Positions 1 to 64,000 of a stretch of 64,000 nucleotides of DNA are shown piece after piece (positions within the stretch are counted from its first letter, which is position 1; the number at the start of each line of letters is the position of its first letter). Both the position numbers and the translations under genes were made by a program. Source of the stretch: a virus; UHGV virus genome UHGV-1363143; one strand, 5' to 3'. The notes beneath the pieces are model-generated. The model was not told where the DNA came from. It was given only the letters and a program-made list of their open reading frames with translations, and did not search any database.

Positions 1-38
1 GTTATCTATATATGTATACTGTCTATCTGCTATATTCA

Positions 39-359
39 TTATCGTAAGCCCATCATTAAATCAGATTCATCTCTATAACATTCTGTGCCTAAAATCTTTT
101 GACATTTGACACAAACATATGTGTTAGATGATTTATGTTTAAAATCTATATGCATAGTTCTTCTAAAATCCTTAGAACCGCATTTACATATTACAGAATC
201 ATTGATTAATTTAAAGTCATCCTTACATTTTGAATATATGAAATTTCTACTACCACATTCACATGTAGTAACTGAATCATCTTCTATTTCCTTAGCACAA
301 TTTAAGCAAACTGTATAATTACATTCTTGAATCATGTTATATTCCTCCTTAGTTAACAT
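39..359 (-). CDS. Cys-rich zinc-ribbon-like small protein
   Basis: 106-aa ORF with several CxxC/CxC pairs (CLNC, CEC, CKC, CVKC); no family recognised. Confidence 0.4.
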   Translation of the reverse strand: MLTKEEYNMIQECNYTVCLNCAKEIEDDSVTTCECGSRNFIYSKCKDDFKLINDSVICKCGSKDFRRTMHIDFKHKSSNTYVCVKCQKILGTECYRDESDLMMGLR

Positions 360-434
360 TGCGGGCCATGAGAATATATGTTCGTATCCTAATCTAATAT
401 ATACTATATCATATAATAGACTATATAATAGAAA

Positions 435-656
435 CTATAATACATTACCTAGTATATTATCTATCTCATCCATAGTAAGAGTATACTCACTAGAACAAGC
501 TGGCGCATGAAACTCAAATGTATATGTACCATCATCATTCTTTATTGCATTATATATACATATACCTTCTGTACTGTAATAGTGCGTGACTATCTTATCA
601 AACTCTTCATGAGTTAATACTCTAGACATATACTCTCCTCCTCTTATTGAATACAA
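435..656 (-). CDS. hypothetical protein
   Basis: 73-aa ORF co-oriented with neighbours, 4-nt overlap with next gene. Confidence 0.35.
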   Translation of the reverse strand: MYSIRGGEYMSRVLTHEEFDKIVTHYYSTEGICIYNAIKNDDGTYTFEFHAPACSSEYTLTMDEIDNILGNVL

Positions 657-961
657 TGTTTCTTTACTATATTAAGAGCTACTTCTAATCCAGTAACATA
701 TTGCATTCTTGCAGCAGTAATCTCTCCTCTTAATATACAAGCCTTCTCATTATTGATTTCAGCCTCTATTTCATTAATTGCATTTTTAATTTTATTATCC
801 ATTAATTCGTCCTTCCTTTCTGCTTTAAAATATTCTACTTGTAGTTCTCCTACTATAAGCATTTCGTGTTCTATTTCATATCCTTTTCTACGCATACGCT
901 CTGAGTCGTACTTATATTTCTTCTTAGTCTTATAACTTTTAATGACTGTACTTTTACTCAT
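644..961 (-). CDS. hypothetical protein (Lys-rich N-terminus, predicted coiled coil)
   Basis: 105-aa ORF, same strand as flanking genes. Confidence 0.4.
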   Translation of the reverse strand: MSKSTVIKSYKTKKKYKYDSERMRRKGYEIEHEMLIVGELQVEYFKAERKDELMDNKIKNAINEIEAEINNEKACILRGEITAARMQYVTGLEVALNIVKKHCIQ

Positions 962-985
962 ATGATATCTCCTACTCTCTATATA

Positions 986-1417
986 TTAGTTCCAACTCTT
1001 ATATGTAATCTTAAGCATTCCATTCTTAGTTATTGAACTACAATCTGATGCATAGCCATAACAACTCCAATATGCTTCAAACTCTTCTGCTTGTTTTGTA
1101 TGTTCATATACTCTATCAAAGTACTTTCCTTTAGTTGGACCATTATGTAAGTAGATCTCCATAAGTTCTTCTTCATATATTTCGCCCTGAGATTTAATTG
1201 TTTCTATGCATATATCTTTATGCTCACGAATATAATCTTCTATAGTAGGACATTCATCATATATGCCATAGAAGCCATCTAGTGGATCAATTATCATATA
1301 TACTTCACCTTTATATAGTAAAGCATATACTCTTTCTTCTACCATGGCTAATAACTTACCCGGTAAATGTCTTCGTCTTAAGTCAGTAATTAAACTGTAT
1401 AATATATCAGTTACCAT
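986..1417 (-). CDS. hypothetical protein
   Basis: 143-aa ORF with phage-typical codon usage. Confidence 0.45.
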   Translation of the reverse strand: MVTDILYSLITDLRRRHLPGKLLAMVEERVYALLYKGEVYMIIDPLDGFYGIYDECPTIEDYIREHKDICIETIKSQGEIYEEELMEIYLHNGPTKGKYFDRVYEHTKQAEEFEAYWSCYGYASDCSSITKNGMLKITYKSWN

Positions 1418-3276
1418 ATTACATACTCCCTTCTATATTATATTATTTATTGTACTATATAACATAACTTATATTATCATATATACTAAACCTCATATTG
1501 CATTACATACTATGCCATATAATAAAACCTATATTATATTACCTTATGCAATAGCTAATCTATTAACAATTGTAATTCCAAACATACTTAATAATGTAAG
1601 TATTAATGCAATATATAACACCTTATCACCTCGCTTATTAATCACACTACATACTCTATCATATAGTGCAATAGCAATCTATTATCTTATGTATTATCTA
1701 ACAGAAGTTATAATATAATATACTATCTATTATAAAATCTATTAGATTTAGTATTAACATTAGTAATGCCAACACTTAAGAGGGTAAGTTTTCTTATATA
1801 TGCATGTGTAAATAACGAGAAAACCCTAAGTAATTAAACGTGGAAACACATTCAAAATACTTAGGGCTTAACGTATATTAATATAAGGAGGTTATATATG
1901 ATTGTATCTAGCCTTAAGCCAGTTTACATAATACTTTACGTTAACTGAAACTAGATTTCTGTGAAACGACAGTTACTTTAAAAACTACTGAAAAACCGTC
2001 CGCGGGTGAGCGTGGGGTAGGTAGTCTGGGAAACGTTTAGTGCTTTTTGTGCTAGTACGCCAAAACGTTATTGGTTAATTGCACGTTTTTTCCGATGAAT
2101 TAACCTAGTAAAGTAATGCCATTTTAAGCTTACTCCTAACGATCGCTTCACTTAAAGCATTACTTTAAAAAATATAGTTTTTACACATAGACTATTATAA
2201 TTTATGTTAGCCTATGTACTATATTTTAGAATGCATTATAGATTAGCCTATATAATAGACTGCATAATGCATAAGCAACGCTATTAGTAATAGCTTATAT
2301 ATTATAATACAGTATACAAGAGTGATCCTGTAATAATATATATGCTAATCCCTGATAGGGAAGGGGAGTGGTCCTAAGATAGAACCAACTCCTATATAAG
2401 CCTGCTTTTATATCATGATTGTAAGGTCGCTCGCATACGCTCGCTCCCACATGATAGAGCAGGTACATTATATAGTACAGGTTATATTACGATATAGGTC
2501 ATAACATAAGCTCTACTATATAATAGATTAGACATTATAATAGAAAGCCTATTATACTTGTCCTTATATAAGCTAGCTTTCTTTTCACATACGTTCATCG
2601 AATAGCATACGCTTTATTGCTCGCTGTCGCTCGCACGTTAATATGACACTCGCACGCTAGTAGTCCTATATTATTTATTATTGGCACTCGTACCTGTTAT
2701 AGAATATATAGGTATCTATTGGCACTCGTACGCAATCTTCAGTACTTTATGTATCACACCCTATTTCACCTGTACTTACTTATATAAAAAGAAGTTTGAA
2801 GTCATATAAGTACAGGTTGATAAAATGTGATACATTTAACCTAGATAAGCTATTAACAAAACTGTCATATAGCAACTATATGGAACTGGAACATATTACG
2901 AATGTGAAGAAGAGGGTAGAGTATCTGAATCGTGTTAATGCCTAAACTCGTAATCAGGTGTTCCTTCCTGTACGTGGCAAAGCTCATCTCTTGACTCTTC
3001 GTAATAGAATAGTAGTCGCTTATTACAATTTCATTAATAGCAAATCTAGGATGTACCAAAGTAAAAAATGTTTACCTCTATATGATGCCTAGAATACATA
3101 TAGTATGTAAGCACTACTTATTTGTAATCATATTTCTCTAACTGTTCCACAGTGCATGTCTAGAATAGCCAGTACTAAGAAAGATAGTATAATTAAAAAT
3201 AAGATTCCTGTTTCGACCTCCTATAAGGTCATCATCAGCTGGGCTGTTACTCCCAGGACAGGGGAGGAGAGTAGAG
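1418..3276. other. non-coding island 1 (about 1.86 kb, no ORF of 60 aa or more with phage-like composition)
   Basis: AT-rich part rich in TATA-like runs (1418-1750). GC-rich part carries repeated motifs: GTCGCTCGCA at 2427 and 2629; GCACTCG(C/T)A(C/T)G at 2647, 2684 and 2722; nested GC hairpin at 3208-3262. Confidence 0.6.
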
Positions 3277-4110
3277 TTACTCCATAATAACTCCGCCATT
3301 TCCTCCGAATGAAGTATTTCCGAATGCTCTTCTCATACTGTGCACGCCATCAATAACTTCACCTTTAGCTTCAGCAATGTAGCCATCATTTTTGATTTCA
3401 TCTACACACTGTTTAGTAGCCTTAGTCACTTCACCTACTGCAATACCAGCAAGTTTAGCACCAAAGCCAAATAATGATTTAGCAACTTTAGTAGTAGTAC
3501 CTATAGCTGTCTTAGCAACAGGAACTGCCACATTATTTAAAGTCATATCAGTAACATTGATAGCAGTCTTAGCTGTTTTATCAACTGCACCTGATATAGC
3601 CTCAGTAGCTCTCTTAAAGCCGAAAGCTCTTTCAATAGATGCATAAGTCTTAACAGGACAGTTAGTTATAGTTACAAGAATACTAGCTCCTTGCATTTCA
3701 ACTCCTAATTGTTCTTGTTTAAGATTAAAGTTTCTTATTAACTGTTGCACCATTTCTTGAGCGTCTAGTAAAGTCTTAGCAGGGAAGCCTACTTTACCAT
3801 AATAGCCATGAGCACCAGATTTATAATTTGCTCTATCTTCTCTATCCTGTTCTATAGTCTTAGCTTTTTTAACAGCCATGAGTTCTTGAGCAATCATGTC
3901 TGCCATTTCTTCTTCTTTAGATTTACGACTATCAACTATTTTAGCTCTACCTGTTTGTATCCATGCCCAAATAAAAGCAAAGAAGTCTTCTTGAGAACCA
4001 TGTAAGTCCTCTTTATAGATTTCTGCTAAAACCTTTCTTTCAGTTGAACCCTTAAATTTAAAGTCTATTACTGTTTGCATAGTTAAGTCTTCCATTATGT
4101 ATACCTCCAA
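3277..4110 (-). CDS. hypothetical protein
   Basis: 277-aa ORF; no recognisable motif. Confidence 0.5.
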   Translation of the reverse strand: MEVYIMEDLTMQTVIDFKFKGSTERKVLAEIYKEDLHGSQEDFFAFIWAWIQTGRAKIVDSRKSKEEEMADMIAQELMAVKKAKTIEQDREDRANYKSGAHGYYGKVGFPAKTLLDAQEMVQQLIRNFNLKQEQLGVEMQGASILVTITNCPVKTYASIERAFGFKRATEAISGAVDKTAKTAINVTDMTLNNVAVPVAKTAIGTTTKVAKSLFGFGAKLAGIAVGEVTKATKQCVDEIKNDGYIAEAKGEVIDGVHSMRRAFGNTSFGGNGGVIME

Positions 4111-4138
4111 AAATTATAATTATAGAGGAAATGAAAGA

Positions 4139-4609
4139 CTAAACACTACAAAGTGATAGTCCTTCACCTCCAAAGACTTGAATTGATTTTCTAGCCAATT
4201 TATCGACTAGACCATTGATAAAGTGAACAATACTGTTCTGAGTTTTATGGGCCTGAACCTTTTCAACCGATACTCTAGGACTACATACATTTAATAAGTA
4301 ATCTATATTCCTGTATAAGTCTAAGTTAGTTTTAGGTCGAGCCTTTCCATTACAATATAAGTATAATGCCTCAAAATCAACGTGTATAATAAACTCCTCA
4401 TTTCTTTCATTACGAACATATTGTAATGCTTTAATGAATGCTGTCAATTCTGCACGATTGTTATTTTGTAGGCCTTTTACTCTACCTGTTGATGCCTCTA
4501 TTACGTTATTATCTTCATTTGTAACTACATAGCTCCAACTAGCAATTGCGTCAGGTAAACCATTATTTATGCAACTGCCGTCGGAGAAAATATGGTACAT
4601 TATGTGCAA
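4139..4609 (-). CDS. rnhA: ribonuclease H (RNase HI family)
   Basis: IFSDGSC, NNNRAEL and C-terminal VQAH ... DKLAR motifs align with the E. coli RNase HI catalytic D, E, D, H, D residues. Confidence 0.85.
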   Translation of the reverse strand: MHIMYHIFSDGSCINNGLPDAIASWSYVVTNEDNNVIEASTGRVKGLQNNNRAELTAFIKALQYVRNERNEEFIIHVDFEALYLYCNGKARPKTNLDLYRNIDYLLNVCSPRVSVEKVQAHKTQNSIVHFINGLVDKLARKSIQVFGGEGLSLCSV

Positions 4610-4621
4610 CGACTCCTTTCT

Positions 4622-4807
4622 TTAGGCAGAGGTAACAGCTAAACCTTTTTCACAAGATTTCATAGCCTGTTCGACTGTCATAGTATACTGTTCAATAAGA
4701 TTCAATCTCTTCTCACCTTGTTGAACTATTTTTACAGGACCAAACCCTTGATTGGCCATAATTGAATGTGTTGACTTCTTACCTCTTACTACTCTCATTA
4801 TTAACAT
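4622..4807 (-). CDS. small hypothetical protein
   Basis: 61-aa ORF filling the gap between co-oriented genes. Confidence 0.25.
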   Translation of the reverse strand: MLIMRVVRGKKSTHSIMANQGFGPVKIVQQGEKRLNLIEQYTMTVEQAMKSCEKGLAVTSA

Positions 4808-5274
4808 GCCTCACTTTCATTTACTGTTTCATTAGATGATATAGACTCTGAATATCTGTTAAAGAATTCAGCATATCTATAACCGTATTTTTCAAATGTA
4901 GGAGCTAAAGCCTGTCCTAAACTAAAGCATGCCTTTAATATAGGTGAACTTTCTCCTAATAAAGAGTTAGTTATAGCTAAGAACTCTAGAACCATTTCCT
5001 CTCTAAGGTCAATAGTCATTTGTCCTGTAATCATAGATACAACATAAGCCTTAGTAGTAATTGTTTGGTCTACTAGCTCTTTAACTCTGTCTACAGGAAT
5101 ACCATTGATGTCGTCCATAGTATTAGCTAAATTTCTAAGAGATTTGATTTCTTCTCTGTTTAATATAATTTTCATAATACATTTCTCCTTGTCTTTACGT
5201 ATATTTTTTATAATAGAATTACAAAAGGACACCAGCCATAACTGATGCCCTGTTAGATTAAAATGCTGGGCCAC
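4801..5274 (-). CDS. hypothetical protein
   Basis: 157-aa ORF. Confidence 0.45.
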   Translation of the reverse strand: MAQHFNLTGHQLWLVSFCNSIIKNIRKDKEKCIMKIILNREEIKSLRNLANTMDDINGIPVDRVKELVDQTITTKAYVVSMITGQMTIDLREEMVLEFLAITNSLLGESSPILKACFSLGQALAPTFEKYGYRYAEFFNRYSESISSNETVNESEAC

Positions 5275-5899
5275 CTGAAGCTACTTGTTGTTGTACTCCA
5301 GCTTTCATAGCTTTCATTTCTCTAAATGCTGTTAATAACTTAGTGTACATACTAGCATTAATAGATACTCTATCAGCTTGAATAGGTGTATTACTGTTAT
5401 TCTTCTTACATGCATTAATATTCTTAAATACTAATCTGCAATATAAGTTTTGGATAAGTGGTAATGCCTCTCTCCATAATGACAGTTCATAGTCTGAGTA
5501 ATAAGTTGTCTCAGTACTGTCATCAGCAAGATAGAACTTGATTCTACCACTTTCTAATTCCTGTAATAACTCTCCAGGAACATAAGCAATAAGCATGTCA
5601 TTTCTGCCCTCTAGCATAGATATAAGAGTAAGCTCCCTTATAAGCATTGCTAGTGCATTAACTCTAACATTCTCAACTTCTACGGCTCTACCTAAGTTAG
5701 ATACCTTTTGAGTTTGTCCTGCTGTTATAAGAGAAGCAACCTTATTAGCGTCAATAGTCTTCTCATATACTGGTGGACATACTTCACAATTTTCTAAAGT
5801 TGTGATTCTTTTATCAGCTAAAGTACCTTGTACACTCATATCAAATGTAGCTCCCATAGCTTGACCAAAAGTTGTTGAATTAATAAAAACGTTTAACAT
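5258..5899 (-). CDS. hypothetical protein
   Basis: 213-aa ORF, first gene downstream (on - strand) of non-coding island 2. Confidence 0.5.
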   Translation of the reverse strand: MLNVFINSTTFGQAMGATFDMSVQGTLADKRITTLENCEVCPPVYEKTIDANKVASLITAGQTQKVSNLGRAVEVENVRVNALAMLIRELTLISMLEGRNDMLIAYVPGELLQELESGRIKFYLADDSTETTYYSDYELSLWREALPLIQNLYCRLVFKNINACKKNNSNTPIQADRVSINASMYTKLLTAFREMKAMKAGVQQQVASGGPAF

Positions 5900-5995
5900 A
5901 TGTATTCTCCTTTTCTGTACCGACTCTTTTCCGTCCGACGTACTGTTGCACTTTCAGGTGGGCAACTCACCAAAATTTTGAGCATGTAGCCCTAT

Positions 5996-6516
5996 TCAAA
6001 AAGACACTAACCATACTAGATATCCTGTCTTCTTGAATAGATATACATATAGTGGCACTCGCACGCACTAGATAAGTACTGGCTTGCCACAGATAATGGG
6101 GGTGGGGGAGCCAACAATCAAGAGAGGTAGAACATTTCAGTTACTATTTCTCAAGACTGTTGTTTAGCTTTTTGAACATGAAACAACTCCGATGGGAGTC
6201 TGAATCATCAAAAAAACACCAACCATACAGATATCCTGTATAGTGGTAGATACATTGTAGATACATTTGCACCTACATAAACATGCTGTATGCACCTACA
6301 TTATAGATACAAATGCAGATACAAAAAATGAGTCCTATTGCCGAAGTGCAACAACCTCGATGGAAGTCTGAATACACAAATGAGCAAAAGAACTCAAAAA
6401 GACACCAACCATACAGCCCTCCGCAGGAGAGATATACTGTTAAGTGTAAGTAAAACTATCATCCCCGAAGGGGGAGACAGAATACAAGAAGACACCAGCC
6501 ATATAAGATATCCTGT
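5996..6516 (+). repeat. four degenerate direct repeats of about 30 nt, AAAAAGACACCAACCATACAGATATCCTGT-like
   Basis: Copies at 5996-6027, 6210-6239, 6396-6416 and 6486-6516. Two copies are preceded by CAAC(C/T)(C/T)CGATGG(A/G)AGTCTGAAT(A/C) (6184-6207 and 6353-6376). Confidence 0.6.
6462..6475. promoter_or_regulatory. GC hairpin CCCC-GAA-GGGGG (3-nt loop)
   Basis: Perfect 4-5 bp G:C stem with GAA loop in an otherwise AT-rich genome; second copy at 6613-6627. Confidence 0.4.
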
Positions 6517-6612
6517 TGTATCTTGCACTCGTATGTATACTTTCATATCCTCGCACGCAAAAAAACTTTACTCTCCATCTGTTGAAAGAAGCAGGTCTCG
6601 ACAACAAACGGT

Positions 6613-6627
6613 ACCCCGAAGGGGGGT
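6613..6627. promoter_or_regulatory. GC hairpin (A)CCCC-GAA-GGGGG(T) (3-nt loop)
   Basis: Same architecture as the hairpin at 6462. Confidence 0.4.
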
Positions 6628-6694
6628 GGAGAGAGTAGGGGAGGGGACTTTTGTAGAACTAATGTAGTGGTCATGTCATATATTCTCCTTTCTA

Positions 6695-7453
6695 TTAGGC
6701 TATTAATCTTTGTAAAGATACTAATTCAATTGCTTTTGTTATAGTTACATATTCTTTACTAGAATGTATTTCATTATCATTACTTGATTCTAAAAGGCAC
6801 ATCTTACAGTTATTAAGAATGTTATATAGGTCTTCAGGAGTGCCTGTACTTTCATCAACCAAATGCATAACATCATCTAGATCATTACATTGTTTTAAAA
6901 CATTGCCCACTCTATCTATTAGTGGAGCAGTAGTCTTAGCATCTATTGCAGCAAGTAAAACTTTTAATGAAGTATAACCAGCTTCTCTTAATCTTGCTTT
7001 GATTCTATTAGTATCTATCTTTTGAGTAATAGAACCTTTAAAGCCAGCAACATTTACAGCAGCGGCTTGTTGGTATTTAGTAGGATCCCAAGTAAAAGCA
7101 ATACCATCTATAGATCCTCTAATGTATCCATTTTGGAAGCAGTTCATCCATACACCATTGCTTTCTGGTATGGAAATATAATTTACTGTTCTTTGCTTAG
7201 TCTTGATAGGCAAGTTAATATTGTCCATCTCAAGTCTTTTTAAGATATAAAGTCTTCCATATTTAGCAGCCTTAATTCCATCTGCACCATTTTTAACTTC
7301 AACCTTAGGTAGTTCATGATCAGTAAAGTCCCATATGAATCTAGTCTTATTTAATACTCCATACATTTTATTGCCTTCAATTTTAATAGCTACTTCTCTT
7401 TCAAATCCATTTAATTTAACAACCTTTTTATTTAATAACATATTCATTTTCAT
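6695..7453 (-). CDS. hypothetical protein
   Basis: 252-aa ORF directly downstream of the GGDEF gene. Confidence 0.5.
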   Translation of the reverse strand: MKMNMLLNKKVVKLNGFEREVAIKIEGNKMYGVLNKTRFIWDFTDHELPKVEVKNGADGIKAAKYGRLYILKRLEMDNINLPIKTKQRTVNYISIPESNGVWMNCFQNGYIRGSIDGIAFTWDPTKYQQAAAVNVAGFKGSITQKIDTNRIKARLREAGYTSLKVLLAAIDAKTTAPLIDRVGNVLKQCNDLDDVMHLVDESTGTPEDLYNILNNCKMCLLESSNDNEIHSSKEYVTITKAIELVSLQRLIA

Positions 7454-7496
7454 CTTCTCCTTTATATTTAAATATTTACAAAAAAATAAAGCCTAA

Positions 7497-7952
7497 TTAT
7501 CTAACTAGACTTTTGTAGAACCTTCTCTTGTTTGTGTACATATTTTTATCAGCCATAGTGATAGCACTAGACATACTAACGCCGTAGCCAACACCATATG
7601 ATATATTAGGTATATCTTTCATTTTCTCTTTGATACTAAATATAGTTTCATTTTCAAATACTATAACAAATTCATCTCCACCGTATCTTACGATGATATC
7701 TTCATCTGAAACAGCTCGTTTTAAATCATTAACTACAGATAGTATTAGTTTGTCACCCATATTGTGACCACGCATATCATTAGTTTTCTTAAGACCGTTT
7801 ATATCAACTAAGACAACCATATAGGTTAACTTATTTATCTCTGATAGAATTTCTCTTCTGTATACACCAGTGAGGCTATCTTTCTTGAGACTTATTACAA
7901 GCTCAACTAATTGATCTTTCGACATTTTCATTAAATATTCTTTAGTGAACAT
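7497..7952 (-). CDS. stand-alone GGDEF-domain protein (putative diguanylate cyclase)
   Basis: DSLTGVYRR, VLVDINGLKKTNDMRGHNMGD and RYGGDEFVIV match the GGDEF start, metal/substrate and active-site motifs. 151 aa, no sensor domain, only a short N-terminal helix. Confidence 0.8.
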   Translation of the reverse strand: MFTKEYLMKMSKDQLVELVISLKKDSLTGVYRREILSEINKLTYMVVLVDINGLKKTNDMRGHNMGDKLILSVVNDLKRAVSDEDIIVRYGGDEFVIVFENETIFSIKEKMKDIPNISYGVGYGVSMSSAITMADKNMYTNKRRFYKSLVR

Positions 7953-7984
7953 AGCAAAACCTCCTAATATTATTTATAATATGA

Positions 7985-8016
7985 TAAAAAAAGAGCACAG
8001 AATAATGCCCTGTGCT
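7985..8016 (-). terminator. rho-independent terminator candidate
   Basis: On - strand: AGCACAG / CTGTGCT 7-bp stem followed by T-run (A-run 7985-7992 on + strand), just past the stop of the 685-aa gene. Confidence 0.5.
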
Positions 8017-8029
8017 ATGGCTTTTAATA

Positions 8030-10087
8030 TTATGCAAATTGAGAGAAATCAAATGAAGAGAAATCAGAAGAACTATATTCATCTGAGAATGCTTCATCTA
8101 ATCCATCAAAAGCAATATGATTTATTTCACCTGAACTAAATGCTTCATCTTCGATCTTATGAGAAGTAGTAGCAACATCAGATTGAGCGAATGGATCATC
8201 TGAATTAGTAAATTCTTTATTAGATACTTTTACAGAAGATTTGAATGGATCATTATTTATATCTTCAAATACATCGCATTCAACTCTTGAATGATTAAGT
8301 GCAACTTCTTCTTTAGTTCCAAAGTCAAGTAGTAATCTCATGCTCTTACCATCAATGCTAGTATTTCTGATTTTATTTACAGTTAATCCAGCTATTACTG
8401 ATTCAAAAGTAGAACTATTACATAAGTATTGACATACAGGAATTTCAAACTTAACTGATGGATCGTTTAAGCTTGGGATAGTACAAACTATTGCATTATA
8501 AACATGCTTAGTTTTACCTTCATTATTCTTATAACTGTAGAATGGAACTAATTGAATCTTTTCTGCTTTATCAAATACACCTTGAGTAGTTAGTGTGTTG
8601 AAGCTAGCAGTTCTAACATAGTCCTTAGTAACAGCAAAATGTAATGAATCTATAACAGAAGTTTCATATACACTTATAGCTATTGTCTTTGGTTCAACAG
8701 CTTCTATTCTTGGAATTTCTATTGGCTTAACAACAGAAAGAACATCGTCAACCATTTGTACAGTTAATTCACCAGTGTAGTTTGAATCAACATATACATT
8801 ATCAACTTCTTGAGCATTACCATTAACAAATGTTAACACTTGTCCTTCTTCTAATTCTGCTATATCTCCTAAAACTCTATAACCACATACATTTATTTCT
8901 GCATGTTCTGCTACAATATAAGCAGCAAATAATTCAGGAGCAACAGTTAAGAATAATTGATTAGTTGATTCATCATCAATAACCCATGCTTGTTTTTCTC
9001 TCTTGATGTTAGATATCATGAACATTAATCTACCAGCAACAGCCATATCTAAATCTTTAGTGTAGTATCTAGCTAAGTTGCTTAATTCGTTTATCTTTTC
9101 ATCATACATTGCATTAACTTCATCTATTCTCTTAGAGCAAGCATATGGAGAGATAGCATTAATATTAAGAGCTTTATTAGCTTTATCAATTTCTTCACTC
9201 TTCCAAGCAGTTAATTTGCTATATGGTTTTCTTATAGCTTCGTACATGTCAGCAGCAAATGAATTGAATTCACTTCCCATAGCGAAAGAAGATCTAACTT
9301 TATCGCTAAGCTTTACGTTGTTATAACTGTTCAATACATCATTGCTAACGAATTCAACGAATTGATCTGCAACAGTATCTTGAACAACAGACATTTTATC
9401 TTTGAAAGCAACCTTAACAACTTCATCATTCTTATTTCTAAATTCAACAGCTTCACCAACTGCAGCTTCCTTAGGAGCAACATACTTACTAGTTCTATCA
9501 ATAGAGAAACCTTGGAAGTCTTTGAATGATCTGAAGTTATGATCTAATCCAACAGTAGAGTTAGCCTTCATTATTTCATTATGGAATTTAGCTTCAATTT
9601 CATATAACTTCTTAGCAGCATCAATAGTTAACTCTTGATACATTCTAAATAAGTCATTAATATCAGTAAATATCTTTCTAAGATTCTTAATATCAGTTAA
9701 GTCACAAGATATCATTTCTTGAATGATTACATCTTCTTGCTTAGCAGATACAGTAACATAATCCATGTCAGTATTATCAGCTAATATTTCTTGAACAAAT
9801 AAACCATAGTACTCACCAGCACCAGTATTGAATCCTTGCTTCTTTCCTAATACCTCTTTAAGAGTTCTGAATGCTAATGGTTTAAATTGTTCATCATCTA
9901 ATAACATGATTGCTGAGTAAATATTTGAGCATATAGTTATTTGTCCAACTCCTAAGTTTTCATCTCCTTGAATAGAGTGACCATAATCTTTACCCATTCT
10001 ATTCATGAAGTTCACCTTAGTATTTTCCATTTCAACCTTCTTGTTTAATCCTGCTAATGTATTGTTAAATCCTGTAGTTTTTATCAT
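8030..10087 (-). CDS. large hypothetical protein with acidic/aromatic C-terminal tail
   Basis: 685-aa ORF ending ...FDGLDEAFSDEYSSSDFSSFDFSQFA; no family recognised. Confidence 0.55.
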   Translation of the reverse strand: MIKTTGFNNTLAGLNKKVEMENTKVNFMNRMGKDYGHSIQGDENLGVGQITICSNIYSAIMLLDDEQFKPLAFRTLKEVLGKKQGFNTGAGEYYGLFVQEILADNTDMDYVTVSAKQEDVIIQEMISCDLTDIKNLRKIFTDINDLFRMYQELTIDAAKKLYEIEAKFHNEIMKANSTVGLDHNFRSFKDFQGFSIDRTSKYVAPKEAAVGEAVEFRNKNDEVVKVAFKDKMSVVQDTVADQFVEFVSNDVLNSYNNVKLSDKVRSSFAMGSEFNSFAADMYEAIRKPYSKLTAWKSEEIDKANKALNINAISPYACSKRIDEVNAMYDEKINELSNLARYYTKDLDMAVAGRLMFMISNIKREKQAWVIDDESTNQLFLTVAPELFAAYIVAEHAEINVCGYRVLGDIAELEEGQVLTFVNGNAQEVDNVYVDSNYTGELTVQMVDDVLSVVKPIEIPRIEAVEPKTIAISVYETSVIDSLHFAVTKDYVRTASFNTLTTQGVFDKAEKIQLVPFYSYKNNEGKTKHVYNAIVCTIPSLNDPSVKFEIPVCQYLCNSSTFESVIAGLTVNKIRNTSIDGKSMRLLLDFGTKEEVALNHSRVECDVFEDINNDPFKSSVKVSNKEFTNSDDPFAQSDVATTSHKIEDEAFSSGEINHIAFDGLDEAFSDEYSSSDFSSFDFSQFA

Positions 10088-10164
10088 TTTAATTCACCTT
10101 TCACACTATTCCTTTAGTGTGCCTTTCATATAATTTAATTAATTTATTTATTTTTTTGCATAAA

Positions 10165-10190
10165 AAAAGAACCCAGTAATTACTAGGCTC
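10165..10190 (-). terminator. weak terminator candidate
   Basis: Imperfect hairpin around the palindrome AGTAATTACT followed by T-run on - strand. Confidence 0.3.
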
Positions 10191-10193
10191 TAA

Positions 10194-10655
10194 CTAAACT
10201 TCATAACATTCAATAAAGTTGATACAATCTAAAGCTCTTATTGAATGAAAGCTTATTTGATGTGTAGGATATTTGAATTTCATTAATTCAAAGAACTTTT
10301 GCTTATTCATTTGTCCATGAATATATGCTTCAATATAATCATATATAGTATCATCAGCCATAGGACCGATAACTACATCATATCCATGTGTTCCTCCATT
10401 ACGACAGCTGACTACAAAGTCTAGCCATTCATCAGAATAATCTTCAAATGTTTTTACATTTAAAGTATCAATATTCTTAAGTTCATAAACATTGACTACG
10501 GAAGTATTTAATCTTCCAGCCCATTTTTCTGCTTGTTCTTGTATCTTAGTACAATAGAAGCCCCATGAGAAATCTTTGGTAAATCTATGCTTACGTATCT
10601 CTGGAAATTCTATTTTCATATAACTGCCATGATATATTATCTCAGATTTGTTCAT
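10194..10655 (-). CDS. DUF3990-like protein with H-G-S motif
   Basis: N-terminal IYHGSY ... DFSWGFYCT ... QAEKWA resembles DUF3990 proteins as remembered (not a database result). The HGS motif is reminiscent of H-Y-E ADP-ribosyltransferase folds. Confidence 0.4.
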   Translation of the reverse strand: MNKSEIIYHGSYMKIEFPEIRKHRFTKDFSWGFYCTKIQEQAEKWAGRLNTSVVNVYELKNIDTLNVKTFEDYSDEWLDFVVSCRNGGTHGYDVVIGPMADDTIYDYIEAYIHGQMNKQKFFELMKFKYPTHQISFHSIRALDCINFIECYEV

Positions 10656-10729
10656 ATCTTACCTCCATACATTATCTTTAATTATAACATAGAGTGCATA
10701 GAATTATAAGCTCTATGCACTGTATATAA

Positions 10730-12712
10730 CTAGTTTTGAATAACAACAGCTTTCATTCTAGTTCTTTCTAATAAATCTATAACTTTATTAGTTAACTCAT
10801 CTTTTTGATCTCTAACTGTTTTAGTGTATTCTAAGAATAGAGCACCATCATAGTCGAAATCTAATCCAGCACAAGCGTAAGTGATTACACTCTTAGCAGG
10901 AAGTACAGCAATGAAGCTATCTAATTCAATGTAGAATTTTACTACCTTATCAGCTTCAGCTTGAGAGATAACTCCTTTATTAACATGGAATTGTAATCTC
11001 TTTCTTATAGTCTTGATAGTTACATTCTTAGCAAAGTAGAACTCTCTTAATCCCATTTTAGGATATTTAATCATTACTACTTTAGTAAGTCTTCTATCGT
11101 TAATAACAACTTCTCCAGTATTTAATATATTAGTAAGCTTACCTCCAGTTAATATGAAAGTAGGATCAGATGATAATCTTCTATTATGAGAAGTTATAGC
11201 ACCATTTAATCCACTAATCATATTAGTTACTGAGTTGATTGATTGTCTCCAGCATGAATTATAGAATGGCTTAGATTCTTCAATAAATTTTGGAGCAATA
11301 GCCATAACAAAGTCATTAACATATTTTGAATTTAATGCTTTATCTATTTCTTCTGGAGTCATTAATCTAGATTTCTTATTGACAGTTAAATTAGCTGTCT
11401 TTGTATCAACTGCTAATTTTAAGATATCATATAGTAATTGAGCTCCATTTTCTCCTAACTCATTAGCAGCATACATTACTGTTTCACCAAGTTGAATTGA
11501 AGTTTTACCTTCAGAACACTTAGCAAATGCTAATATTTCAAGAGTAATTTCTCTTTCCATATCATAATCTAATTTGATACAGTTCTTATCAGCAATGTAT
11601 AGAAGATTATTTACATCACCAACATATTCTATCTTTTGACCTCTCTTTTCGGCCATTTCTTTAGTTCCTTCAATAGTTGACATAAATATTTCTTCAGATA
11701 CTACTAGAGCAGATGCCTTAATTGTTCCTGGTCTTAACTGAACCATTATTCCAGTCAATACCTTAGGATCTACTACTAATCCAAATCTAGCTTCAATCAT
11801 TTGTGCAAATACTCTAGCATTTACATACATTTGTCCATCTTGAGTTGGAACATCTTTTAATGATGCTTTTGATTTAGCAACAGTATCTAGAGTAGCTTTA
11901 GCGACTTTAATTCTTTCTTCTGAATGGCTTCTAAGAGCATCCATGAATTCATTTCTAGCTTTGTCATATTCAGCAGTTAAGAAAGTTTCATTTGTGTCAT
12001 TCTCCCATTTGCTGTAGTATCTAACGTATCCAGTTACTCTACCAAAGTTTACTGAACCAGTTAATACGTTACCAACATATCCACCAGCTTTTTGTAAAGC
12101 CATGAATATTGCTTTATCATCATCTAATCCATACTTATTACGTAAGTCAGATAAAGCACCTAATGTTGCATTGTCTAGAACTTCAAATCTTCTATCTTCA
12201 TGAGTTATTTCCATGAATATCATAGTCTTTTGTCTTTTATTTGAAGCAGTCCATGCTAAACCTCTATATATGTGTACTTCTCCTTCAGGAAGTTTATTTG
12301 TAACTTTACCATTTTCAAGATCTGTAAAAGTAAGACCTTCAGAACCTAAATCAGAGAATATTTTAACCCATCCATTAGTAGCATGTACTAGATATACATT
12401 ACTTCTAAAGATATCTTCAGCATTGCGAGCTGATTCATTTGTAACTGCTACAGATAGGAAGTCCCAAGTAAACTTATTTTTAATGTTTATTATTCTGCTT
12501 CCATTTCTAACAGTGATATCTTCAATTACATTATCCTTTACATATATTCTACTAATTGGTGTATTAGTAAGTTCTAGAGCAGTAGCATATCTACCTCTAT
12601 CTAAGTCGATTTCTATTGATGGTATAGTGATTTGTTGTTTCTTCATCATTCCATCCAATAAAGCTCTGAATTGTCCTTTAGTTTTGATTTCTCTTTTAAT
12701 TGTGTTTTTCAT
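10730..12712 (-). CDS. large hypothetical protein
   Basis: 660-aa ORF; C-terminal acidic cluster GLDFDYDGA (possible metal-binding motif); no Walker A. Confidence 0.55.
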   Translation of the reverse strand: MKNTIKREIKTKGQFRALLDGMMKKQQITIPSIEIDLDRGRYATALELTNTPISRIYVKDNVIEDITVRNGSRIINIKNKFTWDFLSVAVTNESARNAEDIFRSNVYLVHATNGWVKIFSDLGSEGLTFTDLENGKVTNKLPEGEVHIYRGLAWTASNKRQKTMIFMEITHEDRRFEVLDNATLGALSDLRNKYGLDDDKAIFMALQKAGGYVGNVLTGSVNFGRVTGYVRYYSKWENDTNETFLTAEYDKARNEFMDALRSHSEERIKVAKATLDTVAKSKASLKDVPTQDGQMYVNARVFAQMIEARFGLVVDPKVLTGIMVQLRPGTIKASALVVSEEIFMSTIEGTKEMAEKRGQKIEYVGDVNNLLYIADKNCIKLDYDMEREITLEILAFAKCSEGKTSIQLGETVMYAANELGENGAQLLYDILKLAVDTKTANLTVNKKSRLMTPEEIDKALNSKYVNDFVMAIAPKFIEESKPFYNSCWRQSINSVTNMISGLNGAITSHNRRLSSDPTFILTGGKLTNILNTGEVVINDRRLTKVVMIKYPKMGLREFYFAKNVTIKTIRKRLQFHVNKGVISQAEADKVVKFYIELDSFIAVLPAKSVITYACAGLDFDYDGALFLEYTKTVRDQKDELTNKVIDLLERTRMKAVVIQN

Positions 12713-12846
12713 GATTTTTCTCTCCTTAGAATATAAATTTTTTAATTGAATTTTTAATTAAATTTTTATATAATGGAGACATAGCGGTTCAAAGCTACAT
12801 CTCCGTGATGTGCAGTTTATACTCATAAACATCATTGGAGTATTAA

Positions 12847-13164
12847 TTAAATAACTTGGATATTTGTAGTGATATATCCAGGTTGTATTACCTTGTTAAT
12901 TGCTTCCTGTGGTGAGGATGCATTAACAGTAGTAACAACAGGGTAGGATTCTTCAATTGGTACTTGAAGTTTCTTGCCCTGTTGTGTTATCCATTTAGCT
13001 CTTGCCTTAAGATAACTTACTTTAAACTTCCTTTCCATTGGTGACATGGATTGAAGTTCTTTAATATCTTCTTCTGCTTCACTTTCTGTATCAGCAGAGC
13101 AGACAAATCTACCACGAGAGTCTAACACCTCGTAATATCTTCCATTGTAATTAATTGAGTACAT
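12847..13164 (-). CDS. hypothetical protein
   Basis: 105-aa ORF. Confidence 0.4.
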   Translation of the reverse strand: MYSINYNGRYYEVLDSRGRFVCSADTESEAEEDIKELQSMSPMERKFKVSYLKARAKWITQQGKKLQVPIEESYPVVTTVNASSPQEAINKVIQPGYITTNIQVI

Positions 13165-13195
13165 AATATCTTTCCTTTCTAATTGTTATTTGTTA

Positions 13196-13226
13196 TAATA
13201 AAAAAGAGATATTTTTAGTATCTCTT
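13196..13226 (-). terminator. rho-independent terminator candidate
   Basis: AAGAGATA / TATCTCTT 8-bp stem followed by T-run on - strand, directly past the stop of the 13233-13523 gene. Confidence 0.5.
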
Positions 13227-13232
13227 AAGTAC

Positions 13233-13523
13233 TTATGCTCTTTTCTTACTGAATAGAGCAGTAGCCTCTTTGAGTTGAGCTCTGAAATAAGCGTCCTCAA
13301 GGAAACTAGGTATAGAACAACTATCAGTGTCTGTGGTAAGAGTTTGGTAGTTGTTCTTTTTATTTGTTACTTTAGAATCACTCCTTTCATTTTGATATAC
13401 CATATTAGGTGTTACTCCTTGCATAAATTCGCAGATCTTTTTAAAATTTTCCATTTTAAAACCTTCTTTCTTTCTTTTGTTTTTCTGTTTCGTCCTAATC
13501 TGCCAAGACTCATCAGGTGGCAT
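13233..13523 (-). CDS. hypothetical basic protein
   Basis: 96-aa ORF. Confidence 0.35.
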   Translation of the reverse strand: MPPDESWQIRTKQKNKRKKEGFKMENFKKICEFMQGVTPNMVYQNERSDSKVTNKKNNYQTLTTDTDSCSIPSFLEDAYFRAQLKEATALFSKKRA

Positions 13524-13541
13524 CTACACCACGACAGAAAT

Positions 13542-13592
13542 AAAAAAAAGAAGCTCATTAATATTGAATTACTCAATACTAACAAGCTTCTG
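13542..13592 (-). terminator. terminator candidate
   Basis: AGAAGCT ... AGCTTCT 7-bp outer stem, inner palindrome ATTGAATTACTCAAT, then T8 run on - strand. Confidence 0.4.
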
Positions 13593-13601
13593 TTATATGT
13601 A

Positions 13602-13787
13602 TTACAATGTATCCTCATAGTTCTCAAGAGGATGTATTTTATCTTTAATTTTACTAGCTATATTAACAAGTATACTTATAGGAAAGGTTACAATCCTTAT
13701 TACCCTATACTTTTTTCTAAACTCATCAACGTCTTTATGTGTACATAAAATATCACTAGAATATTCTTTAGTTCTCTCATCAAACAT
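13602..13787 (-). CDS. small hypothetical protein
   Basis: 61-aa ORF. Confidence 0.3.
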   Translation of the reverse strand: MFDERTKEYSSDILCTHKDVDEFRKKYRVIRIVTFPISILVNIASKIKDKIHPLENYEDTL

Positions 13788-13812
13788 AACAACACCTCCT
13801 AATACAATGATA

Positions 13813-14262
13813 CTATAATTTATAATGTTTTACTATACCATTGTATCTCTTAACAGCTTCCCTCTTGTTAAGATGTAATGTATTAACTACATCAACAAAT
13901 ACTTCAGCTGCTTCATTAGGAGTTATTCCATACTTAGCTATTAAAGCATCACATGCATAGATATCTGCTTCTATTTCAAGACTTATAACACGACCATTTT
14001 TTTCTTCATCAAAATGACCACATTCATAGTGTCCTATTTCATGTAATAGTACAAACATTTTTTGCATACGAGTTAACTTGTTAAACTTAGAGCTTACAAC
14101 AATTATTCTAGTTAGTCCTTTAAGACCAACCTTGTAACCTGTAGCTGCTACCATTCTAAAATTAGGCACAGTGTATATTTCAACACCTCTAAAAATTCCT
14201 TTCTTAGTGTATTCATATTTAGTAGGTATCAAACTACCATCCATTAAATAAACATTCTTCAT
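13813..14262 (-). CDS. ImmA/IrrE-like HExxH zinc metallopeptidase
   Basis: LLHEIGHYECGH motif, about 150 aa as in COG2856-type ImmA proteases; no cognate HTH repressor seen next to it. Confidence 0.6.
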   Translation of the reverse strand: MKNVYLMDGSLIPTKYEYTKKGIFRGVEIYTVPNFRMVAATGYKVGLKGLTRIIVVSSKFNKLTRMQKMFVLLHEIGHYECGHFDEEKNGRVISLEIEADIYACDALIAKYGITPNEAAEVFVDVVNTLHLNKREAVKRYNGIVKHYKL

Positions 14263-14472
14263 AATCTTTTCTCCTCTCTATGATTCCCCTAAGTCAAGAC
14301 ACCTGGGGCTAATATTCCTTCATTTTCATTTATACATATATATCTAGTGCCTCCAGAAATTTTTTAAAATTTTCAATTCCTATATAGGGAATTTCCTTTT
14401 TGTTCCAGCGTGTATAGAAAGAAGTTATTACAGTAATAAAGTCATGAAGCTAACAAAAAAGGAGTGATTTTC
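14263..14472. promoter_or_regulatory. divergent intergenic region between the leftward accessory block and the rightward structural operon
   Basis: 210-nt AT-rich gap between oppositely oriented genes; promoter boxes not confidently identified. Confidence 0.3.
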
Positions 14473-15645
14473 ATGGCTTTAAATAAAAATTTTGTAGATC
14501 CTAGTAAATATGACATCAAGTGTCCTTACGAAATGTCTCCAGAAGGAGTATGTATTCACAATACTTATAATGATGCTCCAGCGAAAAATGAAGTAGCCTA
14601 CATGAAAGGTAATAACAATGAAGTTTCTTTCCACGTAGCAGTAGATGATGTTGAAGCTATTCAAGCTATTCCATTTAATAGAAACGCTTGGGCTGCTGGG
14701 GATGGCGGTAAAGGTAATGGTAACAGAAAGTACATTCACGTAGAAATCTGTTATTCAAAATCTGGTGGTTCAAAATTTATCGAATCAGAAAAGAGAGCTG
14801 CTAAAGAAATTGCTGCTATATTAAAGAGTTATGGTTGGGGTATTGATAGAGTTAAAAAACATCAAGACTTCTCTGGCAAGTATTGCCCACATAGAACTTT
14901 GGATATGGGATATAACAGAATGATTGACATGATTAAAGCAGAGCTTGGCTCAGCTGATCCATCTAATCCTGTTCCACCATCTAATCCTGCTCAACCAACA
15001 GGAACTTACTATAGAGTAGTAGCTGGTTCTTATTCAGTTAGAGAAAATGCCGAAGCATTGGTAGAAAAATTAAAGGCTGAAGGTGTAAATGCATTCTTAT
15101 TACCTGTTGTAGCAAACGATGGTAAAAACTATTTAAGAGTTATTGCTGGTTCTTATAAGGATAGAGCTAATGCAGAAAAACAAATGAAGGAGTTAATAGA
15201 TAAAGGTTATAATGCATTTATAGCTGTATATGATAATGAAGAAAATAGAGTTCCTTCTAATCCACAACCACCAAAGCCTCAACAACCATCAGGAATATTT
15301 GTTAAAAATAATGAATACCATACTTTAATTCTTAAATTACAAAAGGAATTAAATAGACAAGGTTATAGAGACAAAAATGGAAAAAAATTAGTTGAGAATG
15401 GCTATAATGGACCACTTACTGCAAGTGCTGCATCTAAGTGCATAATAACAACAGGCATTAAAGGAAACATTACACAGATTCTACAAGAAATGTTTTATGC
15501 AATAGGATTAGATCCTAAGGGTAGAGACGGACATTGCGGACCTGGTATGACAGAAGCTATTAAGTCATACAATAAGACTTTCTTAGGATTAAATAATGAT
15601 CCATACTTCGGGCCTGGATGTTGGAAAAAAATCTTAGGACAATAA
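14473..15645 (+). CDS. endolysin: N-acetylmuramoyl-L-alanine amidase (amidase_2/PGRP) + SPOR + PG-binding domain
   Basis: Amidase_2 motifs CIHNTYND, SFHVAVDD, NAWAAGD, KKHQDFSGKYCPHR. SPOR-like segment YYRVVAGSYSVRENAEALVEKLKAEG ... LRVIAGSYKDRANAEKQMKELIDKGYNAFIAV. C-terminal PG_binding_1-like LQKELNRQGY ... GYNGPLTASAASK. Start chosen at the ATG 8 nt after GGAG. Confidence 0.85.
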   Translation: MALNKNFVDPSKYDIKCPYEMSPEGVCIHNTYNDAPAKNEVAYMKGNNNEVSFHVAVDDVEAIQAIPFNRNAWAAGDGGKGNGNRKYIHVEICYSKSGGSKFIESEKRAAKEIAAILKSYGWGIDRVKKHQDFSGKYCPHRTLDMGYNRMIDMIKAELGSADPSNPVPPSNPAQPTGTYYRVVAGSYSVRENAEALVEKLKAEGVNAFLLPVVANDGKNYLRVIAGSYKDRANAEKQMKELIDKGYNAFIAVYDNEENRVPSNPQPPKPQQPSGIFVKNNEYHTLILKLQKELNRQGYRDKNGKKLVENGYNGPLTASAASKCIITTGIKGNITQILQEMFYAIGLDPKGRDGHCGPGMTEAIKSYNKTFLGLNNDPYFGPGCWKKILGQ

Positions 15646-15656
15646 TTATTTAAAAG

Positions 15657-15686
15657 CAGACATTGAAACATATGTCTGTTTTTTTC
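15657..15686 (+). terminator. rho-independent terminator
   Basis: CAGACAT ... ATGTCTG stem followed by T7. Confidence 0.6.
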
Positions 15687-15850
15687 GTACTACAAGGGAA
15701 TAAAAATATCGCCGTTGCCTTCGGCAACATATTATTTATACGTAGAGGATAGGAAATTAAATACTTTTTGTTATTACAATCCCACAATACAAGTAATAGA
15801 AAGTAGAAGTCAAATGACTATTTATTATGAAAACAGTGGAGGATTTGTAT

Positions 15851-16204
15851 ATGGCGAAAATAAGTGTTAATGATGAATTCGTTGTTAATGGCGTGCTTAC
15901 TGTTAAAAGGTTTATAACTGATGAGGATGAAATAGTTATAGCGGGTACATTCGCATGTCATTATTATTTTGAAGAAATTACAAAGTTAGAGACTTTTAGA
16001 TACTCTATAACTGGAGTTGAAGTAAAAGAAGAAATATTTGAGGCAGACAACTTTGATATTATCTATAATTTTAATGCAAAAGCCATTGATAATAAACAAG
16101 GATTATCCAATCTTTCTAATGAAGAGATAATAAAGATAGAAGAAGATATCTATGGAAATGACGGATATGTCAAAGGAACAGTACTTGAGAAAGGAGCATT
16201 GTAA
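15851..16204 (+). CDS. hypothetical protein
   Basis: ORF with GGAGG 8 nt upstream of the ATG at 15851. Confidence 0.4.
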   Translation: MAKISVNDEFVVNGVLTVKRFITDEDEIVIAGTFACHYYFEEITKLETFRYSITGVEVKEEIFEADNFDIIYNFNAKAIDNKQGLSNLSNEEIIKIEEDIYGNDGYVKGTVLEKGAL

Positions 16205-16881
16205 TGAGTGATGTATTTGAATCTGATTTACAGCAAGAGCAAAGAGATATAGCTATTGCAAATAGGGAGGCTTTAGAGCAAGGCTTAAGTAATATATGGG
16301 GCCATAGCACTTTAGGTATTGAAGCAAAAAAAGCAGCAATGTCTATGCTTTCAACTAAGAATGGAATGTATGCAAGAATACCATTAGTATGTAAGGCCAA
16401 TGGTTGTCCATATGCTGATAGTTGTATGTTACTTAAATATGGACTTGCACCTATGGGAGAGCCATGCCCTAAAGAGACAGCTGAAATAGAATTAAGATAC
16501 GCTGCATATGATAAAGACTTTGAATTAGATACAGCTAGTTTTACAGATAGAAACTTAATATCTGAATTAATCAATTATGACATTATGCTTGATAGATTAA
16601 GAGCTTTATTAGTTAAAGAAGAAGTTTTAATCGTAGATGTTGTTACAGGAATAACCGAACAAGGAGAAGAGTATACCCATCCTGAAGTTTCTAAAACATG
16701 GGAAGCTTATGAAAGAGTAGAAAAGAAAAGAAATAATATTTATGATTTAATGCTTGCTACTAGAAAATCTCAAAAATCTGACAAGAATCAAGATGGTCCT
16801 AAATCAATTACTGAAGTTGTTTCTGAGATAATGACTAACAATGATTTTGTAATTGATGTTAAACCAGACCATATAGAATAG
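16204..16881 (+). CDS. hypothetical protein
   Basis: 225-aa ORF, start overlaps upstream stop (ATGA). Confidence 0.45.
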   Translation: MSDVFESDLQQEQRDIAIANREALEQGLSNIWGHSTLGIEAKKAAMSMLSTKNGMYARIPLVCKANGCPYADSCMLLKYGLAPMGEPCPKETAEIELRYAAYDKDFELDTASFTDRNLISELINYDIMLDRLRALLVKEEVLIVDVVTGITEQGEEYTHPEVSKTWEAYERVEKKRNNIYDLMLATRKSQKSDKNQDGPKSITEVVSEIMTNNDFVIDVKPDHIE

Positions 16882-16897
16882 AAAGGAGAAGATTGGC

Positions 16898-17272
16898 ATG
16901 GAAGTGAATAAGTTGGCCAAAAAGGTTTTTGATGGAATAAATAGCTTTGCAGACAATGTTCAATGGAATGGCAAATCAATACTAAGAGGCAACGATGCTA
17001 TTAATCCAATTAAGGGAATGGGTAAGTTTGTTTTAGGGGAAACTGACACAGGTATTAGAGGAACATTAAACGCAATGTCTGGTGGAACTGGCTGGAAGAA
17101 AGCCATAAGCGATGCATATCATGTTGGAGAAGGTGAAGCTAGAAAATTAAATTATAAAGCGATTGCAGGAACATATGTAGGTGCATCATTGGCTGGAAGA
17201 GTTGCAACAGGGGGAGGACTCTATAGAGATTCTACAGGTAATGTTAATGCACCAGGAATTCCTTTTATATAG
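16898..17272 (+). CDS. Gly-rich hypothetical protein
   Basis: 124-aa ORF, GG/GxxxG-rich C-terminal half. Confidence 0.45.
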   Translation: MEVNKLAKKVFDGINSFADNVQWNGKSILRGNDAINPIKGMGKFVLGETDTGIRGTLNAMSGGTGWKKAISDAYHVGEGEARKLNYKAIAGTYVGASLAGRVATGGGLYRDSTGNVNAPGIPFI

Positions 17273-17285
17273 GAGCGTGATTTAA

Positions 17286-18110
17286 ATGAGTTTAGGTGGA
17301 GCACTTAAATCAATAGGTGGAGCTTTTGGATCTGGATTAAATGTCGGTACAGGTAAGTTTAAGTTAGCGTTAGGTGGCGCTGGTATTGGAGCCACTCTTG
17401 GCATGGGAGCTATTGGGGCAGCGGTAGGTGCTGGAACATCTGCATTTGTTCCTGATAGTGCAGTTGATCCAATGACTGGTGCAGCCGTTGGTGGAGCAGT
17501 AGGGGCCGCTGCATTACCAGCAGCTGGTCTCGCTGTTGGAGCAGTTGGAACAGTTGGAGTAGGTGCGGCTAAAATGGTACCAGGAATGGCAATGGGTGCT
17601 ATGAAAGGTGCCGCTGCAGCTTCTCCATATGTTGCTGGTATGGGAGTAAAGGCAGCCGAAAATGTAGCGTCAAAAATATGGGGAGTTGGTAGTAGACTTG
17701 TCAACTGGGATGAAAATGCAGATGCATTTAGTAAGGTTAAATTTACTGGACCAATAAGCGGAGTAAAAAGTGGATGGAATAGTGGACGTGCATTTACAAA
17801 AGAGTTCTCTAGAGCAGAAGGTTTTGGAAATAAATTAAAGGCGTTTGCTAAGAATCCTATTGAAAATTCAAGGGCCGCAATAAGTAAATCAGGGAAAGCA
17901 GCTGGTGGTATAGGATTAAATGCTGGTGTGCTAATAGGTGGAACTGCACTTATAGAAGGAACAAAGAAAGCATGGAACACATTAGAAACTGCTAAAATGG
18001 GACAAATGACTGGAGTAACAACAATGACTCCTCAGATACCAAGTTATGCAGATAATGCTGGTGCCACTGGAGATCTTGTTTTCGCATTAAATGCAAATAG
18101 GAGAGGATAG
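17286..18110 (+). CDS. glycine-zipper (Gly/Ala-rich) putative membrane-active protein
   Basis: 274 aa. The first about 130 residues are almost only G/A/V/L/M with repeated GxxxG/AxxxG. The local GC rise is explained by Gly/Ala codons. Confidence 0.55.
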   Translation: MSLGGALKSIGGAFGSGLNVGTGKFKLALGGAGIGATLGMGAIGAAVGAGTSAFVPDSAVDPMTGAAVGGAVGAAALPAAGLAVGAVGTVGVGAAKMVPGMAMGAMKGAAAASPYVAGMGVKAAENVASKIWGVGSRLVNWDENADAFSKVKFTGPISGVKSGWNSGRAFTKEFSRAEGFGNKLKAFAKNPIENSRAAISKSGKAAGGIGLNAGVLIGGTALIEGTKKAWNTLETAKMGQMTGVTTMTPQIPSYADNAGATGDLVFALNANRRG

Positions 18111-18113
18111 ATT

Positions 18114-18557
18114 ATGGCAACTAAGAATGTAGTAGGAAAAATATTAAATAATAAAAGTATTGGGGTGATGGGAGGTATATCCCTTGCTGCCAATGCTTAT
18201 TCAACAGTATCAGATTATAAGCAAAGTAGATTAGAAGGACATGGAAAAGTTGGTTCGGCTGTTACAGCTGTAGGAAATGCAGTAATGTTCGAAGCAATGG
18301 GATTCTGGCCAATGATGGCTTTTAGTGCAGCAAAGGAAGTTCCTAACATGATTGTCAATGGAGTGTTAAAAGCTAATGCAACAGCTAGATCAATGGATAG
18401 GTCAGCACGTAATGTTGCTTTTAATAATGCTACTTTTGCAGATAGTAAGCAAGCATTTACCATGAGGCAAGCTGGAATGCAAATGGCTCAAGCTAGTAAG
18501 TATAATCTACAACAAACCTTAATGGGAAATGAAGCTTCTGTAATGCACAGATTATAG
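18114..18557 (+). CDS. hydrophobic Ala/Gly-rich small protein (two putative TM helices; holin-like candidate)
   Basis: 147 aa with hydrophobic stretches IGVMGGISLAANAYSTV and AVTAVGNAVMFEAMGFWPMMAFSAA and a polar C-terminus. Confidence 0.45.
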   Translation: MATKNVVGKILNNKSIGVMGGISLAANAYSTVSDYKQSRLEGHGKVGSAVTAVGNAVMFEAMGFWPMMAFSAAKEVPNMIVNGVLKANATARSMDRSARNVAFNNATFADSKQAFTMRQAGMQMAQASKYNLQQTLMGNEASVMHRL

Positions 18558-18570
18558 GAGGTGATTTTAG

Positions 18571-19476
18571 ATGGCAAAAATTAATACAGGTAAAGTTTTA
18601 AATAATATCACAAAGGGATTAACAGGTGTCTTAGATGATGTTGCTGAAGAAGGCTTTGAGAAAAAGCTTAGAGGCACCCTTAAAGATATTGGTTATAAAG
18701 GAACTAGTTCGAATGGCAAATCAATATTAAAATTCGCTGGCAATAGCGTTGATGATGTTTCCGAAGAAGTAATTGATAAATTATATAATATCATTGATAA
18801 AAATAAAATAAAAAATATAGATGACTTAAGAGGATATACTAAAAGCATAGTCAATAAAGAGACCGTTGGAAAGAATACCTTGAATGTACTTTCAAGAGAT
18901 TTAGACATGGATCCAGCTAGTGTAAAAAGTATGCTTAGAAAGAAAGGCATCAAATCAAATGAAAATTTGACAAGTGAAGCCTTAGATCAAATTATTAAAA
19001 CATCTCAAAACACACCATCAAGGATTGTAAAAGAGACAGCTCAAGAGACTGCCGAGGAAACTGTCAAGAAAGCTGCAAAAGATTTACCAGGATCTACTCC
19101 TAATACCTCACCTGCACCTAATCATAAAGAATTAAAAAATGCTAGATATGATAGTGCAGATAGTTATATGAAATATAAGCAAAGTGCACAATATGAAGAA
19201 GTTTTAGAAGCATTTGAGAAAAAAGATTTTAATAATCCATTACTTAAAGAATTGAAAATAGATAGTTCTACAACTATGGATGAAATACAAGGAATGAGAG
19301 CGGCTGGAATAAACTCTGCAAACAAAAATGATATGGGATTTGTAGATTTTATGGGATATAATAAAATCCCTCAAATAGCAACTGGTGTAGCTGGTACTGC
19401 ATGGTTAGTAAATAAAATGGCTGCGTCTGGAGGTCAACAAACAAATAGTCAGCTATATGGACAAACGCCTTATTAA
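18571..19476 (+). CDS. hypothetical protein
   Basis: 301-aa ORF. Confidence 0.45.
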   Translation: MAKINTGKVLNNITKGLTGVLDDVAEEGFEKKLRGTLKDIGYKGTSSNGKSILKFAGNSVDDVSEEVIDKLYNIIDKNKIKNIDDLRGYTKSIVNKETVGKNTLNVLSRDLDMDPASVKSMLRKKGIKSNENLTSEALDQIIKTSQNTPSRIVKETAQETAEETVKKAAKDLPGSTPNTSPAPNHKELKNARYDSADSYMKYKQSAQYEEVLEAFEKKDFNNPLLKELKIDSSTTMDEIQGMRAAGINSANKNDMGFVDFMGYNKIPQIATGVAGTAWLVNKMAASGGQQTNSQLYGQTPY

Positions 19477-19514
19477 TAACGTAAGTATGCTGGAGTAATA
19501 ATGTATTGAGCTAA

Positions 19515-20012
19515 ATGCTACATGTTTTTGAAAGGATGAAGGCTATGAAATTAGATGTTAAGAAATCTTTAACTGGTGGAGAGTTTAAGGTATCTATCGA
19601 ATTCAAATCTTATGAAGTATTTGAAGAAGGATTGATGGAAGATTTCGGAACTCCAGTATTACAAATCCCAGTGTCTACTTGGGGAGCAACTGCAACTTCT
19701 AATGAAGGCAAGATTGTTATTGAAGATATTGAACAAGATAAAGCTGATGCAGTTTGTTCAATAGACTTAACTAAAGAAATAGACGTTAAGTTAGATAACT
19801 TATTTAAAACAGAATATGCAGTTAAAATTGCTGATATTGAAGAAGGAACATTAGCAGAACCATTAGATTCAGTAGTAAAAATGGCAGAAGCAAAATGTGC
19901 TTTATTTATTGAAGTAATTAAAAAAGAAGCAAAAGCTAAAATGGACAGCCTTAGAGCTATGAAGACAGATTTCGAAGCTGTTATTAAGAATCCTGAGGTA
20001 ATAAAAGTCTGA
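19515..20012 (+). CDS. hypothetical protein (start uncertain, ATG at 19536 or 19545 also possible)
   Basis: 165-aa ORF. Confidence 0.45.
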   Translation: MLHVFERMKAMKLDVKKSLTGGEFKVSIEFKSYEVFEEGLMEDFGTPVLQIPVSTWGATATSNEGKIVIEDIEQDKADAVCSIDLTKEIDVKLDNLFKTEYAVKIADIEEGTLAEPLDSVVKMAEAKCALFIEVIKKEAKAKMDSLRAMKTDFEAVIKNPEVIKV

Positions 20013-20030
20013 TCTAGAAGAGGTGACATA

Positions 20031-20396
20031 ATGAAGCTTAGAGTTCAAAAATCAATTAATAAAAGAATTATAAATCTTGAAATTGAGACAGCAAGTTTCA
20101 CTCCTGAAGAGAATAAAATGTTAGATATCTTAGGGGAGCCTATAATCAAATTCGAAAAGATATATGGAGATAATCTAGCAGTATCTTTAGAAAAGAGAAT
20201 TAGAACAGGATTCAAGGTTAAGGTTAGATTTGATGGAACTGAAGATATAGTTGCAGCAGACGAAGCTTGTGATAAGTTCTTAGAAGATCTACCAGAAGAA
20301 TTAGCTAAGGCTATGGAAAAATTAAAAATGCTATATGATGATATAAATGGTAAGGATGAAAATAAGCCTCCTAAATATATTGATATAGTGTACTAA
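20031..20396 (+). CDS. hypothetical protein (small-terminase position, not supported by motifs)
   Basis: 121-aa ORF immediately upstream of terL but separated from it by a terminator. Confidence 0.4.
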   Translation: MKLRVQKSINKRIINLEIETASFTPEENKMLDILGEPIIKFEKIYGDNLAVSLEKRIRTGFKVKVRFDGTEDIVAADEACDKFLEDLPEELAKAMEKLKMLYDDINGKDENKPPKYIDIVY

Positions 20397-20402
20397 GAGA
20401 AT

Positions 20403-20427
20403 GAGAGCAGCGATGCTCTCCTTTTTT
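20403..20427 (+). terminator. rho-independent terminator
   Basis: GAGAGCA-GCGA-TGCTCTC (7-bp stem, GNRA loop) followed by T6. Confidence 0.65.
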
Positions 20428-20490
20428 ATGTAACAAAACAAAAAAGCTAGGTAATAGATGGGGTAGAAAATACACAAAGGAGGAGTATTA

Positions 20491-22275
20491 ATGAGTGTTG
20501 AGAAAAGTACCCTATCGCCAGCACAGATAGAGCGTATGCGGGAAATTATGAGAGATCCCGTTAAATGGGCTCAAGTATTTGTTGTTACATTTGATGGGGC
20601 CAAAAAATGCGAAACTCCATGGACGGCACGTTGGTATCAAGTAGAAGCATTAAGAGATCCATCTTTAAAGAAGGTTCTTAGACAAGGAAGAAGAACTGGG
20701 AAAACTGAGGTTATGGTTCTTGATATGTTATGGAGAGCATTTACAAGGAGAAACTATAGATGTCTTACAGTTACACCATATGAGAACCAGGTAAGATTAC
20801 AATTCCAAAGACTTAGAGAATTAATAGATGCTTCACCTATGTTAAAAGCTGAAGTAGTATCTATGACTAAGAATCCATATGCAATTACATTTAAAAATCA
20901 TTCAGCGATCTTCGGGTTTACGACAGGGGCATCGTCGGGATCGGGCGCAGCAAGTATTCGAGGTCAGAGAGCAGATATGATATATATGGATGAGGTTGAC
21001 TATATGTCAGATGCAGACTTTGACTCAGTTACTGCGATTGCTGCCGAAAGAGCTGATATCGGTATAGTAATGTCATCTACTCCTACAGGTAGACGTTCAC
21101 AATTCTATAAAGCTTGTACAAATAAAGCTATGGGATATACAGAACATTACCACCCTTCAATGCACAACCCTAACTGGGGACCAGAAATGGAAGCAGAGTT
21201 AAGAGCACAGTTATCTGAGCAAGGTTATGTACATGAAGTTTTAGCCGAGTTCGGTACAGAAGATACTGGAGTATTTGATAAAGATAAAGTAGATAGAGCT
21301 ATGACATTTGAGCTATATGCATATAATGAGCTTGACTTCTATCAAAAGCAAAGGTGTGAAGATAATAATCTTAGACCTAATATCTATAACTATGCTAAAG
21401 GCCAAAGAGCCCACGTTAATCCATTTAGAACTATGGGGGTTGACTGGGATAAGTACGGTGCTTCTTCATCTATATTAATTCTAGACTATGACTTAATAAG
21501 AAGAAAGTTCAAAGTAATAAAGAGAGTAGAAGTGCCAAGATCAGAGTATTCTTACGATGCTGCTGTTAATTTAATTGTTGAACTTAATGATCAATATAAT
21601 CCAGCTTGGATTTATTGTGATGCAGGTTCAGGAGAATATCAAATAGAAAGACTTCACATAATAGGTCAAGAAAGACCATCAACTGGTTTAAGAAATAAAG
21701 TTAAGAGATTCCAATTCAAGCAATCACTTGACATAGTAGATCCTATTACATTTGAAACTACAAAGCAACCTATGAAACCATTTATGGTTACTCAGTTACA
21801 GATTGCATTTGAAAGAGAATTAATGATGTTATCTCCATTTGATGAAGTTCTTCATAAGCAATTAATTGACTACTCTGTTGAGAAAATTAGCATGAGTGGA
21901 CAACCAGTATTTACATCTGAAAATGAACACTTTGTTGACGCACTTGGATTAGCTTACTTAGCTATGGTTCTTGAATTTAAAGAGTTAACTAACATGATGA
22001 AGGAACCTGAGACTACTACAAAAGTAGAGTTTAGTAAGAAAACAATCGGAAGTGCTGGACTTAATAAGATGTTTGCTGATGTAGAAAATACAGCATTCAA
22101 TTCTTCAAATACAGTAATGCCTACTTATGATCCATCTGAGAGACGTGGAGATAGACCTTCTCAATATAAAGTACCATTAGGATATAGAAGTAGAAGTAGT
22201 TTTGGTGGTGCTTGGGGAAGTAGAACTAGTGGAACACGTAGAGGTGGAGGAGGAGTTGGTCGAAGCTCATGGTAG
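20491..22275 (+). CDS. terL: terminase large subunit (T4 gp17-like)
   Basis: Walker A RQGRRTGKTEVM, Walker B-like ADMIYMDEVDYM, about 600 aa with C-terminal nuclease-sized half; Gly/Arg-rich C-terminal tail. Confidence 0.85.
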   Translation: MSVEKSTLSPAQIERMREIMRDPVKWAQVFVVTFDGAKKCETPWTARWYQVEALRDPSLKKVLRQGRRTGKTEVMVLDMLWRAFTRRNYRCLTVTPYENQVRLQFQRLRELIDASPMLKAEVVSMTKNPYAITFKNHSAIFGFTTGASSGSGAASIRGQRADMIYMDEVDYMSDADFDSVTAIAAERADIGIVMSSTPTGRRSQFYKACTNKAMGYTEHYHPSMHNPNWGPEMEAELRAQLSEQGYVHEVLAEFGTEDTGVFDKDKVDRAMTFELYAYNELDFYQKQRCEDNNLRPNIYNYAKGQRAHVNPFRTMGVDWDKYGASSSILILDYDLIRRKFKVIKRVEVPRSEYSYDAAVNLIVELNDQYNPAWIYCDAGSGEYQIERLHIIGQERPSTGLRNKVKRFQFKQSLDIVDPITFETTKQPMKPFMVTQLQIAFERELMMLSPFDEVLHKQLIDYSVEKISMSGQPVFTSENEHFVDALGLAYLAMVLEFKELTNMMKEPETTTKVEFSKKTIGSAGLNKMFADVENTAFNSSNTVMPTYDPSERRGDRPSQYKVPLGYRSRSSFGGAWGSRTSGTRRGGGGVGRSSW

Positions 22276-22322
22276 CAGCACTATTAAGTGTTCTATATAT
22301 ATTAACCTCCCTCTTATAATTT

Positions 22323-22348
22323 GAGCGTCAGAAATGGCGCTCCTTTTT
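22323..22348 (+). terminator. terminator candidate
   Basis: GAGCG ... CGCTC stem followed by T5. Confidence 0.45.
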
Positions 22349-22367
22349 AGCAAAGGAAGTGACAATT

Positions 22368-23330
22368 ATGAATGAAGAAGAAATAAGACAGGAAAAAAAT
22401 AATATTTTATATAGGCCTGATTTGGACTATGACAAAAAATATGACACGGAAGGTTATCAAGAAGAAGTTACAGAAACCGAAGACTATGACAAAGAATCCG
22501 TAATTGAATCATTAAAAAAAGACATTGATAATATTAAAAAAGTTTTACCACTACTACCTACAGATTTAATAGAGATGGCTAAAAAACCTTTAACTATAGT
22601 TGAAAGTGTAATAGGGGATTTAGATGTTGAAAATAAACCAGTAAAGAATGAGGAGTCAGTTGTAGTAGTTACAGGTAAAAAAGAAGATGATGAGGAGGAT
22701 ATATATCCAGATACATTCTTTAGAGATGACGATGATCCTTTCATTATTATTAGCAATAGGAAAGATAAAATAACAATCATTAAAGAAACATATGATTATG
22801 ACTTAGCTTCAGTTATAGCTGACTATATAGATAAGTTAAATAAAGTAATGAATGATTATCTTAATAGCTTATTAAGTGTTACTAAATCTATAGATAAAGG
22901 TCAATATTCAAAAGTAGTTGCTCCTTATACTGGCAGTACTTCAAACGTAAGCAAAGATTACAAACATCTATCAGATTTAATAATCAGAAGTCAATTAACA
23001 CGACAAATGAAATCAAGACTTTATAATAAGAGATTTAATTTAGATAACTCTATTGCTCACATAAGAATCTGTAAAGCTGGAGTAGAACAGAAAATAAGAT
23101 ATTATGAAGCAAGTTATCAAAATGGTACGACTTATGCAGACCTATTAAGTAACAGACATTTAGAAAATAGTAGGATGATGTACGACAAAAAATATAAACA
23201 AAACTTTTTTAATTTGTACAAATACTTAAATAGCTCGGTAATATTATTGGATGAATGCTTCAAAATGCATATTAACGAAGCACAAGCAAAAATAATTTTA
23301 ATGATGAAAGAGGGAAATGAATTATGGTAA
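22368..23330 (+). CDS. acidic hypothetical protein (possible scaffold/prohead core component)
   Basis: Very acidic N-terminal third (EED-rich). ATG at 22368 preceded by AAGGAAG; the ORF-track start at 22359 is a GTG. Confidence 0.45.
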   Translation: MNEEEIRQEKNNILYRPDLDYDKKYDTEGYQEEVTETEDYDKESVIESLKKDIDNIKKVLPLLPTDLIEMAKKPLTIVESVIGDLDVENKPVKNEESVVVVTGKKEDDEEDIYPDTFFRDDDDPFIIISNRKDKITIIKETYDYDLASVIADYIDKLNKVMNDYLNSLLSVTKSIDKGQYSKVVAPYTGSTSNVSKDYKHLSDLIIRSQLTRQMKSRLYNKRFNLDNSIAHIRICKAGVEQKIRYYEASYQNGTTYADLLSNRHLENSRMMYDKKYKQNFFNLYKYLNSSVILLDECFKMHINEAQAKIILMMKEGNELW

Positions 23331-23626
23331 TTATGCCAACACAAGATAATATCGTTATAAAGCTACCTAAGGTAGATAGGGAACAAAAAACTCAATCAGG
23401 AATTATTTTAACTGGAGCAAGTAAACAACAAGATATGCCAGAACAAGGTACTGTAGTTGCTGTTGGCTCAGGAAGAATATTAAATAATGGAACTCAATTA
23501 AGTCCTTTTGTAAAAGAAGAGGATGAAGTTATATTCAATAAATTCGCTGGAACAAAAATCACATCAGATGATGCTGAATATTTAATCATTAAGGAGAACG
23601 ACATTCTAGCAGTTATAAAAAAATAA
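23324..23626 (+). CDS. groES: co-chaperonin GroES (Hsp10)
   Basis: Aligns along its whole length to E. coli GroES: SGIILTGASKQ vs AGGIVLTGSAAAK, VVAVGSGRILNNG vs VLAVGNGRILENG, DEVIFNKFAGTKI vs DIVIFNDGYGVKS, ENDILAVI vs ESDILAIV. Confidence 0.9.
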   Translation: MVIMPTQDNIVIKLPKVDREQKTQSGIILTGASKQQDMPEQGTVVAVGSGRILNNGTQLSPFVKEEDEVIFNKFAGTKITSDDAEYLIIKENDILAVIKK

Positions 23627-23638
23627 TAAAAAAAGCAG

Positions 23639-25936
23639 GTGAAAATAGTGGGATTATTTAGTGCCTTAGTAAATAAGGATATAGCTAAAGCTATTGAAAG
23701 AATAGAAGCTGAAAACAAAAGAAAAAACTTTTCTCCTGTAAACACAAATAGCAAAATAAAAGATTTTGTTATTAAGACAGTAGGCTTCATCAATAGCTAC
23801 AATATTGGAAGAGATATGCTAGCCCCACCAGAATATGATTTTGAAGAAATCAAACGTGCTGCTGAAACAGATTCATATATTAAAACATCATTAGATAAAT
23901 ATCAAAGAATGATATATAAAGCTGGATATTATCTAAAGTCAGAAAATGAAAAGAGTGTTGAATATATCAAAAAGCGTTTCAGAGTAATGTCATATGCAAC
24001 TGGTAAGCCTATGGATATTTTATTTCAAGAAATAGCTGATGACCTGATTACTTACTCAAACTGTATTTTAATAAAAACCAGAGTAAAACAAGTCATGCCA
24101 GGAATAAAAGCTGTCGGATTATTCGATTCATATCCTGTTGGAGGATATGCTCGTATAGATCCTTCTACTATTAGTATTCAAAGGGATGAACACGGTAATG
24201 TTTTAGGATATACACAAAGAACAGTTAATGGTAAAGAAAAGAAATATAAAACACAAGATGTTATCCATATTTACATGAATAAAGAATCAAGTAATGCATT
24301 TGGTACTCCAAAAGTTATTGCTGCACTTGAAGATGTAAAGCTATTAAGAAAGTTAGAGGGTAACGTGCTTGCGATAGTGCATAGATTTGCAATTCCAATA
24401 TTCCATTGGAAAATAGGTAAACCTCAGCAAGGATTCCAAGCAACAGACAAAGAGATAGAAGATGCAAGATATGAAATTGAAAACATGTCTTTAGATGGTG
24501 TAGTTATTACAAATGAAAAGACAGAAATAAATGTGCTTGGTGCAGAAGGTGCTGCAATTAATGCTGCTGAATACCTTAAATATTTTGAACAAAGAGTATT
24601 TACTGCTTTAGACTCATCAGCTTCTCAAATGGGAAGAGGTGGAGCTAAACAAGATGCAGATTCAATGGAAGCTCAATCTCATGATTATATCAAATCAGTT
24701 CAAAGAACCATTTCTATATTCTTAGAAAACTTCATAATTAGTGAATTATTACTTGAAGGTGGTTTTAACCCTATCCTAAATGAAAAAGACATTGTTGAAT
24801 ATGTGTTTAATGAAATAAGTCTTGATACAAAGATTAAAGTTGAAAACCATGAAATGCTTAAGTATCAATCTAATATGCAAACTCTTGAAGAGGCTAGAAG
24901 AAATATTGGATATAAAGATTCTACTGATGAAAAGAGATTATATAAGAACCTTATTGAAGTACCAGCTCAAATTAAAGTTGTTCAGGCAACAGCTAAAGCT
25001 CAAACAGCTTCATCAATAGAAGTAGCTGAAGTTAATGGAAGAATAGCTGAAGATGCAGCTAAATCTCAAGCTAAGAGAGATGAAAAATTAGCAGCTAAGT
25101 CTAATCAGGATTCTAATACAAATACTAATACTAATAGCAATTCTAATATAAAGTCTAATAGTAAGACTAATACAAAGTCTAATTCAAGTAGTAAAACTGG
25201 AACTTTAAGTAATGGTAAAAAAGCCAGTCAAACACCTAATAAGGATGTGGCAAATAGAAATAGACCAACTAATCAGCATGGTACTACCTCAGTTAAAGTA
25301 AAGGAGTCATTGGAAATAACAGAAAAGGTTATTAGAAATAAAAAGACTCACAAAAAGAAATATAAGGATTTCTACAGTAAGCTTGAAAGACTACGTAATA
25401 ATTTAATAGAAACAGACAATGATTTAGATTATCTATTCTCAATCTCTATCGAGTCCCTAGTTCAAGATATGAAACTAGCAATAGGACAAGCTTCGCAAGA
25501 AGGAATAGAGAAAGCTAAAAATGATCTTAACTCAATGAAAATAGATACTACTAATATTGCCTCAATTAATATATCTCTTGACTCAATGTATGAGAAAGCT
25601 CATGCAAGTATAAAGGATGTATTTAAAGATATTAAAACAAGATTGAACAATAACAGGGAATTGGAGAATGTTGATGCAGTAATAAATGCATTGGAATATA
25701 GATTTAGATTTATGATCGAATACATTCTACCAAAAACAGTATGGTATTCATACTTAAAAGCTGGAGAGGCAGCAGGTATAAAGAAAGCTAAAGTTGATTT
25801 TGGAGATAGCTCTGATTCTGAAAAATATGATGATGTAATTAATATAAATGCTTTTAGCTTAGATCAAATACCAGCGTTTCATCCATTCTGTGATTGTAAA
25901 TTGAAATTTTTAAAAAATGAGGCAGGTGAAAAATAA
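23639..25936 (+). CDS. portal protein with about 300-aa low-complexity/coiled-coil C-terminal extension (GTG start, uncertain)
   Basis: 765-aa ORF between terL/GroES and the protease-scaffold-capsid genes. Assignment mainly by synteny. N(T/S)N-repeat low-complexity stretch around aa 490-510. Confidence 0.5.
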   Translation: MKIVGLFSALVNKDIAKAIERIEAENKRKNFSPVNTNSKIKDFVIKTVGFINSYNIGRDMLAPPEYDFEEIKRAAETDSYIKTSLDKYQRMIYKAGYYLKSENEKSVEYIKKRFRVMSYATGKPMDILFQEIADDLITYSNCILIKTRVKQVMPGIKAVGLFDSYPVGGYARIDPSTISIQRDEHGNVLGYTQRTVNGKEKKYKTQDVIHIYMNKESSNAFGTPKVIAALEDVKLLRKLEGNVLAIVHRFAIPIFHWKIGKPQQGFQATDKEIEDARYEIENMSLDGVVITNEKTEINVLGAEGAAINAAEYLKYFEQRVFTALDSSASQMGRGGAKQDADSMEAQSHDYIKSVQRTISIFLENFIISELLLEGGFNPILNEKDIVEYVFNEISLDTKIKVENHEMLKYQSNMQTLEEARRNIGYKDSTDEKRLYKNLIEVPAQIKVVQATAKAQTASSIEVAEVNGRIAEDAAKSQAKRDEKLAAKSNQDSNTNTNTNSNSNIKSNSKTNTKSNSSSKTGTLSNGKKASQTPNKDVANRNRPTNQHGTTSVKVKESLEITEKVIRNKKTHKKKYKDFYSKLERLRNNLIETDNDLDYLFSISIESLVQDMKLAIGQASQEGIEKAKNDLNSMKIDTTNIASINISLDSMYEKAHASIKDVFKDIKTRLNNNRELENVDAVINALEYRFRFMIEYILPKTVWYSYLKAGEAAGIKKAKVDFGDSSDSEKYDDVININAFSLDQIPAFHPFCDCKLKFLKNEAGEK

Positions 25937-27336
25937 TGGCTATTGTATTGAAAGAATACTTAGGAAGCCCAATGGGAACTAGTGAAAATACTTTTACTCC
26001 GTTCTCATTAAAAGAAGGGTTAGATACAGGTAATGTAATAGCAAGCGACAGTGTAATGGTTGATATAGAAGGAATTCATGTTGGACCTACACGTAACTTT
26101 ACATGGTATACAGAGGAAGCTTTAAAAAGCTCTATACCAACTTGGACTAAACCTTATCAAAGGCCATTAATTCTACATCATAATGAAAAGGACGGAAAGA
26201 TAATCGGTAGAGTCCTAGCAGCCAACTATACAGACATGAATACCAGATCTAAGACTGGAGCATTGGTTTTTACATGCAATGTTCCAGACGATGATGGTAA
26301 AAGAGGCGTTAGAGACGGAAGATTAAAAACTGTTTCAATCGGTGTTATTGCACATGATGTTAGATGTAGTATCTGTGGTCATGTAATAAGTGAGTATGGA
26401 GAATGTGAGCATGAAAGAGGAATGGAGTATGACGGTAATGTATGTTACTGGATGATACATAAGATGGAAGCTAAAGAACTTTCATATGTAATTGTTCCAT
26501 CAGACATTTATGCACACAATATAAAAATCTATTCTCCAGGTGAAAAGAATCTTAGTGAAAATTTAAAGCAAGAAGGAGTGTTAAGTGTGACAAAAGCTAA
26601 GGAAATCAAAGAAAGTGCAGAAGGAACAGTGATTGTTGAAGATGCAGAAAAGAAGGTTGAAGCTATTGTTGAAGATGCTGATAAAAAAGTTGAAGAAACA
26701 AAGCAAGAGCCAGAAGCAAAAGAAGAACCAAAAGTTGAAGCCGAAGATGTAGAAACTTTAAAAGCTAGTGTAGCGAAACTAAAAGAAGTAATAGCTGAGC
26801 TAGAAAAAAAGGTTGAAGCTGCTGAAGCTAAGGCTCAAGAAGCAGAAGAATTAAGAACTGCGGCTGAACAAGAACTTGTAAGTGCAAACACTCAACTAAA
26901 GGAATTTGCAGTAGAACAAGTATTAATGTTAAGAGAACAATTAGGCAGACCAACTATGCTAAAAGAGAATCTATTAAAAAGATCTCAAGATTCATTAATG
27001 GATACTATTGTTGACTTAAAGGAAGAATTAACTCCAGTTCAAAAAACTGTAGAATTGACTGAATCTAATTCCAATACAGAAGAACTAGAAGTAAAGAAGT
27101 CAGTGGATGTTACAGAAAGTATTGAAGAAAAAACTACTGAGGTTGAAGATGTTGAGGATTTAACCAAAGTTGGAATGGTAGTTCAAGAATCTTTACTAGA
27201 TGAAGAAAAAGATTCAAGCATAAAAAAAGATGATAAAGTTGAAAAAATTTCTGGACTAGATGTTAAAGAGAGTGACGAGTCTAGTAATAGTGATTACGAA
27301 GCAACTTTATCGACATTGAAATTTTATAATCTTTAA
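25936..27336 (+). CDS. prohead core protein: putative protease-like N-domain with Cys4 zinc ribbon fused to acidic coiled-coil scaffold
   Basis: N-terminal about 200 aa contains CSICGH ... CEHERG. C-terminal 250 aa is E/K-rich coiled coil as in scaffolding proteins. Position between portal and capsid genes, like T4 gp21/gp22. Confidence 0.4.
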   Translation: MAIVLKEYLGSPMGTSENTFTPFSLKEGLDTGNVIASDSVMVDIEGIHVGPTRNFTWYTEEALKSSIPTWTKPYQRPLILHHNEKDGKIIGRVLAANYTDMNTRSKTGALVFTCNVPDDDGKRGVRDGRLKTVSIGVIAHDVRCSICGHVISEYGECEHERGMEYDGNVCYWMIHKMEAKELSYVIVPSDIYAHNIKIYSPGEKNLSENLKQEGVLSVTKAKEIKESAEGTVIVEDAEKKVEAIVEDADKKVEETKQEPEAKEEPKVEAEDVETLKASVAKLKEVIAELEKKVEAAEAKAQEAEELRTAAEQELVSANTQLKEFAVEQVLMLREQLGRPTMLKENLLKRSQDSLMDTIVDLKEELTPVQKTVELTESNSNTEELEVKKSVDVTESIEEKTTEVEDVEDLTKVGMVVQESLLDEEKDSSIKKDDKVEKISGLDVKESDESSNSDYEATLSTLKFYNL

Positions 27337-27367
27337 TATTTAAAAAAAAGAAGGAGAGTGCAAAACG

Positions 27368-29026
27368 ATGGCTTTACACCCAAGTAAATTTAACGGACAA
27401 TTTAAGCTACAACCAGGTGCAAGAGGCGAAAAATTCAAAGCTAATCTGCCAGGTTATAGAAATGACGAAGAAAGAATAAACAGATCTAATATAAAATTAA
27501 ATCATAATGAACATGATACTCCAAATATAAAGTATATGTTCGATGATAGACTTCCAGTATTATTCAGATATGGATATTCTTATGGATTCAATCAAATAGT
27601 AATTCCAAAAGGAAGAATAGTTGCAGTTGATCCATTCAAGGATATGGTAGACTTCGATATGCAAAAGGCTCATAACACTATGACTTTAGCAAATGGTGGT
27701 GCTCCAGTAAAAATCAGAACTGCTGCTGACAAGTACAAAGACTATTCAGGAGCTGCTGAAAAGCTAGTTTCTACAGAAGCTCAAGGTGCTGCTTTAGCTA
27801 ATGCAGATATAGAATGGATGCCAATCATAGGAATGGAAGAAGCTTATTCAGAATTATCTTACAGACCATTTAAGACAGCTGGTCCAATAAAACAATTAGA
27901 TGACGCTGGATTTGAAATAGATCCTGAAAGAGGATATGTAGTAGATAAGTCTTCTAAAGAAATAGTAGATGTAATCCCAGGAAATCATCCAATAGGAATG
28001 TTAATCAGAAATGAATATACAAGAGATGAAGATGCTTACAATGGAATGGCTCCAGGAGCAGTTAATACAGATTGCTTAGTTGAATTACCTTGGTTTGCTT
28101 ACAAAGATAAAGCAGAAGGAAATCCATGGGGTTCAGCATACGGCGGATTATTCCCAGGTGCATTAGTTAAAGCAGATGAAAATGGTAGAGTTATTGTTTC
28201 TCCATTATCATACGAAACAGAAGTTGCTGACATGTCAATCTCAGAATATGAGTTAGAAAGACAACAAGTAATTGGACAAGTTTATGCTGTATCAACAGAA
28301 ATGGTTCCAGAAGGTGCTGCTAAGTGGGCAACATGGGCATTATCAGACAGACTAAACTTTGAAGATTTCAATCCTCAAGAATGGCCAGAAAATAACAGAA
28401 GAGGCGAAGATGCTATAGCAAGAAGCCCTTACAAGTCAACTGGTAAATATCCAGGATACCCTTATGAAAAAGGATATGGTGCACATGATCTTCATATGTT
28501 AGGTGGAACTAGAACTAACTATGATCAAAGATTACAACATCAATATCAATACGAAAACTTAGGAATCCCAGGATTAACAGATGGTTACAATGCTGTTAAG
28601 AGAAGCTACGATGCAGTAGAAATAGGACAATTAAGATTCGTTAAGGACATGACAGAATCTATGGATTTATTCTTCAGATTCCCAGAAGTTAAGATTGAAG
28701 ATATGGAAATTGCAATCGGTTCTAAAGCTGATGATAAGTTTGTTCCACTTGTAGAAAAAGGATTAATTTCAGCTTATAGTGGAGAAGAAAAAGCTACAGA
28801 TGTTATTGAAGCTAAATACGTAGATGGATTACAAGGATTATTCGTAATCAATATTAAGGATTTAACTGAAGCAAATAGATTTGCTGAAGCTGTAATTCCT
28901 GAAGGTGAAAATGCTATCGAATTACCTGTATTCGTTAGATTCAAAAAGAGAGGATTAGCAGGAGTTCCTACATTTATGGATTGGGAAGGCTGCGTAGGTT
29001 CAGTTAAAGTATTACTTCAAAAATAA
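27368..29026 (+). CDS. major capsid protein candidate (T4 gp23-sized)
   Basis: 552-aa ORF in the capsid position, followed by a strong GC hairpin; no explicit motif match. Confidence 0.5.
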   Translation: MALHPSKFNGQFKLQPGARGEKFKANLPGYRNDEERINRSNIKLNHNEHDTPNIKYMFDDRLPVLFRYGYSYGFNQIVIPKGRIVAVDPFKDMVDFDMQKAHNTMTLANGGAPVKIRTAADKYKDYSGAAEKLVSTEAQGAALANADIEWMPIIGMEEAYSELSYRPFKTAGPIKQLDDAGFEIDPERGYVVDKSSKEIVDVIPGNHPIGMLIRNEYTRDEDAYNGMAPGAVNTDCLVELPWFAYKDKAEGNPWGSAYGGLFPGALVKADENGRVIVSPLSYETEVADMSISEYELERQQVIGQVYAVSTEMVPEGAAKWATWALSDRLNFEDFNPQEWPENNRRGEDAIARSPYKSTGKYPGYPYEKGYGAHDLHMLGGTRTNYDQRLQHQYQYENLGIPGLTDGYNAVKRSYDAVEIGQLRFVKDMTESMDLFFRFPEVKIEDMEIAIGSKADDKFVPLVEKGLISAYSGEEKATDVIEAKYVDGLQGLFVINIKDLTEANRFAEAVIPEGENAIELPVFVRFKKRGLAGVPTFMDWEGCVGSVKVLLQK

Positions 29027-29053
29027 TTATACTCAATTAAAGCAGAAGTGTGT

Positions 29054-29067
29054 GGGGGAGTCCCCCC
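29054..29067 (+). promoter_or_regulatory. GC hairpin GGGGG-AGT-CCCCC(C) (3-nt loop) downstream of the capsid gene
   Basis: Perfect 5-6 bp G:C stem; no T-run. Confidence 0.4.
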
Positions 29068-29071
29068 ATCC

Positions 29072-29087
29072 AACTCTGCGTGAAATA
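29072..29087 (+). promoter_or_regulatory. conserved 16-nt intergenic motif AACTCTGCGTGAAATA (copy 1)
   Basis: Identical 16-mer recurs at 38266-38281 immediately after the tail tube gene. Confidence 0.5.
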
Positions 29088-29128
29088 TGAAATTAACTAA
29101 TGAATAGATATAGAGGAGGACACCTAAG

Positions 29129-30337
29129 ATGAACTTAAGTGAACAAATAGTAAATTTAAAGGCTTTAAGAAAAGCTACTGAGTTAAAAGAAAATGCTGGT
29201 GAAAAGCCAAGATTATCTTCTAAAGCTATTGCAACATATGAAATGGCTGCTAGAAACTTAATGGGAGATTATTCTCAAGGAAAAGTTAATGTAAGCGAAA
29301 GTTTAACAAGCACTGACGCAATCAAGATGATTCCTAAGATTATAGAAGGACAACTTCGTGAAGCTTCAGAACCTGAATATCTTGGAACAAGATTTATGCA
29401 CCAAGTAAATGTAGAAGGTTCTAACAATTCTGCAGTATATGTAATACCTGTAGTAGGAGAATTAATTGCTAGTGAAGTAAATGAAGGTGGAAGATACAAT
29501 GAAGACCAAGTTGAATTCAACACTATCGAAAACAGCCAATTAGAAGTAAGAGTTAAGAAGATTGGTCTTAAAGTATCTGTAACTGAAGAAGCTATATCAG
29601 ATAGCTCATGGGATATCATGGGTATCAACATCAGAAAGATGGGTAGAGCAATGGCTAGATATAAAGAAGAATGGATATTTAATACTTTCTCAAGCCACGG
29701 ACATACTATCTTTGATAATGAAATCAGAGATCAAATCCCTGAAGCAGGAACAACTGGTTTCGACCAAAATGGAGAATACAATGATACTTTATCAGTAGAA
29801 GATTTCATTGATATCGTATTAGCATTAATGAGCAATGGCTTCACTCCTACAGATGTAATTATGCACCCTCTAGTATGGTTAGTATTTGCTAGAAATAGCA
29901 TGATAGGCAATGGTTTAACATTTGGAGCTCTAGGTGGACAAAACGTACATCAATGGGGACAAGTTCAAGGTACTCCAGGATTCGCTGGATTAAGTGCTAA
30001 CGGAGAAGGTCAAAAGTATATCTTAAGACCAGAGCAAGTACAAAATAGATTACCAATGCCATTAACTGTTAACTTCTCACCATTTGTTAACTTTGATAAG
30101 ATCAACAAGAAGTTCGATATGTATTGCTTAGACAGAACTGAAGTTGGTGTTATTGTACAAAAAGAAGGATTAAGTACAGAAAACTGGACAGATCCAGAAA
30201 GAGACTTAAGAAACCTTAAGTGTAAAGAAAGATACGGTATAGGTATATTAAATAACGGTAAGGCAATAACTGTAGCTAAGAATATAGCTGTTGCACCATC
30301 TTACCCTCAAGCACCAGTAATAAAGATTGCACAATAA
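29129..30337 (+). CDS. HK97-fold capsid-type protein (second capsid/vertex protein, T4 gp24-like position)
   Basis: 402 aa. Region EEAISDSSWDIMGINIRKMGRAMARYKEEWIFN resembles the conserved core of the Phage_capsid/HK97 family as remembered. Gene order mirrors T4 gp23-gp24. Confidence 0.45.
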   Translation: MNLSEQIVNLKALRKATELKENAGEKPRLSSKAIATYEMAARNLMGDYSQGKVNVSESLTSTDAIKMIPKIIEGQLREASEPEYLGTRFMHQVNVEGSNNSAVYVIPVVGELIASEVNEGGRYNEDQVEFNTIENSQLEVRVKKIGLKVSVTEEAISDSSWDIMGINIRKMGRAMARYKEEWIFNTFSSHGHTIFDNEIRDQIPEAGTTGFDQNGEYNDTLSVEDFIDIVLALMSNGFTPTDVIMHPLVWLVFARNSMIGNGLTFGALGGQNVHQWGQVQGTPGFAGLSANGEGQKYILRPEQVQNRLPMPLTVNFSPFVNFDKINKKFDMYCLDRTEVGVIVQKEGLSTENWTDPERDLRNLKCKERYGIGILNNGKAITVAKNIAVAPSYPQAPVIKIAQ

Positions 30338-30365
30338 TCAATGAATTGAAAGGAGCGAAAGTATT

Positions 30366-30866
30366 ATGACACATATAGCTGTTGTAACACTAGCTCCTGG
30401 TCAAGTTGGTTTTTATGATGATTTAAGCGGAATACATTTAAGTTTAACTAATACTGAAGCTAGTATAACAGAAGGAATGAATACTGCTGGATTAGTTAAT
30501 GCAGTTAAAGCTGGTAAGATAACAGTTGTCTCAGGCTCTTTAGGCACTGAGACATTTGTTTATCAAGAAGCTGCTCAATGTATGCCAACTTATTATAGAT
30601 TATTAGAAAAGAAGAAAATAAAAGCGCTTAAGAATCAAATGATAAAACCAGTTCAGATCAGTGAGCCAAAAGTAGAAAATCCAATCAAGGATGAAAAGGT
30701 TAAAATTACAGAACCTGCTGAGGAACCAAAAGCTGCTGAAATTGTAAAAGAAGAAGTAGTTGAGGTTAAGGAAGAGGTAGCTGAAGTAAAAAAAGAAGCT
30801 CCTGCTCCTAAGAAAAGAACTAGAAAAAAGAAAGAAGTAGTTGCTGAAGAAGTTAAGGAGGACTAA
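30366..30866 (+). CDS. structural protein with K/E-rich C-terminal tail
   Basis: 166-aa ORF. C-terminal KEEVVEVKEEVAEVKKEAPAPKKRTRKKK suggests a decoration or nucleic-acid-binding tail. Confidence 0.45.
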   Translation: MTHIAVVTLAPGQVGFYDDLSGIHLSLTNTEASITEGMNTAGLVNAVKAGKITVVSGSLGTETFVYQEAAQCMPTYYRLLEKKKIKALKNQMIKPVQISEPKVENPIKDEKVKITEPAEEPKAAEIVKEEVVEVKEEVAEVKKEAPAPKKRTRKKKEVVAEEVKED

Positions 30867-30869
30867 AAA

Positions 30870-31667
30870 ATGTATCAAGACTTTAGTGTTATAGCAATAG
30901 AGCCAAACTATGCTGAAAAGAAGATAATAGTTAACACTAGTTTTGATATTGATCCTGACTCTGTAGATGAAAGAACAATACAACTTTTTAGCAAAGCAAA
31001 TAGATGTGATGCTAATATTGACTTCGAAGTTAAAGATAAAACTATAACAGTTTTAATAAAAGAAGATATTGTTCCAAATACTAACTACATTATAAAAATA
31101 ACTGGAATTAAAACTATTCTTGGAGATGTACTTGTTACAGGAGTTAGAAGAACAATAACTTTTAAATCCATGATTAGAGAAATTCCATATATCATTAGTC
31201 CATCAGACTATGAGGAAATAGTTGATTTAAAGGTTACATTAAAAGCTATCTTAGAAGATGAGGAGTTCGAAAGTTTAGAAGATAAATCTTACTTCATTCA
31301 GATTGCTGAAGATGTAGCCTTTATTAATGTAGTTTTAGAAACAAGAACTAGTGAATCTACAGTTAATTTAAAAGATTTAAAGGCAGGTCAATATTATATT
31401 AGAGCTAGAGTAGAAGCATTAACCGAAGGTGTTAAGGACTTTGGAAAATGGTCAGATGTCATTTCATTTATTAGTCTAAAAGATCTAGTGCATGAAGAAT
31501 GCCCAGATGAGGATGAAGATGATGACGAACCTGTATTTATTGAAGATATAAATTTAATTGGAAAACCAGTAAACGGAGAAACTCCTGAATCAATTCTTTT
31601 AGAATTCTCTGGAGAAGTAGATCCTGATTTTATAGATAACATAATTGTTATAAGGAGGGATATCTAG
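30870..31667 (+). CDS. hypothetical structural protein
   Basis: 265-aa ORF; acidic C-terminus. Confidence 0.45.
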   Translation: MYQDFSVIAIEPNYAEKKIIVNTSFDIDPDSVDERTIQLFSKANRCDANIDFEVKDKTITVLIKEDIVPNTNYIIKITGIKTILGDVLVTGVRRTITFKSMIREIPYIISPSDYEEIVDLKVTLKAILEDEEFESLEDKSYFIQIAEDVAFINVVLETRTSESTVNLKDLKAGQYYIRARVEALTEGVKDFGKWSDVISFISLKDLVHEECPDEDEDDDEPVFIEDINLIGKPVNGETPESILLEFSGEVDPDFIDNIIVIRRDI

Positions 31668-32341
31668 TGGCCACTGAGAGAGTTAAATTCGATATTAAGG
31701 TATTTGATAATTTTATAGAAATAATTCCTAGAGATGGAGTTAAAGATAATTCTATCTATGAAATTAAATTAAAAGGAATAAAGCCTCTAAATGATGGCTC
31801 TTACATTGGAGATGAAAATGTAAAGATAGTTACAGCTATGGATCCTATGTATTGTTCAATTATGGATGTTTCGTCTTTATTAGATGTAGTAGATATTCCA
31901 GAGGATATTGTTCTATATAACATACGAGAAGCTTCCAGATATGCTTCATATATTTACGAAACAACATTTATAAATAAGAAAATTAATGTAAAAAATATAC
32001 CTTTTGCCGTTAAAGAGTTTACAAGATATAAAGCTGCAAAAGATTGTTTACTTAAAATATATATGTCTCTAGTGACTGATAATGTAGTTGAAGGAACTTT
32101 GGGAGAAGTTAAATTCAAAACAAGAGATCAACTACCTGATATTAAAAAGATATTAGACTACTTAGATCATGAAATAAAGAAATGGCTAGATTCAATAAGG
32201 GGCTACGATTTAGAAGGAAGAGCCAAGATGAAGAGTGCTATAAGAGGATATCATCATGGCGGTAGAAATCCTATTGCTAGTCTTGAGAAGAGTAAGACTC
32301 CTAAAGGAGTTCCATTGAGCATGAATAGAGGTGTCTATTAA
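31667..32341 (+). CDS. hypothetical structural protein (head-tail joining region)
   Basis: 224-aa ORF, translationally coupled (ATGA/TAATG overlaps). Confidence 0.45.
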   Translation: MATERVKFDIKVFDNFIEIIPRDGVKDNSIYEIKLKGIKPLNDGSYIGDENVKIVTAMDPMYCSIMDVSSLLDVVDIPEDIVLYNIREASRYASYIYETTFINKKINVKNIPFAVKEFTRYKAAKDCLLKIYMSLVTDNVVEGTLGEVKFKTRDQLPDIKKILDYLDHEIKKWLDSIRGYDLEGRAKMKSAIRGYHHGGRNPIASLEKSKTPKGVPLSMNRGVY

Positions 32342-32796
32342 TGAGTTTATCTACAAAATTAAATAATAAGATTTTAGATATGATAAAAAGACATTCTTAT
32401 GAAATGTACTATATTACAAGAAATTTAAAACTTAGATGTACGTGTATTACACATGAAACCAAACAAGCTGATCCTATGTGCCCTAAATGTCTGGGCACAG
32501 GATATAAGATAACTATTAGAAAGATTAAAGCCGCTGCACAAGATACAAAACTTCCACCAACATTTAGAAGCGATAAATTTATAGTTGCAAGAAATTTCTT
32601 TCTTAATAGCAGTATTAATTGTAAAGAAGATGACATTATAGTTGATAAAGATAATGTGTATATGGTATTAGAAATTCAAGAATTATTATCTCTTGAAGGA
32701 ACCATTCCGTATAGAAAAATTAGTGGAGTTAAAAAGAAATTTGATACAACTAAGTTTATGGACAACTTCAATAATATTATCAGGACTAGAAAGTAG
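32341..32796 (+). CDS. hypothetical protein with CxC ... CPKC zinc-ribbon
   Basis: 151-aa ORF, Cys pairs CTC and CPKC. Confidence 0.45.
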   Translation: MSLSTKLNNKILDMIKRHSYEMYYITRNLKLRCTCITHETKQADPMCPKCLGTGYKITIRKIKAAAQDTKLPPTFRSDKFIVARNFFLNSSINCKEDDIIVDKDNVYMVLEIQELLSLEGTIPYRKISGVKKKFDTTKFMDNFNNIIRTRK

Positions 32797-32804
32797 GTGA
32801 GCTA

Positions 32805-33851
32805 ATGATAACTATGCAGTCATATAGCCAGGGAAATAAAAATTCATTGATGGCTGATATAGGACAAGATAATTCCATATTAATCATTGGAAGAGGATTT
32901 GATGAAAGTAAATTAAATGAAATATTTAAACCATCAAGCATATGGGAAATGGAGAGTATTTATGGAGATTCTGAATTAACTATGGCCTATACGGAAGCAA
33001 AAAGAAATGGAGCAAACAATGTATTTGTAATGAACTGTCTTAAGACAACAGATTTTATAGATAGTATTCAATATGTTAGACATTATAATTTTTCATATAT
33101 AGTGCCTATAGGAATTAAATTATCTGATAAATTTTATAGTTCAGAACAAGATAAAGAAGTTTACTTTGCAGAACATTATTTAAATGAATTCAGTAAGTTC
33201 ACTAATAGCTTAATTATATTTACTGATGAACACGCAGACCTATATGAAAATATAAATAACTATCTTTATGATATGAGAACAAAAGTAGAAAATTTTAAAG
33301 AATCCACATATTACTTGTTAAGTAACTATGGAAGAAATTTTGCTTTTTGCTTAAATAATTTGCAATATGAAGATTACTCAAATGTAATTCTTGCCACAGT
33401 CCTTAGTAGGACCAAACCTGGCTCATATCCTGAAACAATTAAGAACAAAGCTATTTTTGATTTAGATAGCGAAGATATTTTTACACCTGAAATTATATAT
33501 TTCAAAAATAATCTACATACAGACACATCTATAGAAAATCTAAAAAATTTCAGAACAATCTTTGATGCCAATAAATTAATCTCAGTGGATAGGGTAATAA
33601 AACATATAGAACGAACACTAGATACTTCGTTTGTACTTGGAAAATTGTACAACCAATATGTAGAAATGATGTTACATGATTATTTAGATTCTTTCTTTAG
33701 AAGATTATTAGAAACTGCAATAAGAAACTACTGCATAAAGAATATTCGATTTGTAAGAGCTGAAGCTACATCAGGTTACATCACTGTAGATATTGATATA
33801 CATCCAATAAATTCACTAGAACAAATAAACACATTATTGGAGGTGAAGTAA
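32805..33851 (+). CDS. hypothetical structural protein
   Basis: 348-aa ORF. Confidence 0.45.
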   Translation: MITMQSYSQGNKNSLMADIGQDNSILIIGRGFDESKLNEIFKPSSIWEMESIYGDSELTMAYTEAKRNGANNVFVMNCLKTTDFIDSIQYVRHYNFSYIVPIGIKLSDKFYSSEQDKEVYFAEHYLNEFSKFTNSLIIFTDEHADLYENINNYLYDMRTKVENFKESTYYLLSNYGRNFAFCLNNLQYEDYSNVILATVLSRTKPGSYPETIKNKAIFDLDSEDIFTPEIIYFKNNLHTDTSIENLKNFRTIFDANKLISVDRVIKHIERTLDTSFVLGKLYNQYVEMMLHDYLDSFFRRLLETAIRNYCIKNIRFVRAEATSGYITVDIDIHPINSLEQINTLLEVK

Positions 33852-34504
33852 TGGCATATTCTGACTTTGAAAGCATGCTAATGAAACATTCAGAAAATAT
33901 GAGTACCATGCATTATAACGAATATAAGGAAATGGAGAATGGAGTTCACGATAGTCAGATATTAACGGCTGATAAAAGTGCTTCTCTATTTGACTTCATA
34001 AAAATGATAGATAAATTAGTTTCAATAACTATGAAGGATTTAAAAGTTACCTTCATTCCTGATGAAGGAAAAGTTGTCTATCTATCAAATGACCAGAGAT
34101 TAGATAATCCAATCATAACGTATAAGCTAATATCTAGAAGACCAAAAGGTGAAATAAAACCAAGATTCAGAGAAGATTTTATGGAATCTAAAGATGGTAA
34201 GACAAGCAGAGTTGGCGAAATATACGGACAAAAATTTAAGTGTCAGATACAATTCAATATTTTTGCAAGTGTATATGAGGTCGCAGAACAAGTAATGGAA
34301 AGATTCGAAGACCTAATGATAACTTATGCTGGCTACTTCAAAAAAAATGGAGTCGCTGAGTTACTGTTTGATCAACAATATACAGATCAAGCGTTTGAGA
34401 CAATGAGACAAACTTTGTCAATTAGAAATATCTCTTATTATGTAGAAGTTGAAAAACTTACAGTAATAATGAGAGAGAGTATTAAAGCAATCGAAACTTA
34501 TTAA
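33851..34504 (+). CDS. hypothetical protein upstream of sheath (tail completion/terminator candidate)
   Basis: 217-aa ORF, coupled to neighbours. Confidence 0.45.
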   Translation: MAYSDFESMLMKHSENMSTMHYNEYKEMENGVHDSQILTADKSASLFDFIKMIDKLVSITMKDLKVTFIPDEGKVVYLSNDQRLDNPIITYKLISRRPKGEIKPRFREDFMESKDGKTSRVGEIYGQKFKCQIQFNIFASVYEVAEQVMERFEDLMITYAGYFKKNGVAELLFDQQYTDQAFETMRQTLSIRNISYYVEVEKLTVIMRESIKAIETY

Positions 34505-34530
34505 TGGATAAAAACAAAGGAGGAACAAAG

Positions 34531-37500
34531 ATGAGCGTTTTCGATCAAGAATTAATTTTACCTGGTGTTGTTACAGATATTTTATCTGATTACAGTGCAG
34601 GGTATGACACAAGCCAATTTGGAACTACAGACTCAGTTGCAATATTAGGAACTGCTTTTAATGGACCTGTTGGAAAACCTGTAAAGATTTATAGCCCTGA
34701 ACATGCAAAATATGTGTTTGGTTCAGCATTTGATTTCCAAACTAGAAGAGAAGCTACATTGGTAGCAGAAATTCAAGATGCATGGGATAGAGGATGTAGA
34801 ACAATTTACGCTGTTAGAGTTAGTGGAAAGGAAATACATAAAGACTTCCAATTAGCTTCAGATGCAGATTGTAAATTAAGAGTAAGCGGAATTTTCCCAA
34901 ACAATGATAATAAAAATGTATTCTTTGAATTCGATGCAGTTGATACTTTATCTGAAGTTGCAAATGGAGCAGAGCCTACTATTAAAATATACAAGCCTGC
35001 TACAAGAGCTACTATTGAAGAAAAGATGTTAGGAAAAGTTGTTAAAGAAAATTCAGTATTAGTAAATAGCGTTAAGTTAAGAAGCAACTGGAATGTAAGT
35101 GAAACTACTAGACTAGTTGATTTCATTGATCTATTTAATGAATACAGATATAACAATGTTTTAAGATTATCAATAGTTGATGGAGAAGGAAATGATATTA
35201 CAGAAACTCCTGTAGCTCAAGGTTTAGCATTCGGAGATTTATTCCCTGGAATCTACTTCATTGGAAGAGATAAGAACTCAGCTAAAATAATCGCTAAAAC
35301 AGAAATGGAAACAAGATTCGTTCCTGAAGAAGATAAGCATACTATTTATGAAAACTTCGCAGGCAACATCTTTAAGACTTTAAAAGTTAATACAGATATT
35401 ACAAAGGATCTACCAATCTACCATAAAGATGTTACTGAACTTAATAGATTAATCAGCAAAGTTGAAGATGTAACAATGGTTAAATTATTTGACTTCTTAG
35501 AAGTACCAGGAAAAGTAGATTTAATCTGGGCAAAAGATAAAGTTGATTATGAAGAAGTTGCAGTAGACGACTTTGACATGTACAAGAGATTAGGTTCAGG
35601 ATATGCTACATCAGCTAAAATCGTTGAAACTAAAGAAGGTACAGGGGTTTATAAAGTTGTTGAAGTGACTAGTGATAATGACGTGAATAGAGTTATTCCT
35701 ATTAATGATGGTATATACTCAATGCTTGAAAACTTAAGAGCTGACTACAGAGTTCTTGCAGGTAAATATGCTGATATAGAAATCAAAGGAAAGCTTCCTA
35801 AGAAAGCAGAGTTCTTAGTATCAAATCCTAAATCATCATCAATATTCTCAGAAACAGTAAGGGTTGTTCCAAAGCTAGATGTAAAAGACCTTTCAACAGT
35901 ATCTAAAAACTATAAGTTCATTCTTAAATCTTTAGAAGAAGATTCAATAATCTTATCAAGTGATGCTGTAATTGAAACTTTATATAAGAAAAATGGAAGC
36001 TATGTAGTATCTGAATATATTCATGAAGTAGACGAAATAGAAGGCTTAGATGCTAAACAATATAAAGAAGGGGACTTAGTTTTAGCTGATGCTAAAATGC
36101 ACAGAGTAGTAAATGGTGCTTTTGTTTGTCTTGATGATATAGCTATTTATAAATCAGAATTCGCTGGCAAATTATTTGTAAGCAATAAGATGATTTACCA
36201 AGTTGATGAAAGTTCAAATGACAAATTAACATTCATCGAATTAGTTGATGTTAATGAATTAGGCGGAGCTACATTAATGAACGTTAATATAGATGGACAA
36301 GTTGTTGTATTTAGCATAGAAACAGAAGAAGAACTTGTTAAATCAGTTACTCCTATTGCTTCATTAAGCGATATCCTAGAAGAATCTTCAAGCATGTTCA
36401 CAGTTATAACTCCAGTTTCAGTTGAAGGAAAAGTAGTTAATGAAGTGGAAATCAAGGCATTAAACTTAGAAGCTACTTCACTTGGAGAATTAATAATATC
36501 AATGAATGAAGATGCTGTATTAGGTAAAATGTTCGAGTTTGACTTAGATCCAGGTCTAGCAGAATTAGTTAGATATATTCCAGTACTAGGTGTTACAGAA
36601 GATGATGAATCTGTATTCGGAGTTGCTGTAGATGGAGTTGTAGACGTTGAGTCTAATAAAATTAACTCAGCTAAAGGAAACCCAACAATCGTTGACAGAG
36701 GTCTTCCAGTATATGATAAATCATTATATTTACCATTCAAGACTACAGATAACTTTGCTAGACACTTAGCTCAACACTGTGTTTATACAGGATTAAAAAC
36801 TGCTCCTACTCATGGTGTTATAGGATGTTCTAAGTTAATGACTGCTAACTTAAAAACTGTTTCAGACAGAGTAGACAAGTTAGTAGGATTAGATCTTAAC
36901 CTATATGCTAAGAGACCAAATGGAAATGATATGTTAGATAAAAATAACTTACCATATCCAATCGGAAGAGGTATATCAGTAACATTCTTCCAAAACAAAG
37001 TTGAAACAGGAGATAACTACACTTATGTAAGTGTTGGTGCTTCAGGTTATGCAGGTATGGTTTCTACTTTACCAATCGACCAATCTTCAACTTCTCAACC
37101 AATAAATATAGATACAACTACTTTCGAGTTAAATAACTATCAATTAGGAAGATTAACTCAAGCTGGTTTCGTAACTGTAAAGAATAGCTACACTCAAGGT
37201 TATGTAATAACAGATGGTGTAACAATGGCTCCAGTAACTTCTCCATTCAGAAGATTAGCTGTAACAAGAATAGTTAATGGAATTGATGAAGCAATCAGAG
37301 CAGCTGCTGAACCATTTATTGGAAAGCAAAATCACTTAGCTAATAGAAACTCTCTTCAAACAGCTATTAAGTCTTCATTAGATAAAATGGTAAATCAACT
37401 TATCGAAAAATATGACTTCAAGCTTATAGTAGATAGAGCTGCTGAAAGAATGGGTATTATCGAAATTGAATACACAATCATTCCAATCTACGAAATCAGA

Positions 37501-37539
37501 GAAGTTAGAAATAGGCTATCAGTAAAAGACAATCAATAA
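34531..37539 (+). CDS. tail sheath protein, unusually large (about 1000 aa)
   Basis: N-terminal ILGTAFNGPVGKPVKIYSPEHAKYVFG is typical of sheath N-termini. C-terminal 250 aa (GVIGCSKLMTANL ... GFVTVKNSYTQGYVITDGVTMAP ... RIVNGIDEAIR) resembles the sheath C-terminal domain. AAGGAGG precedes the ATG at 34531. Confidence 0.8.
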   Translation: MSVFDQELILPGVVTDILSDYSAGYDTSQFGTTDSVAILGTAFNGPVGKPVKIYSPEHAKYVFGSAFDFQTRREATLVAEIQDAWDRGCRTIYAVRVSGKEIHKDFQLASDADCKLRVSGIFPNNDNKNVFFEFDAVDTLSEVANGAEPTIKIYKPATRATIEEKMLGKVVKENSVLVNSVKLRSNWNVSETTRLVDFIDLFNEYRYNNVLRLSIVDGEGNDITETPVAQGLAFGDLFPGIYFIGRDKNSAKIIAKTEMETRFVPEEDKHTIYENFAGNIFKTLKVNTDITKDLPIYHKDVTELNRLISKVEDVTMVKLFDFLEVPGKVDLIWAKDKVDYEEVAVDDFDMYKRLGSGYATSAKIVETKEGTGVYKVVEVTSDNDVNRVIPINDGIYSMLENLRADYRVLAGKYADIEIKGKLPKKAEFLVSNPKSSSIFSETVRVVPKLDVKDLSTVSKNYKFILKSLEEDSIILSSDAVIETLYKKNGSYVVSEYIHEVDEIEGLDAKQYKEGDLVLADAKMHRVVNGAFVCLDDIAIYKSEFAGKLFVSNKMIYQVDESSNDKLTFIELVDVNELGGATLMNVNIDGQVVVFSIETEEELVKSVTPIASLSDILEESSSMFTVITPVSVEGKVVNEVEIKALNLEATSLGELIISMNEDAVLGKMFEFDLDPGLAELVRYIPVLGVTEDDESVFGVAVDGVVDVESNKINSAKGNPTIVDRGLPVYDKSLYLPFKTTDNFARHLAQHCVYTGLKTAPTHGVIGCSKLMTANLKTVSDRVDKLVGLDLNLYAKRPNGNDMLDKNNLPYPIGRGISVTFFQNKVETGDNYTYVSVGASGYAGMVSTLPIDQSSTSQPINIDTTTFELNNYQLGRLTQAGFVTVKNSYTQGYVITDGVTMAPVTSPFRRLAVTRIVNGIDEAIRAAAEPFIGKQNHLANRNSLQTAIKSSLDKMVNQLIEKYDFKLIVDRAAERMGIIEIEYTIIPIYEIREVRNRLSVKDNQ

Positions 37540-37550
37540 TCATTTGAGGT

Positions 37551-37567
37551 AGGGGGAGTGTCCCCCT
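37551..37567 (+). promoter_or_regulatory. GC hairpin AGGGGGA-GTG-TCCCCCT (7-bp stem, 3-nt loop) downstream of the sheath gene
   Basis: Perfect stem, same design as the 29054 hairpin; no T-run. Confidence 0.4.
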
Positions 37568-37603
37568 CCTCTTAACATAATAAAACATTAAGGAGTGAAA
37601 TAA

Positions 37604-38266
37604 ATGGGAGCAAATAGTTTTGAACAATATACTAAAACTTATAGCACATTCTCAGGATGTGATATCGTTGCTACATTCAATGGTAAGGTAATTGGTGAAC
37701 TTCAAGCCATTACTTATAGCATTTCTCGTGAAAAAGCCCCTGTTTACACAATGGGATCAGCTGAACCAAGATCTTTCTCAAGAGGTAAGAGAGGTATAGC
37801 AGGTACACTTGTATTTACAGTGTTTAATAGAGATGCATTAATAGAAGAATTTAAAGGTAAGTTAAATGGAGAAACAACTGGTGTTCAAAAGTTTAAAGCT
37901 GAAAGAAATTCTGAATCAGATGTTAACTTTTTATCAGTAGAACAATGGGATGCTGAAATGTCTAACTACGCTGGAGTAGGAGATCAAACTGGAGCAGCTA
38001 TTGGAAATGTTTCTGATTTAACATCTAAGTATCAACCAATATATGCAGATGAAATATTACCATTTGATATTACTATCACATTCGCCAATGAATATGGACA
38101 AAGAGCAGTATTAGTAGTATACGGAGTTGAACTTTTAAATGAAGGTTCAGGTTATTCAATAGATTCTGTTACTACAGAGAAGGCATATACATTCGTTGCT
38201 AGAAAGATTGATTACATGAAATCTTTAGATGGTGACAATGATGCAGGATTCTCTTCAACTTACTAA
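37604..38266 (+). CDS. tail tube protein (XkdM/gp19-like)
   Basis: 220 aa directly after the sheath gene. FSGCDIVATFNGKVIGELQAITYSISREKAPVYTMGS ... RGIAGTLVFTVF matches the tail-tube family pattern. Confidence 0.75.
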   Translation: MGANSFEQYTKTYSTFSGCDIVATFNGKVIGELQAITYSISREKAPVYTMGSAEPRSFSRGKRGIAGTLVFTVFNRDALIEEFKGKLNGETTGVQKFKAERNSESDVNFLSVEQWDAEMSNYAGVGDQTGAAIGNVSDLTSKYQPIYADEILPFDITITFANEYGQRAVLVVYGVELLNEGSGYSIDSVTTEKAYTFVARKIDYMKSLDGDNDAGFSSTY

Positions 38267-38281
38267 ACTCTGCGTGAAATA
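38266..38281 (+). promoter_or_regulatory. conserved 16-nt motif AACTCTGCGTGAAATA (copy 2, overlapping the tube stop codon)
   Basis: Identical to 29072-29087. Confidence 0.5.
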
Positions 38282-38306
38282 ATGTAATTGAATAAGTAAT
38301 ATAAGG

Positions 38307-38339
38307 GAGAAGAGTGCGAAAGCATATCTTCTCTTTTTT
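38307..38339 (+). terminator. rho-independent terminator
   Basis: GAGAAGA ... TCTTCTC 7-bp stem with inner TGC-GAAA-GCA mini-stem, followed by T6. Confidence 0.6.
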
Positions 38340-38361
38340 ATTATACTAAGGAGGAAGAATA

Positions 38362-41103
38362 ATGGCAGAACAAATGTATACCTACACTAATGAGAGTTTT
38401 AGTGGTTGTGATATGGTAGCTACTATACTTTTACCTAAACCAGGTACTAATAAGAAACAGGTTTATGCATTAGGAGAGTTACAAACCATCTCTTATTCTA
38501 TTCATATGGATAGACAGCCTGTTAGAGCTATAGGAAATATAAATGTAAAAGATTATGTAATGGGCCCAAGAACTATTGCCGGATCACTTGTGTTTGCAGT
38601 ATTTAATAAGCACTTTGCTAATAAGATGATGAAGGATATAGGGGATTCAACAAATCCTGGATATGCATTTTTAATAGATGAAATACCACCATTCGATATA
38701 GTAATTTCAGCAGCAAATGAATACGGACTAAGAAGTAGAATGGTTATCTATGGAGTTAGACTAGTTAATGAAGGTCAAGTAATGTCAGTTAATGATGTTT
38801 ATACAGAAAATACATATCAATTTGTAGCTACAGATTTAGAATACTTAACTGACGAAAACCATTATACAAGTGGCCATAAATCAGGTAGAGGATTATATAA
38901 AATCATAGAAAAAGATATTTCTTCTTATAACAATAAAATGCAATATAGCTACAAAAAAACCAAGCCTACACCTCACTTTGATGTGGAGCTAAATTATAAA
39001 GTAACTGGAGTTGCTACAGAAACTAAAAAGGGAATGGTCGAGCTGTGGCTTACACCTACTATGAAAACAGGAATAATAACCATTGAAGGTACTAGCGAGA
39101 ATAAAGCTATAAATGTTGAAGATGGATTGAACGGTAATAACAGAGCTATAATACCATTATCTGCGGGCGAATATTCTGCTATCTGGAAAGATGATAATAG
39201 AAAATCCAACAAAATAGTTTTTAGAATCTTGGAAGATAGAATCATAGAAAACACAGTATTACCTGCTCCAATAGTTGAATCAATAAGCGACAATACTATT
39301 GAAATATATTCTAATGTTAGGGAACATACAAAAGTCATTTATGAGAATGAAAATAAAGATAAATTCACAATTAAACTTAGTGGGCGAAGGGCAAAGATAA
39401 GTAATCTAGAAGCTTCTAGTAAATACAAGATAGCTACTTGTAATGAAGATTTAAATAGAGTATCTGATTACATTACTGTTAAAACACTTGATTTTGGATA
39501 TGACCTTTACAAAGACTTTTTGGATTATCTGAACTACAATAAAAAGTCCTTAATGAATAGTAACTTTAATGTATATGTAACTGTTGTGAACGATGGTAAA
39601 CAATACGCATTTTCAGGGAAAAAATATTCTACAATAGCTGATAGTTTTATTGATGTTAATAAGTTTTATACGGAACAATTAAACTCATTATCTCAAGAAG
39701 ATTTTCCGGGATCAATAGAATACCAAGAAGAAGTAGATAGATTAACAGCTTTAATAGATGCTGCAGTTGAAGTAACTCATATATCAACAATAATCAATAA
39801 TGATGTAGTCTATGGATATAACTATGACGTTATGGTAGTAAGCCCTCCAATGCCAGAATCAGAAGACTCTTGTACTAATTCATTTCTAATTGACTATAAT
39901 GTCAATTCATTAGATTTCTTTAGACAATATACAAATACTCAACAATTTGAAAAAACAATAGAAAAGAGAAACTTTAAAGATATAGATGTTGGATATTTAT
40001 GTTTGTTTAATGGCAGACCTGGAAGTAGATATTATACTTATGCTGTCAACAAGTATGGATTTAGATCCCCTAAAATAGATTTTTATGCAATGAATGATGA
40101 GCAAAGAATTAAGTCCCTAGAGAACAAAGAAAACGAAGATGAAAGAATAAGATACGAATTGGCCAAAACTAATGATTTACATTCATATAAATTTGATTCA
40201 TCCTTAACTGAACTAGAAACAAGAAGGGTTCTTACAGAGATTATTAAGTCTACATCAATAAAGAATATATCAACGCCTACACTTTTAGAAGCAAGTAGTT
40301 CATCAATAATAATCACTATTGATGAGGCTGAAGAATTACTTGAGGAAAACGGATATATAGTAGCTATCAGCTCAGTAGAATCTGCCCTTACTAATACTAC
40401 TAGATACAAGGTACCAGCAAAGAATAGAGTGGAGTTTAATGTATACAATCATGGACTTAGACCTGATACTACTTACGTAATATGGATAGAAGACAGCGAT
40501 GAACAACAGGTATCTGATAGCATTACAGTGAATACAAAAGATCTAGATGAAGTATCTGAAATCAGAGAATTTGATATAAACAAATATTTTGTAAAAGAAA
40601 TAATAGATGCATTAAGAGATGAATTTGAGGAACAAGGACTTCTATCAAATACATTAGAACGCATATTGTACAAAAATGAAAATGATATTCTCAGCAACAA
40701 GTCAAATGTACTAACTAAAGTGTTGAATGACATTGTTGAAGAGACGGCCACACTGAGCAATGTATTTGAAATCTTATATGCATACTTTAAGGTTTATAGT
40801 GAATTTACCTATAGTATAAATGAAACCTTCTTTGATATAGATCCTGTATATGATAGTAACAAAAAAGTTATTACGGTTAGTGAGGATGTCATAGTTACTA
40901 AAATAAATATTGACTCATTTAATATTTCAAATGAAAAGTTTGAACTTAAGAATGGAGAAGAACTAAAACTAGATGATTCTATACCTTATACAATTATGTT
41001 TTTTGCTAGCAAAGAACTAGACAAGAGAAGTGGATTTATAATTGCTAATAATTTTAGCAATATCCATATGACTTACAAGATGATAGTAAAGGTTGGTGAA
41101 TAA
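38362..41103 (+). CDS. tail-tube-fold protein with about 700-aa C-terminal extension
   Basis: N-terminal 170 aa paralogous to the tube protein: FSGCDMVATILLP ... LGELQTISYSIHMDRQPVRAIG ... RTIAGSLVFAVFN. The remainder is predicted beta-rich repeat domains. Confidence 0.55.
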   Translation: MAEQMYTYTNESFSGCDMVATILLPKPGTNKKQVYALGELQTISYSIHMDRQPVRAIGNINVKDYVMGPRTIAGSLVFAVFNKHFANKMMKDIGDSTNPGYAFLIDEIPPFDIVISAANEYGLRSRMVIYGVRLVNEGQVMSVNDVYTENTYQFVATDLEYLTDENHYTSGHKSGRGLYKIIEKDISSYNNKMQYSYKKTKPTPHFDVELNYKVTGVATETKKGMVELWLTPTMKTGIITIEGTSENKAINVEDGLNGNNRAIIPLSAGEYSAIWKDDNRKSNKIVFRILEDRIIENTVLPAPIVESISDNTIEIYSNVREHTKVIYENENKDKFTIKLSGRRAKISNLEASSKYKIATCNEDLNRVSDYITVKTLDFGYDLYKDFLDYLNYNKKSLMNSNFNVYVTVVNDGKQYAFSGKKYSTIADSFIDVNKFYTEQLNSLSQEDFPGSIEYQEEVDRLTALIDAAVEVTHISTIINNDVVYGYNYDVMVVSPPMPESEDSCTNSFLIDYNVNSLDFFRQYTNTQQFEKTIEKRNFKDIDVGYLCLFNGRPGSRYYTYAVNKYGFRSPKIDFYAMNDEQRIKSLENKENEDERIRYELAKTNDLHSYKFDSSLTELETRRVLTEIIKSTSIKNISTPTLLEASSSSIIITIDEAEELLEENGYIVAISSVESALTNTTRYKVPAKNRVEFNVYNHGLRPDTTYVIWIEDSDEQQVSDSITVNTKDLDEVSEIREFDINKYFVKEIIDALRDEFEEQGLLSNTLERILYKNENDILSNKSNVLTKVLNDIVEETATLSNVFEILYAYFKVYSEFTYSINETFFDIDPVYDSNKKVITVSEDVIVTKINIDSFNISNEKFELKNGEELKLDDSIPYTIMFFASKELDKRSGFIIANNFSNIHMTYKMIVKVGE

Positions 41104-41104
41104 C

Positions 41105-42268
41105 ATGAGAGCTCAAGGAAATAGCTATTTATCAAATAATATAAATATAAGCAAGGATAGATATATAACTTTAAATAGTGAGAATCCAGGCAATAAAAAA
41201 AGACTTGGTGATAGAACTTTATTTTCACATTCTGTAGACGGAAAAAGATATTACTCTAGTTTAGATGCTGAAATATATTTTGGAGAAACTTACATTGACA
41301 ATGTTGTTCAAATAAGCTGGGGAATAGAACAGGCAACAATGCCATTGTTTGGATATAACTCATATACATTTGATGATATTGCAATAGGTGCAAGACAGAT
41401 TAGTGGAAGCTTTGTAATTAACTTTACTAAATCAGGATTTATGTATGATGTATTAAGAAGTGTACAAGCTGTTAATAGGTCTACATTAAATGTTCCTGAA
41501 AAACTGAATGATCCATCTAATTTAAATTGGACATCACATTTTGACAAAGAACATAAGGCTTCATGGGATAGAAGTTTTAATATTAGAGTTGGATACGGAG
41601 ATTACAATAAGGAAGGTAAAGACACATCAATGATTGTGCTTTATTGTGTTCAAATAACTGGATGTCAACAAGTTATTGGTGTTGATGGAGCCCCTATTGC
41701 TGAAGCATATACTTTTGTAGCTAGAGATGTAAGATATGATGTTAAAGGAATTCCAGAGAAAGATGCAGTTAGTAATGATAAAAACGATTCTGATTCTTCT
41801 AATGACTTACCTCAAAGTCAATTCAATATATTAATAGTTCCAGTAGGCATTACGGAAGTAGGAGGTTCATCTTCAAATAAAGATAGTTCTAGTAATACCA
41901 ATACTGATGTTGATGCAATTACTGGAGCTGCACCTATACCGCCAAATCAAGTTACGCTTCCTAAGTACTATATAAAAGTTAAATATAGTTGCGGTGGAGG
42001 AGAAGTCAATGATATTAAGCTTACTATGAAAAGAGAAAATGGAGAAATAATAAATACATCAGCATTATCAATAGGTAATAGCAATGAAATAACTTATGAG
42101 ATACCAAGAGAATTCCATGGGAAGATCAAGAGAGCATTTGATTCTCAGAAATCGCTAGGAGCAACTAATGTGTACTTGAATTGTGACTTCAGAGTTATTT
42201 ATGCTATAAATGGAAAAATTCAATCACCATATAGTAGTACTAATAAAAAAGTTTACCTGACACAATAA
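41105..42268 (+). CDS. third tail-tube-fold paralog with C-terminal extension
   Basis: N-terminus SHSVDGKRYYSSLDAEIYFGETYIDNVVQISWGIEQATMPLFGYNS ... RQISGSFVINF follows the same tube pattern. ATG at 41105 (the ORF-track start at 41093 is TTG). Confidence 0.5.
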   Translation: MRAQGNSYLSNNINISKDRYITLNSENPGNKKRLGDRTLFSHSVDGKRYYSSLDAEIYFGETYIDNVVQISWGIEQATMPLFGYNSYTFDDIAIGARQISGSFVINFTKSGFMYDVLRSVQAVNRSTLNVPEKLNDPSNLNWTSHFDKEHKASWDRSFNIRVGYGDYNKEGKDTSMIVLYCVQITGCQQVIGVDGAPIAEAYTFVARDVRYDVKGIPEKDAVSNDKNDSDSSNDLPQSQFNILIVPVGITEVGGSSSNKDSSSNTNTDVDAITGAAPIPPNQVTLPKYYIKVKYSCGGGEVNDIKLTMKRENGEIINTSALSIGNSNEITYEIPREFHGKIKRAFDSQKSLGATNVYLNCDFRVIYAINGKIQSPYSSTNKKVYLTQ

Positions 42269-42340
42269 TGATATTTAGATAAGTAATAAAACAATAGATG
42301 CAACTTAAACATCATTTAAATATAAGAGGAGGAACTTAAA

Positions 42341-42697
42341 ATGAAAGTTACAGATAAGAAAGTTAAAGAGGTTCAAGAATTAACCCTAGATGAAAAGATT
42401 GTTGCTTGGAAAGAGGAACATAAAAAACTATTTAAAAACGTTGTTGATGGAAAGGAATATATTTGGAGAAGAATTAGAAGACAAGAGTATTCAGATATAA
42501 TGGCGTTAAAAGATGGAGATAGTGTTGATGAAAGAATATATAACAGACAATATGCTATCACAAAATTAGTAATATTAAATATAGACGAAGAAGAATTAGA
42601 AAATGACTTAGAAGAATTAGCAGGACTAGCTTCTTCTATAGCTGATGAAGTATTAGAAAAGTCAGGATTCGCTGCATCTCAAACAATAGAACTATAA
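42341..42697 (+). CDS. acidic small protein, tail assembly chaperone candidate
   Basis: 118 aa between the tube paralogs and the tape-measure-like gene. Confidence 0.4.
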   Translation: MKVTDKKVKEVQELTLDEKIVAWKEEHKKLFKNVVDGKEYIWRRIRRQEYSDIMALKDGDSVDERIYNRQYAITKLVILNIDEEELENDLEELAGLASSIADEVLEKSGFAASQTIEL

Positions 42698-42712
42698 GGC
42701 TGGTGAACTCCA

Positions 42713-43546
42713 ATGAAAATAACCAATGAAAAAAACTATAATCAGCCTAATGGCCAAATAGATTATATGTCATTAATAAATGATTTACAAGATGAATATG
42801 GAACTATTTACTGGAACACATTAGATGGTGAAATTTTTATTTATAGACCTCTTGGTAGATTGGAGTACAGACAATTAATTAATGCAGATATTACTGATAT
42901 AGAAAAAGAAGATACAGTTTGTAAGGCGTGCTTATTGCACCCTACAGACTTTGACTTTGATAACTGTCCAGCTGGCATACCAAAGCAATTACATGATTTA
43001 ATACTTAAGAATTCTTTTTTAGATTCTTTAGAATCAAAGAAACTCATAGTTGCTTACCATAGGTCTGAGATGGCAGAATTTGATAATCAGATAACTTGTA
43101 TAATTAATGAGGCATTTCCTAATATTGATATTGAAGAAATAGAAAGTTGGGATATGGCCAAGACTGCAAAATACCTTTCTAGAGCAGAATGGAAACTTAA
43201 TGTATTAAGGCAAATACCTATAGATTATGATACATCTAATAAAATGATGGAAGATGAATGGGTAATGCAGCATTCTAAAGGTAATGAAGAAATAAATGAA
43301 GTGGATAATATAGAACCAGAAGATAAAACACGACCTCAACATGAATTCAAAGTAGAAACATTAGAAGAAAGACAAGCTAGAATGAAGAAAGAAGGACCTA
43401 GACGAAAAACTCCTGAAGAACTAGCAGAGTTAAAACGCAGGTTCCCAGAAATCAAATGGGATTATGAAGTAGATCCTAATGAAAACATTGATAATATGAA
43501 AGATTCGTTAGATGTTACATCAGTAGCATTAAGACCAGGTTTCTAA
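42713..43546 (+). CDS. hypothetical protein (second chaperone-position gene)
   Basis: 277-aa ORF; same frame as the previous gene but separated by two stops. Confidence 0.4.
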   Translation: MKITNEKNYNQPNGQIDYMSLINDLQDEYGTIYWNTLDGEIFIYRPLGRLEYRQLINADITDIEKEDTVCKACLLHPTDFDFDNCPAGIPKQLHDLILKNSFLDSLESKKLIVAYHRSEMAEFDNQITCIINEAFPNIDIEEIESWDMAKTAKYLSRAEWKLNVLRQIPIDYDTSNKMMEDEWVMQHSKGNEEINEVDNIEPEDKTRPQHEFKVETLEERQARMKKEGPRRKTPEELAELKRRFPEIKWDYEVDPNENIDNMKDSLDVTSVALRPGF

Positions 43547-43573
43547 AAGTAAATAAAGAAAGGTGTTGATACA

Positions 43574-46500
43574 ATGAGCAGATTAAATGACGAAGATCAA
43601 CACTCCTTTGGTAAGGCTACGGCTGTTCTGACTGGTATGGTTGGGGCAGCCGCTTTTCATAGATTAGGGGGAGCTAAGGCCATTGCGAAGGGAGTGCCTA
43701 AATTAACTAGGTTTGCTAGTAAGCTAATGGACGATGTAGCTGAAATGAAACTTAAGGATTATGATGCTGAAGGAATCAGTAGACTTTATAAGAGTCATAT
43801 AGCTGATGATAATAGTACTTGGAAGTCCTTAAAAAATCTATCAGATGAAAAGATAAAGCTTGGAGTTACTGGACAAAAACCTGTTGCAGTTATATTAAAT
43901 ATGTTGGAGATACAAGCCAATAGCAGAGATACTATGAGAAAGGTATTTAATGCAAATTATGCTGATGAAGTAGTAGGTAAACTTGATAAGAAATATAAAA
44001 TCATAGATGATGAATTTAAGGACAAACTTGATGATCTTACAAGACATGTAATCGAAAAGGATGATTTAACATTATTCACAGATAAAGATGGTGTAGTAAC
44101 AAGAAACAGTGATTTAATAAAAGATTTTATTGATCCAGATGAATTTCATTTAGGTGAACAAGAAGATGAATTCTTTAAGGATTTAATAGGAGCAATAGAA
44201 AATAAAGAAAATGCTTTTAAAGAATATGTAGAGAACCATAAAGATGAGGATGGAACTTTAGATCTTGTAAACAACATAAAAGAACAATTAACAGGTAAAA
44301 GTTTTGCAGAGGCTTTTGGAGTCTCTGGAGATGAATCTATAATAGACAATACTATTAAACAAAGTAGAGGACTTACTTTTAGAGATTATGTAGATAACCT
44401 AGATAAATTCGATGACCAAATTATGAATCTTGGTGGCGATAATTATATTAGTTTAAAAGATGAGATTAAAAAGTTTGTTGAAGAGAATGAAGAAATCAAA
44501 GATGTACTTATTGACGCTAAAAACCTTAAGATAGATAAATCAGGAAATATAATTGATTTTCAAGAAGTAGATGAATTAAGAAAAGGTTTTTTAGAAAAAC
44601 TTGCTGGAACACTTCCAGGTAAACTAGCAAAGGTCACAGACTTTCTTAGTGTTGAAGAAGCTGGAGCAATTAACTTTTTCCAAAAAGGTAAAGCTAATCC
44701 TCTTGCTAACAATGATGGTACAAATAAAGGCAAGGATAATATAATTCAAATTTTAAATAAGTATTATAAGATAGATAAAAATAATAATTTATCTCATATG
44801 AGTGAATTAGATGATATGTACTCAAGATCTAACAAACACGGTACTGTTCCTCGTATGTTGGGTAAAATGTTTGGTACTGAATCAGAATATGAGGCTATTA
44901 ATAAAATAGCTAAAAAACTTGATATAGGAACAACTACAGAAAGAACAATATTAGATGATTTATCTAAAGAGGGCGGAATAGTAGGTAAATATGCAAGAAG
45001 TGTAACTGGAGTAGAAAGATATAACGTTATTGATAAAATGCTAGATGCTAGTCTTGCAGAAAGTGATGCTATAGCATATAGAAAAAATCTTAAGAATGTA
45101 AATCAAATCTTCTCTCATATTGCTAAAGCTCCTAACATGAAAACACTAGCTAAGATGGAGAATGTAGTTACTAATGATATGAGTAAAGATATACTTCAAG
45201 CGTTAATGACTAATGACCAGGAAGAGATGGTTTCTACACTATCCAAGTATACTAAACAGCTTAGGAATAAGGATTTGAAATCTCTAATAAAAACTGGTGC
45301 CTCTAATAGAGAGAATGCAGCTCGAATGCTATCAATAAAGAGCGATAGAATTACGGATGCTAAAAATATTATGAAATACAAAGACATGATTAAAAGGGAA
45401 GCTTTTAAAGAAGTTTTAATATCTGAGACAATTGATGAAGTTTCAGGAAGTGTTAATCATAATAGAATGTTAATTAAGTTAAGACAAGCTGGAATATCAG
45501 GAAGTTCATATGAGAATGCCAAGAATTTAGGACACTGGGCAACTCTTCAAATGAAAGGAAAACTTTTTAATAATGATGCTAAAGAGAAAGGACTTGAAGC
45601 GATCAAGGAAGCTAACAATGATGTTCTTGAACTTTTAACATCTATTAGAAAAAAAGATACTATTCCAGTAAATGCTGAGTACGTAAAAGACTTTAGAAGT
45701 ACTGTAGACAAAATAAGGGATAATTACAGCGAACTTACTACTAGAACAACAGAAAGAAATATCAAAGCTAAGAAGATTAGAGCACAAGCTACAAATGATA
45801 TGATGATTATGCGTAAAGCATATACCCCTAGTAGTTATGTAAAAGACATGATTAAAGATATGAATGATATAACAAAAATGAAAGCCAATACTAAAAAGTT
45901 TGGTATGCAATTTATTGCTGGCAAAGATAATCCTGAATTTGTTACATCATACACTATGATACCATATTTCTTTAGTCAAAGACTTACAGAACCATTTGCA
46001 AATTACGGCCTATCATTCTCAAGCAAGAATATGAAGAGTACTCCTGATATGTGGAAGGCGATAATGATGAAAAGAGTTCTTCCAGCAGCAGCAGGTATCA
46101 CCGCATTTAATTACTTAAATTATGAAGCTAAGAACTTAACTGGTACTAGCATAACAGGTGCAATGGCTCAGGGGATAGCAAATGTAGATCTTGGCCTAAG
46201 AAAGATAGCTGACATTACTGGAGCTGGAAAATTACTTGAAGCAGAAAGAAGATTAAATCCTATTTCTCAATACTGGCTAGGAGAAGATTATCAAAATTCT
46301 GCTGAAAGAAAAGATTATTACGAAAATGGATATGATGAAGTCCGTAAAGGAAGATGGTGGGCATTCGGTTCTGCTTCTGAATTTAGAGGTAGTAAGATTG
46401 CATATTATCAACCTAATTTCGTTAAGAGAGCTAATAGTGATTGGAAAGATATCGGAATATACGGAAGTTCAAAAGAGAAATGGAAACATTCTTGGATACC

Positions 46501-49500
46501 AACTCCTAGACATCCATTTGCTCCAATAAGAAGAGCATTAGATCCATACTGGCTTGAAAGAAAGAACTATAATGATAGACCTTATCTTGAAACTGCGCCT
46601 TTATTCTCTACTGGTACTCCTTGGGGAGCTGTATTGAATCCTACAGTAGGTCAAATAGTAAAACCTATTAGAAAGATGCATAGGGATGAAACTAGAAGAG
46701 GCTTAGTTGATCCTCGTACTTTAATCCGGGAAAGAAATGAAAGATTAAAAGCTAAAGCTCAGGATAAGCAACATGGCAACCTTATTCAAATATCAAAAGA
46801 TGGAATAAGTAATGTATCGTATACCCCTTCTGCACTTGCGGATCCTGACAAAGCAATGATAACTTTAAGAGCTGGAAATGGAAAAATACAAAGTGTAGAT
46901 TATAATGGTCTTGATTATACAGAAGGTATTGGCCACATATCAGAAGGTGGAATACCAGTAGATAACCCTGCGGGAAACAATGGGGCATTTTATGTTGGAA
47001 GAAATGCGAGTGCTGAACCTAAAACGGGGTTGATAGAGGCTTTTGAAACAACAGCATTAGGCTCATTTATAAGCAATGGTGTAAGAAAGTTTATAAGTCC
47101 TGTAGAGACTCTAAGGGTAACTAATGAAGGAATTAAGGGTAAAGCAGCAGCTACAGACGGAACTGTTATACAACAAGCTAACCTTGCTAAAATGCCATTC
47201 AGACAAGCGACTCAAAGAATGACTACAAAACAAGAAGAGGCTGATTTATTATTAACTACTTCTAAGCACGATTTTATAAATGACACACTATTCTCTGCAA
47301 AACAATTATCAGGTATATATGGATTCCTTGGAGGGCTTATATACTCAGATGATAAAAAGAAGGTAAGACCAGAAAGTGCTGAGAAAATGTCTAGCTTTAA
47401 ACGTAGTTTCTGGGATGCAAATGTCGGAGGTCTTGGTGGCGGTATAATGGAAATCTCTAGAAGATTTTTCCCACATGATGACCATGCATGGACAGATATT
47501 AATCCAATTAGAAATACTATGCCTGAATGGATGCCAACTAGATTCCAAACAGGGGATCCATATACTAAAGTTCCGAAGGGAGAAATGAGACTTCCAGGAA
47601 AGGGATATGAATCTATTCATAAATTAAGATCTGATGAATACGGAAGATATGGTGCTCTTGATAGAATGAGGATATTAGGAGATATAGCTCCGTGGTCAGA
47701 AGAATACAAACTGTGGAGAGATATAGCAAGTAAATCAATTACTGACGAAAAAGGTAAGAGAGAAATACAAGACATAAAGAAGAGAGTTGAAAAACAAAGT
47801 AGATCACATGAATTTTATAATTATAAGTTCCTAGGAAATCCTACAGAGATAAATACTGAAACTATTGAATCAGTAGAAGGAACTAAAATTACCACTACAT
47901 CAGGTAAACAATATAGCATGGCTGGAATTAAGCTTGGTAAAAATACAGATATAAACTCACACTTAGCCGCTGGAATGAAAGTTCAAGTAGAACACTTGAA
48001 GAAGGATAAGGGCATTGATGGTTCTATATCAGCAGCTGTATATGTTAATGGAGAAAATATAAATCAAAAGCTTGTTAATTCAGGTGAAGCAAAAAGTGAT
48101 ACTAGTACAGCTATGGGAGCAAAAGCTTTAACTGGTCAATTTAGTCAATTCTATGGTGCAGCAATGGAAGCTATTGCTCATGCTCCTATTCCATTTGTTC
48201 ATAACAAAGTGATGAAGATAGATACACCATTAGAATCTTATAAAAACGAAAGAGTTTATGGTACTCCATATAGTACATGGGATCATCCTATTAAAGGATT
48301 TATTATGCCTTCATTCCAAAAGGACTGGGCAAGAGGCCCTGTAGGACAAGGTATTGCTCTTGGTGCTTGGGTATTAGCTGAGCAAACTTGGAAGAATTCA
48401 AGTAAAACTTCTGAAGCATTAAAAAGAATAGGAATTAATTTATCAGAAACTGGAGTTAATAGATTAGCAAGTACTATATTTAATGTAGCTAATCCTGGTG
48501 CATTTGCTGGTTCAATGATGGCGGCAATACCTACTGGACTAATGGGTAACAGTGAAGGTATTAAGGGATTATTTAGTTCCGCAATATTTGGAGCAGGAGT
48601 TAAACCAGGTGTTGGTAGAAATGGTGCTAGATTAGGTGCAACAGCTATGATAGCTGGATATGGATTAACAAGATCTGATAAGCCTATTGAATCGACAGCT
48701 ATATTCACTGTAGCTGGTATGGCATTATCTAAACAGTTAAATCATAAAGCATTTAATACTAAACAAGGTGCTATAGCTGGTGCTACTACTGGATTATTAA
48801 TATCTGCAATTAGGAATCCTAGATTTAATAAAGATAAAATGTTTGGAAAATACACACCTGAATCAACTAAAAAGAGATGGGATATAGATGAGTATTATGA
48901 CAGACTTGAATATATAAAATATAAGGGCCTATACGAAAAAGCTGCAAGAAAAGCACGTATATGGGAAGGCACAAATATTAAAAAGATTATCAATGCAAAT
49001 GAATACCAAAGAGGAATAAATAAAAAGAAAATTGAAAAATTAAACAATAGGCTAGACAAAGTAAGTAATAGTAAACTAGAGGACAACAGAAAGGCTGAGA
49101 TAATCGAAAAGATTAATCAGCAAAAATATCGACTTAGCACATCTGAACAGACATTTAGGGCTGGGAAATATACTAAAGCCGCTATTGCATACAAACAAGC
49201 GGCGGAAAGTACTATCTATGGCTTGAAAGAAGATGCTACTTCACAACAAGTAATGAGAGCAATTCCAAAAGGAGATAAAGATTTCTTCATGGAATTTGCT
49301 AAAGAAAAGAATAAGAAGAAGCAAGATGAAATACTAAAATATGTATCACCTTATCAAAGAAGAGCATTACAGATAGCTTGGGGACGAAAGAAGATTGATA
49401 AAGTAGAAGATAATGATGATTACTTTAAAGGTCACTTTATGCCAGGAGTGTTCTGGGCAGGATGGAGTCCACAAGTTGATATGGAACATGTTAAGATGAA

Positions 49501-49810
49501 GACTATCGAAAATGAAGGAATGCTTTTAAGTGATTTTGGAATATATGAATCTCAAAGCAATGAGCCATCGGCAATAATGGCTCCAACAGTTGGAAGATTT
49601 GATAGTGCAAATACTAGCGGTCTTGGATTACAAGCTAGACTTCAAGGTGCATTAAATGGAGCAGGATTAATGGGAGTTAAAGTTAGTGTAAGTCCAACAT
49701 CGGCTAACGGGATAGAAGTAATGGCGAACATAACAAACGCTGCAAAAATTACAGAATATAAAGTTAGGGAAGGCATAAATAAAGTAGTCGGAACAAGATT
49801 GTTTTATTAA
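43574..49810 (+). CDS. tape-measure-like giant protein (2078 aa)
   Basis: Position after the chaperone-position genes; long K/E-rich helical regions; Gly/Ala-rich hydrophobic segments near aa 1590-1730 typical of tape-measure TM regions. Confidence 0.5.
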   Translation: MSRLNDEDQHSFGKATAVLTGMVGAAAFHRLGGAKAIAKGVPKLTRFASKLMDDVAEMKLKDYDAEGISRLYKSHIADDNSTWKSLKNLSDEKIKLGVTGQKPVAVILNMLEIQANSRDTMRKVFNANYADEVVGKLDKKYKIIDDEFKDKLDDLTRHVIEKDDLTLFTDKDGVVTRNSDLIKDFIDPDEFHLGEQEDEFFKDLIGAIENKENAFKEYVENHKDEDGTLDLVNNIKEQLTGKSFAEAFGVSGDESIIDNTIKQSRGLTFRDYVDNLDKFDDQIMNLGGDNYISLKDEIKKFVEENEEIKDVLIDAKNLKIDKSGNIIDFQEVDELRKGFLEKLAGTLPGKLAKVTDFLSVEEAGAINFFQKGKANPLANNDGTNKGKDNIIQILNKYYKIDKNNNLSHMSELDDMYSRSNKHGTVPRMLGKMFGTESEYEAINKIAKKLDIGTTTERTILDDLSKEGGIVGKYARSVTGVERYNVIDKMLDASLAESDAIAYRKNLKNVNQIFSHIAKAPNMKTLAKMENVVTNDMSKDILQALMTNDQEEMVSTLSKYTKQLRNKDLKSLIKTGASNRENAARMLSIKSDRITDAKNIMKYKDMIKREAFKEVLISETIDEVSGSVNHNRMLIKLRQAGISGSSYENAKNLGHWATLQMKGKLFNNDAKEKGLEAIKEANNDVLELLTSIRKKDTIPVNAEYVKDFRSTVDKIRDNYSELTTRTTERNIKAKKIRAQATNDMMIMRKAYTPSSYVKDMIKDMNDITKMKANTKKFGMQFIAGKDNPEFVTSYTMIPYFFSQRLTEPFANYGLSFSSKNMKSTPDMWKAIMMKRVLPAAAGITAFNYLNYEAKNLTGTSITGAMAQGIANVDLGLRKIADITGAGKLLEAERRLNPISQYWLGEDYQNSAERKDYYENGYDEVRKGRWWAFGSASEFRGSKIAYYQPNFVKRANSDWKDIGIYGSSKEKWKHSWIPTPRHPFAPIRRALDPYWLERKNYNDRPYLETAPLFSTGTPWGAVLNPTVGQIVKPIRKMHRDETRRGLVDPRTLIRERNERLKAKAQDKQHGNLIQISKDGISNVSYTPSALADPDKAMITLRAGNGKIQSVDYNGLDYTEGIGHISEGGIPVDNPAGNNGAFYVGRNASAEPKTGLIEAFETTALGSFISNGVRKFISPVETLRVTNEGIKGKAAATDGTVIQQANLAKMPFRQATQRMTTKQEEADLLLTTSKHDFINDTLFSAKQLSGIYGFLGGLIYSDDKKKVRPESAEKMSSFKRSFWDANVGGLGGGIMEISRRFFPHDDHAWTDINPIRNTMPEWMPTRFQTGDPYTKVPKGEMRLPGKGYESIHKLRSDEYGRYGALDRMRILGDIAPWSEEYKLWRDIASKSITDEKGKREIQDIKKRVEKQSRSHEFYNYKFLGNPTEINTETIESVEGTKITTTSGKQYSMAGIKLGKNTDINSHLAAGMKVQVEHLKKDKGIDGSISAAVYVNGENINQKLVNSGEAKSDTSTAMGAKALTGQFSQFYGAAMEAIAHAPIPFVHNKVMKIDTPLESYKNERVYGTPYSTWDHPIKGFIMPSFQKDWARGPVGQGIALGAWVLAEQTWKNSSKTSEALKRIGINLSETGVNRLASTIFNVANPGAFAGSMMAAIPTGLMGNSEGIKGLFSSAIFGAGVKPGVGRNGARLGATAMIAGYGLTRSDKPIESTAIFTVAGMALSKQLNHKAFNTKQGAIAGATTGLLISAIRNPRFNKDKMFGKYTPESTKKRWDIDEYYDRLEYIKYKGLYEKAARKARIWEGTNIKKIINANEYQRGINKKKIEKLNNRLDKVSNSKLEDNRKAEIIEKINQQKYRLSTSEQTFRAGKYTKAAIAYKQAAESTIYGLKEDATSQQVMRAIPKGDKDFFMEFAKEKNKKKQDEILKYVSPYQRRALQIAWGRKKIDKVEDNDDYFKGHFMPGVFWAGWSPQVDMEHVKMKTIENEGMLLSDFGIYESQSNEPSAIMAPTVGRFDSANTSGLGLQARLQGALNGAGLMGVKVSVSPTSANGIEVMANITNAAKITEYKVREGINKVVGTRLFY

Positions 49811-49830
49811 AAAATGGAAGGAGCATATGA

Positions 49831-50232
49831 ATGGATAACATAATAACAAATGCATTTGAATTTGGATTGCCAGGATTTATGCTCCTTATTGTTCTGTTAA
49901 TTGTAATATTCTTTGTTGCTAAAATGTCAAATGTATTCATTAAAATGCCAGAGAAATTTGACGTTCTTACAGAGAGAATAGCAGATAGCAATAAGGAGTT
50001 AAGCAATCAGCTAATAAAAACATCAGTAATTCAAGAGAATATTCTTTCAATAATGAAAGAAACAATGGTATCAGTAAATAATAACACTACGAGAATGGCT
50101 GTTCTAGAAAATAAGATAGAAAATAACTATCAAAAAATTGATGAAGTTGCATTAAGAAGTGAGGATACTATAGATAAACTTGAAAATATAAACTTGAAAC
50201 TTGAGACAGTTTTAGTAAGCTTACAAAACTAG
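49831..50232 (+). CDS. small membrane protein (N-terminal TM helix + coiled coil)
   Basis: LPGFMLLIVLLIVIFFVAKM hydrophobic helix, then heptad-like C-terminus. Confidence 0.45.
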   Translation: MDNIITNAFEFGLPGFMLLIVLLIVIFFVAKMSNVFIKMPEKFDVLTERIADSNKELSNQLIKTSVIQENILSIMKETMVSVNNNTTRMAVLENKIENNYQKIDEVALRSEDTIDKLENINLKLETVLVSLQN

Positions 50233-50314
50233 ATAGAAAAAGTTGTCCTCTATTAGTAGTTATAATGGATTTCATAACATAATATATATTAGATTATAAC
50301 TTAGGAGTGATATT

Positions 50315-50554
50315 ATGATTAGTTATGAAAACATAATGTTAGAAAAAGAACAAGAATTTGAACAACTTACTGCTCATGCAAAAGAAAAAGAAAATATTCA
50401 CAATGAAGAGATGGCTCAAATTCAAGAAGAATTATTAAGAATTCAAGGCGAGTATAGAATGCTTGCTAAATTAAAGGAGCAATCTGAAGCAGCAGAAACT
50501 GAAGCAGTAGAAAATACTGATACAGAAGATGCGAAAATTATAGAAGCAGAATAA
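50315..50554 (+). CDS. small acidic coiled-coil protein
   Basis: 79-aa ORF. Confidence 0.35.
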   Translation: MISYENIMLEKEQEFEQLTAHAKEKENIHNEEMAQIQEELLRIQGEYRMLAKLKEQSEAAETEAVENTDTEDAKIIEAE

Positions 50555-50569
50555 TATTAAAAACTTTCA

Positions 50570-50597
50570 AGACTTAGCTTATGCTAGGTCTTTTTTC
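50570..50597 (+). terminator. rho-independent terminator
   Basis: AGACTTAGC-TTAT-GCTAGGTCT 9-bp stem (one G:U pair) followed by T6. Confidence 0.6.
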
Positions 50598-50647
50598 ATA
50601 TTAAATAACAGAGAATAAACAGTAATTAAGTAATGAGGTGATGGAAA

Positions 50648-53600
50648 GTGAGATCTCGTATTAATGTATTTGAGCACAATAAAAAAATTGAAAATAGAAT
50701 AAAATCAAGAGAAGCCATAGTCAAAGAAGAGTTCGGTGGCAAAAGCGGAGAGGCTTTAGTTGAAGAAGTTAATAAGAGAATGGCTATGGCATATATAATG
50801 GACAATGATTTTAAAAAGAAATATATAGAGTTCGGAAAAGACTCTGTTATATTAGGATCAAAATATGTAGATGACGCTGTTAATAAATATGCTCCTATAA
50901 ATGGCATTAAACAAACTTATGATGATATAAGACCTATGTTTAATTTTGTTAACAATATAAGCAATCATCTTAAATCAAAACAGACAGGTAATGAGCTTAT
51001 ACTTAATGCTATAGAATTAAACAATGGAATGAACTACAGTAAGATTTCCACTAAAGCAAATATGTCAGTAACTTCATTAAATAAGGCATATGATAATTTT
51101 AAAAAATCTGAAGAGTTCTTTGTATTTGACACTGAAACATTATCAGGTATGGGCAAAACAGGATATAACGAACTAGATAGATTACAAGAAATAGCATTCC
51201 GTAAGTTTAAAAAGGTTGATGGAAAGCTAGTAGAAGATGAAGCTTCAAGGGTGGAAACACTTATAGGAATAACTCAAAAGCAATACGATGAATATATGGA
51301 TATCTTCGTAAATAACTTTAATGAAAATGGATGGCAAGGAAATCAAAAGTACGAAGTAATCGCAGGAAGATTTGCAAAGCTTGGACATAAAGATACTGTT
51401 ATTAAAAATGCTGGTAAAGGATTAGCTATAACAGAAAGTTTTGCTAGTGATGCTAGTGAGAACTTAATGGATGTAAGCAATATTAAACGAGGGCTTGAAA
51501 GAGCTCTAGAAATAGGAAAAAGACAAGATGCTGAAAGACTATCTAATGGCTTAATGGTATGGGAAGATCAGTTATTAAGAAGTGTAAAAATATTTAATGA
51601 AAACTTTGTAGCTGGATTTAATAGTACAAACTTTGACTTTGAAAAGATGAATCAATCTATTGGTACTGTATGGAACAGTATGAATTCAACTCAAAAAGCA
51701 GAGTATAGCAAAATATTAAATCTTAAAAACGGAACAGTTCCTGTAATCAATCCTATTGAAGGAAATTATTTAGACTTTAGAGATGTTGTTAGAACTGCTG
51801 CTGAATCAATAGGTAAAACAGGCATCTATGGTAATGATAATGAAAAACTTAAAACAATTAAAGGTATAGGGAAGACATTATTACAACAAGAATCTCTTGG
51901 TGAAGTATTTGCTAAAGATGCAATGTTCACAGCAGCTCATACAGCAGGTGCCGACGTTACAACGTTAGCTCACCTTATGGGAGGCAAGGAATTAAACGGA
52001 GCTTCTTTATTTGATGAATTAATGACTACAATAAATAAGAATGCTTCAGCCTTAACAGGAAAAGTAGATTACAATTCTGTATTAATGGCCACTCAAGGAG
52101 AGTTTTTCAATGACTTTACTAGAAAGGGTGCTCTTAACTTTACAACAGATAGATCTAGTGGTGCGATAAGGACGTTCAATGGAATGTCACTAGATGCAAA
52201 TGGAGATGTTAGAGATTTAGGTAAATTCGGTAAAGCGACAGGATTAAAGAAAAATGTAGCTTATAAGATTGGATTTATGGGCGAAATGGATATGTCTGAA
52301 GACTGGATTAAAAAGATGTCAGGTATACACCAAGACTACGCACAAGGAAAGTTGTGGGTTGCGAAATTTAATCCATTAATAGATAAAACAATAGCTGGAG
52401 ATAATTCTATTTTAGAAGATCCTACTACATATTTCTTTACTTCTAAAGAAGCAATGGAGGGATTTGTATCAAGCCATTTTGCACATGTAGGTAATATAGG
52501 CACTGATGGTAAAATAGAAGATTTAGCTGATCCTGCAGCTAGAGCTGAGGTTCAAAAGCTATTTGGAGTTCATACAATCAAAGATGGAAAAGTTAGTGAA
52601 GCCGCAACACAAACAGCTAGTGAATTAGTATCCAATGGAACTATACAAGCAATGAATGATCCAGCTGCTAGAATGATAAGAGAAAATGAATACACAAAAG
52701 CTATAAAGTTTCAGAGAATGCAAGATTACCTAAAAAAGAATGGTGCTACAACTATTGATGAACAAAAGAAGATGTTATCTTTAGCAACTGCAGAGAATGT
52801 TGCTGGAGGAAAAACATTAAAGATTAAACATGATGTTTTATCAATATTAGGATTCCAAGATAAAGAGGTTAATAAGCAAGTCCTATATTCAAGTACTTTA
52901 AATAATACTATTAATAGTTATGGATATATGGCTTCAAAAAGAAATGTTATAGATTCTCTTGTTGAAGCTGTTAAGGAATATGGAAATATAGGCTCAGAAC
53001 AGCAACAGTTTATATATGATTCATTAATGAGAGGGTTAAGAGAAGATGCAGCTAATGCTATAGCTTCAGGAGATTTAGAGAAAGAAGCACTAATCAATGG
53101 TTCAAGTGAACTAAAGGTATATGCAAAGGACCTAGATTATTTTGAATTTGATATGCCAGAGGGCTACTTTAAAAACACTAATGCAAAAGCTATGCCTGGA
53201 GAAATAGATAATGTACTAAGGGTTAATCTTAAGTCAGAAAAAGAATATTCTCTAGTCAATGATTTATTAAGAAGACGTAGAGGAAATGATGATAGGCTTA
53301 AATCTCCTAATGCAAGACAAGCATATGGAATGCAAGAACTTAGAAATTTTGCTAATACAGTAAACTCATTAGAAGAGTATAAAGGAATATTTGATGATAT
53401 CTTATATGGCAAGCCAGTTAATGAACTTAAGAATTTAGCTAATTTAAAGAAGTATGAAAAGAGTTTATTAAAAGATGAATTGTATTCTTCATTTGATAAT
53501 GTAGTTAATAATATAGTTAACAATAATGAAGAAGTTATTGAATCAAGAGCTTCTTTAGAACAACTTAGAAAAAGAAGGATAGAACTTCAAAACTTTATAA

Positions 53601-56600
53601 ATGAAAATAACGGAAAAAGAAATTCATTAAGACCTGAACTTGAAGTTCTAAGTAATGAATTTAAAAATACTATATTACCAGATGATCAGTGGCAATCATT
53701 ACTTCCAGATGATAAGAGAATAATTAAAGAAAAGCAAAAAGACATAATGCTTAAACAGAAGGAATTACTTTCAACATTTGATAATAGTGATTTATTTACT
53801 GAACTTAGTGAAATTGAAAGTAACATGGAAGAACAATACAACCATCTATTTAATGTATTGGATATCTCAAGATCAAATGCAAAAACTTCTTTAAAAGAAA
53901 TGTTTTCAACAAAAATTAATAATAAAAATAAAGAGATTGATGAAGTATTCAATAAGTTAAATGAAGTTATCTCTACTGTTCCAATTGAAGCTGATATAAG
54001 TGTTGATGCTATGTCAGAAAAGCTTATTCAAGCAATGAAAAACTTTAGAGAAAATAATCCTTCTTCAGGTTTTTCAAAAGACAGAGTAATACAAAATGTC
54101 TTAGATAGTGATGAATTACTATCAACACTTGATGATGATTTTGTAAAGAAGTCTATTGAAAATACTAAGAGCAATTTGCCTAATCTAAAGCTTATTGATG
54201 TAAACAATAAAAATGAAGTTAAGTCATATGCAGAAGAGATCGTAGATAGCATATTAATGCCTACAGTAAAGGACTCGGATGGAAATTTACTTAAGAATAT
54301 AGATGATATAGCAACATTCGCTCAAAAAACATATGGCTACAATGAAACTACAACTAAGCTATTTAAATATAATCTTCAAATGCAAAGAGAAGAACATGTC
54401 AAAGGTATCTCTGATCTTGTAACAGCAGTTGGAAGAAAAAATGGATTTATAACTTATGATAAGTCAACCTCTGAATTGGGAATGAGAATAGGTGGCGAAA
54501 CATATAACCTATGGGGTATGCCTAAGACTAGAATTGAAAATGGTACTTTATTTATTGCGAATGGACAAGGCAATTTTGCTTCAGGATTTAAACTGGATGT
54601 TCAAGATGCAATAGATGGTAAGAGACTTAATCGAGGCAAGGTTGCAATAAAATCTGATTTAGCAGATTCATACAAGGAATTAAGATCCCTTAATTATAGG
54701 TTAGATAGAGCTGCTGCTAGAGGAGATGATTTAGGTAAAACTGTTATTGGTGCAGTTAGCAACGTAGCAAGTAAAGTAAGAGAATTATCTGCTTTAGGTT
54801 CAATGACAACTAAAGATTCATATGCATGGCAAGGAATGGATTTAAGCGAAGGTATTTTGTCAATGCCATACATGTTGGATGAGATTAAATCATATGACGG
54901 TTGGCAAGACGACGATTTTATAAAAATCTTAGAAAGAAATAAGAATAGGATACTTAATGGGAATATAACTTCAGAAGTTCAAGAAGCATATGCTAAAAAT
55001 AAACAAGATGTAGTAAAAATGCTTTTAGGTATTGGTGCAGGAAATGAAAATAAGCAAAGAACTGTTCAAGAGTTTATTGCAGGTAATATAAGCAATTATA
55101 CTAAGGATGGGAAACTAGCTGTAGGTAGAGCAATGGTAGGAGAATATTCTCCAATGGCTATGACAGAATGGGACAATCCATCACGTCCACCAATAAGTTC
55201 TGCTGATGAAATTTTGTTCAACAAAAAGAAATTAGATGATATAATCAATGATCCTACAAAAGGATTGAAAGGTAGAATAGAAACTGGCTCTAGAATAGTT
55301 TCTACTAGACAAGGTGCTGGAAGAAAATTTGATGGAATAGGCGAAGTGGCAACTGGAGTTACATTTAAAAATGCTAATATTTCAGAAAAGAAATTCAAGG
55401 AAATTATAAGTGATAAGTTCGAAGAAGAACTAGAAAAAGTAAATCCTAACTCTAGTAGAGCGGAATGGCTAGAATCACTTAGAAGACAAATGAGCGGACT
55501 TAACTTGACTGAACAAGGTAAGCTTATTGATGGTAGAGTTGCAGATGCTTTATTATCTGAAACAGAAACGCAAAGAATTAATACATTTAAGAATTTTAGT
55601 AGAGACATGAAAAACAATACTAAAATTATGAACGATAGAATAAAAAAGGCAATGCCTACTATAGAGATTGCTCAGTCAGGAGAAATTGTATTCAAGCTTG
55701 GTAAGAAGGATTACGTAAAACGTGGCGACGCATTATTTGCTATAGATGGATATGGAGATGTTCTTGATACTATAGGAGTAAAAGAAGACGCTGGATTATT
55801 TGGGTTTGGATATAATTCTAAGGGAAGTAATCTTGCAGTTGGAGAAGATGAAATATCTAAACTTCTTAACAAGAATAAGAATAGAATACTAAATGCAGAT
55901 GGAACAATAAATCAAGATAAGGCTATGCGATTATTAAATGAATCTTTTGATAGTGGATTCTATGTAAAGAATGCGTTTGTAAAAGGATACAATAAGGGTA
56001 CAATCGAGTATGCTGAAAAAGGTATGTACGATGCATTGGTATCTGGAGCAGGTACTTTAGATAACAGAGTTGATAAGTTACTTGAAGCTGTCGGTATGAA
56101 AGAAGCTAGTGGTAAGGTTTTAAGTGAAGATTTTATAGATTTAATAGCTGAAAAATATTCTGGATTGACCGCAAAACAAAGAAGTGATTTAGGCTTTGCA
56201 GGTGGTTGGAACCAAGTTAAAAATGCTATTAATAAAGAAAAGTTTGCTAAAACTGACTTCATTAGAGAGATAGATGCATTTAAAGATATAGTTGCATTTA
56301 CTAATGACAATGTAATTAAACATGGTAATGCAGGTATCGCAATGAAAGGACTTATTAATAACATTACTGAAAAGTATATGATTGATGATAAGTTATCATT
56401 TGAAGAAGCTTCCAAGAAAACTGTTGATATACTAAACAAGGAAATTATTATAGATAAAAGTACTGGTGAAAAAGGCAAAATATTTAATGGAGTAGATATT
56501 TCTTTTAAAGACGGTAAGATTCATATTGGTGAAATAAAAGATACACTGAATGCAACTATAGACAAATACGCAGTACAAGCTTTAACTGATGAACTAGGGT

Positions 56601-59530
56601 TATACGATAAGAATAGTCCATTTGCTATTCGTGATAAAAATGGAAATGTAGTTGGATACACAACTACTTTAACTACTTCATTTAATGAAGACTTCTCTGG
56701 AACTTCTAGATCATCAATAGAAAAAGATAAAATAAAGAAAAACTTAGATAACAAAAAGGAAAAGTTAAGGGCATTAAATCCTGAAACTGATTCAGTTAGT
56801 TACAATGCTTTAAATGAGGAAATTAAAAACTTAGAGCATTCATATAGGGCTGCTAAGAACTATGATAAAACAATGACAATATCATCAAGAGAAACTGACA
56901 TGATGAGCCTATATGAATATGATGAAAGTAAAATGGCGAAGGTCAGAGAAAAGCTTGGTGGCGATTATAACAAAATATATAAGAGAATGTTAGATGAAGA
57001 TGGTCGTATTAATTCAGAATACACTGGCAGAGCAATACACCAAGGGTTCCTTGATGACATAGAAGACAAGGCATTTGAACAAGCTGTTGAGAATAAAAAA
57101 TATTTTGACAGTGCAAAAAATGCTATAACATACAATAATAGACCAGGACTAGGTACAGACTTCATAAAAGATAATAACTTTGAAGAAGTTAAAATAGGCG
57201 ATTTAGTAATTCCAAATGGACATGACACAAAGTTCCTTGAATCGGATCCAAACAGATCATTTGGAAGAAACTTATTGGTAGACACAGGGCTTTCAGGAAA
57301 TGATAGATATGTAGCAATTTCTGCTAACAACTATTCAATAACTGGAGACGATGTAAATACAGATGAAGTTCAAAAATCTTTAGCCAAATTACAAAGAGCT
57401 AGTAAAACTCTTGAAGATGGAAGAAAGGGAATTAATGGTGCATTAGATAATGGCACTACTGTTAAAGATCTAGAAGCAAGAGTTAGAAATGCAGCTGATG
57501 AATTAAAAGAATCTGTAGTTGGTTCTATGAGAAAAACTCTTGGTGGACTTGATTCAGTTCAACTTGGAGGATATTCATATGAAAAAGCTACTATGGCTAT
57601 GCTGGATCCAGATAGTCTAAAGAAAGCTATGGAAAATGGTAACTTCGATAAGAAAGCCTGGAATGGATATAAAATGTATGGAGTCTCTAAGATTAATGGA
57701 AAGACTCTTGGTGAATGGGCAAGCCAAGGAGTTCACTATGATGCATCATGGCATGGTAAACAATATTTTAAAGACCTAGGATACTTTGATAAAGCTGTAT
57801 GGAAAGATAAGTATAAAATGAAGTCTGTAGACGAAATGATAGAATATCTTAGGGTTAATGGTACAGCAGGAATAGAACTGCGTACACCTACGATTAAAGA
57901 AGGTTCTATGTCTGTTACAAGACAATATCTTGACACAGATTTAAAGGATGGTCAGGCTAAAGCTACAGCCTCTCTTGTTTTTGGAAGAAATCAGGACCAT
58001 GATGGAGATAGTGTTATACAAGCTGAATTAAGACATAAAGACTGGACATTAGCAGACTATGAAATAGGAATGAAAAATAACCCTAATAATGTTCCTGAAG
58101 ATGTAAAAAAATACTATGAAGAATTAAATGCTGCCCAAACATATAGAGCTAGTACAATAAACAATAAGATATATGAAAACGTAGCAGTTCCAACATACAA
58201 TGACGATGTAAAAAATGCATTAAAAAACGCAAATGTTAACAAAGTACTTGCAAGTGAAAAAGTAAACCTTAATGGACGATATATTACTCCATTCTCTCAG
58301 GCTGAAACAGATACAGCATTAAGAAATGATTATCTTAAAAAGTATGGAGAAATAGAAGAGTCATTAATCAGTAAACTAGGAAAAGAGAAATACAAATCTC
58401 TTAATGTTATAGAAAGAGCAAAAGAAATAGATACTCATATTGCTGGTTTAGCTGATGACGTTAAAGATGGATATAGAACTGCAGCTAGATTCGTCGAAAT
58501 TTATGAAAAAGATATGTCAGCAGTAATGTCTAAAGTAGCTGGTAAAGCTTCTATCGGATATATTAATACACCACTAGCCTCATTAAGAAGGGCAGCAGCA
58601 GTAGAAGGATTTTCTGGAGATCAACGTAAGTATATCCAAGCAGCAGCAGATATACTAGAACAAAATATCATATCTAAGAAGCATAGTACAGATTATGCTA
58701 TATCTTTAGCTCAGACTTTTAGATCTAGTCTTAATGATATGTTTGAAGGGAAAATATCTGGTGCTAATAATGTAAATAGGTTGATAAGAGAAAATTATTC
58801 TGGAGCTATGGTAGAAAAGCTTAAAATATTTAATGATATTGACTTTTCAGGAGTAGATGATGAAGAAATCCTAAATAGAATAACTTCAACTATATCAGAT
58901 GTTGGTAGAGCAGCTAGTAATAATAGTAATTTTAGAAACATCATAAAAGCAGAGAACGCTAAAAATTCACTAACAGCAAGCAATATGGAAGATGTATTAT
59001 CAGGAATATCTGAAAGAAGTACAGGACATAACAAATCTCTCGCAAGAGCTAAATACAATGGAGGATCTACATCATCAGTAAATGCTTCAATTGATATGGA
59101 TGGCTTTGAATCTTCGGCAAAGAAAGTCATTTCATCTGCTTCTGAAGTTATAGATGATATGGCTAGAAGTGTAGGCGGTAGTGGATTAGCAAAAGCTGCC
59201 TTAGGTATAGCTGGAGCAATTATGGCTGCAGGTTATATTGGAGGTAATCCAACAATAGCACCTGGAACAGAAGCTCAAGATTTAGATAGTTATGATTCCC
59301 TACAAGACAAGGACTTATCTATACAACAACTCCCTCAGGGAACTGGACAAGGATATGTAATAAACATTAATGCTCAAAGTGCTAGAGGCCAAGATCATGC
59401 AATTAAAGCAATTCAACAAGCTATGCAATCAAGTGTGACTACTGATATTAATATAGCTATGAATGTAAATGATAAGACAAACACTATAAATAGTAGATAT
59501 ATAGACAAACTATTGTCTGGTGCAATATAG
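50648..59530 (+). CDS. giant protein (2960 aa): N-terminal DnaQ-like DEDDh 3'-5' exonuclease domain; C-terminal region with RNA-polymerase-like DPBB motif (candidate virion RNA polymerase)
   Basis: Exo I VFDTETLSG ... LQEIAF, Exo II VAGFNSTNFDFEKM, Exo III AAHTAGADVTTLAHL (about aa 155-440). RTPTIK then 38 residues to NQDHDGDSV (nt 57881-58012) parallels beta-prime RAPTLH ... NADFDGDQM. GTG start with GAGGTG 7 nt upstream. Confidence 0.7.
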   Translation: MRSRINVFEHNKKIENRIKSREAIVKEEFGGKSGEALVEEVNKRMAMAYIMDNDFKKKYIEFGKDSVILGSKYVDDAVNKYAPINGIKQTYDDIRPMFNFVNNISNHLKSKQTGNELILNAIELNNGMNYSKISTKANMSVTSLNKAYDNFKKSEEFFVFDTETLSGMGKTGYNELDRLQEIAFRKFKKVDGKLVEDEASRVETLIGITQKQYDEYMDIFVNNFNENGWQGNQKYEVIAGRFAKLGHKDTVIKNAGKGLAITESFASDASENLMDVSNIKRGLERALEIGKRQDAERLSNGLMVWEDQLLRSVKIFNENFVAGFNSTNFDFEKMNQSIGTVWNSMNSTQKAEYSKILNLKNGTVPVINPIEGNYLDFRDVVRTAAESIGKTGIYGNDNEKLKTIKGIGKTLLQQESLGEVFAKDAMFTAAHTAGADVTTLAHLMGGKELNGASLFDELMTTINKNASALTGKVDYNSVLMATQGEFFNDFTRKGALNFTTDRSSGAIRTFNGMSLDANGDVRDLGKFGKATGLKKNVAYKIGFMGEMDMSEDWIKKMSGIHQDYAQGKLWVAKFNPLIDKTIAGDNSILEDPTTYFFTSKEAMEGFVSSHFAHVGNIGTDGKIEDLADPAARAEVQKLFGVHTIKDGKVSEAATQTASELVSNGTIQAMNDPAARMIRENEYTKAIKFQRMQDYLKKNGATTIDEQKKMLSLATAENVAGGKTLKIKHDVLSILGFQDKEVNKQVLYSSTLNNTINSYGYMASKRNVIDSLVEAVKEYGNIGSEQQQFIYDSLMRGLREDAANAIASGDLEKEALINGSSELKVYAKDLDYFEFDMPEGYFKNTNAKAMPGEIDNVLRVNLKSEKEYSLVNDLLRRRRGNDDRLKSPNARQAYGMQELRNFANTVNSLEEYKGIFDDILYGKPVNELKNLANLKKYEKSLLKDELYSSFDNVVNNIVNNNEEVIESRASLEQLRKRRIELQNFINENNGKRNSLRPELEVLSNEFKNTILPDDQWQSLLPDDKRIIKEKQKDIMLKQKELLSTFDNSDLFTELSEIESNMEEQYNHLFNVLDISRSNAKTSLKEMFSTKINNKNKEIDEVFNKLNEVISTVPIEADISVDAMSEKLIQAMKNFRENNPSSGFSKDRVIQNVLDSDELLSTLDDDFVKKSIENTKSNLPNLKLIDVNNKNEVKSYAEEIVDSILMPTVKDSDGNLLKNIDDIATFAQKTYGYNETTTKLFKYNLQMQREEHVKGISDLVTAVGRKNGFITYDKSTSELGMRIGGETYNLWGMPKTRIENGTLFIANGQGNFASGFKLDVQDAIDGKRLNRGKVAIKSDLADSYKELRSLNYRLDRAAARGDDLGKTVIGAVSNVASKVRELSALGSMTTKDSYAWQGMDLSEGILSMPYMLDEIKSYDGWQDDDFIKILERNKNRILNGNITSEVQEAYAKNKQDVVKMLLGIGAGNENKQRTVQEFIAGNISNYTKDGKLAVGRAMVGEYSPMAMTEWDNPSRPPISSADEILFNKKKLDDIINDPTKGLKGRIETGSRIVSTRQGAGRKFDGIGEVATGVTFKNANISEKKFKEIISDKFEEELEKVNPNSSRAEWLESLRRQMSGLNLTEQGKLIDGRVADALLSETETQRINTFKNFSRDMKNNTKIMNDRIKKAMPTIEIAQSGEIVFKLGKKDYVKRGDALFAIDGYGDVLDTIGVKEDAGLFGFGYNSKGSNLAVGEDEISKLLNKNKNRILNADGTINQDKAMRLLNESFDSGFYVKNAFVKGYNKGTIEYAEKGMYDALVSGAGTLDNRVDKLLEAVGMKEASGKVLSEDFIDLIAEKYSGLTAKQRSDLGFAGGWNQVKNAINKEKFAKTDFIREIDAFKDIVAFTNDNVIKHGNAGIAMKGLINNITEKYMIDDKLSFEEASKKTVDILNKEIIIDKSTGEKGKIFNGVDISFKDGKIHIGEIKDTLNATIDKYAVQALTDELGLYDKNSPFAIRDKNGNVVGYTTTLTTSFNEDFSGTSRSSIEKDKIKKNLDNKKEKLRALNPETDSVSYNALNEEIKNLEHSYRAAKNYDKTMTISSRETDMMSLYEYDESKMAKVREKLGGDYNKIYKRMLDEDGRINSEYTGRAIHQGFLDDIEDKAFEQAVENKKYFDSAKNAITYNNRPGLGTDFIKDNNFEEVKIGDLVIPNGHDTKFLESDPNRSFGRNLLVDTGLSGNDRYVAISANNYSITGDDVNTDEVQKSLAKLQRASKTLEDGRKGINGALDNGTTVKDLEARVRNAADELKESVVGSMRKTLGGLDSVQLGGYSYEKATMAMLDPDSLKKAMENGNFDKKAWNGYKMYGVSKINGKTLGEWASQGVHYDASWHGKQYFKDLGYFDKAVWKDKYKMKSVDEMIEYLRVNGTAGIELRTPTIKEGSMSVTRQYLDTDLKDGQAKATASLVFGRNQDHDGDSVIQAELRHKDWTLADYEIGMKNNPNNVPEDVKKYYEELNAAQTYRASTINNKIYENVAVPTYNDDVKNALKNANVNKVLASEKVNLNGRYITPFSQAETDTALRNDYLKKYGEIEESLISKLGKEKYKSLNVIERAKEIDTHIAGLADDVKDGYRTAARFVEIYEKDMSAVMSKVAGKASIGYINTPLASLRRAAAVEGFSGDQRKYIQAAADILEQNIISKKHSTDYAISLAQTFRSSLNDMFEGKISGANNVNRLIRENYSGAMVEKLKIFNDIDFSGVDDEEILNRITSTISDVGRAASNNSNFRNIIKAENAKNSLTASNMEDVLSGISERSTGHNKSLARAKYNGGSTSSVNASIDMDGFESSAKKVISSASEVIDDMARSVGGSGLAKAALGIAGAIMAAGYIGGNPTIAPGTEAQDLDSYDSLQDKDLSIQQLPQGTGQGYVININAQSARGQDHAIKAIQQAMQSSVTTDINIAMNVNDKTNTINSRYIDKLLSGAI

Positions 59531-59539
59531 AATTTTTGA

Positions 59540-59568
59540 AGAGTAACTAATAAAAAGTTACTCTTTTT
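59540..59568 (+). terminator. rho-independent terminator
   Basis: AGAGTAACT ... AGTTACTCT 9-bp stem followed by T5. Confidence 0.6.
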
Positions 59569-59671
59569 GCGTTGTAATGAATAAAAGAAAGGTAATAACT
59601 AAACATGAAGTCCAAGCAATATAGATTGGATGTTATTTCACATAATATATATTTAAGGGAGTGATAAACAA

Positions 59672-62600
59672 ATGGCGAAATTTTACAGTTCAGTTGATGA
59701 AAAGTTTTATAAGACACCTGATATGGGCGATTATTATGATGAAGATTTAATAGAAGAAATGATGACAAGTATAGATCCTAATAATCCTAAGAATGCAACG
59801 TATTATGTAGAAACACCTTTTAGTACTGCGTTAGGATATCACCCAGATTATGAGGCTTTTGTATTAAAAGCAGATGCCATAATTAAAAAGAATGATTACA
59901 AATATGGCGGAACTACTGGGGCAGAAAAAGAATATTTAAATGATATTGATGCAGATACTATATCTTTCTATCTAGATTCAGTGGATGATGGAGGAATGCC
60001 TTTTGAATTGAACGGAGAAAAATATAAAGGCTTCAAAGATTATGTATATAACCAGACTGATTTTATAACATTCAAACAAAAAGTTTTTAAGATAAGAACT
60101 ATAGGAATAAATGCTCCTGAAGTACCTCACTATAAAATAGTCCCTATGTCAGATGAAGATGCTAAAACTAAACTTAAAGAGGTTAGCATTTCTGAAATGA
60201 AAAGGGGAGGGTATATATATGAAATAAATAAACCTAGAACTCAGGAAAAATATCCTTTTATTTTTATAGACAATAAATGGAGAGAAGTAGTCAATGGCAG
60301 AAATGTAGACGGAACATATGGATCAAGACAACACCCATTTAAAGATTCTGAAGAATATGATGGTGCAAGTAAGAATGAAGATGATAAATCTAGATATTAC
60401 ACTTGCTTATTAAAAGATGAACAAAGTACTTTAGATATGAATGGAGATGTAAACTTAGGACTACTTGCTACAAGAGAAGCACTTGATTTACTTGAATCAG
60501 CACAAGATATGAGAATAGTAGTCGATGCAAAGCAATTACAAACATCTGCTAATTATTCAGAGATACAAAAAGTATTAATGGAAGGATGGAGCGAAGATAA
60601 TTCTCTATGGGAAGTTATAAAGGCTATGTATATAAAGACTTTTGGTGAAAGTAAAACTACTGTTAAGTATGGTGGATTTGGTACTTTCGGACAAGACTCC
60701 TATAAACGTTTCCTTGGTGCAATATATGTAAAGGCTGCAATTAATGGTGCTCCTACTGCATGGATAAACTTAGCTAAGTATGTTAGGTCCAAAGTAGGGG
60801 ATAGAGTCCAATTAATGAAAGGATTAGATCCAGTATCTCAAGACAATGGAAATGGAGTTTCAGATGCATTTAAAGTATGGTCTTATGATAACTCAAATAT
60901 GCTTATTGCAGATGGATTCTATAATATCAGTCAAGCTGATTTTGATGATAGAAGGCAAATTCAAAGAGAAATTACAGGATTAGATTTTTCCCAATATAGA
61001 GACTATACAGTTATGATAGGTGACTGTTTATTTATGGTACCACCAACGTCAATAAGAGTTGTAAACCAAGTTGATAGTAATAGAGTACCCCTTTTAAGAA
61101 GTAAGGGCTCAATAACAAAAACTAAGCCACATAACGATAGATTGATAGAAATGACATTATACTTCAATGGAGAAGAAGGTATCAATGGAGTTCCTATTAA
61201 AAAGCAACTACCAAAACAAAAAGGAACTAATCAATATGAAACTTATTATATGAATGGTCTTAGAAGTTTAATAGCTATGTTTAGATATACTCCATTTATG
61301 CCAGTAGAAAATAAGTACTTAAATGATGTTCTTGGAATAGAAGCAGTATCTCTTGCTAATCTACAAATACAAACAATGCCAATGTATCCAAAATGTTTGG
61401 CGGTCACTTTAACTCTTCAACAATTCAATTACAGAATATATCTTAATGAATTACCATTACCTGATCCTGAAGAAGGACAAGACTTCAATTATAACATGTA
61501 TGCTAGAACTATCAATTACGGAATAATGAGATATTACTATCAAAGAGCAATTCAAGCAGGGGAAGCTATTAAAGATTTAAGTACTAGCAGTCAAGAGTAT
61601 ATTGAATCAACTATGGGAAGTAAAACAAAATTAATCCCTATGGAATTCAAGGATCAAAACATAAGATTCCAAATTCTTGATTCTAATTGGTTAGATAAAA
61701 TGAAATCAATTAAAGAACTTGCTACTAAACAACCTATACAGCAGACACAAGCATTAAATCAAAAAACACTTGATTGGGCCAATAGAGTCGGCATAAGTAT
61801 GTATCACATTATAAATGCTGTAAATAACATTGAAGCTTGTGCATCACCATCATTCAATAGTCTTGAAAATCCTATATTATGGTTGCAAGAAAAACTACTA
61901 ACAAACCAAACTTGTCCTCATTTGGTTGAGATTGGCAAAGGTGTGGAATCTGGTGAAGGAATATATGATTTTAGCTTTGTATTTGATACAGATTCATTGA
62001 CTAAAGAAGAATTACAAAATCTAATGATAGCAATTACTAATGAATTAAATATAAAGAAAAATGATGCAGATAGACTTATATTTGAGGACGGCATTATAAC
62101 TATAAGTGCTAAATTATCTAAGGACGTTCATACAGATGGAGAAACAGATTACAAATGTGACACAAGCACAGATGACTATGCAGTAGCACAATTCTTTGCA
62201 TTTAGGTCAGGCATGTTTAACGAAGGGGAACTGTCTGATGATATCAATAATGATAATTGGGATGGATTTTCTACTGTAGTGAATGAAGCATTCTTTGAAA
62301 ATATGAAAGATAATGCTATAGATGAAGAATCTTTATTGAGTGCAAAATTCAAGGATTATCCTTTAGATATTATTGTTCAACAATTTAGTATCTCAATGGG
62401 AAATACCTTATCGAATACTAAACTTAAGATACATGAAGGTTATGCTCCACAATATGCAGGGGGACAAGATACTGTATTAGACTTTGTATTTCACACTACA
62501 GATGAGAGCACAGTAACACTACTTAACAATATGCAACAAATGGCTGCTGAACAATTAATAAAATATAGACAAATAATTAATTGTTGGCCAATTAGAATAG

Positions 62601-64000
62601 ATTCGGAAATGACTAGACTTTGTGGCATTCATGAAGTAGTTATAGAATCCGTAGATATTTCTACAGTACCAATGCAACCAGGACTATTTGCAATACAATG
62701 TAGAGCAATATCTGTAGATAGAACTATGAGAAATAGAGAAGCATTAAGAAGAATAGATGCCATGAATAATGCAGGTGCAATTAATCCAGAAGCAATGAGT
62801 TCTTGGGTATATAAGACTTATTTTGATTTAAATAAAACTTTATCAAAAGCAGAAGTATATCCAGATTTAGAATTACCTACAATAGATGAATTAGAAAGCA
62901 CAGGTTATAAATTTATAAGATATGTAAGAAACAGAGAAATGAGAACATATCCAGATCCTGATTTCTATTTTGTGTATGGATATGCGTATTCATCTCAAAT
63001 GTTAAGAAAATCAATTATAGAATATTTTGACAAGCAAATTACGAATGATAAAGGAGAGGCTAGAGCTGTAATTACTCAAGCTAAAACTTCATATGTTCAA
63101 AGCGGAACCAGTCAAGAAACACTTGCTTCCATGAATGATAATGATCCTGATAATGTAATTTATTATGACCATCAAAATAAAGAATTAGAAGGAAAATATA
63201 ATGAAGCTGTAAAAAAAGATATTGAATATATAAACAGTACAAGACAGCAGTCTACAGAGGAAGATCAAAAATATGAAGAAAAAATAAGAGCAGCAGAAGA
63301 ACTGTATAATCAGAGCACATATTTTGAAGATCAACTTATGGCACTAAGTCCTAAAAGCTGGGATATATGTTCATCTATTAAATGTACTTTACCTGAAACA
63401 CTTCCTGATGGAGAAGAAGGAACATTAGAAGCCAATATTAAAAAGGACTTAAAAGATGTGAGCTCTAAAATAATTGAAATTATAGATGAAGCCCTTAGTA
63501 AACCTATAGACGCTACTGAGTATTCGAACTCATCAATACGTGTAGGATATGATTATCATAAAACTCTTAGAAAAGAAGTCAAGAAATTTGTTGAGAATGA
63601 AACAGAAAAAAACTCAGTATGGCAAAAAATAATATCTGAATTTGGAACTTCAATAGACTCAAAAACTAAGAAAAACATAAGAGCAATATATGAGGCAGCA
63701 GCAATGGCTCTTAGTGGAAACTCTGAATTTTCAAAAGATATGAATAAAGATAACTACTGTGCAAGAGCTTATTTCTTTAATAACAATGTAGACACTAATT
63801 ACTCAACTGCAGAAGATGACTATACTTCAAATAAAATTAAATGGTTTCCAAATAGTATAATTATAGATAAAAATACAGGAGATATATTTAACGCAAATAA
63901 TATAGATAATGCTATAGCAAATGGAATAACATTTGGACCTTATCAAGTAAGAAAGTATGATGCCGAGTTTTTAAAAGATTTTTATTCAGATAAATCAATT
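59672..64000 (+). CDS. third giant ORF (1443 codons or more, 3' end beyond window)
   Basis: ATG at 59672 preceded by AAGGGAG. Frame stays open to the window edge (no competing ORFs on either strand except one 60-aa antisense call). No family recognised. Confidence 0.6.
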   Translation, partial: MAKFYSSVDEKFYKTPDMGDYYDEDLIEEMMTSIDPNNPKNATYYVETPFSTALGYHPDYEAFVLKADAIIKKNDYKYGGTTGAEKEYLNDIDADTISFYLDSVDDGGMPFELNGEKYKGFKDYVYNQTDFITFKQKVFKIRTIGINAPEVPHYKIVPMSDEDAKTKLKEVSISEMKRGGYIYEINKPRTQEKYPFIFIDNKWREVVNGRNVDGTYGSRQHPFKDSEEYDGASKNEDDKSRYYTCLLKDEQSTLDMNGDVNLGLLATREALDLLESAQDMRIVVDAKQLQTSANYSEIQKVLMEGWSEDNSLWEVIKAMYIKTFGESKTTVKYGGFGTFGQDSYKRFLGAIYVKAAINGAPTAWINLAKYVRSKVGDRVQLMKGLDPVSQDNGNGVSDAFKVWSYDNSNMLIADGFYNISQADFDDRRQIQREITGLDFSQYRDYTVMIGDCLFMVPPTSIRVVNQVDSNRVPLLRSKGSITKTKPHNDRLIEMTLYFNGEEGINGVPIKKQLPKQKGTNQYETYYMNGLRSLIAMFRYTPFMPVENKYLNDVLGIEAVSLANLQIQTMPMYPKCLAVTLTLQQFNYRIYLNELPLPDPEEGQDFNYNMYARTINYGIMRYYYQRAIQAGEAIKDLSTSSQEYIESTMGSKTKLIPMEFKDQNIRFQILDSNWLDKMKSIKELATKQPIQQTQALNQKTLDWANRVGISMYHIINAVNNIEACASPSFNSLENPILWLQEKLLTNQTCPHLVEIGKGVESGEGIYDFSFVFDTDSLTKEELQNLMIAITNELNIKKNDADRLIFEDGIITISAKLSKDVHTDGETDYKCDTSTDDYAVAQFFAFRSGMFNEGELSDDINNDNWDGFSTVVNEAFFENMKDNAIDEESLLSAKFKDYPLDIIVQQFSISMGNTLSNTKLKIHEGYAPQYAGGQDTVLDFVFHTTDESTVTLLNNMQQMAAEQLIKYRQIINCWPIRIDSEMTRLCGIHEVVIESVDISTVPMQPGLFAIQCRAISVDRTMRNREALRRIDAMNNAGAINPEAMSSWVYKTYFDLNKTLSKAEVYPDLELPTIDELESTGYKFIRYVRNREMRTYPDPDFYFVYGYAYSSQMLRKSIIEYFDKQITNDKGEARAVITQAKTSYVQSGTSQETLASMNDNDPDNVIYYDHQNKELEGKYNEAVKKDIEYINSTRQQSTEEDQKYEEKIRAAEELYNQSTYFEDQLMALSPKSWDICSSIKCTLPETLPDGEEGTLEANIKKDLKDVSSKIIEIIDEALSKPIDATEYSNSSIRVGYDYHKTLRKEVKKFVENETEKNSVWQKIISEFGTSIDSKTKKNIRAIYEAAAMALSGNSEFSKDMNKDNYCARAYFFNNNVDTNYSTAEDDYTSNKIKWFPNSIIIDKNTGDIFNANNIDNAIANGITFGPYQVRKYDAEFLKDFYSDKSI

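Follow-up and report, generated by a model that had tools for sequence, protein, structure and literature searches.

Large phage-associated RNAs of the 'ornate' type, such as GOLLD and ROOL, are long, conserved, multi-domain and pseudoknotted, and the ribozyme-rich gene neighbourhoods of phages are reportedly the setting of the RAGATH-type RNAs of Weinberg et al. In DNA, tandem G·A pairs are suited by a Y-GA-R context (CGAG). Very stable DNA mini-hairpins combine the tandem G·A of 5'-CGAG-3' with C-G-closed GNA or GNNA loops, and mini-hairpins of the GCGNAGC / GCGNNAGC consensus occur in the complementary-strand origins of G4, St-1 and alpha3, in ssiA of RSF1010 and in the early promoters of N4 (PMC13037366). 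Hammerhead ribozymes that flank genes in prophage operons have been documented and are thought to cut polycistronic RNA (PMC3088659). What the hammerheads of phage operons release is mostly not known; in the locus described here, a predicted ribozyme heads 1.4 kb of conserved, covarying elements that match no curated family.

The DNA analysed (the window, 64,000 nt) is part of an uncultured jumbo phage of ~240 kb. The family of ~240-kb phages concerned is uncultured and has no sequenced isolate. An initial annotation, made from the letters of the window, had described positions 1418-3276 as an island of ~1.9 kb without a plausible ORF or tRNA, and both statements were borne out. The longest ORF lying wholly inside 1418-3276 was 64 aa (mechanical ORF list), none of the 11 island ORFs of at least 30 aa stayed intact beyond the 87%-identical relative L001, and no conserved ORF was found in this interval. 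The homologous gaps were empty of called genes in every related contig (gene callers). ARAGORN and Rfam found no tRNA or tmRNA gene in the window, and no Rfam family reached its gathering score anywhere in it. At E<=10, the islands gave miRNA-type hairpin matches and a far-sub-threshold RAGATH-7-assoc match, and nothing else; the latter (21.6 bits against a gathering score of 88.5) fell on an AU hairpin at 2241-2350.

Comparison with L001 showed an identity of 83-100% per 100 nt in the island and of 74-96% in the coding flanks, the exception being 61% at 2626-2725, where a 38-nt unit of the window is missing from L001. The island is at least as conserved as the coding sequence beside it, yet has no conserved ORF, and this was counted in favour of an RNA. 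Homologues of the 277-aa protein encoded next to the island (45-92% identity) were all found on contigs with a gene-free gap of 0.9-2.1 kb downstream, and profile searches (nhmmer) showed that the order of the blocks was constant across relatives: hammerhead, blk2, motif X, GC-rich array, hairpin B and terminator T, each present once in the window. The 277-aa protein had no Pfam, PHROG, NCBIfam or PDB sequence match, and Foldseek gave no match below E=0.04 for its AlphaFold model (mean pLDDT 59.8). GenBank phages contained no DNA or protein match for the island or for this protein, and a TerL search of the same phages returned distant jumbo-phage relatives only. An exact-pattern scan of IMG/VR for the island blocks returned a single close relative, a JGI metagenome scan with the hairpin B pattern returned 45 loci, one of them related (the same phage as L001) and the others chance AT-rich hairpins, and the motif X pattern had no match in species-representative genomes. 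In the relatives, the surrounding region carries genes of the counter-defence type (Tad2-like, Gad2, NADAR, Macro).

A type III hammerhead ribozyme (HH-1; 3207..3262, minus strand) was recognised 15 nt past the stop codon of the 277-aa gene. Its sequence is CCUGU-C^CUGGG-AGUAACAG-CCCAG-CUGAUGA-U-GACCU-UAUAGG-AGGUC-GAA-ACAGG, with cleavage predicted 3' of C3257, between 3257 and 3256. The minimum-energy fold was the three-stem hammerhead, in which stems I and II are closed by loops, stem III is open and A15.1 pairs with U16.1. Across eight relatives, 119 of 120 cells of stems I, II and III were paired, with compensatory changes in all three stems. The core CUGAUGA + GAA(A) was present in HH-1 and in 8/9 island copies; variants were CCGAUGA in L007 (C replaces U4 in the L007/L008 lineage) and CUGAAGA in two L058 copies, at N7, which is free to vary. 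The cleavage triplet, N-U-H, was GUC in seven copies and GUA in L003. HH-1 was not reported by Rfam RF00008, even at E<=10 (151-nt search), and its L003 orthologue scored 25.8 bits (E=0.011), so that neither reached the gathering score of 48.5. The model probably misses HH-1 because of the long loop 1 and of an additional U that separates A9 from G10.1; this U occurs in HH-1 and in 6/9 island copies overall. A second type III hammerhead (HH-2; 13484..13538, minus strand) lies in another intergenic gap in the same operon direction and has orthologues with covarying stems in L003, L059, L060 and L011. Pairs of the hammerhead and of motif X were counted from hand-parsed tables, MAFFT having set stem II, P1 and P3 out of register.

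Two conserved blocks lie between the ribozyme and the array. The first, blk2 (AGUAC..CUAUUCUAGACA..UGUGGAACA; 3139..3179, minus strand), was found by nhmmer as one copy in the same position at seven loci. The second, motif X (2886..2991, minus strand), is a pseudoknotted RNA of ~105 nt that was defined by alignment and RNAalifold from seven hand-aligned sequences and occurs once in the window and at seven loci. It consists of P1 (AAGAG/CUCUU), P1b (GAG/CUC), P2 (UGCC/GGCA) and the P3 hairpin, whose loop GGAACA pairs with UGUUCC located 16 nt downstream of P1. In the hand-parsed tables, P2 changed from UGCC/GGCA to UGGC/GCCA and UGAC/GUCA, and the pseudoknot from GGAACA/UGUUCC to AGAAUA/UAUUCU and GAAGCA/UGUUUC. 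P1 covaried too, and the P3 stems were completely different between lineages, yet paired. The junction strands UUAAMACGMUUCAGAKA and UAYC were near-invariant, and such invariant junction nucleotides are the usual look of a ribozyme or of a ligand-binding RNA. Taken alone, motif X was thermodynamically weak (z = +1.5). It had no Rfam match even at E<=10 in searches of 1400-3150 and 1300-6800, and none of the twister, twister-sister, pistol, hatchet, HDV-like, c-di-GMP and other Rfam ribozyme or riboswitch models matched its region at this threshold.

Of the GC-rich motifs to which the initial annotation had drawn attention, CACTCGYAC was confined to the two islands, and a count over the window, of the kind that it had proposed as a check, found none elsewhere, coding regions included. 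It occurred four times in 64 kb, always on the plus strand (2647, 2685, 2723 and 6056), for a chance expectation of 0.04, and 0/100 shuffles reached four. The shorter core CTCGCW showed no excess in the window as a whole (13 sites for 14 expected), and 8 of the 13 lay in the two islands. Both annotated copies of GTCGCTCGCA were present, at 2426 and 2626 rather than at the slightly different positions first given, one base off. The recurrence of the family GCACTCG(C/T)A(C/T)G in the islands was likewise correct, except that the copy at 2647 reads ACACTCG and not GCACTCG, and the relative announced near 6525 was found as GCACTCGTATG near 6526.

On the gene strand, these motifs form an array (2585..2736, minus strand) with units CGURCGAGYGCCA at 2723-2732, 2685-2693, 2647-2656 and 2628-2637, spaced by 38, 38 and 19 nt. 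The spacings across eight lineages were 18-20, 38-39, 58 or 76 nt. Pairwise alignment showed that the 38-nt unit at 2679..2716 (minus strand) is the one missing from L001, one unit having been gained or lost. The array was the most widely kept block, being found at 11 loci that included the most distant ones. It contains GA-hairpin 1 (UGC-GA-GC-GACA-GC-GA-GCA; 2618-2635), a mini-hairpin (AGC-GUAU-GCU; 2604-2613) and GA-hairpin 2 (GA-AC-GUAU-GU-GA; 2585-2596), all on the minus strand. The closing stems of the array hairpins covaried around invariant G·A mismatches, those of GA-hairpin 1 reading UGC/GCA, CCC/GGG, GGC/GCC and GGGGGC/GCCCCC. A further hairpin (2401..2462, minus strand), which contains the GTCGCTCGCA copy at 2426, folds so that its tip carries a double GA module (GG-GA-GC-GA-GC-GUAU-GC-GA-GC-GA-CC; 2425-2448); a 25-nt core is identical in L007.

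GA-hairpins of the form stem-GA-RC-loop-GY-GA-stem numbered 30 on the gene strand and two on the other across ~200 kb of related loci. Within the repeated unit, A at position 6 was accompanied by U at position 9 in 9 of 10 copies; G6/U9 was found 14 times and A6/C9 once. The frequency of G/U and the rarity of A/C fit wobble-tolerant pairing in a single strand and not a symmetric double-stranded protein site. The spacers of the array also keep hairpins through compensatory changes (AUAGA/UCUAU in the window, AUUGAC/GUCAAU in L003). The same module, with other closing stems, was found in gene-free stretches of the unrelated low-GC phage contigs L067, L075 and L115, adjoining other Rfam RNAs in two cases, and it was co-oriented with the neighbouring ORFs in six of the eight low-GC loci examined. 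It was also found in high-GC phages and small contigs of ~3.3 kb (31% of all matches with closing stems of at least four pairs). The 3-4-nt loops of the island (GCA, GAA, GCCA, GACA) are mostly not RNA GNRA loops, a point against the RNA reading. No RAGATH, twister, twister-sister, pistol or hatchet model matched the array at E<=10. A sigma-54 promoter (TGGCAC-N-GCA, plus strand) was rejected as a candidate, the spacing being one base short and the second element missing in half of the copies. A mimic of a CRISPR repeat or of a type III antitoxin was likewise rejected: we know of no such repeat that matches the array unit, of which only 13-14 nt per period are conserved.

Island 2 (5900..6694, minus strand) is a repeat-rich, gene-free gap that is kept in L001, L003, L005 and L007. 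It carries one CGUGCGAGUGCCA unit (6053-6066) and a weaker copy (about 6526-6535), two CCCCUUCGGGG hairpins, two GACUCCCAUCGGAGUU hairpins and four copies of ACAGGAUWUCUGUAUGGUUGGUGUCUUUUUG, a fifth copy of which lies at 5219-5253.

Around the array, the minus strand is predicted to form long hairpins. The AU-rich, near-perfect one at 2749..2835 (-33.7 kcal/mol, z = -6.1) has a core, CCUGUAC...GUACAGG, whose arms are kept in L003 and L005 while the loops differ. Another, also near-perfect and 60 nt long (2466..2525; -24.4 kcal/mol, z = -6.2), overlaps two TCTATTATA boxes, and the AU-rich one at 2291..2347 (z = -3.4) matches miRNA-precursor models only because it is hairpin-shaped. The TCTATTATA boxes (2251..2259, 2519-2527 and 2536-2544, minus strand) are putative promoters: an identical box precedes minus-strand genes at 412-432, 5209-5217, about 12777 and about 13202, and the box at 2259 is kept in L003. 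With such promoter-like boxes inside it, the island could give one RNA or several.

Hairpin B (2109..2168, minus strand), which is preceded by a conserved TGTGTAWAWAC element, had helices 1-3 paired at 93-100%. Its inner stem covaried (UUUAAG/CUUAAA to UUUUUA/UAAAAA), while the outer arms UUAAAGUAAUG / CAUUACUUUAA were invariant across all relatives and are therefore uninformative on pairing; they may instead be recognised by their sequence. Between hairpin B and T (see below), alignment showed a conserved tail (1885..2090, minus strand) with a hairpin AAAACG..CGUUUU (2062-2090), the elements AACGUUUCCCAGACUACCUACC (2016-2037) and CGUUUCAnAGAAAU (1955-1968), and the Shine-Dalgarno-complementary stretch CCUCCUUAU (1885-1891), whose CCUCCU is kept in five of seven lineages. 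A plus-strand ribosome-binding site with a 16-codon ORF at 1898-1948 was rejected: in L005, L003 and L060, this ORF lacks either its start codon or an open frame. The literature offered no usable Firmicute boxA sequence.

The island is closed by an intrinsic terminator (T; 1812..1866, minus strand), a G+C-containing hairpin CCCUAAGUA...UACUUAGGG followed by the U-tract UUUUCUCGUUAUUU, which was found at eight loci and was missed by a simple terminator scan because its loop exceeds 8 nt. Compensatory changes were found in 10 of its 23 pairs, and ~25 of its cells are G·U that would be A·C on the other strand. Taken together, hairpin B and T had 94.9% of cells paired, against 32-45% when the partners were slid, and 12 pairs changed on both sides; 0/500 shuffles reached any of these measures. 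Beyond T, the stretch 1418-1800 is AT-rich and poorly conserved and probably contains the promoter of the next gene.

These results make it probable that the island is a conserved structured non-coding RNA locus that is transcribed from the minus strand, co-directionally with the early genes on either side. Structured RNAs had been a secondary option of the initial annotation and are now the favoured one, on the strength of the hammerhead, of the covarying pseudoknotted motif and of the covarying terminator, all on the gene strand. The search for covariation in related phages that it had suggested showed that the helices of the hammerhead, motif X, hairpin B, T and the GA-hairpins covary and tolerate G·U pairs on the minus strand. 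In a simple scan, the minus strand carried no terminator-like site from the 277-aa gene to the array, so that a read-through RNA would include the array. From these sequence features we infer transcription, self-cleavage and stability of the RNA.

Transcripts reading through from the upstream operon would cut themselves after C3257. This would part the mRNA, left with a terminal 2',3'-cyclic phosphate, from the RNA downstream, which would begin with a 5'-OH tucked into stem I of the hammerhead. The TCTATTATA boxes (about 2544, 2527 and 2259) may give rise to shorter transcripts as well, such as an RNA of ~350-430 nt running from hairpin B to the terminator. The GC-rich motifs would be RNA building blocks and not protein sites in double-stranded DNA. 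Their GCGA/GCGAG repeats could pair mutually, two Watson-Crick pairs alternating with tandem G·A mismatches, to give hairpins of the type stem-GA-RC-(GNA/GNNA/GUAU)-GY-GA-stem, and the quasi-self-complementary GCGAGYGC found every 19 or 38 nt may form more such helices or regularly spaced single-stranded sites. As to the role, we infer that one or more stable early-infection RNAs acting in trans are most likely. A protein or another RNA could be bound by the repeated units, as a multivalent platform or as a decoy, and ribosome-binding sites could be engaged by base pairing with the CCUCCU tail of the B-T RNA. The analysis identified neither a partner protein nor a target, and the 277-aa protein had no family or fold match.

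The leading alternative, which we nevertheless consider unlikely, is that the GC-rich hairpins act as minus-strand single-stranded DNA (a priming site, lagging-strand start, origin or other signal), with the ribozyme and the terminator as unrelated neighbours. Their GC-GNA-GC and GC-GNNA-GC cores match the mini-hairpin DNA consensus (PMC13037366), the tip of GA-hairpin 1 reading GC-G(N)NA-GC in 13/13 lineages, and the Y-GA-R context (CGAG) likewise speaks for tandem G·A pairs in DNA. AT-rich stretches, long inverted repeats and regularly spaced direct repeats surround the array, an RNase H gene lies 900 nt upstream, and the presence of the GA module in high-GC phages and ~3.3-kb contigs is also consistent with this explanation. 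However, the array sits between a ribozyme and a terminator of the same strand, in a fixed order with covarying RNA elements, and no terminator separates it from the upstream operon. GC skew, which the initial annotation had proposed for locating an origin, had the same sign on both sides of the island, without a change across it, and no replication initiator, primase or helicase was recognised adjoining the island. An N4-type hairpin promoter was rejected on strand logic, since such a promoter requires its hairpin in the strand that serves as template for rightward transcription, and no gene points rightward before 14464; a search of the giant virion proteins for an RNA polymerase domain also found none. 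Next in likelihood, and likewise doubtful, is a mainly cis-acting control region of the early operon, in which promoters, RNA-processing sites (the hammerhead and the long hairpins) and terminators tune the relative amounts and the stability of neighbouring mRNAs without any trans-acting RNA. The TCTATTATA boxes are the same as those preceding genes, the hammerhead follows a stop codon directly, as in prophage operons (PMC3088659), the long perfect hairpins are of the RNase III type, and the terminator is followed by the stretch with the probable promoter of the next gene. About 1.4 kb, however, far exceeds the need of processing signals, and motif X, the array and the segment from hairpin B to the tail keep near-invariant unpaired nucleotides and a pseudoknot while the flanking protein has diverged to about 60% identity, a pattern usual for RNAs that have a binding partner or fold into a tertiary structure. 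Moreover, the array persists in distant relatives despite additional genes between the 271-aa gene and the island.

Exact multiples of 19 nt are more natural for a straight double-stranded lattice than for an RNA with folding spacers, and this counts against the RNA reading. A unit of 13-14 bp in direct repeats at strict 19-nt multiples in eight lineages, together with a ParA-like gene about 9 kb away in one relative (L060), would suit double-stranded DNA sites bound by a regulator of the phage, by a partition protein (parS) or by an initiator of replication (iterons). Regulator sites, parS sites and a replication origin were the lead ideas of the initial annotation, and we now find duplex protein sites of this kind improbable. 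A spacing of 19 bp corresponds to ~1.8 helical turns, which places neighbouring sites on different sides of the helix; all units have one orientation and the hairpins, with their covarying closing stems, are strand-specific (30:2); the asymmetry between G6/U9 (14) and A6/C9 (1) is unexpected for a symmetric duplex site; and compensatory changes preserve the spacer hairpins. Neither a par nor a rep gene lies next to the island in the window, no Rep, ParB or ParA having been recognised among its flanking genes. A decayed gene, or a gene in another genetic code, is the least credible explanation and very improbable: nothing further than the length of the island speaks for decay, while its conservation equals or exceeds that of the coding flanks, its ORFs gain stops or lose coverage in L003 and beyond, and no relative has the intact gene that the initial annotation had named as a sign of a pseudogene remnant. 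Long ORFs elsewhere in the window are open under the standard code. These data lend no support to a parS site, an operator or a decayed gene, and a transcribed, ribozyme-processed RNA locus is retained as the preferred reading.

Three elements are candidates for experiment: the 105-nt motif X, the hairpin module with G·A mismatches and the repeat array with its strict 19-nt period. Should the RNAs prove to be trans-acting in early infection, they would join the short list of phage RNA tools for host takeover or counter-defence; should the hairpins function as single-stranded DNA instead, they would point to a replication signal of this phage group. A bolder proposal, which we put forward tentatively as possible though not likely, is that the ~1.4 kb from hammerhead to terminator represent a new class of large multi-domain phage RNA, with motif X as a new catalytic or ligand-binding fold, GCGAG modules (tandem G·A helices at a 19-nt period with the quasi-self-complementary GCGAGYGC) serving regular self-assembly or the multivalent capture of a host factor, and the GA-hairpin as a widespread, undescribed phage RNA motif, the last because IMG/VR contigs unrelated to this phage carry it too, on different closing stems.

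Compared with the type III hammerheads of phages and prophages (RF00008, PMC3088659), HH-1 has the same core, GUC triplet, open stem III, intergenic position and occurrence in several copies per genome. Unlike the known operon hammerheads, which separate two genes, this ribozyme, predicted here from sequence, stands at the start of a long stretch free of genes. In their tips (GC-GCA-GC, GC-GAA-GC, GC-GACA-GC and others), the GA-hairpins conform exactly to the mini-hairpin DNA consensus (PMC13037366), and they are strand-specific. In the island, however, every such mini-hairpin is enclosed by one more tandem G·A step and by a stem that covaries, there are also versions with a GUAU loop (GC-GUAU-GC, AC-GUAU-GU) that is neither GNA nor GNNA, and the whole lies in a region with RNA signatures in a jumbo phage with double-stranded DNA. 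CsrB/RsmZ-type sponges and phage RNA decoys (pseudo-ToxI, RNA anti-CRISPRs; PMC3475682, PMC10651486) resemble the island in layout only: the island, too, repeats a short conserved unit several times, with variable hairpins in between, it belongs to an early region with many genes of the counter-defence type, and the number of units differs between close relatives (38-nt unit), whereas only 13-14 nt of each 38-nt period are conserved in the island array, unlike in ToxI-type repeats. RAGATH-type RNAs are likewise unclassified conserved structured RNAs adjoining hammerheads in phage DNA, but the RAGATH-7-assoc match was far below threshold and no RAGATH model matched motif X or the array at E<=10. 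GOLLD and ROOL, both of which are in Rfam, did not match the island and have no sequence or model similarity to it; what the island shares with them is a long, conserved, multi-domain non-coding layout with a pseudoknot.

We favour, with moderate confidence, reading the gene-free island at 1418-3276 (minus strand, the gene strand here) as a structured RNA locus. Between a hammerhead and a terminator, sequence comparison revealed a conserved, strand-specific and ordered series of covarying helices. The gap itself, reported by the initial annotation, was confirmed, with no ORF of more than 64 aa lying wholly inside it; none of the island ORFs compared across relatives was conserved, and a tRNA search and Rfam at gathering score returned nothing in the window. 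Identity to the closest relative (L001), calculated per 100 nt, was 83-100% over the island, and the coding flanks were not better conserved. The sole dip was a 38-nt array unit (2679-2716), present in the window and missing from L001, showing that a single repeat unit was recently gained or lost.

The 277-aa protein encoded directly upstream (3277-4110, minus strand) had 42 homologues at 44-95% identity, none named and none with a Pfam domain, and the contigs of twelve were retrieved for comparing the gap. A gene-free gap of 0.9-2.1 kb was present in every contig long enough, following the homologue directly or past one to four inserted small genes; the L012 contig stops about 130 nt past its last called gene and has a GA-hairpin within that tail. 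Block profiles built from five sequences recovered the same blocks in seven to nine loci, as single copies whose order was unchanged, with one copy of each in the window. A second gap, upstream of the 210-aa gene, is the island 2 of the initial annotation (5900-6694, minus strand).

The island opens with HH-1, a type III hammerhead at 3262-3207 (minus strand), 15 nt past the stop codon of the 277-aa gene. Its sequence, CCUGUC/CUGGG-AGUAACAG-CCCAG-CUGAUGA-U-GACCU-UAUAGG-AGGUC-GAAACAGG, provides an open stem III, a predicted cleavage site after GUC, closed stems I and II and both core strands, and its minimum-energy fold is the hammerhead three-way junction. The hammerheads and motif X were tabulated from hand alignments of seven to eight related sequences, in which counts include shared ancestry; among eight HH-1 orthologues, pairing was kept in 119 of 120 stem cells with sequences changing, stem I being CUGGG/CCCAG, CGAGG/CCUCG, GUGGG/CCCAC, CAUGG/CCAUG, UCAGG/CCUGA or GCAGG/CCUGC. 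Rfam reported the L003 orthologue as Hammerhead_3 (25.8 bits, E=0.011, under the gathering score) and gave no report on HH-1 of the window, which has an additional U between A9 and G10.1. From its sequence, HH-1 is a near-certain hammerhead.

A second type III hammerhead, HH-2 (13538-13484, minus strand; UCUGUC/GUGG-UGUAGAUG-CCAC-CUGAUGA-GUCUU-GGCAGAUU-AGGAC-GAAACAGA), lies in the intergenic gap between two small minus-strand genes, directly after a terminator-like hairpin. Its orthologues in L003, L059, L060 and L011 have covarying stems, and the copy in L001 has lost the GAAA strand (CUAAAC). The 157-aa mechanical ORF at 13275-13748 (plus strand) overlaps HH-2 and small minus-strand genes with ribosome-binding sites, and is probably not a gene. 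Tandem hammerheads (10888-10950 and 11002-11057) open the island of L058. The normally conserved U4 is replaced by C (CCGAUGA) in the L007 hammerhead (10894-10900) and also in L008; this change is common to two independent samples and is therefore not an assembly error.

The elements 3' of HH-1 down to terminator T are all on the minus strand. A conserved 40-nt block is found at 3179-3139, and partly conserved direct repeats UAUUCUAG(A/G)CAU (CUAUUCUAGACAUG, GUAUUCUAGGCAUC, CAUCCUAGAUUUGC) lie at 3085-3179, between HH-1 and motif X. Motif X (2991-2886) was delimited with RNAalifold and a hand parse. Depending on the lineage, its P1 is AAGAG/CUCUU, AAUAGG/CCUAUU or GAAAG/CUUUC with an invariant GAG/CUC step (P1 of L005 and L058 is AAUAGG/CCUAUU when J4 is taken as UAC), its P2 is UGCC/GGCA, UGGC/GCCA or UGAC/GUCA, and the arms of its P3 hairpin are wholly different. 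A pseudoknot joins the 8-nt P3 loop to a hexamer located 16 nt past P1 (GGAACA/UGUUCC, AGAAUA/UAUUCU, GAAGCA/UGUUUC), and the joining strands (UUAAMACGMUUCAGAKA, UAYC) are near-constant across lineages. Folding energy alone does not make motif X stable (z = +1.5), and no Rfam model matched it at E<=10, a combination that is usual for RNAs held by tertiary contacts. Between motif X and the array lies a long AU-rich hairpin (z = -6.1) in which the core CCUGUAC/GUACAGG is conserved.

The recurrence of the GC-rich motif family noted in the initial annotation was borne out: four copies of CACTCGYAC were found in 64 kb (2647, 2685, 2723 and 6056, all on the plus strand) where 0.04 are expected, and the motif was absent outside the islands. 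On the gene strand, the array unit has the consensus CGURCGAGYGCCA. In eight lineages, successive units are spaced by 18-20, 38-39, 58 or 76 nt, which are multiples of 19, and the sequence between them varies both among copies and among phages, some spacer hairpins being kept by compensatory change (AUAGA/UCUAU in the window, AUUGAC/GUCAAU in L003). The array turns over through unit gain and loss, since the five or six bases 5' of units are alike within one phage (CUGAUG in L011, AAUAG in L059 and UAUUG in L060, each seen three times) and the window and L001 have different numbers of units. Two copies of the unit core, GCGAGYGC, can pair with each other. In every array, the final unit pairs with a half-unit 10 nt downstream to form one GA-hairpin, whose closing stem is UGC/GCA, CCC/GGG, GGC/GCC, GCCC/GGGC or GGGGGC/GCCCCC in different phages.

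GA-hairpins follow the design stem-GA-RC-loop-GY-GA-stem, in which a variable closing stem is followed by tandem G·A and two Watson-Crick pairs, with GNA, GNNA or GUAU loops. Across roughly 200 kb of related loci, a search for this module gave 30 gene-strand and 2 opposite-strand matches, nearly all within islands; three are in the window (2635-2618, 2596-2585 and 2448-2425, minus strand). The GTCGCTCGCA copies at 2426 and 2626 are reverse complements of arms of the GA-hairpins 2448-2425 and 2635-2618.

A pattern scan of IMG/VR (GA-hairpin 1 then CGUAYG, with the closing stem left out of the pattern) retrieved 65 loci, and 31% of the matches had a closing stem of at least 4 pairs, where a few percent are expected. 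Fourteen were low-GC loci, and several of these have the complete arrangement within a gene-free region of a phage that is unrelated. L067 (3300010281_000002), L075 (3300014290_000003) and L115 (3300045988_176777) combine CGAGUGCCA units and GC-GUAU-GC mini-hairpins with GA-hairpins whose closing stems are new; CGAG(U/C)GCCA units stand beside GA-hairpins in non-coding stretches of L067 and L115. The GA-hairpins of L112 (3300007079_000164) are in a gap of about 260 nt between opposite-strand ORFs. Other Rfam RNAs were close by in two of the low-GC loci examined, namely an OTKONC RNA (157 bits) 1.5 kb from the module in L075 and a cluster of six tRNAs 1.8 kb from it in L112. The presence of the predicted module in these unrelated contigs means that it is not private to one lineage.

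Between the array and hairpin B are two more long hairpins; another hairpin, at 2462-2401 (minus strand), has a double G·A module as its tip. Hairpin B (2168-2109) has 10-bp outer arms identical in every lineage and an inner stem that covaries. A conserved tail with CCUCCUUAU, complementary to ribosome-binding sites, separates it from the terminator hairpin and its U-tract (1866-1812). For hairpin B and the terminator together, 94.9% of cells were paired versus 32-45% with partners slid, twelve pairs were changed on both sides, and 0 of 500 shuffles reached any measure. In the terminator stem, about 25 cells are G·U; the opposite strand would have A·C in their place, so the structure belongs to the gene strand. 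An invariant UACACAUG (1801-1808, minus strand) comes right after the U-tract in all seven lineages aligned. On the plus strand, a perfect ribosome-binding site (AAGGAGG) with a 16-codon ORF after it (MIVSSLKPVYIILYVN, 1898-1948) was considered and rejected, the ORF being lost in L003, L005 and L060; CCUCCU, the gene-strand complement of this site, is kept in 5 of 7 lineages.

Further signs of an RNA role, as judged from sequence, came from island 2, where two CCCCUUCGGGG hairpins with UUCG tetraloops (6613-6627 and 6462-6475) occur on the minus strand only and the hairpins GACUCCCAUCGGAGUU and GACUUCCAUCGAGGUU (6185-6200 and 6353-6368, minus strand) differ by a compensatory change. Five gene-strand copies of ACAGGAUWUCUGUAUGGUUGGUGUCUUUUUGA are located in island 2 and just past the stop codon of the 213-aa gene (5219-5253, 5996-6028, 6208-6244, 6394-6416 and 6482-6516), and relatives also have one copy between the 271-aa gene and the hammerhead. 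We take the 3' half of this repeat (GUGUYCUUUUUGA; GUGUUUCUUUGAAAAUC in L007) to resemble the boxA antitermination element of Firmicute rrn operons (UGUUCUUUGAAAA); a literature search on the boxA sequence gave nothing usable. If real, this likeness would fit a need to shield long untranslated transcripts from termination.

Minus-strand genes run from about 14262 down to 1 and plus-strand genes from 14464 onward in the window, the latter encoding a large terminase, a major head protein and very large virion proteins. The source is an uncultured jumbo phage, given that the terminase has jumbo-type relatives (46% identity to Moorella phage MTATph1, 32-37% to 0305phi8-36-type jumbo phages of Bacillus), that the nearest public contig (L001, IMG/VR 3300014583_000001; 87% identity across 7 kb around the island) is 241 kb long, and that GenBank phages searched with the island and the adjoining 277-aa protein gave no match to either. 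Its host is probably a Firmicute; the lysin domains are amidase, SPOR and peptidoglycan-binding in the window and choline-binding or SH3 in relatives. Around the islands, the early operon has genes for a GGDEF-like protein (7497-7952; 151 aa, weak mCpol similarity), an ADP-ribosyltransferase-like DUF3990 protein (10194-10655) and RNase H (4139-4609), all on the minus strand, and the same region in relatives has Tad2-like, Gad2, NADAR, Macro, NUDIX and TerD genes (L007 152-646, L010 16596-17435), which suggests a host-takeover or counter-defence region.

The readings of the GC-rich motifs proposed in the initial annotation fared differently. The covarying helices favour structured RNA. Duplex protein sites (operator, parS or iterons) are poorly supported: in our own tally of the listed copies, where the association is modest, position 9 is U in 9 of the 10 copies that have A at position 6, and the other combinations are G6/U9 (14), G6/C9 (14) and A6/C9 (1), an asymmetry that fits wobble-tolerant pairing of a single strand and not a symmetric duplex site. 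Fold and family comparison of the flanking 277-aa protein gave no clue to an array partner. A decayed gene is likewise poorly supported, no intact gene having been found here in related phages.

The origin reading is retained in another form as the main rival, in which the GC hairpins would be read in single-stranded DNA and might, for instance, signal priming. GCGNAGC and GCGNNAGC 'mini-hairpin DNA' occurs in the complementary-strand origins of G4, St-1 and alpha3, in RSF1010 ssiA and in N4 early promoters (PMC13037366). The GA-hairpin loops are mostly not RNA GNRA loops, and a strict 19-nt lattice is more readily imagined along straight DNA than along folded RNA; RNA and single-stranded DNA of the same strand also look alike to sequence analysis. 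However, the hairpins hold a fixed place among RNA elements, the sign of the GC skew is unchanged across the island and no recognisable replication genes lie beside it. We consider this reading unlikely.

Under the structured RNA reading, transcription of the early operon would read through into the island; a search between the upstream gene and the array found no terminator-like site. Hammerhead cleavage after C3257 would separate the mRNA from a downstream RNA with its 5' end paired within stem I. The promoter-like boxes TCTATTATA, which also occur in identical form before minus-strand genes, may add shorter RNAs, one of them from hairpin B to the terminator. Three features, namely unpaired nucleotides that do not vary, repetition of the units and the neighbouring genes, lead us to propose that the island RNAs are stable, early and trans-acting, the array serving as a decoy or multivalent platform and the CCUCCU tail possibly repressing translation; any particular one of these trans functions is considerably less probable than the RNA locus itself. 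The position of HH-1 recalls the hammerheads of prophage operons, which flank genes and whose cleavage was demonstrated in vitro and in E. coli (Perreault et al., PMC3088659).

Follow-up and report, generated by a model that had tools for sequence, protein, structure and literature searches.

The 151-aa protein encoded by this phage is a GGDEF domain pared to its ferredoxin-like palm core. Its catalytic residues are intact and the arginine of its inhibitory site (I-site) has been lost. For these two reasons we regard a constitutive diguanylate cyclase, acting alone and free of feedback inhibition, as the most reasonable reading, and we lean, with some reserve, towards an enzyme that would raise c-di-GMP in the host. 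The gene lies in a stretch of viral DNA of 64 kb, the whole of which we call the window. A previous sequence-only reading had placed the open reading frame at 7497-7952, and its coordinates and its length of 151 aa proved exact. The frame is on the minus strand and opens with an ATG codon, preceded by a strong ribosome-binding site of its own. The signals around the gene and the motifs of its product are given in Table 1.

Table 1. Location in the window of the GGDEF gene, its expression signals and the motifs of its product.
Feature	Positions	Strand	Basis
CDS of the compact GGDEF protein (P0001), 151 aa	7497..7952	-	ORF listing; Pfam, NCBIfam and PDB matches; AlphaFold2 model
AGGAGG ribosome-binding site, 7 nt before the ATG of the GGDEF gene	7960..7965	-	Read from the minus-strand sequence
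Terminator-like hairpin (9 pairs) with a T-run, separating the GGDEF gene from the 685-aa gene upstream	7985..8016	-	Consensus scan
Residues 1-24, N-terminal extension ending at D25-S-L-T-G; candidate minimal dimerising stalk	7881..7952	-	AlphaFold2 model; pattern in the clade
Residues 50-67, D50-I-N-G-L-K55-K-T-N58-D59-M-R-G-H63-N-M-G-D67; metal Asp, Lys, guanine-recognising Asn and Asp	7752..7805	-	
Residues 82-85, S-D-E-D; position of the RxxD inhibitory site, Arg replaced by Ser	7698..7709	-	Alignment to RSSD in DosC; family alignments A1 and A3
Residues 89-95, R-Y-G-G-D-E-F; active-site hairpin with conserved Arg, metal-binding Asp93 and general base Glu94	7668..7688	-	
Residues 135-142, D-K-N-M-Y-T-N-K; ADxxMYxxK motif with phosphate-binding Lys142	7527..7550	-	

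The scores against Pfam GGDEF (PF00990; 68.5 bits for a cutoff of 23.8, E = 7.6e-19) and TIGR00254 (64.1 bits for a cutoff of 37.4), together with the E values to the solved cyclases DosC, DgcR, PleD and WspR (down to 5e-11), put the identity of the domain far beyond chance. In total, 48 distinct PDB sequences were matched, nearly all of them named as diguanylate cyclases or GGDEF-domain proteins and with DosC as the best (E = 5e-11), and the phage family phrog_5594 was matched at E = 5e-29. No second domain was detected in the protein, and the earlier view that it consists of a GGDEF domain without a sensor domain is borne out by the profile searches. The AlphaFold2 model, built from 75 homologues, has a pLDDT of 94.5. 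It contains helices at residues 4-8, 12-23 and 33-38, a strand at 44-51, helices at 54-61 and 63-80, the GGDEF hairpin (86-89/94-99), a helix at 104-111, a strand at 117-124 and a long terminal helix at 127-150, the palm core having the order beta-alpha-alpha-beta-beta-alpha-beta-alpha. All 50 matches listed by Foldseek against the PDB are GGDEF or diguanylate cyclase domains, e.g., TM1788 at an rmsd of 2.0 and SiaD, PleD, DgcR and DgcB at query TM-scores of 0.75-0.78 (0.78 for SiaD). The protein is thus a trimmed variant of the GGDEF domain and not a different fold.

The sequence-only reading also spoke of a complete catalytic core. This stands for the residues, which are all intact and invariant, but not for the architecture, which is shortened (the Pfam match spans only profile positions 30-94 of 161). 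D50, K55, N58, R89, G91-G92-D93-E94-F95, K142 and R33 are invariant across relatives with 30-50% identity (alignments A1, A2 and A3), and in A1 the same is true of D59, H63, G66, D135 and Y139. The GGDEF motif falls between the predicted strands 86-89 and 94-99, and N58 and D67 are found at the canonical spacing from D50 (+8 and +17). R33 is the conserved Arg after DxLTG; it was placed by motif alignment and is invariant in A1 and A3. By motif register with PleD, D50 corresponds to D327, K55 to K332, N58 to N335, H63 to H340, D67 to D344, R89 to R366, G91-F95 to the GGEEF at 368-372, and K142 to K442. In a census of 78 viral GGDEF ORFs, the position of D67 is occupied by Asp in 75. The third and fourth residues of the GGDEF motif have metal-binding and general-base roles, and a cross-dimer Arg after DxLTG (R537 in IsPadC) is present in 94% of cyclases (PMC6456294).

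The I-site has followed a different course. The four residues equivalent to RxxD, five before GG, are S82-D83-E84-D85, and the Arg is not kept: Ser82 stands in its place. The sequence-only reading was right that this Arg is missing. The relatives P0003-P0010 and the protein of the related contig L012 have mostly R-x-x-D, and Ser occurs only in the window protein and in its 88%-identical relative P0002, so that the loss of the Arg is recent and specific to this lineage. In the census, the I-site Arg is kept in only 23 of the 78 ORFs and the catalytic residues are nearly invariant. Mutation of the I-site Arg of GacA abolished the binding of the dinucleotide and increased the product about 30-fold in vivo (PMC6456294). 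Given the effect of this mutant, it is reasonable to infer that the 151-aa protein would be free of product-feedback inhibition.

The trimming of the domain was read from an alignment with E. coli DgcZ and gp150 of Bacillus phage SP-15. Three parts present in these are missing from the protein: some 8 aa of alpha0, a segment of about 17 aa (the extra edge-strand hairpin) that separates alpha3 from the SxG strand, and the C-terminal GRN motif with the final strand, R-R-F-Y146 standing where the GRN motif would follow. K142 is present and Y146 occupies the position of the GRN arginine (K+4); no member of the compact clade to which the protein belongs has the GRN motif. The domain also falls short of the usual length of about 160 aa, and where a full-length domain has a five-stranded sheet, the prediction gives four core strands. 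The paring of the domain to its palm core is probably why the Pfam profile is only partially covered and why a weak, sub-threshold match to PF18182 appears. In PleD structures, the GRN arginine (R446) presumably contacts the phosphates of GTP. The absence of this arginine, of the alpha3-SxG segment and of the last strand means that activity could be reduced or altered.

The N-terminal part is also short. It had been described as a helix of about 30 aa that could mediate dimerisation, and the helical extension was indeed recovered; it counts only 24 aa before D25-x-L-T-G (helices 4-8 and 12-23). Its pattern, SK[DE][EQ]L[IV]x[ML]V..L, is kept in the clade, and the Foldseek matches with the highest query TM-scores include DgcB (6ttr), GCN4-WspR (3i5c) and SiaD (7e6g), which are listed with a coiled-coil or dimerising N-terminal part. 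Isolated GGDEF domains are usually poorly active unless dimerised. Our main doubt is whether the trimmed C-terminus, devoid of the GRN arginine, and a helix of about 12 residues allow good activity.

If they do not, the trimmed domain may have little or no cyclase activity and serve instead to bind GTP or c-di-GMP, or to heterodimerise with the GGDEF proteins of the host and so poison or activate them. The missing arginine, segment and strand point in this direction, as do the coverage of only profile positions 30-94 of 161 and an N-terminal helix that is very short for self-association. There is also a precedent for interference of this kind, as phages are known to interfere with host cyclases through small proteins that bind YfiN (PMC8085984). 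We consider such a binding role unlikely, because D50, R89, D93, E94 and K142 are invariant over deep divergence, which pure binding would not need, and because the I-site Arg, the residue that binds c-di-GMP, is precisely the one that is absent.

Assuming that the protein is a cyclase, the identity of its product can be approached from the residues that recognise the base. Canonical and Hypr enzymes are distinguished by an Asp versus a Ser or Thr at the Watson-Crick position (S348 in GacA), Hypr enzymes also replace the cross-dimer Arg (Y304 in GacA), whose presence favours guanine, and the change from Ser to Asp is alone sufficient to convert GacA into a pure diguanylate cyclase (PMC6456294). 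The sequence-only reading offered a Hypr-type enzyme as an alternative and proposed, among other checks, to read the specificity residue in an alignment. That residue is Asp67, the canonical state, and the cross-dimer R33 is present. Both are guanine-specific states (PMC6456294), and we rejected membership of the Hypr (cGAMP-making) group. We also rejected membership of mCpol (PF18182), since the match is below the cutoff and no mCpol structure is found among the 50 Foldseek PDB matches listed.

A different product, be it 3',3'-cGAMP, c-di-AMP or a linear or oligomeric nucleotide as in mCpol/Cas10, could in principle act as a decoy or anti-defence signal. The mCpol enzymes of Panoptes make decoy cyclic dinucleotides (PMC12657218), the window protein has their minimal size along with the sub-threshold PF18182 match (E = 0.008), and some other compact GGDEFs on phage or mobile-element DNA have Ser (L016, L020) or Thr (P0021, P0031, P0034, P0047) at the Hypr position. 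For the window protein this seems to us quite improbable: Asp67 and Arg33 favour guanine according to the work on GacA (PMC6456294), the mCpol score (17.0 bits) is under the cutoff of 26.4 and compares with 68.5 bits for GGDEF, and there is no match in PADLOC.

The GGDEF gene is part of the leftward, non-structural gene block. It is encoded 44 nt upstream of a 252-aa gene, and no terminator-like site separates the two; the consensus scan found seven such sites in 5800-8300, against 1.0 expected. Neither the 685-aa protein encoded directly upstream nor the 252-aa protein directly downstream gave a match in Pfam, PHROG or PADLOC. When the ORFs of related loci were compared by BLASTP with those of the window, no gene was found to be conserved with the GGDEF gene outside the closest relatives. 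Beyond it, L012 has structural genes in common with the window, and L008 and L026 each gave a weak match to the endolysin. The flanks differ in L012, L008, L175, L007 and Clo-PEP-1, and the downstream genes are unrelated outside the closest relatives. The phage contig L178, which encodes P0002, has the gene order of the window minus the gene of a DUF3990 protein, and the GGDEF gene is retained while its neighbours change between the related phages L178 and L012. We thus rejected a partner or effector gene, as only the GGDEF gene is common to the related loci (structural and weak endolysin matches aside). A link to a phage RNA polymerase was also rejected: the relative P0006 follows a 1393-aa protein with an RdRP-type Pfam domain (L007), to which the upstream 660-aa and 685-aa proteins of the window show no similarity.

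The rest of the window was searched for the means of responding to c-di-GMP. None of the 39 other window proteins scanned with Pfam has a PilZ, EAL, HD-GYP or MshEN domain, and neither a c-di-GMP riboswitch nor any other Rfam family was found in the window at gathering thresholds. With no receptor, phosphodiesterase or riboswitch in the window, any effect of the dinucleotide would pass through host receptors or through phage genes outside the window. The GGDEF protein and its two immediate neighbours had no match in PADLOC-DB 2.0 at E <= 0.01, and on this ground we rejected the GGDEF protein as a component of a defence system.

These observations also bear on the possibility that the protein generates the signal of a two-part exclusion or defence system carried by the phage, in which a neighbour would be the c-di-GMP-activated effector. 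In favour of this are the uncharacterised 252-aa gene so close downstream, the lack of known domains in most neighbours, and the DUF3990 gene, a candidate defence gene 2.2 kb away. But no neighbour is kept outside the closest relatives, with flanks that differ in L012, L008, L175, L007 and Clo-PEP-1, DUF3990 is absent from L178, and neither PilZ nor another known receptor domain was detected, so that we find this arrangement very improbable.

Several other features of the window deserve mention. The DUF3990 protein (10194-10655, minus strand; 167 bits in Pfam) has a weak match to ART-PolyVal ADP-ribosyltransferases and a strong one (230 bits) to the PADLOC candidate defence component PDC-M10A. 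It stands alone between two large unknown genes, and its absence from the otherwise syntenic L178 gives it the look of an accessory gene that was inserted. A gene-free stretch of 800 bp (5900-6694) separates the 213-aa gene from the 252-aa gene, and its minus strand folds at -172 kcal/mol (z = -6.05 relative to shuffled sequence). The stretch contains hairpins of the GC-rich form CCCC-UUCG-GGGG, and a 23-nt repeat (minus-strand CTGTATGGTTGGTGTCTTTTTGA) occurs in it four times, at least some of the copies at terminator-like sites. Its identity to the equivalent in L178 is 88-91%, a level of conservation close to that of the coding genes on either side, and L178 is without one module of some 210 nt. 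Small phage RNAs in an array are one possible reading of this stretch. Another region free of genes, of about 1.86 kb (1418-3276), is AT-rich, with dense degenerate direct and inverted repeats; the equivalent gap is also uncalled in L001, and the region may be a replication origin or a regulatory region. Neither region has a credible Rfam match, the only ones being chance miRNA-like matches, such as that of the long palindrome at 2278-2361, which occurs on both strands.

The GGDEF gene is under purifying selection. Compared with P0002, its dN/dS is 0.17 (dS 0.31), similar to the values of the genes that flank it (0.13 and 0.09 against L178), and none of the 18 amino-acid substitutions affects a catalytic or substrate residue. 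The close compact clade is small and found only in metagenome and viral contigs. Among 1.84 billion representative proteins, only four clusters were found at E <= 1e-30, with a fifth at 1.1e-30, all of 144-154 aa; below them come, for the most part, ordinary GGDEF proteins with several domains. The clade was not found in the cellular genomes searched (185,579 bacterial and archaeal species, one genome each), where the best matches over the full region have at most 38% identity and are 25-40 aa longer, so that the gene is not a recent capture. That the gene is a captured fragment of a host gene, a passenger without function for the phage, is barely credible: the region is variable, the gene is accessory and its neighbourhood differs between relatives, but its dN/dS is low, the identical protein is found on 12 contigs, and several phage backbones unrelated to one another have retained the distinct compact clade.

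The genomic context of the relatives is diverse. P0005 and P0009 adjoin endolysins, P0006 adjoins a protein with an RdRP-type Pfam domain, and L012, a 248-kb IMG/VR contig, has the terminase (62% identity) and several other proteins in common with the window. P0012, a slightly more distant compact member, is probably bacterial, because it is found among tRNA-synthetase genes. A tblastn search gave GGDEF matches in 146 phage records, including C. perfringens phages, Pseudomonas phages such as AN14, Bordetella LK3, Bacillus SP-15 and Acinetobacter phages. From two peptide patterns alone, 128 IMG/VR loci were confirmed, many of them on contigs above 200 kb.

Some of these GGDEF proteins differ from the window protein in ways that are of interest in their own right. 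Compact proteins on viral or mobile-element contigs have Ser at the Hypr position in L016 (6013-6462) and L020 (1163-1642), and Thr in P0021, P0031, P0034 and P0047 (L009 8001-8459, L010 5162-5620 and L011 3493-3951). Ser or Thr together with GGDEF is the combination reported for natural Hypr enzymes, and these proteins may make cGAMP-type signals from mobile elements. P0047, of the Thr type, is encoded on an integrase-bearing element beside PemK and a 736-757-aa protein that has a weak match to Sigma70_r2 and, in two of the three loci, a weak match to GmrSD_N. About 35 IMG/VR loci encode proteins of 183-184 aa (e.g., L043 5896-6447, and many from sample 3300045988) that have H-S-G-D-E-F instead of R-x-G-G-D-E-F, so that His takes the place of the conserved Arg and Ser that of the first Gly; they also have Lys for the cross-dimer Arg and no RxxD. 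Finally, the GGDEF gene of SP-15 (L173 2453-3004; 183 aa) encodes a full-length domain with the GRN motif and is surrounded by genes for a UTP-glucose-1-phosphate uridylyltransferase, two glycosyltransferases and a CDP-glycerol glycerophosphotransferase. With such sugar- and glycerol-transfer neighbours, c-di-GMP may be connected in that phage with the chemistry of glycans or of DNA modification.

The phage origin asserted by the sequence-only reading is confirmed by the presence, within the same window, of an amidase endolysin, a large terminase, a portal and a major head protein, together with a weak match to a tail sheath. The window has a GC content of about 32%, a GC skew that switches strand at about 14 kb, and no tRNA genes. 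The closest relatives of its terminase are those of Moorella phage MTATph1 (46% identity) and of the Bacillus jumbo phages WH1, Edson and 0305phi8-36, and the catalytic domain of its endolysin resembles those of Bacillus phage endolysins. The 12 contigs with the identical 151-aa protein, several of them named as human gut metagenomes, have the same neighbours where these are shown, and the largest contig recorded with the exact protein has 238 kb. A megablast of window positions 1-25000 against INPHARED returned no near-identical phage. From the kinship of the terminase and endolysin, the gut contigs and the size of the largest of these, the source is a large myovirus, probably a jumbo one, of a gut Bacillota member. 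The host would be a member of the Bacillota of the human gut, and we place it no more finely than that.

Annotation of this phage lineage is very poor. No Pfam match was found for most of the 39 other proteins scanned in the window, and the structural block includes two giant ORFs on the plus strand, at 43574-49810 (2078 aa) and 50648-59530 (2960 aa), without a Pfam match at E <= 0.01. Beside the endolysin, at the divergent junction, is the gene of an ImmA/IrrE-type M78 metallopeptidase (13813-14262, minus strand). Such peptidases are often part of repressor-cleaving switches, and a regulated lifestyle decision is thus possible for this phage.

How might a constitutive cyclase work in such a phage? 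We infer the following course of events, from dimerisation and enzymatic activity through feedback loss and the timing of expression to all of the downstream physiology. Each monomer would bind one GTP, with N58 and D67 reading the guanine, D50 and D93 holding the metal, K55, R89 and K142 holding the phosphates, and E94 acting as general base across the dimer. Two GTP-loaded monomers would pair to make c-di-GMP, probably by way of the short and conserved helix at the N-terminus that continues into DxLTG. We propose this helix as the dimeriser because no other candidate is present; it has the position of the dimerising stalk or coiled coil of WspR, DgcB, SiaD and DgcR, which are among the best structural matches. 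In the absence of both a sensor and the I-site Arg, the enzyme would probably be active whenever expressed and would not be shut off by its product, so that its output would be set by the level of expression alone. Expression from the leftward non-structural block would then raise c-di-GMP in the infected Bacillota cell and could switch the motility, surface structures and matrix of the host.

What the phage would gain is more conjectural. Assigning a physiological purpose to the phage cyclase is speculation. The known outputs of c-di-GMP in Bacillota include motility arrest, surface change with superinfection exclusion, matrix production and interference with sporulation, and no sequence feature favours any one of them. 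The sequence-only reading had suggested a scenario drawn from Clostridia, with flagella, toxin genes and pili under riboswitch control and superinfection exclusion as the gain; this stays conjectural, with a host placed only among the Bacillota and no c-di-GMP riboswitch, PilZ, EAL or HD-GYP in the window. A wider hypothesis, which we put forward tentatively as a possibility and think doubtful as it stands, is that the compact clade is a virus-adapted diguanylate cyclase, reduced to the palm core, made constitutive by a minimal dimerising helix and, in this lineage, free of product inhibition, with which a large lytic phage of gut Bacillota would flood the cell with c-di-GMP during takeover. 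Motility might be stopped, the cell surface altered against the adsorption of further phages, or sporulation blocked.

The closest known counterpart is gp61 of phage Clo-PEP-1 (APQ42006.1, 146 aa, annotated as 'GGDEF domain-containing protein'), with 38% identity over 91% of the query. It is probably also the top viral structure match (146 aa). It is likewise phage-encoded, GGDEF-only and equally compact, with the same deletions, and has homologues in the C. perfringens phages CP3, CPD4, P21 and A2-H1. It differs in being found in siphovirus-sized genomes of about 50 kb, next to a helicase and other replication-type genes, and in having H-P-E-K for RxxD. The YuA-like Pseudomonas phages and the Bordetella phages LK3 and CN1 also encode short stand-alone GGDEF proteins (that of CN1, of 152 aa, is a structural match to the window protein), but their hosts are Gram-negative, LK3 is described as temperate, and the identity is about 29-39% over part of the length. 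In LK3, the presence of the gene is correlated with hyperbiofilm lysogens, a correlation only, which came without a causal test (PMC8471281).

Among cellular enzymes, PleD, WspR, DgcZ, DosC and TM1788 have in common with the window protein the fold, the catalytic, metal-binding and guanine-recognising residues, and the DxLTG lead-in from an N-terminal helix. In contrast to them, it has no sensor or receiver domain, is shorter by about 25-40 aa and has Ser for the I-site Arg. The cyclases of the integrative conjugative elements of V. cholerae are probably larger proteins, and those elements belong to Gram-negative bacteria. They too put genes of c-di-GMP turnover on mobile DNA, where they are thought to alter the behaviour of the host (PMC10333796). 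The mCpol protein OptS of Panoptes is a minimal palm-domain cyclase of similar size that is constitutively active and superposes on PleD (PMC12657218). Little is left of the GGDEF motif in mCpol, whose substrate is ATP and which belongs to host defence, whereas the window protein keeps both GGDEF and the residues that read guanine.

Novelty was overstated in the sequence-only reading, as short GGDEF-only proteins are already annotated in isolated phages of C. perfringens, Bordetella, Pseudomonas and Bacillus and were noted in a review of c-di-GMP evolution (PMC10333796). A search of the searchable literature returned no biochemistry of any phage GGDEF protein. What is new here is modest: the compact architecture, the recent loss of the I-site Arg, the restriction of the close clade to contigs of phages and metagenomes, and the exclusion of the Hypr and mCpol types.

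Neither the idea nor the class of gene is new, but the protein provides a minimal test case, a domain of about 125 aa with no sensor and no I-site Arg, for asking down to what size a cyclase stays active and what benefit a phage draws from the synthesis of c-di-GMP. If the takeover hypothesis were true, it would be the first time that a viral c-di-GMP synthase had been defined biochemically and its benefit to the phage demonstrated. The change between motile and sessile life in bacteria is governed mainly by c-di-GMP, and if phages routinely inject a constitutive cyclase, then infection itself would reprogramme biofilm formation, motility and surface structures in gut communities.

Follow-up and report, generated by a model that had tools for sequence, protein, structure and literature searches.

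Single-chain RNA polymerases (RNAPs) built on two double-psi beta-barrels are rare, and they serve reasoning on the origins of cellular RNAP and of RNAi polymerases. Few phage families have been characterised, namely YonO, crAss gp66, and P23-45 gp96 and gp64. The crAss-like enzyme is packaged and transcribes early genes. Eight residues are said to be invariant across all two-barrel RNAPs. Counterparts with matching spacing for seven of them (Rpb1 R446, P448 and DxDxD; Rpb2 K979 and K987) are found in the protein described here, a 2960-aa product of an uncultured ∼240-kb phage that is encoded amid tail genes. Judged from sequence comparison, this protein appears to represent a new family of single-chain two-barrel RNAPs, and is most likely a virion RNAP.

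The window analysed is a stretch of 64,000 nucleotides of this phage, in which the ORF occupies positions 50648..59530 (+), with a GTG start and the stop codon included. Upstream, read directly from the sequence, lie a terminator-like hairpin with a T-run (50570-50597, +) and then a ribosome-binding site, GAGGTGAT (50635-50642, +). The N-terminus 'MRSRIN' is common to homologs, and the ORF reported by the first-pass annotation is real. It lies within the virion structural module, preceded on its strand by genes for terminase, portal, capsid, sheath, and virion proteins. Its near neighbours are a 2078-aa ORF (43574..49810, +), for which no family was matched, and a downstream giant ORF of >1442 aa (59672..64000, +) that runs past the end of the window. 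Synteny is conserved for both, with counterparts of 2129 and 2985 aa in L001, and the gene order giant, small, 2960-aa-type protein, giant is retained in a relative of 22% identity.

An exhaustive profile search yielded 208 family representatives, nearly all of 2700-3300 aa. Both these and 17 close homologs have the same size and architecture as the 2960-aa protein. The family comprises >200 clusters at 50% identity, with members as low as ∼20% identity, and relatives were found on contigs of 238-241 kb. It carries no annotation in any library, and its sole NCBI nr member among the matches listed is a 'hypothetical protein'. The 2960-aa sequence alone had no match in Pfam, PHROGs, or PDB sequences, and the full-length profile (alignment A1) gave a spurious coiled-coil match only against PDB. 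Queried with the window protein and with two of its distant relatives, 50,697 GenBank phage records gave nothing in blastn and tblastn searches, nor did a pattern scan over GTDB genomes. Virus particles probably carry members of this large and unannotated family, for the start of transcription upon infection.

Near the C-terminus, the first-pass annotation had proposed an RNA-polymerase-like catalytic double-psi barrel, which is supported by profile matches in PDB, by Pfam matches, and by the conservation of RxP and DxDGD. This beta'-type barrel spans aa ∼2396-2470 (57833..58057, +) and holds R2412-T-P2414, S2420, and N2448-Q-D2450-H-D2452-G-D2454. The motif RTPT...x35...NQDHDGD covers aa 2412-2454, with the R2412 codon at 57881-57883 and NQDHDGD at 57989-58009. 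Translation from 57881 gives RTPTIKEGSMSVTRQYLDTDLKDGQAKATASLVFGRNQDHDGDSVIQAELRH; the coordinates of the earlier motif were right, except that the string given for it begins two codons earlier (EL). In shuffles of the 2960-aa protein, DxDGD alone arises in 9%, a loose [RK]xP-x(20-100)-DxDxD pattern in 16%, and the full RxP-x(30-45)-NxDxDGD pattern in 1 of 20,000. Beyond this estimate of chance, it is conservation that decides that the motif is real. R2412, P2414, D2450, D2452, and D2454 are 100% invariant among ∼150 family representatives and likewise invariant in alignments A1, A3, and A4, while S2420 and G2453 are 97% conserved among the representatives. The invariant residues include all three Asp of DHDGD, on whose conservation among homologs the first-pass annotation had staked its reading.

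Three of the features that define the two-barrel superfamily are present, namely a catalytic domain with the double-psi beta-barrel fold, the acidic DxDxD (here DxDGD), and R-x-P upstream of the triad. From R2412 to the first Asp there are 38 residues (superfamily window, 33-45), compared with 33 in yeast Rpb1 and 35 in E. coli beta'. When a profile of the 75-residue catalytic block was compared with PDB, the four best matches were all beta'/Rpb1 catalytic barrels, in register. The match to phiKZ gp55 had E=0.008, and the D2450/D2452/D2454 region aligned to NADFDGD of phiKZ gp55, AR9 beta', and Pol I. RNA_pol_Rpb1_2 (PF00623) was the only Pfam family matched by more than two family members, with sub-threshold matches in 3 of 40 relatives (best E=1.2e-4); its gathering threshold was not reached, and the window protein itself had no PF00623 match. 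These similarities indicate homology, not curated membership. With multisubunit-type beta'/Rpb1 as its closest matches, the barrel looks nearer to beta' than to the YonO/QDE-1 clade.

A candidate beta-like barrel with a helical insertion lies upstream, at aa ∼1664-1812 (55637..56083, +), and carries the basic loop YNK(1783)GTIEYAEK(1791)GM. The region has strand-rich secondary structure and is modelled with confidence. Among the ∼150 representatives K1783, K1791, and G1802 are 100% invariant and G1716 and E1790 99% conserved, and both lysines are also invariant in alignments A3 and A4. They stand 8 residues apart (7-8 across the family), and the K1783-x7-K1791 spacing equals that of beta K838/K846 and Rpb2 K979/K987. 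The first-pass annotation had advised a search for an upstream beta-like barrel with conserved basic residues, for which the invariant lysines are candidates. No sequence match to beta or Rpb2 was found; against PDB and Pfam, profiles of the candidate barrel gave chance matches only, such as S100 and PPR. Because of this, we infer, rather than identify, a beta-like barrel in this region and a beta-like basic pair in K1783/K1791. The segment previously likened to the beta subunit, SFGRNLLVDTGLSGNDRYVAIS at aa 2204-2225 (57257..57322, +), is not the basic catalytic loop: conservation around SFGRNLL is moderate (G2214 87%, A2223 97%), with no invariant Lys or Arg. KHGNAG (aa 1891-1896, H1892 invariant) was initially considered as the beta 'RHGNKG' loop, and was dropped because K1783 and K1791 are 100% invariant with canonical spacing. 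Candidates for a fourth acid of the Rpb2 D837 or QDE-1 D709 type are E1790 (99%), E1864 (98%), and E1622 (94%).

The catalytic barrel is followed by a helical region, aa ∼2480-2720 (58085..58807, +), with invariant K2678 (EQNIISKKHS), G2637, and N2640. K2678 is 100% invariant among the ∼150 representatives and invariant also in A3 and A4. Long helices are seen in the predicted structure (model residues 1004-1053 and 1058-1080), and the region may hold an equivalent of the bridge helix, trigger loop, or funnel. The AlphaFold model, built from 30 sequences, replaced an earlier 11-sequence model (pLDDT 65), which gave beta' matches at E∼0.1, suggestive only. Foldseek TM-scores were low, about 0.1, because superposition was limited to the core.

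Toward the N-terminus, aa ∼150-445 (51095..51982, +) form a probable DEDDh 3'-5' exonuclease domain, as judged from its motifs. ExoI is FDTET (D161, E163), ExoII NSTNFD (D330), and ExoIII HTAGAD (H431, D436), so that DxE, D, and Hx4D occur conserved and in order. These five residues are invariant, and across 66 full-length relatives their conservation is 90% or higher. A profile of the region matches TREX-like DEDDh exonucleases at E=0.002 with all three motifs in register, the D-E-D-H-D residues aligning with those of TREX1, RNase T, and DnaQ epsilon. Compared with these enzymes the domain has an insertion of ∼140 aa between ExoI and ExoII, and only sub-threshold Pfam matches: for RNase_T (PF00929) the threshold was not reached, with a match in 1 of 20 members (E=0.05).

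No function is assigned to aa ∼450-1600, about 1100 residues. A variable K/E/N-rich helical insert at aa 919-1111 (53402..53980, +) is missing from several homologs of 82-84% identity; the resulting 193-aa gap in homologs P0002-P0005, P0008, and P0011 explains a homolog coverage of 63%. In a Kyte-Doolittle scan, the only strongly hydrophobic segment, which is Ala/Gly-rich and TM-like, is at aa 2841-2866 (59168..59245, +), and it is conserved across the family. The C-terminal module, 'QGYVININA...' (aa ∼2895-2960; 59330..59527, +), has conserved columns in A1, A3, and A4, and is possibly a packaging or ejection determinant.

We favour, with a probability of roughly 0.68, a polyvalent giant protein combining a single-chain two-barrel RNAP with an exonuclease, packaged in the virion, ejected, and active in early transcription. 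The C-terminal ∼1100 residues (aa ∼1600-2720) would constitute a single-chain two-barrel nucleotide polymerase of RNA polymerase type. Its beta'-like barrel would give the Mg-binding triad D2450/D2452/D2454 and sense the ribose through R2412-x-P2414. The upstream beta-like barrel most likely contributes K1783/K1791, a pair that would hold the NTP phosphates as well as the 3' end of the RNA, and the helical region with K2678 probably gives bridge-helix or funnel-type elements. The DEDDh domain (D161, E163, D330, H431, D436) would add 3'-5' exonuclease activity. Ejected with the DNA, the enzyme would transcribe the first phage genes without the host polymerase. Packaging is suggested by gene context and conserved synteny. 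The virion-packaged role appears the most likely because of the position in the late structural block between giant ORFs, the distant synteny, and, near the end of the protein, a hydrophobic segment and a C-terminal module that are both conserved. A late-operon position is no proof of packaging, because YonO is a phage two-barrel RNAP and not a virion enzyme. Overall, the central proposal of the first-pass annotation, a candidate virion RNA polymerase with a beta'-type catalytic double-psi beta-barrel, is supported.

A genuine two-barrel RNAP could also stay unpackaged, being made late and acting in the cell on late genes or regulatory RNAs, as compared with YonO of SPbeta. Phages are known to encode single-chain YonO-like RNAPs, the jumbo phages 0305phi8-36 and c-st among them, without packaging evidence, and packaging of the present protein is argued from context alone. 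We nevertheless regard this as unlikely, since three traits fit injected cargo proteins (polyvalent proteins, crAss gp66, P23-45 gp96): a polyvalent architecture of ∼2900 aa, the conserved C-terminal module together with the conserved hydrophobic segment, and the invariant place between two giant ORFs inside the structural block. The structural genes next to it, and the long stretch without assigned function, could also be read in favour of a protein whose role is structural or in ejection (tape measure, inner body, tail fibre) and whose DPBB-like motif is an inactive relic. A relic would not keep all its catalytic residues 100% invariant despite ∼20% identity among some members, and matches to tail-fibre or baseplate families, the alternatives named in the first-pass annotation, or to tape-measure families were looked for and none was found. 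We consider this the least probable explanation.

The barrels might also belong to an enzyme of different chemistry. One such reading, a bacterial-virus analogue of archaeal PolD in which a DEDDh proofreading exonuclease is joined to a two-barrel DNA polymerase or primase-like enzyme, is quite improbable. The selectivity loop is of RNAP type, an invariant R-x-P followed by T/N/S, and lacks both GLAPHT and the steric-gate His; the acidic residues form a complete N-x-DxDGD and not RR-NCDGD, so that neither signature of family D DNA polymerase (PolD DP2), GLAPHT or NCDGD, is found; and the gene is in the structural and not the replication module. RNA rather than DNA would seem to be the product. 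An RNA-dependent polymerase of QDE-1/RDR type, with dsRNA or small RNAs as its product, and not a DNA-dependent transcriptase, is very improbable as well. Multisubunit-type beta'/Rpb1 barrels outscore such enzymes in every search, the K-x7-K spacing is that of DNA-dependent enzymes, unlike R738/K743 of QDE-1, and such an activity would serve no obvious purpose in a dsDNA phage.

The conserved N-terminal DEDDh exonuclease and the two-barrel polymerase might cooperate, either in RNA 3'-end proofreading or in preparing a DNA end as template; we offer this tentatively and consider it rather doubtful. In the proofreading variant, the DEDDh domain would be a dedicated RNA 3'-end proofreader, replacing cleavage of the intrinsic, trigger-loop or Gre/TFIIS-dependent kind, which is missing in minimal enzymes like YonO; coronavirus nsp14 is a parallel, here in a DNA virus. 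The template variant is considered given the preference of crAss gp66 for single-stranded or denatured DNA, and the exonuclease would resect the first-entering DNA end so that a promoter-poor virion polymerase finds its template single-stranded. If true, either variant would be a mode of initiation or fidelity known from no two-barrel RNAP. With the conserved fused exonuclease, proofreading or template preparation can be put to the test in a minimal transcription machine.

A large family from uncultured ∼240-kb sheathed phages is hereby added to the phage two-barrel RNAPs. It suggests early infection without reliance on host RNAP in some jumbo phages not belonging to the phiKZ group, which bears on host takeover and evasion of defence systems, and it is relevant to annotating the many giant 'hypothetical' ORFs of phage metagenomes. 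Neither the family nor an exonuclease-RNAP fusion was described in the literature searched, a scope outside which much subscription literature lies, and within it the fusion was found in none of the described two-barrel RNAPs.

Compared with known systems, the protein shares R-x-P...N-x-D-x-D-G-D with the largest subunits of multisubunit RNAPs (bacterial beta', Rpb1/RPA1, vaccinia rpo147, phiKZ gp55, AR9 nvRNAP beta'), and in its candidate basic loop the lysines are spaced K-x7-K, as in beta/Rpb2. Multisubunit enzymes have separate beta and beta' subunits, whereas here a single 2960-aa chain has ∼660 residues between the basic loop and the Asp triad, shows no detectable similarity outside the core, has no evident sigma, alpha, or omega partners, and carries a fused exonuclease. 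The enzymes of YonO (Bacillus prophage SPbeta), 0305phi8-36, and c-st are, as here, single-chain and two-barrel, come from low-GC phages, and contain RxP...DxDGD. YonO, which is not known as a packaged enzyme, has 839 aa and lacks an exonuclease; the 2960-aa protein differs in length and in its exonuclease. YonO-like membership was rejected, as similarity does not go beyond the seven-residue DxDGD: hhalign against YonO-like RNAPs gave a probability of ≤1.3% with 7 columns aligned (DxDGD only), and no YonO-sized protein was present in the best 150 of the 208 representatives. The traits of the gp66 family, DFDxD without Gly and a QDE-1-like connector architecture, were not found either. A family link to YonO or crAss gp66, raised in the first-pass annotation, gives way to multisubunit-type barrels as the closest matches.

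In organisation, the protein resembles the giant virion enzymes. Coliphage N4 vRNAP and polyvalent proteins are giant (∼3000-3500 aa), multidomain, encoded beside virion genes, delivered with DNA, and start transcription, but the polymerase domain of N4 vRNAP is T7-like (right-hand fold) and unrelated to two-barrel enzymes. In Thermus phage P23-45, gp96 (PDB 8H2M) is a virion RNAP that forms one fused protein with the tape measure and has no clamp, whereas the polymerase here is a separate ORF downstream of the 2078-aa ORF and has large insertions. The crAss-like virion RNAP (phi14:2 gp66, PDB 6VR4) is likewise a giant single-chain two-barrel protein encoded with structural or cargo genes, and provides the functional model for the 2960-aa protein.

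The giant open reading frame (ORF) at 50648-59530 on the plus strand runs without interruption for 2960 codons from a GTG start, which is considered sound because the N-terminal 'MRSRIN' is conserved in homologs. A ribosome-binding site, GAGGTGAT, was read upstream at 50635-50642 (+). Further upstream, a hairpin that resembles a terminator and has a T-run (50570-50597, +) closes off the small gene before the giant ORF. A first-pass annotation had reported a β′-type catalytic motif near the C-terminus of the product, and translation from 57881 indeed shows RTPTIKEGS...GRNQDHDGDSVIQAELRH there. The protein is rich in D, K and N. Of 20,000 shuffles of it, 9% contained the bare DxDGD, 16% passed the loose filter [RK]xP-x(20-100)-DxDxD, and one had the full RxP-x(30-45)-NxDxDGD. 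By itself the motif is suggestive; the deciding evidence is conservation and fold.

As a single query, the giant protein had no match in Pfam, PHROGs, PDB sequences or GenBank phages. A word-indexed protein search recovered 17 homologs of 2709-3133 aa without Pfam domains, for which the sole source name was 'hypothetical protein'. A 238-kb JGI contig carries an identical sequence, and a relative with 84% identity is found on a 241,249-bp IMG/VR contig. A profile of residues 1600-2720, searched exhaustively with HMMER, matched 208 cluster representatives (clustering at 50% identity), of which 144 scored E<=1e-30. Their size is nearly always 2700-3300 aa, the matched region lies at a constant relative position, and there are no short YonO-sized proteins among the best 150 of the 208. 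The giant protein belongs to a large, coherent and unannotated family.

When ~150 family representatives were aligned to the profile, just nine of ~1100 positions were 100% invariant (K1783, K1791, G1802, R2412, P2414, D2450, D2452, D2454 and K2678), and G1716, E1790, E1864, G2405 and G2637 were 97-99% conserved. The three Asp of the putative metal-binding loop are thus conserved without exception. Ruprich-Robert and Thuriaux listed eight residues invariant across two-barrel RNA polymerases (RNAPs), five in Rpb1 (R446, P448 and the DxDxD triad) and three in Rpb2 (D837, K979 and K987; PMC2919709). Seven of these have obvious counterparts in the giant protein; none was assigned for the eighth, the β-side acid of the Rpb2 D837 type. 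The distance from R-x-P to the triad is 38 residues, compared to 33 in Rpb1 and 45 in QDE-1.

The 75-residue catalytic block (aa 2396-2470, 40 diverse members) was made into a profile and compared with 177,635 PDB sequences. The best match was the phiKZ non-virion RNAP (nvRNAP) gp55 (E=0.0079), followed by two sequences of the AR9 nvRNAP β′ subunit (E=0.22 and 0.24) and yeast Pol I A190 (E=0.52), and in all four R-x-P-T, the next Ser and N-x-D-x-DGD are in register with the profile. In a Pfam scan of 40 individual members, RNA_pol_Rpb1_2 was matched by three (best E=1.2e-4) and no other family by more than two; the Pfam threshold for RNA_pol_Rpb1_2 was not reached by the single giant protein or by the 40 relatives scanned. 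A first structure model, based on 11 sequences, was poor (pLDDT 65, pTM 0.34), and its Foldseek list consisted mostly of β′ chains at E~0.1. With 30 diverse sequences, a second model rose to a pLDDT of 83.7 and a pTM of 0.79, and Foldseek gave 31 PDB matches for it at E<=1e-3. The best 50 matches were all RNAP β′ chains (mycobacterial, E. coli, Thermus, AR9 and phiKZ); for the enzymes of phages AR9 and phiKZ the probability was 1.00. Invariant residues, profile matches and predicted fold all support a β′-type catalytic barrel.

Other assignments fit less well. Homology to tail fibres or baseplates would give such folds in the structure search, and none was among the Foldseek matches listed. 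RNAPs have a selectivity loop RxPxLH, with the Arg contacting ribose, and a full DxDGD, whereas in the DNA polymerase PolD the motifs are GLAPHT, whose His is a steric gate, and NCDGD (Zatopek et al., PMC7708050). In the giant-protein family an invariant R-x-P precedes T, N or S but in no case His, and the Asp triad is complete, mostly with N-x before it. This does not match PolD; judged from these residues, the active-site motifs are of RNAP type. Membership of the YonO family was also rejected, since hhalign aligns the 7-residue DxDGD segment and nothing more.

The second barrel is putative. The β-like site originally proposed at aa ~2204-2225 (SFGRNLL...) has no invariant basic residue in the family and was discarded as a catalytic loop. 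A better candidate is aa ~1664-1812, a strand-rich, confidently modelled region with a ~35-residue helical insertion and an invariant K-x7-K loop. The lysines, K1783 and K1791, lie within 'YNKGTIEYAEKGM' and are eight apart, as are Rpb2 K979/K987 and Thermus β K838/K846 (PMC2919709, PMC7708050); in a few members the spacing is seven. However, profiles of the block, whole or loop alone, found nothing meaningful in PDB or Pfam. The barrel is thus predicted from the lysine pair, the modelled secondary structure and long alignments to single-chain two-barrel enzymes. H1892 in 'KHGNAG' (~56321-56323) is 97-100% conserved; this segment superficially resembles the β 'RHGNKG' loop, yet lies ~100 residues past the lysine pair.

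The N-terminal region is probably a DEDDh exonuclease domain. Close homologs share D161 and E163 (FDTET), D330 (NSTNFD), and H431 and D436 (HTAGAD) without exception, and across 66 full-length relatives these residues are conserved to 90% or more. The best matches of a profile covering aa 141-464 were TREX-like DEDDh exonucleases (E=0.002), whose three Exo motifs line up in register with it; many TREX1 entries came next. Pfam gives weak support (RNase_T in 1 of 20 members, E=0.05), hence the cautious wording. Residues ~450-1600 are conserved within the family. A 193-aa K/E/N-rich helical insert at aa 919-1111 (53402-53980) varies among 82-84%-identical homologs, which suggests that an entire module was recently gained or lost; it is present in the giant protein and homologs P0006, P0007, P0009 and P0013, and cleanly missing in P0002-P0005. 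After the sole strongly hydrophobic stretch, aa 2841-2866, comes the conserved C-terminal module 'QGYVININA...'.

Upstream on the same strand are genes for terminase (20491-22275), portal (23639-25936), the major capsid protein (29129-30337), virion proteins and an unusually long 1011-aa sheath protein (34504-37539) whose sheath-family match is limited to the C-terminal ~260 residues. Upstream of the sheath gene, a 348-aa ORF (32805-33851, +) has a weakly sheath-like C-terminus. Three consecutive plus-strand ORFs of 220, 913 and 391 aa (37604-38266, 38362-41103 and 41093-42268) share an N-terminal phrog_9206 domain; the label is 'major head protein', but their location just past the sheath gene makes tail-tube or tail paralogs more likely. 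A 2078-aa ORF (43574-49810, +) with several Gly/Ala-rich hydrophobic stretches had no Pfam or PHROG match; it occupies the expected tape-measure position, and a 2129-aa ORF holds the syntenic place in the locus of P0017, a relative 22% identical to the giant protein. Two small ORFs follow, and one of them, a 79-aa acidic coiled-coil ORF (50315-50554, +) directly preceding the polymerase gene, may encode a chaperone or partner protein; its 101-aa counterpart in the P0017 locus (9618-9923) also directly precedes the polymerase gene. Downstream, the window ends within a third giant ORF (59672-64000, +), which covers more than 1442 aa. Its aa 445-693 match phrog_20474 ('endolysin', E=7e-67), DUF6046 is matched below threshold, and a staphylococcal-nuclease-like 'IRTIGINAPE' was read by eye near the N-terminus; the product is probably a further ejected protein of the polyvalent type. 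The P0017 locus has the same gene order (2129, 101, 2977 and 2985 aa).

Genes lie on the minus strand over ~1-14300 and on the plus strand over 14464-64000, with GC and AT skew changing sign to match and GC ~32% throughout. An endolysin gene (Amidase_2, SPOR and PG_binding_1; 14464-15645, +) marks the switch. Seven leftward ORFs tested, including those for 685-aa and 660-aa proteins, had no match in PHROGs (5 tested) or Pfam (5 tested).

Polyvalent proteins are injected, multidomain, and encoded beside virion genes (PMC5512222), a pattern that the context of the giant ORF fits. With crAss gp66, P23-45 gp96 and N4 vRNAP as precedents, we infer that the protein is probably packaged in the virion, in line with the original proposal.

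Sequence conservation and modelling support the main interpretation, a β′-type catalytic barrel in a candidate virion RNAP. The protein would represent a family of predicted giant single-chain two-barrel RNAPs that is both new and large. A predicted two-barrel RNAP joined to a probable conserved exonuclease domain would be a novel fusion; no description of one was found in the literature searched. The YonO-like enzymes of jumbo phages 0305phi8-36 and c-st are much smaller and belong to another type of protein. The catalytic barrel is nearest to multisubunit-type β′/Rpb1 barrels, jumbo-phage RNAPs included, and the protein is predicted to work like the single-chain two-barrel virion RNAPs crAss gp66 and P23-45 gp96.
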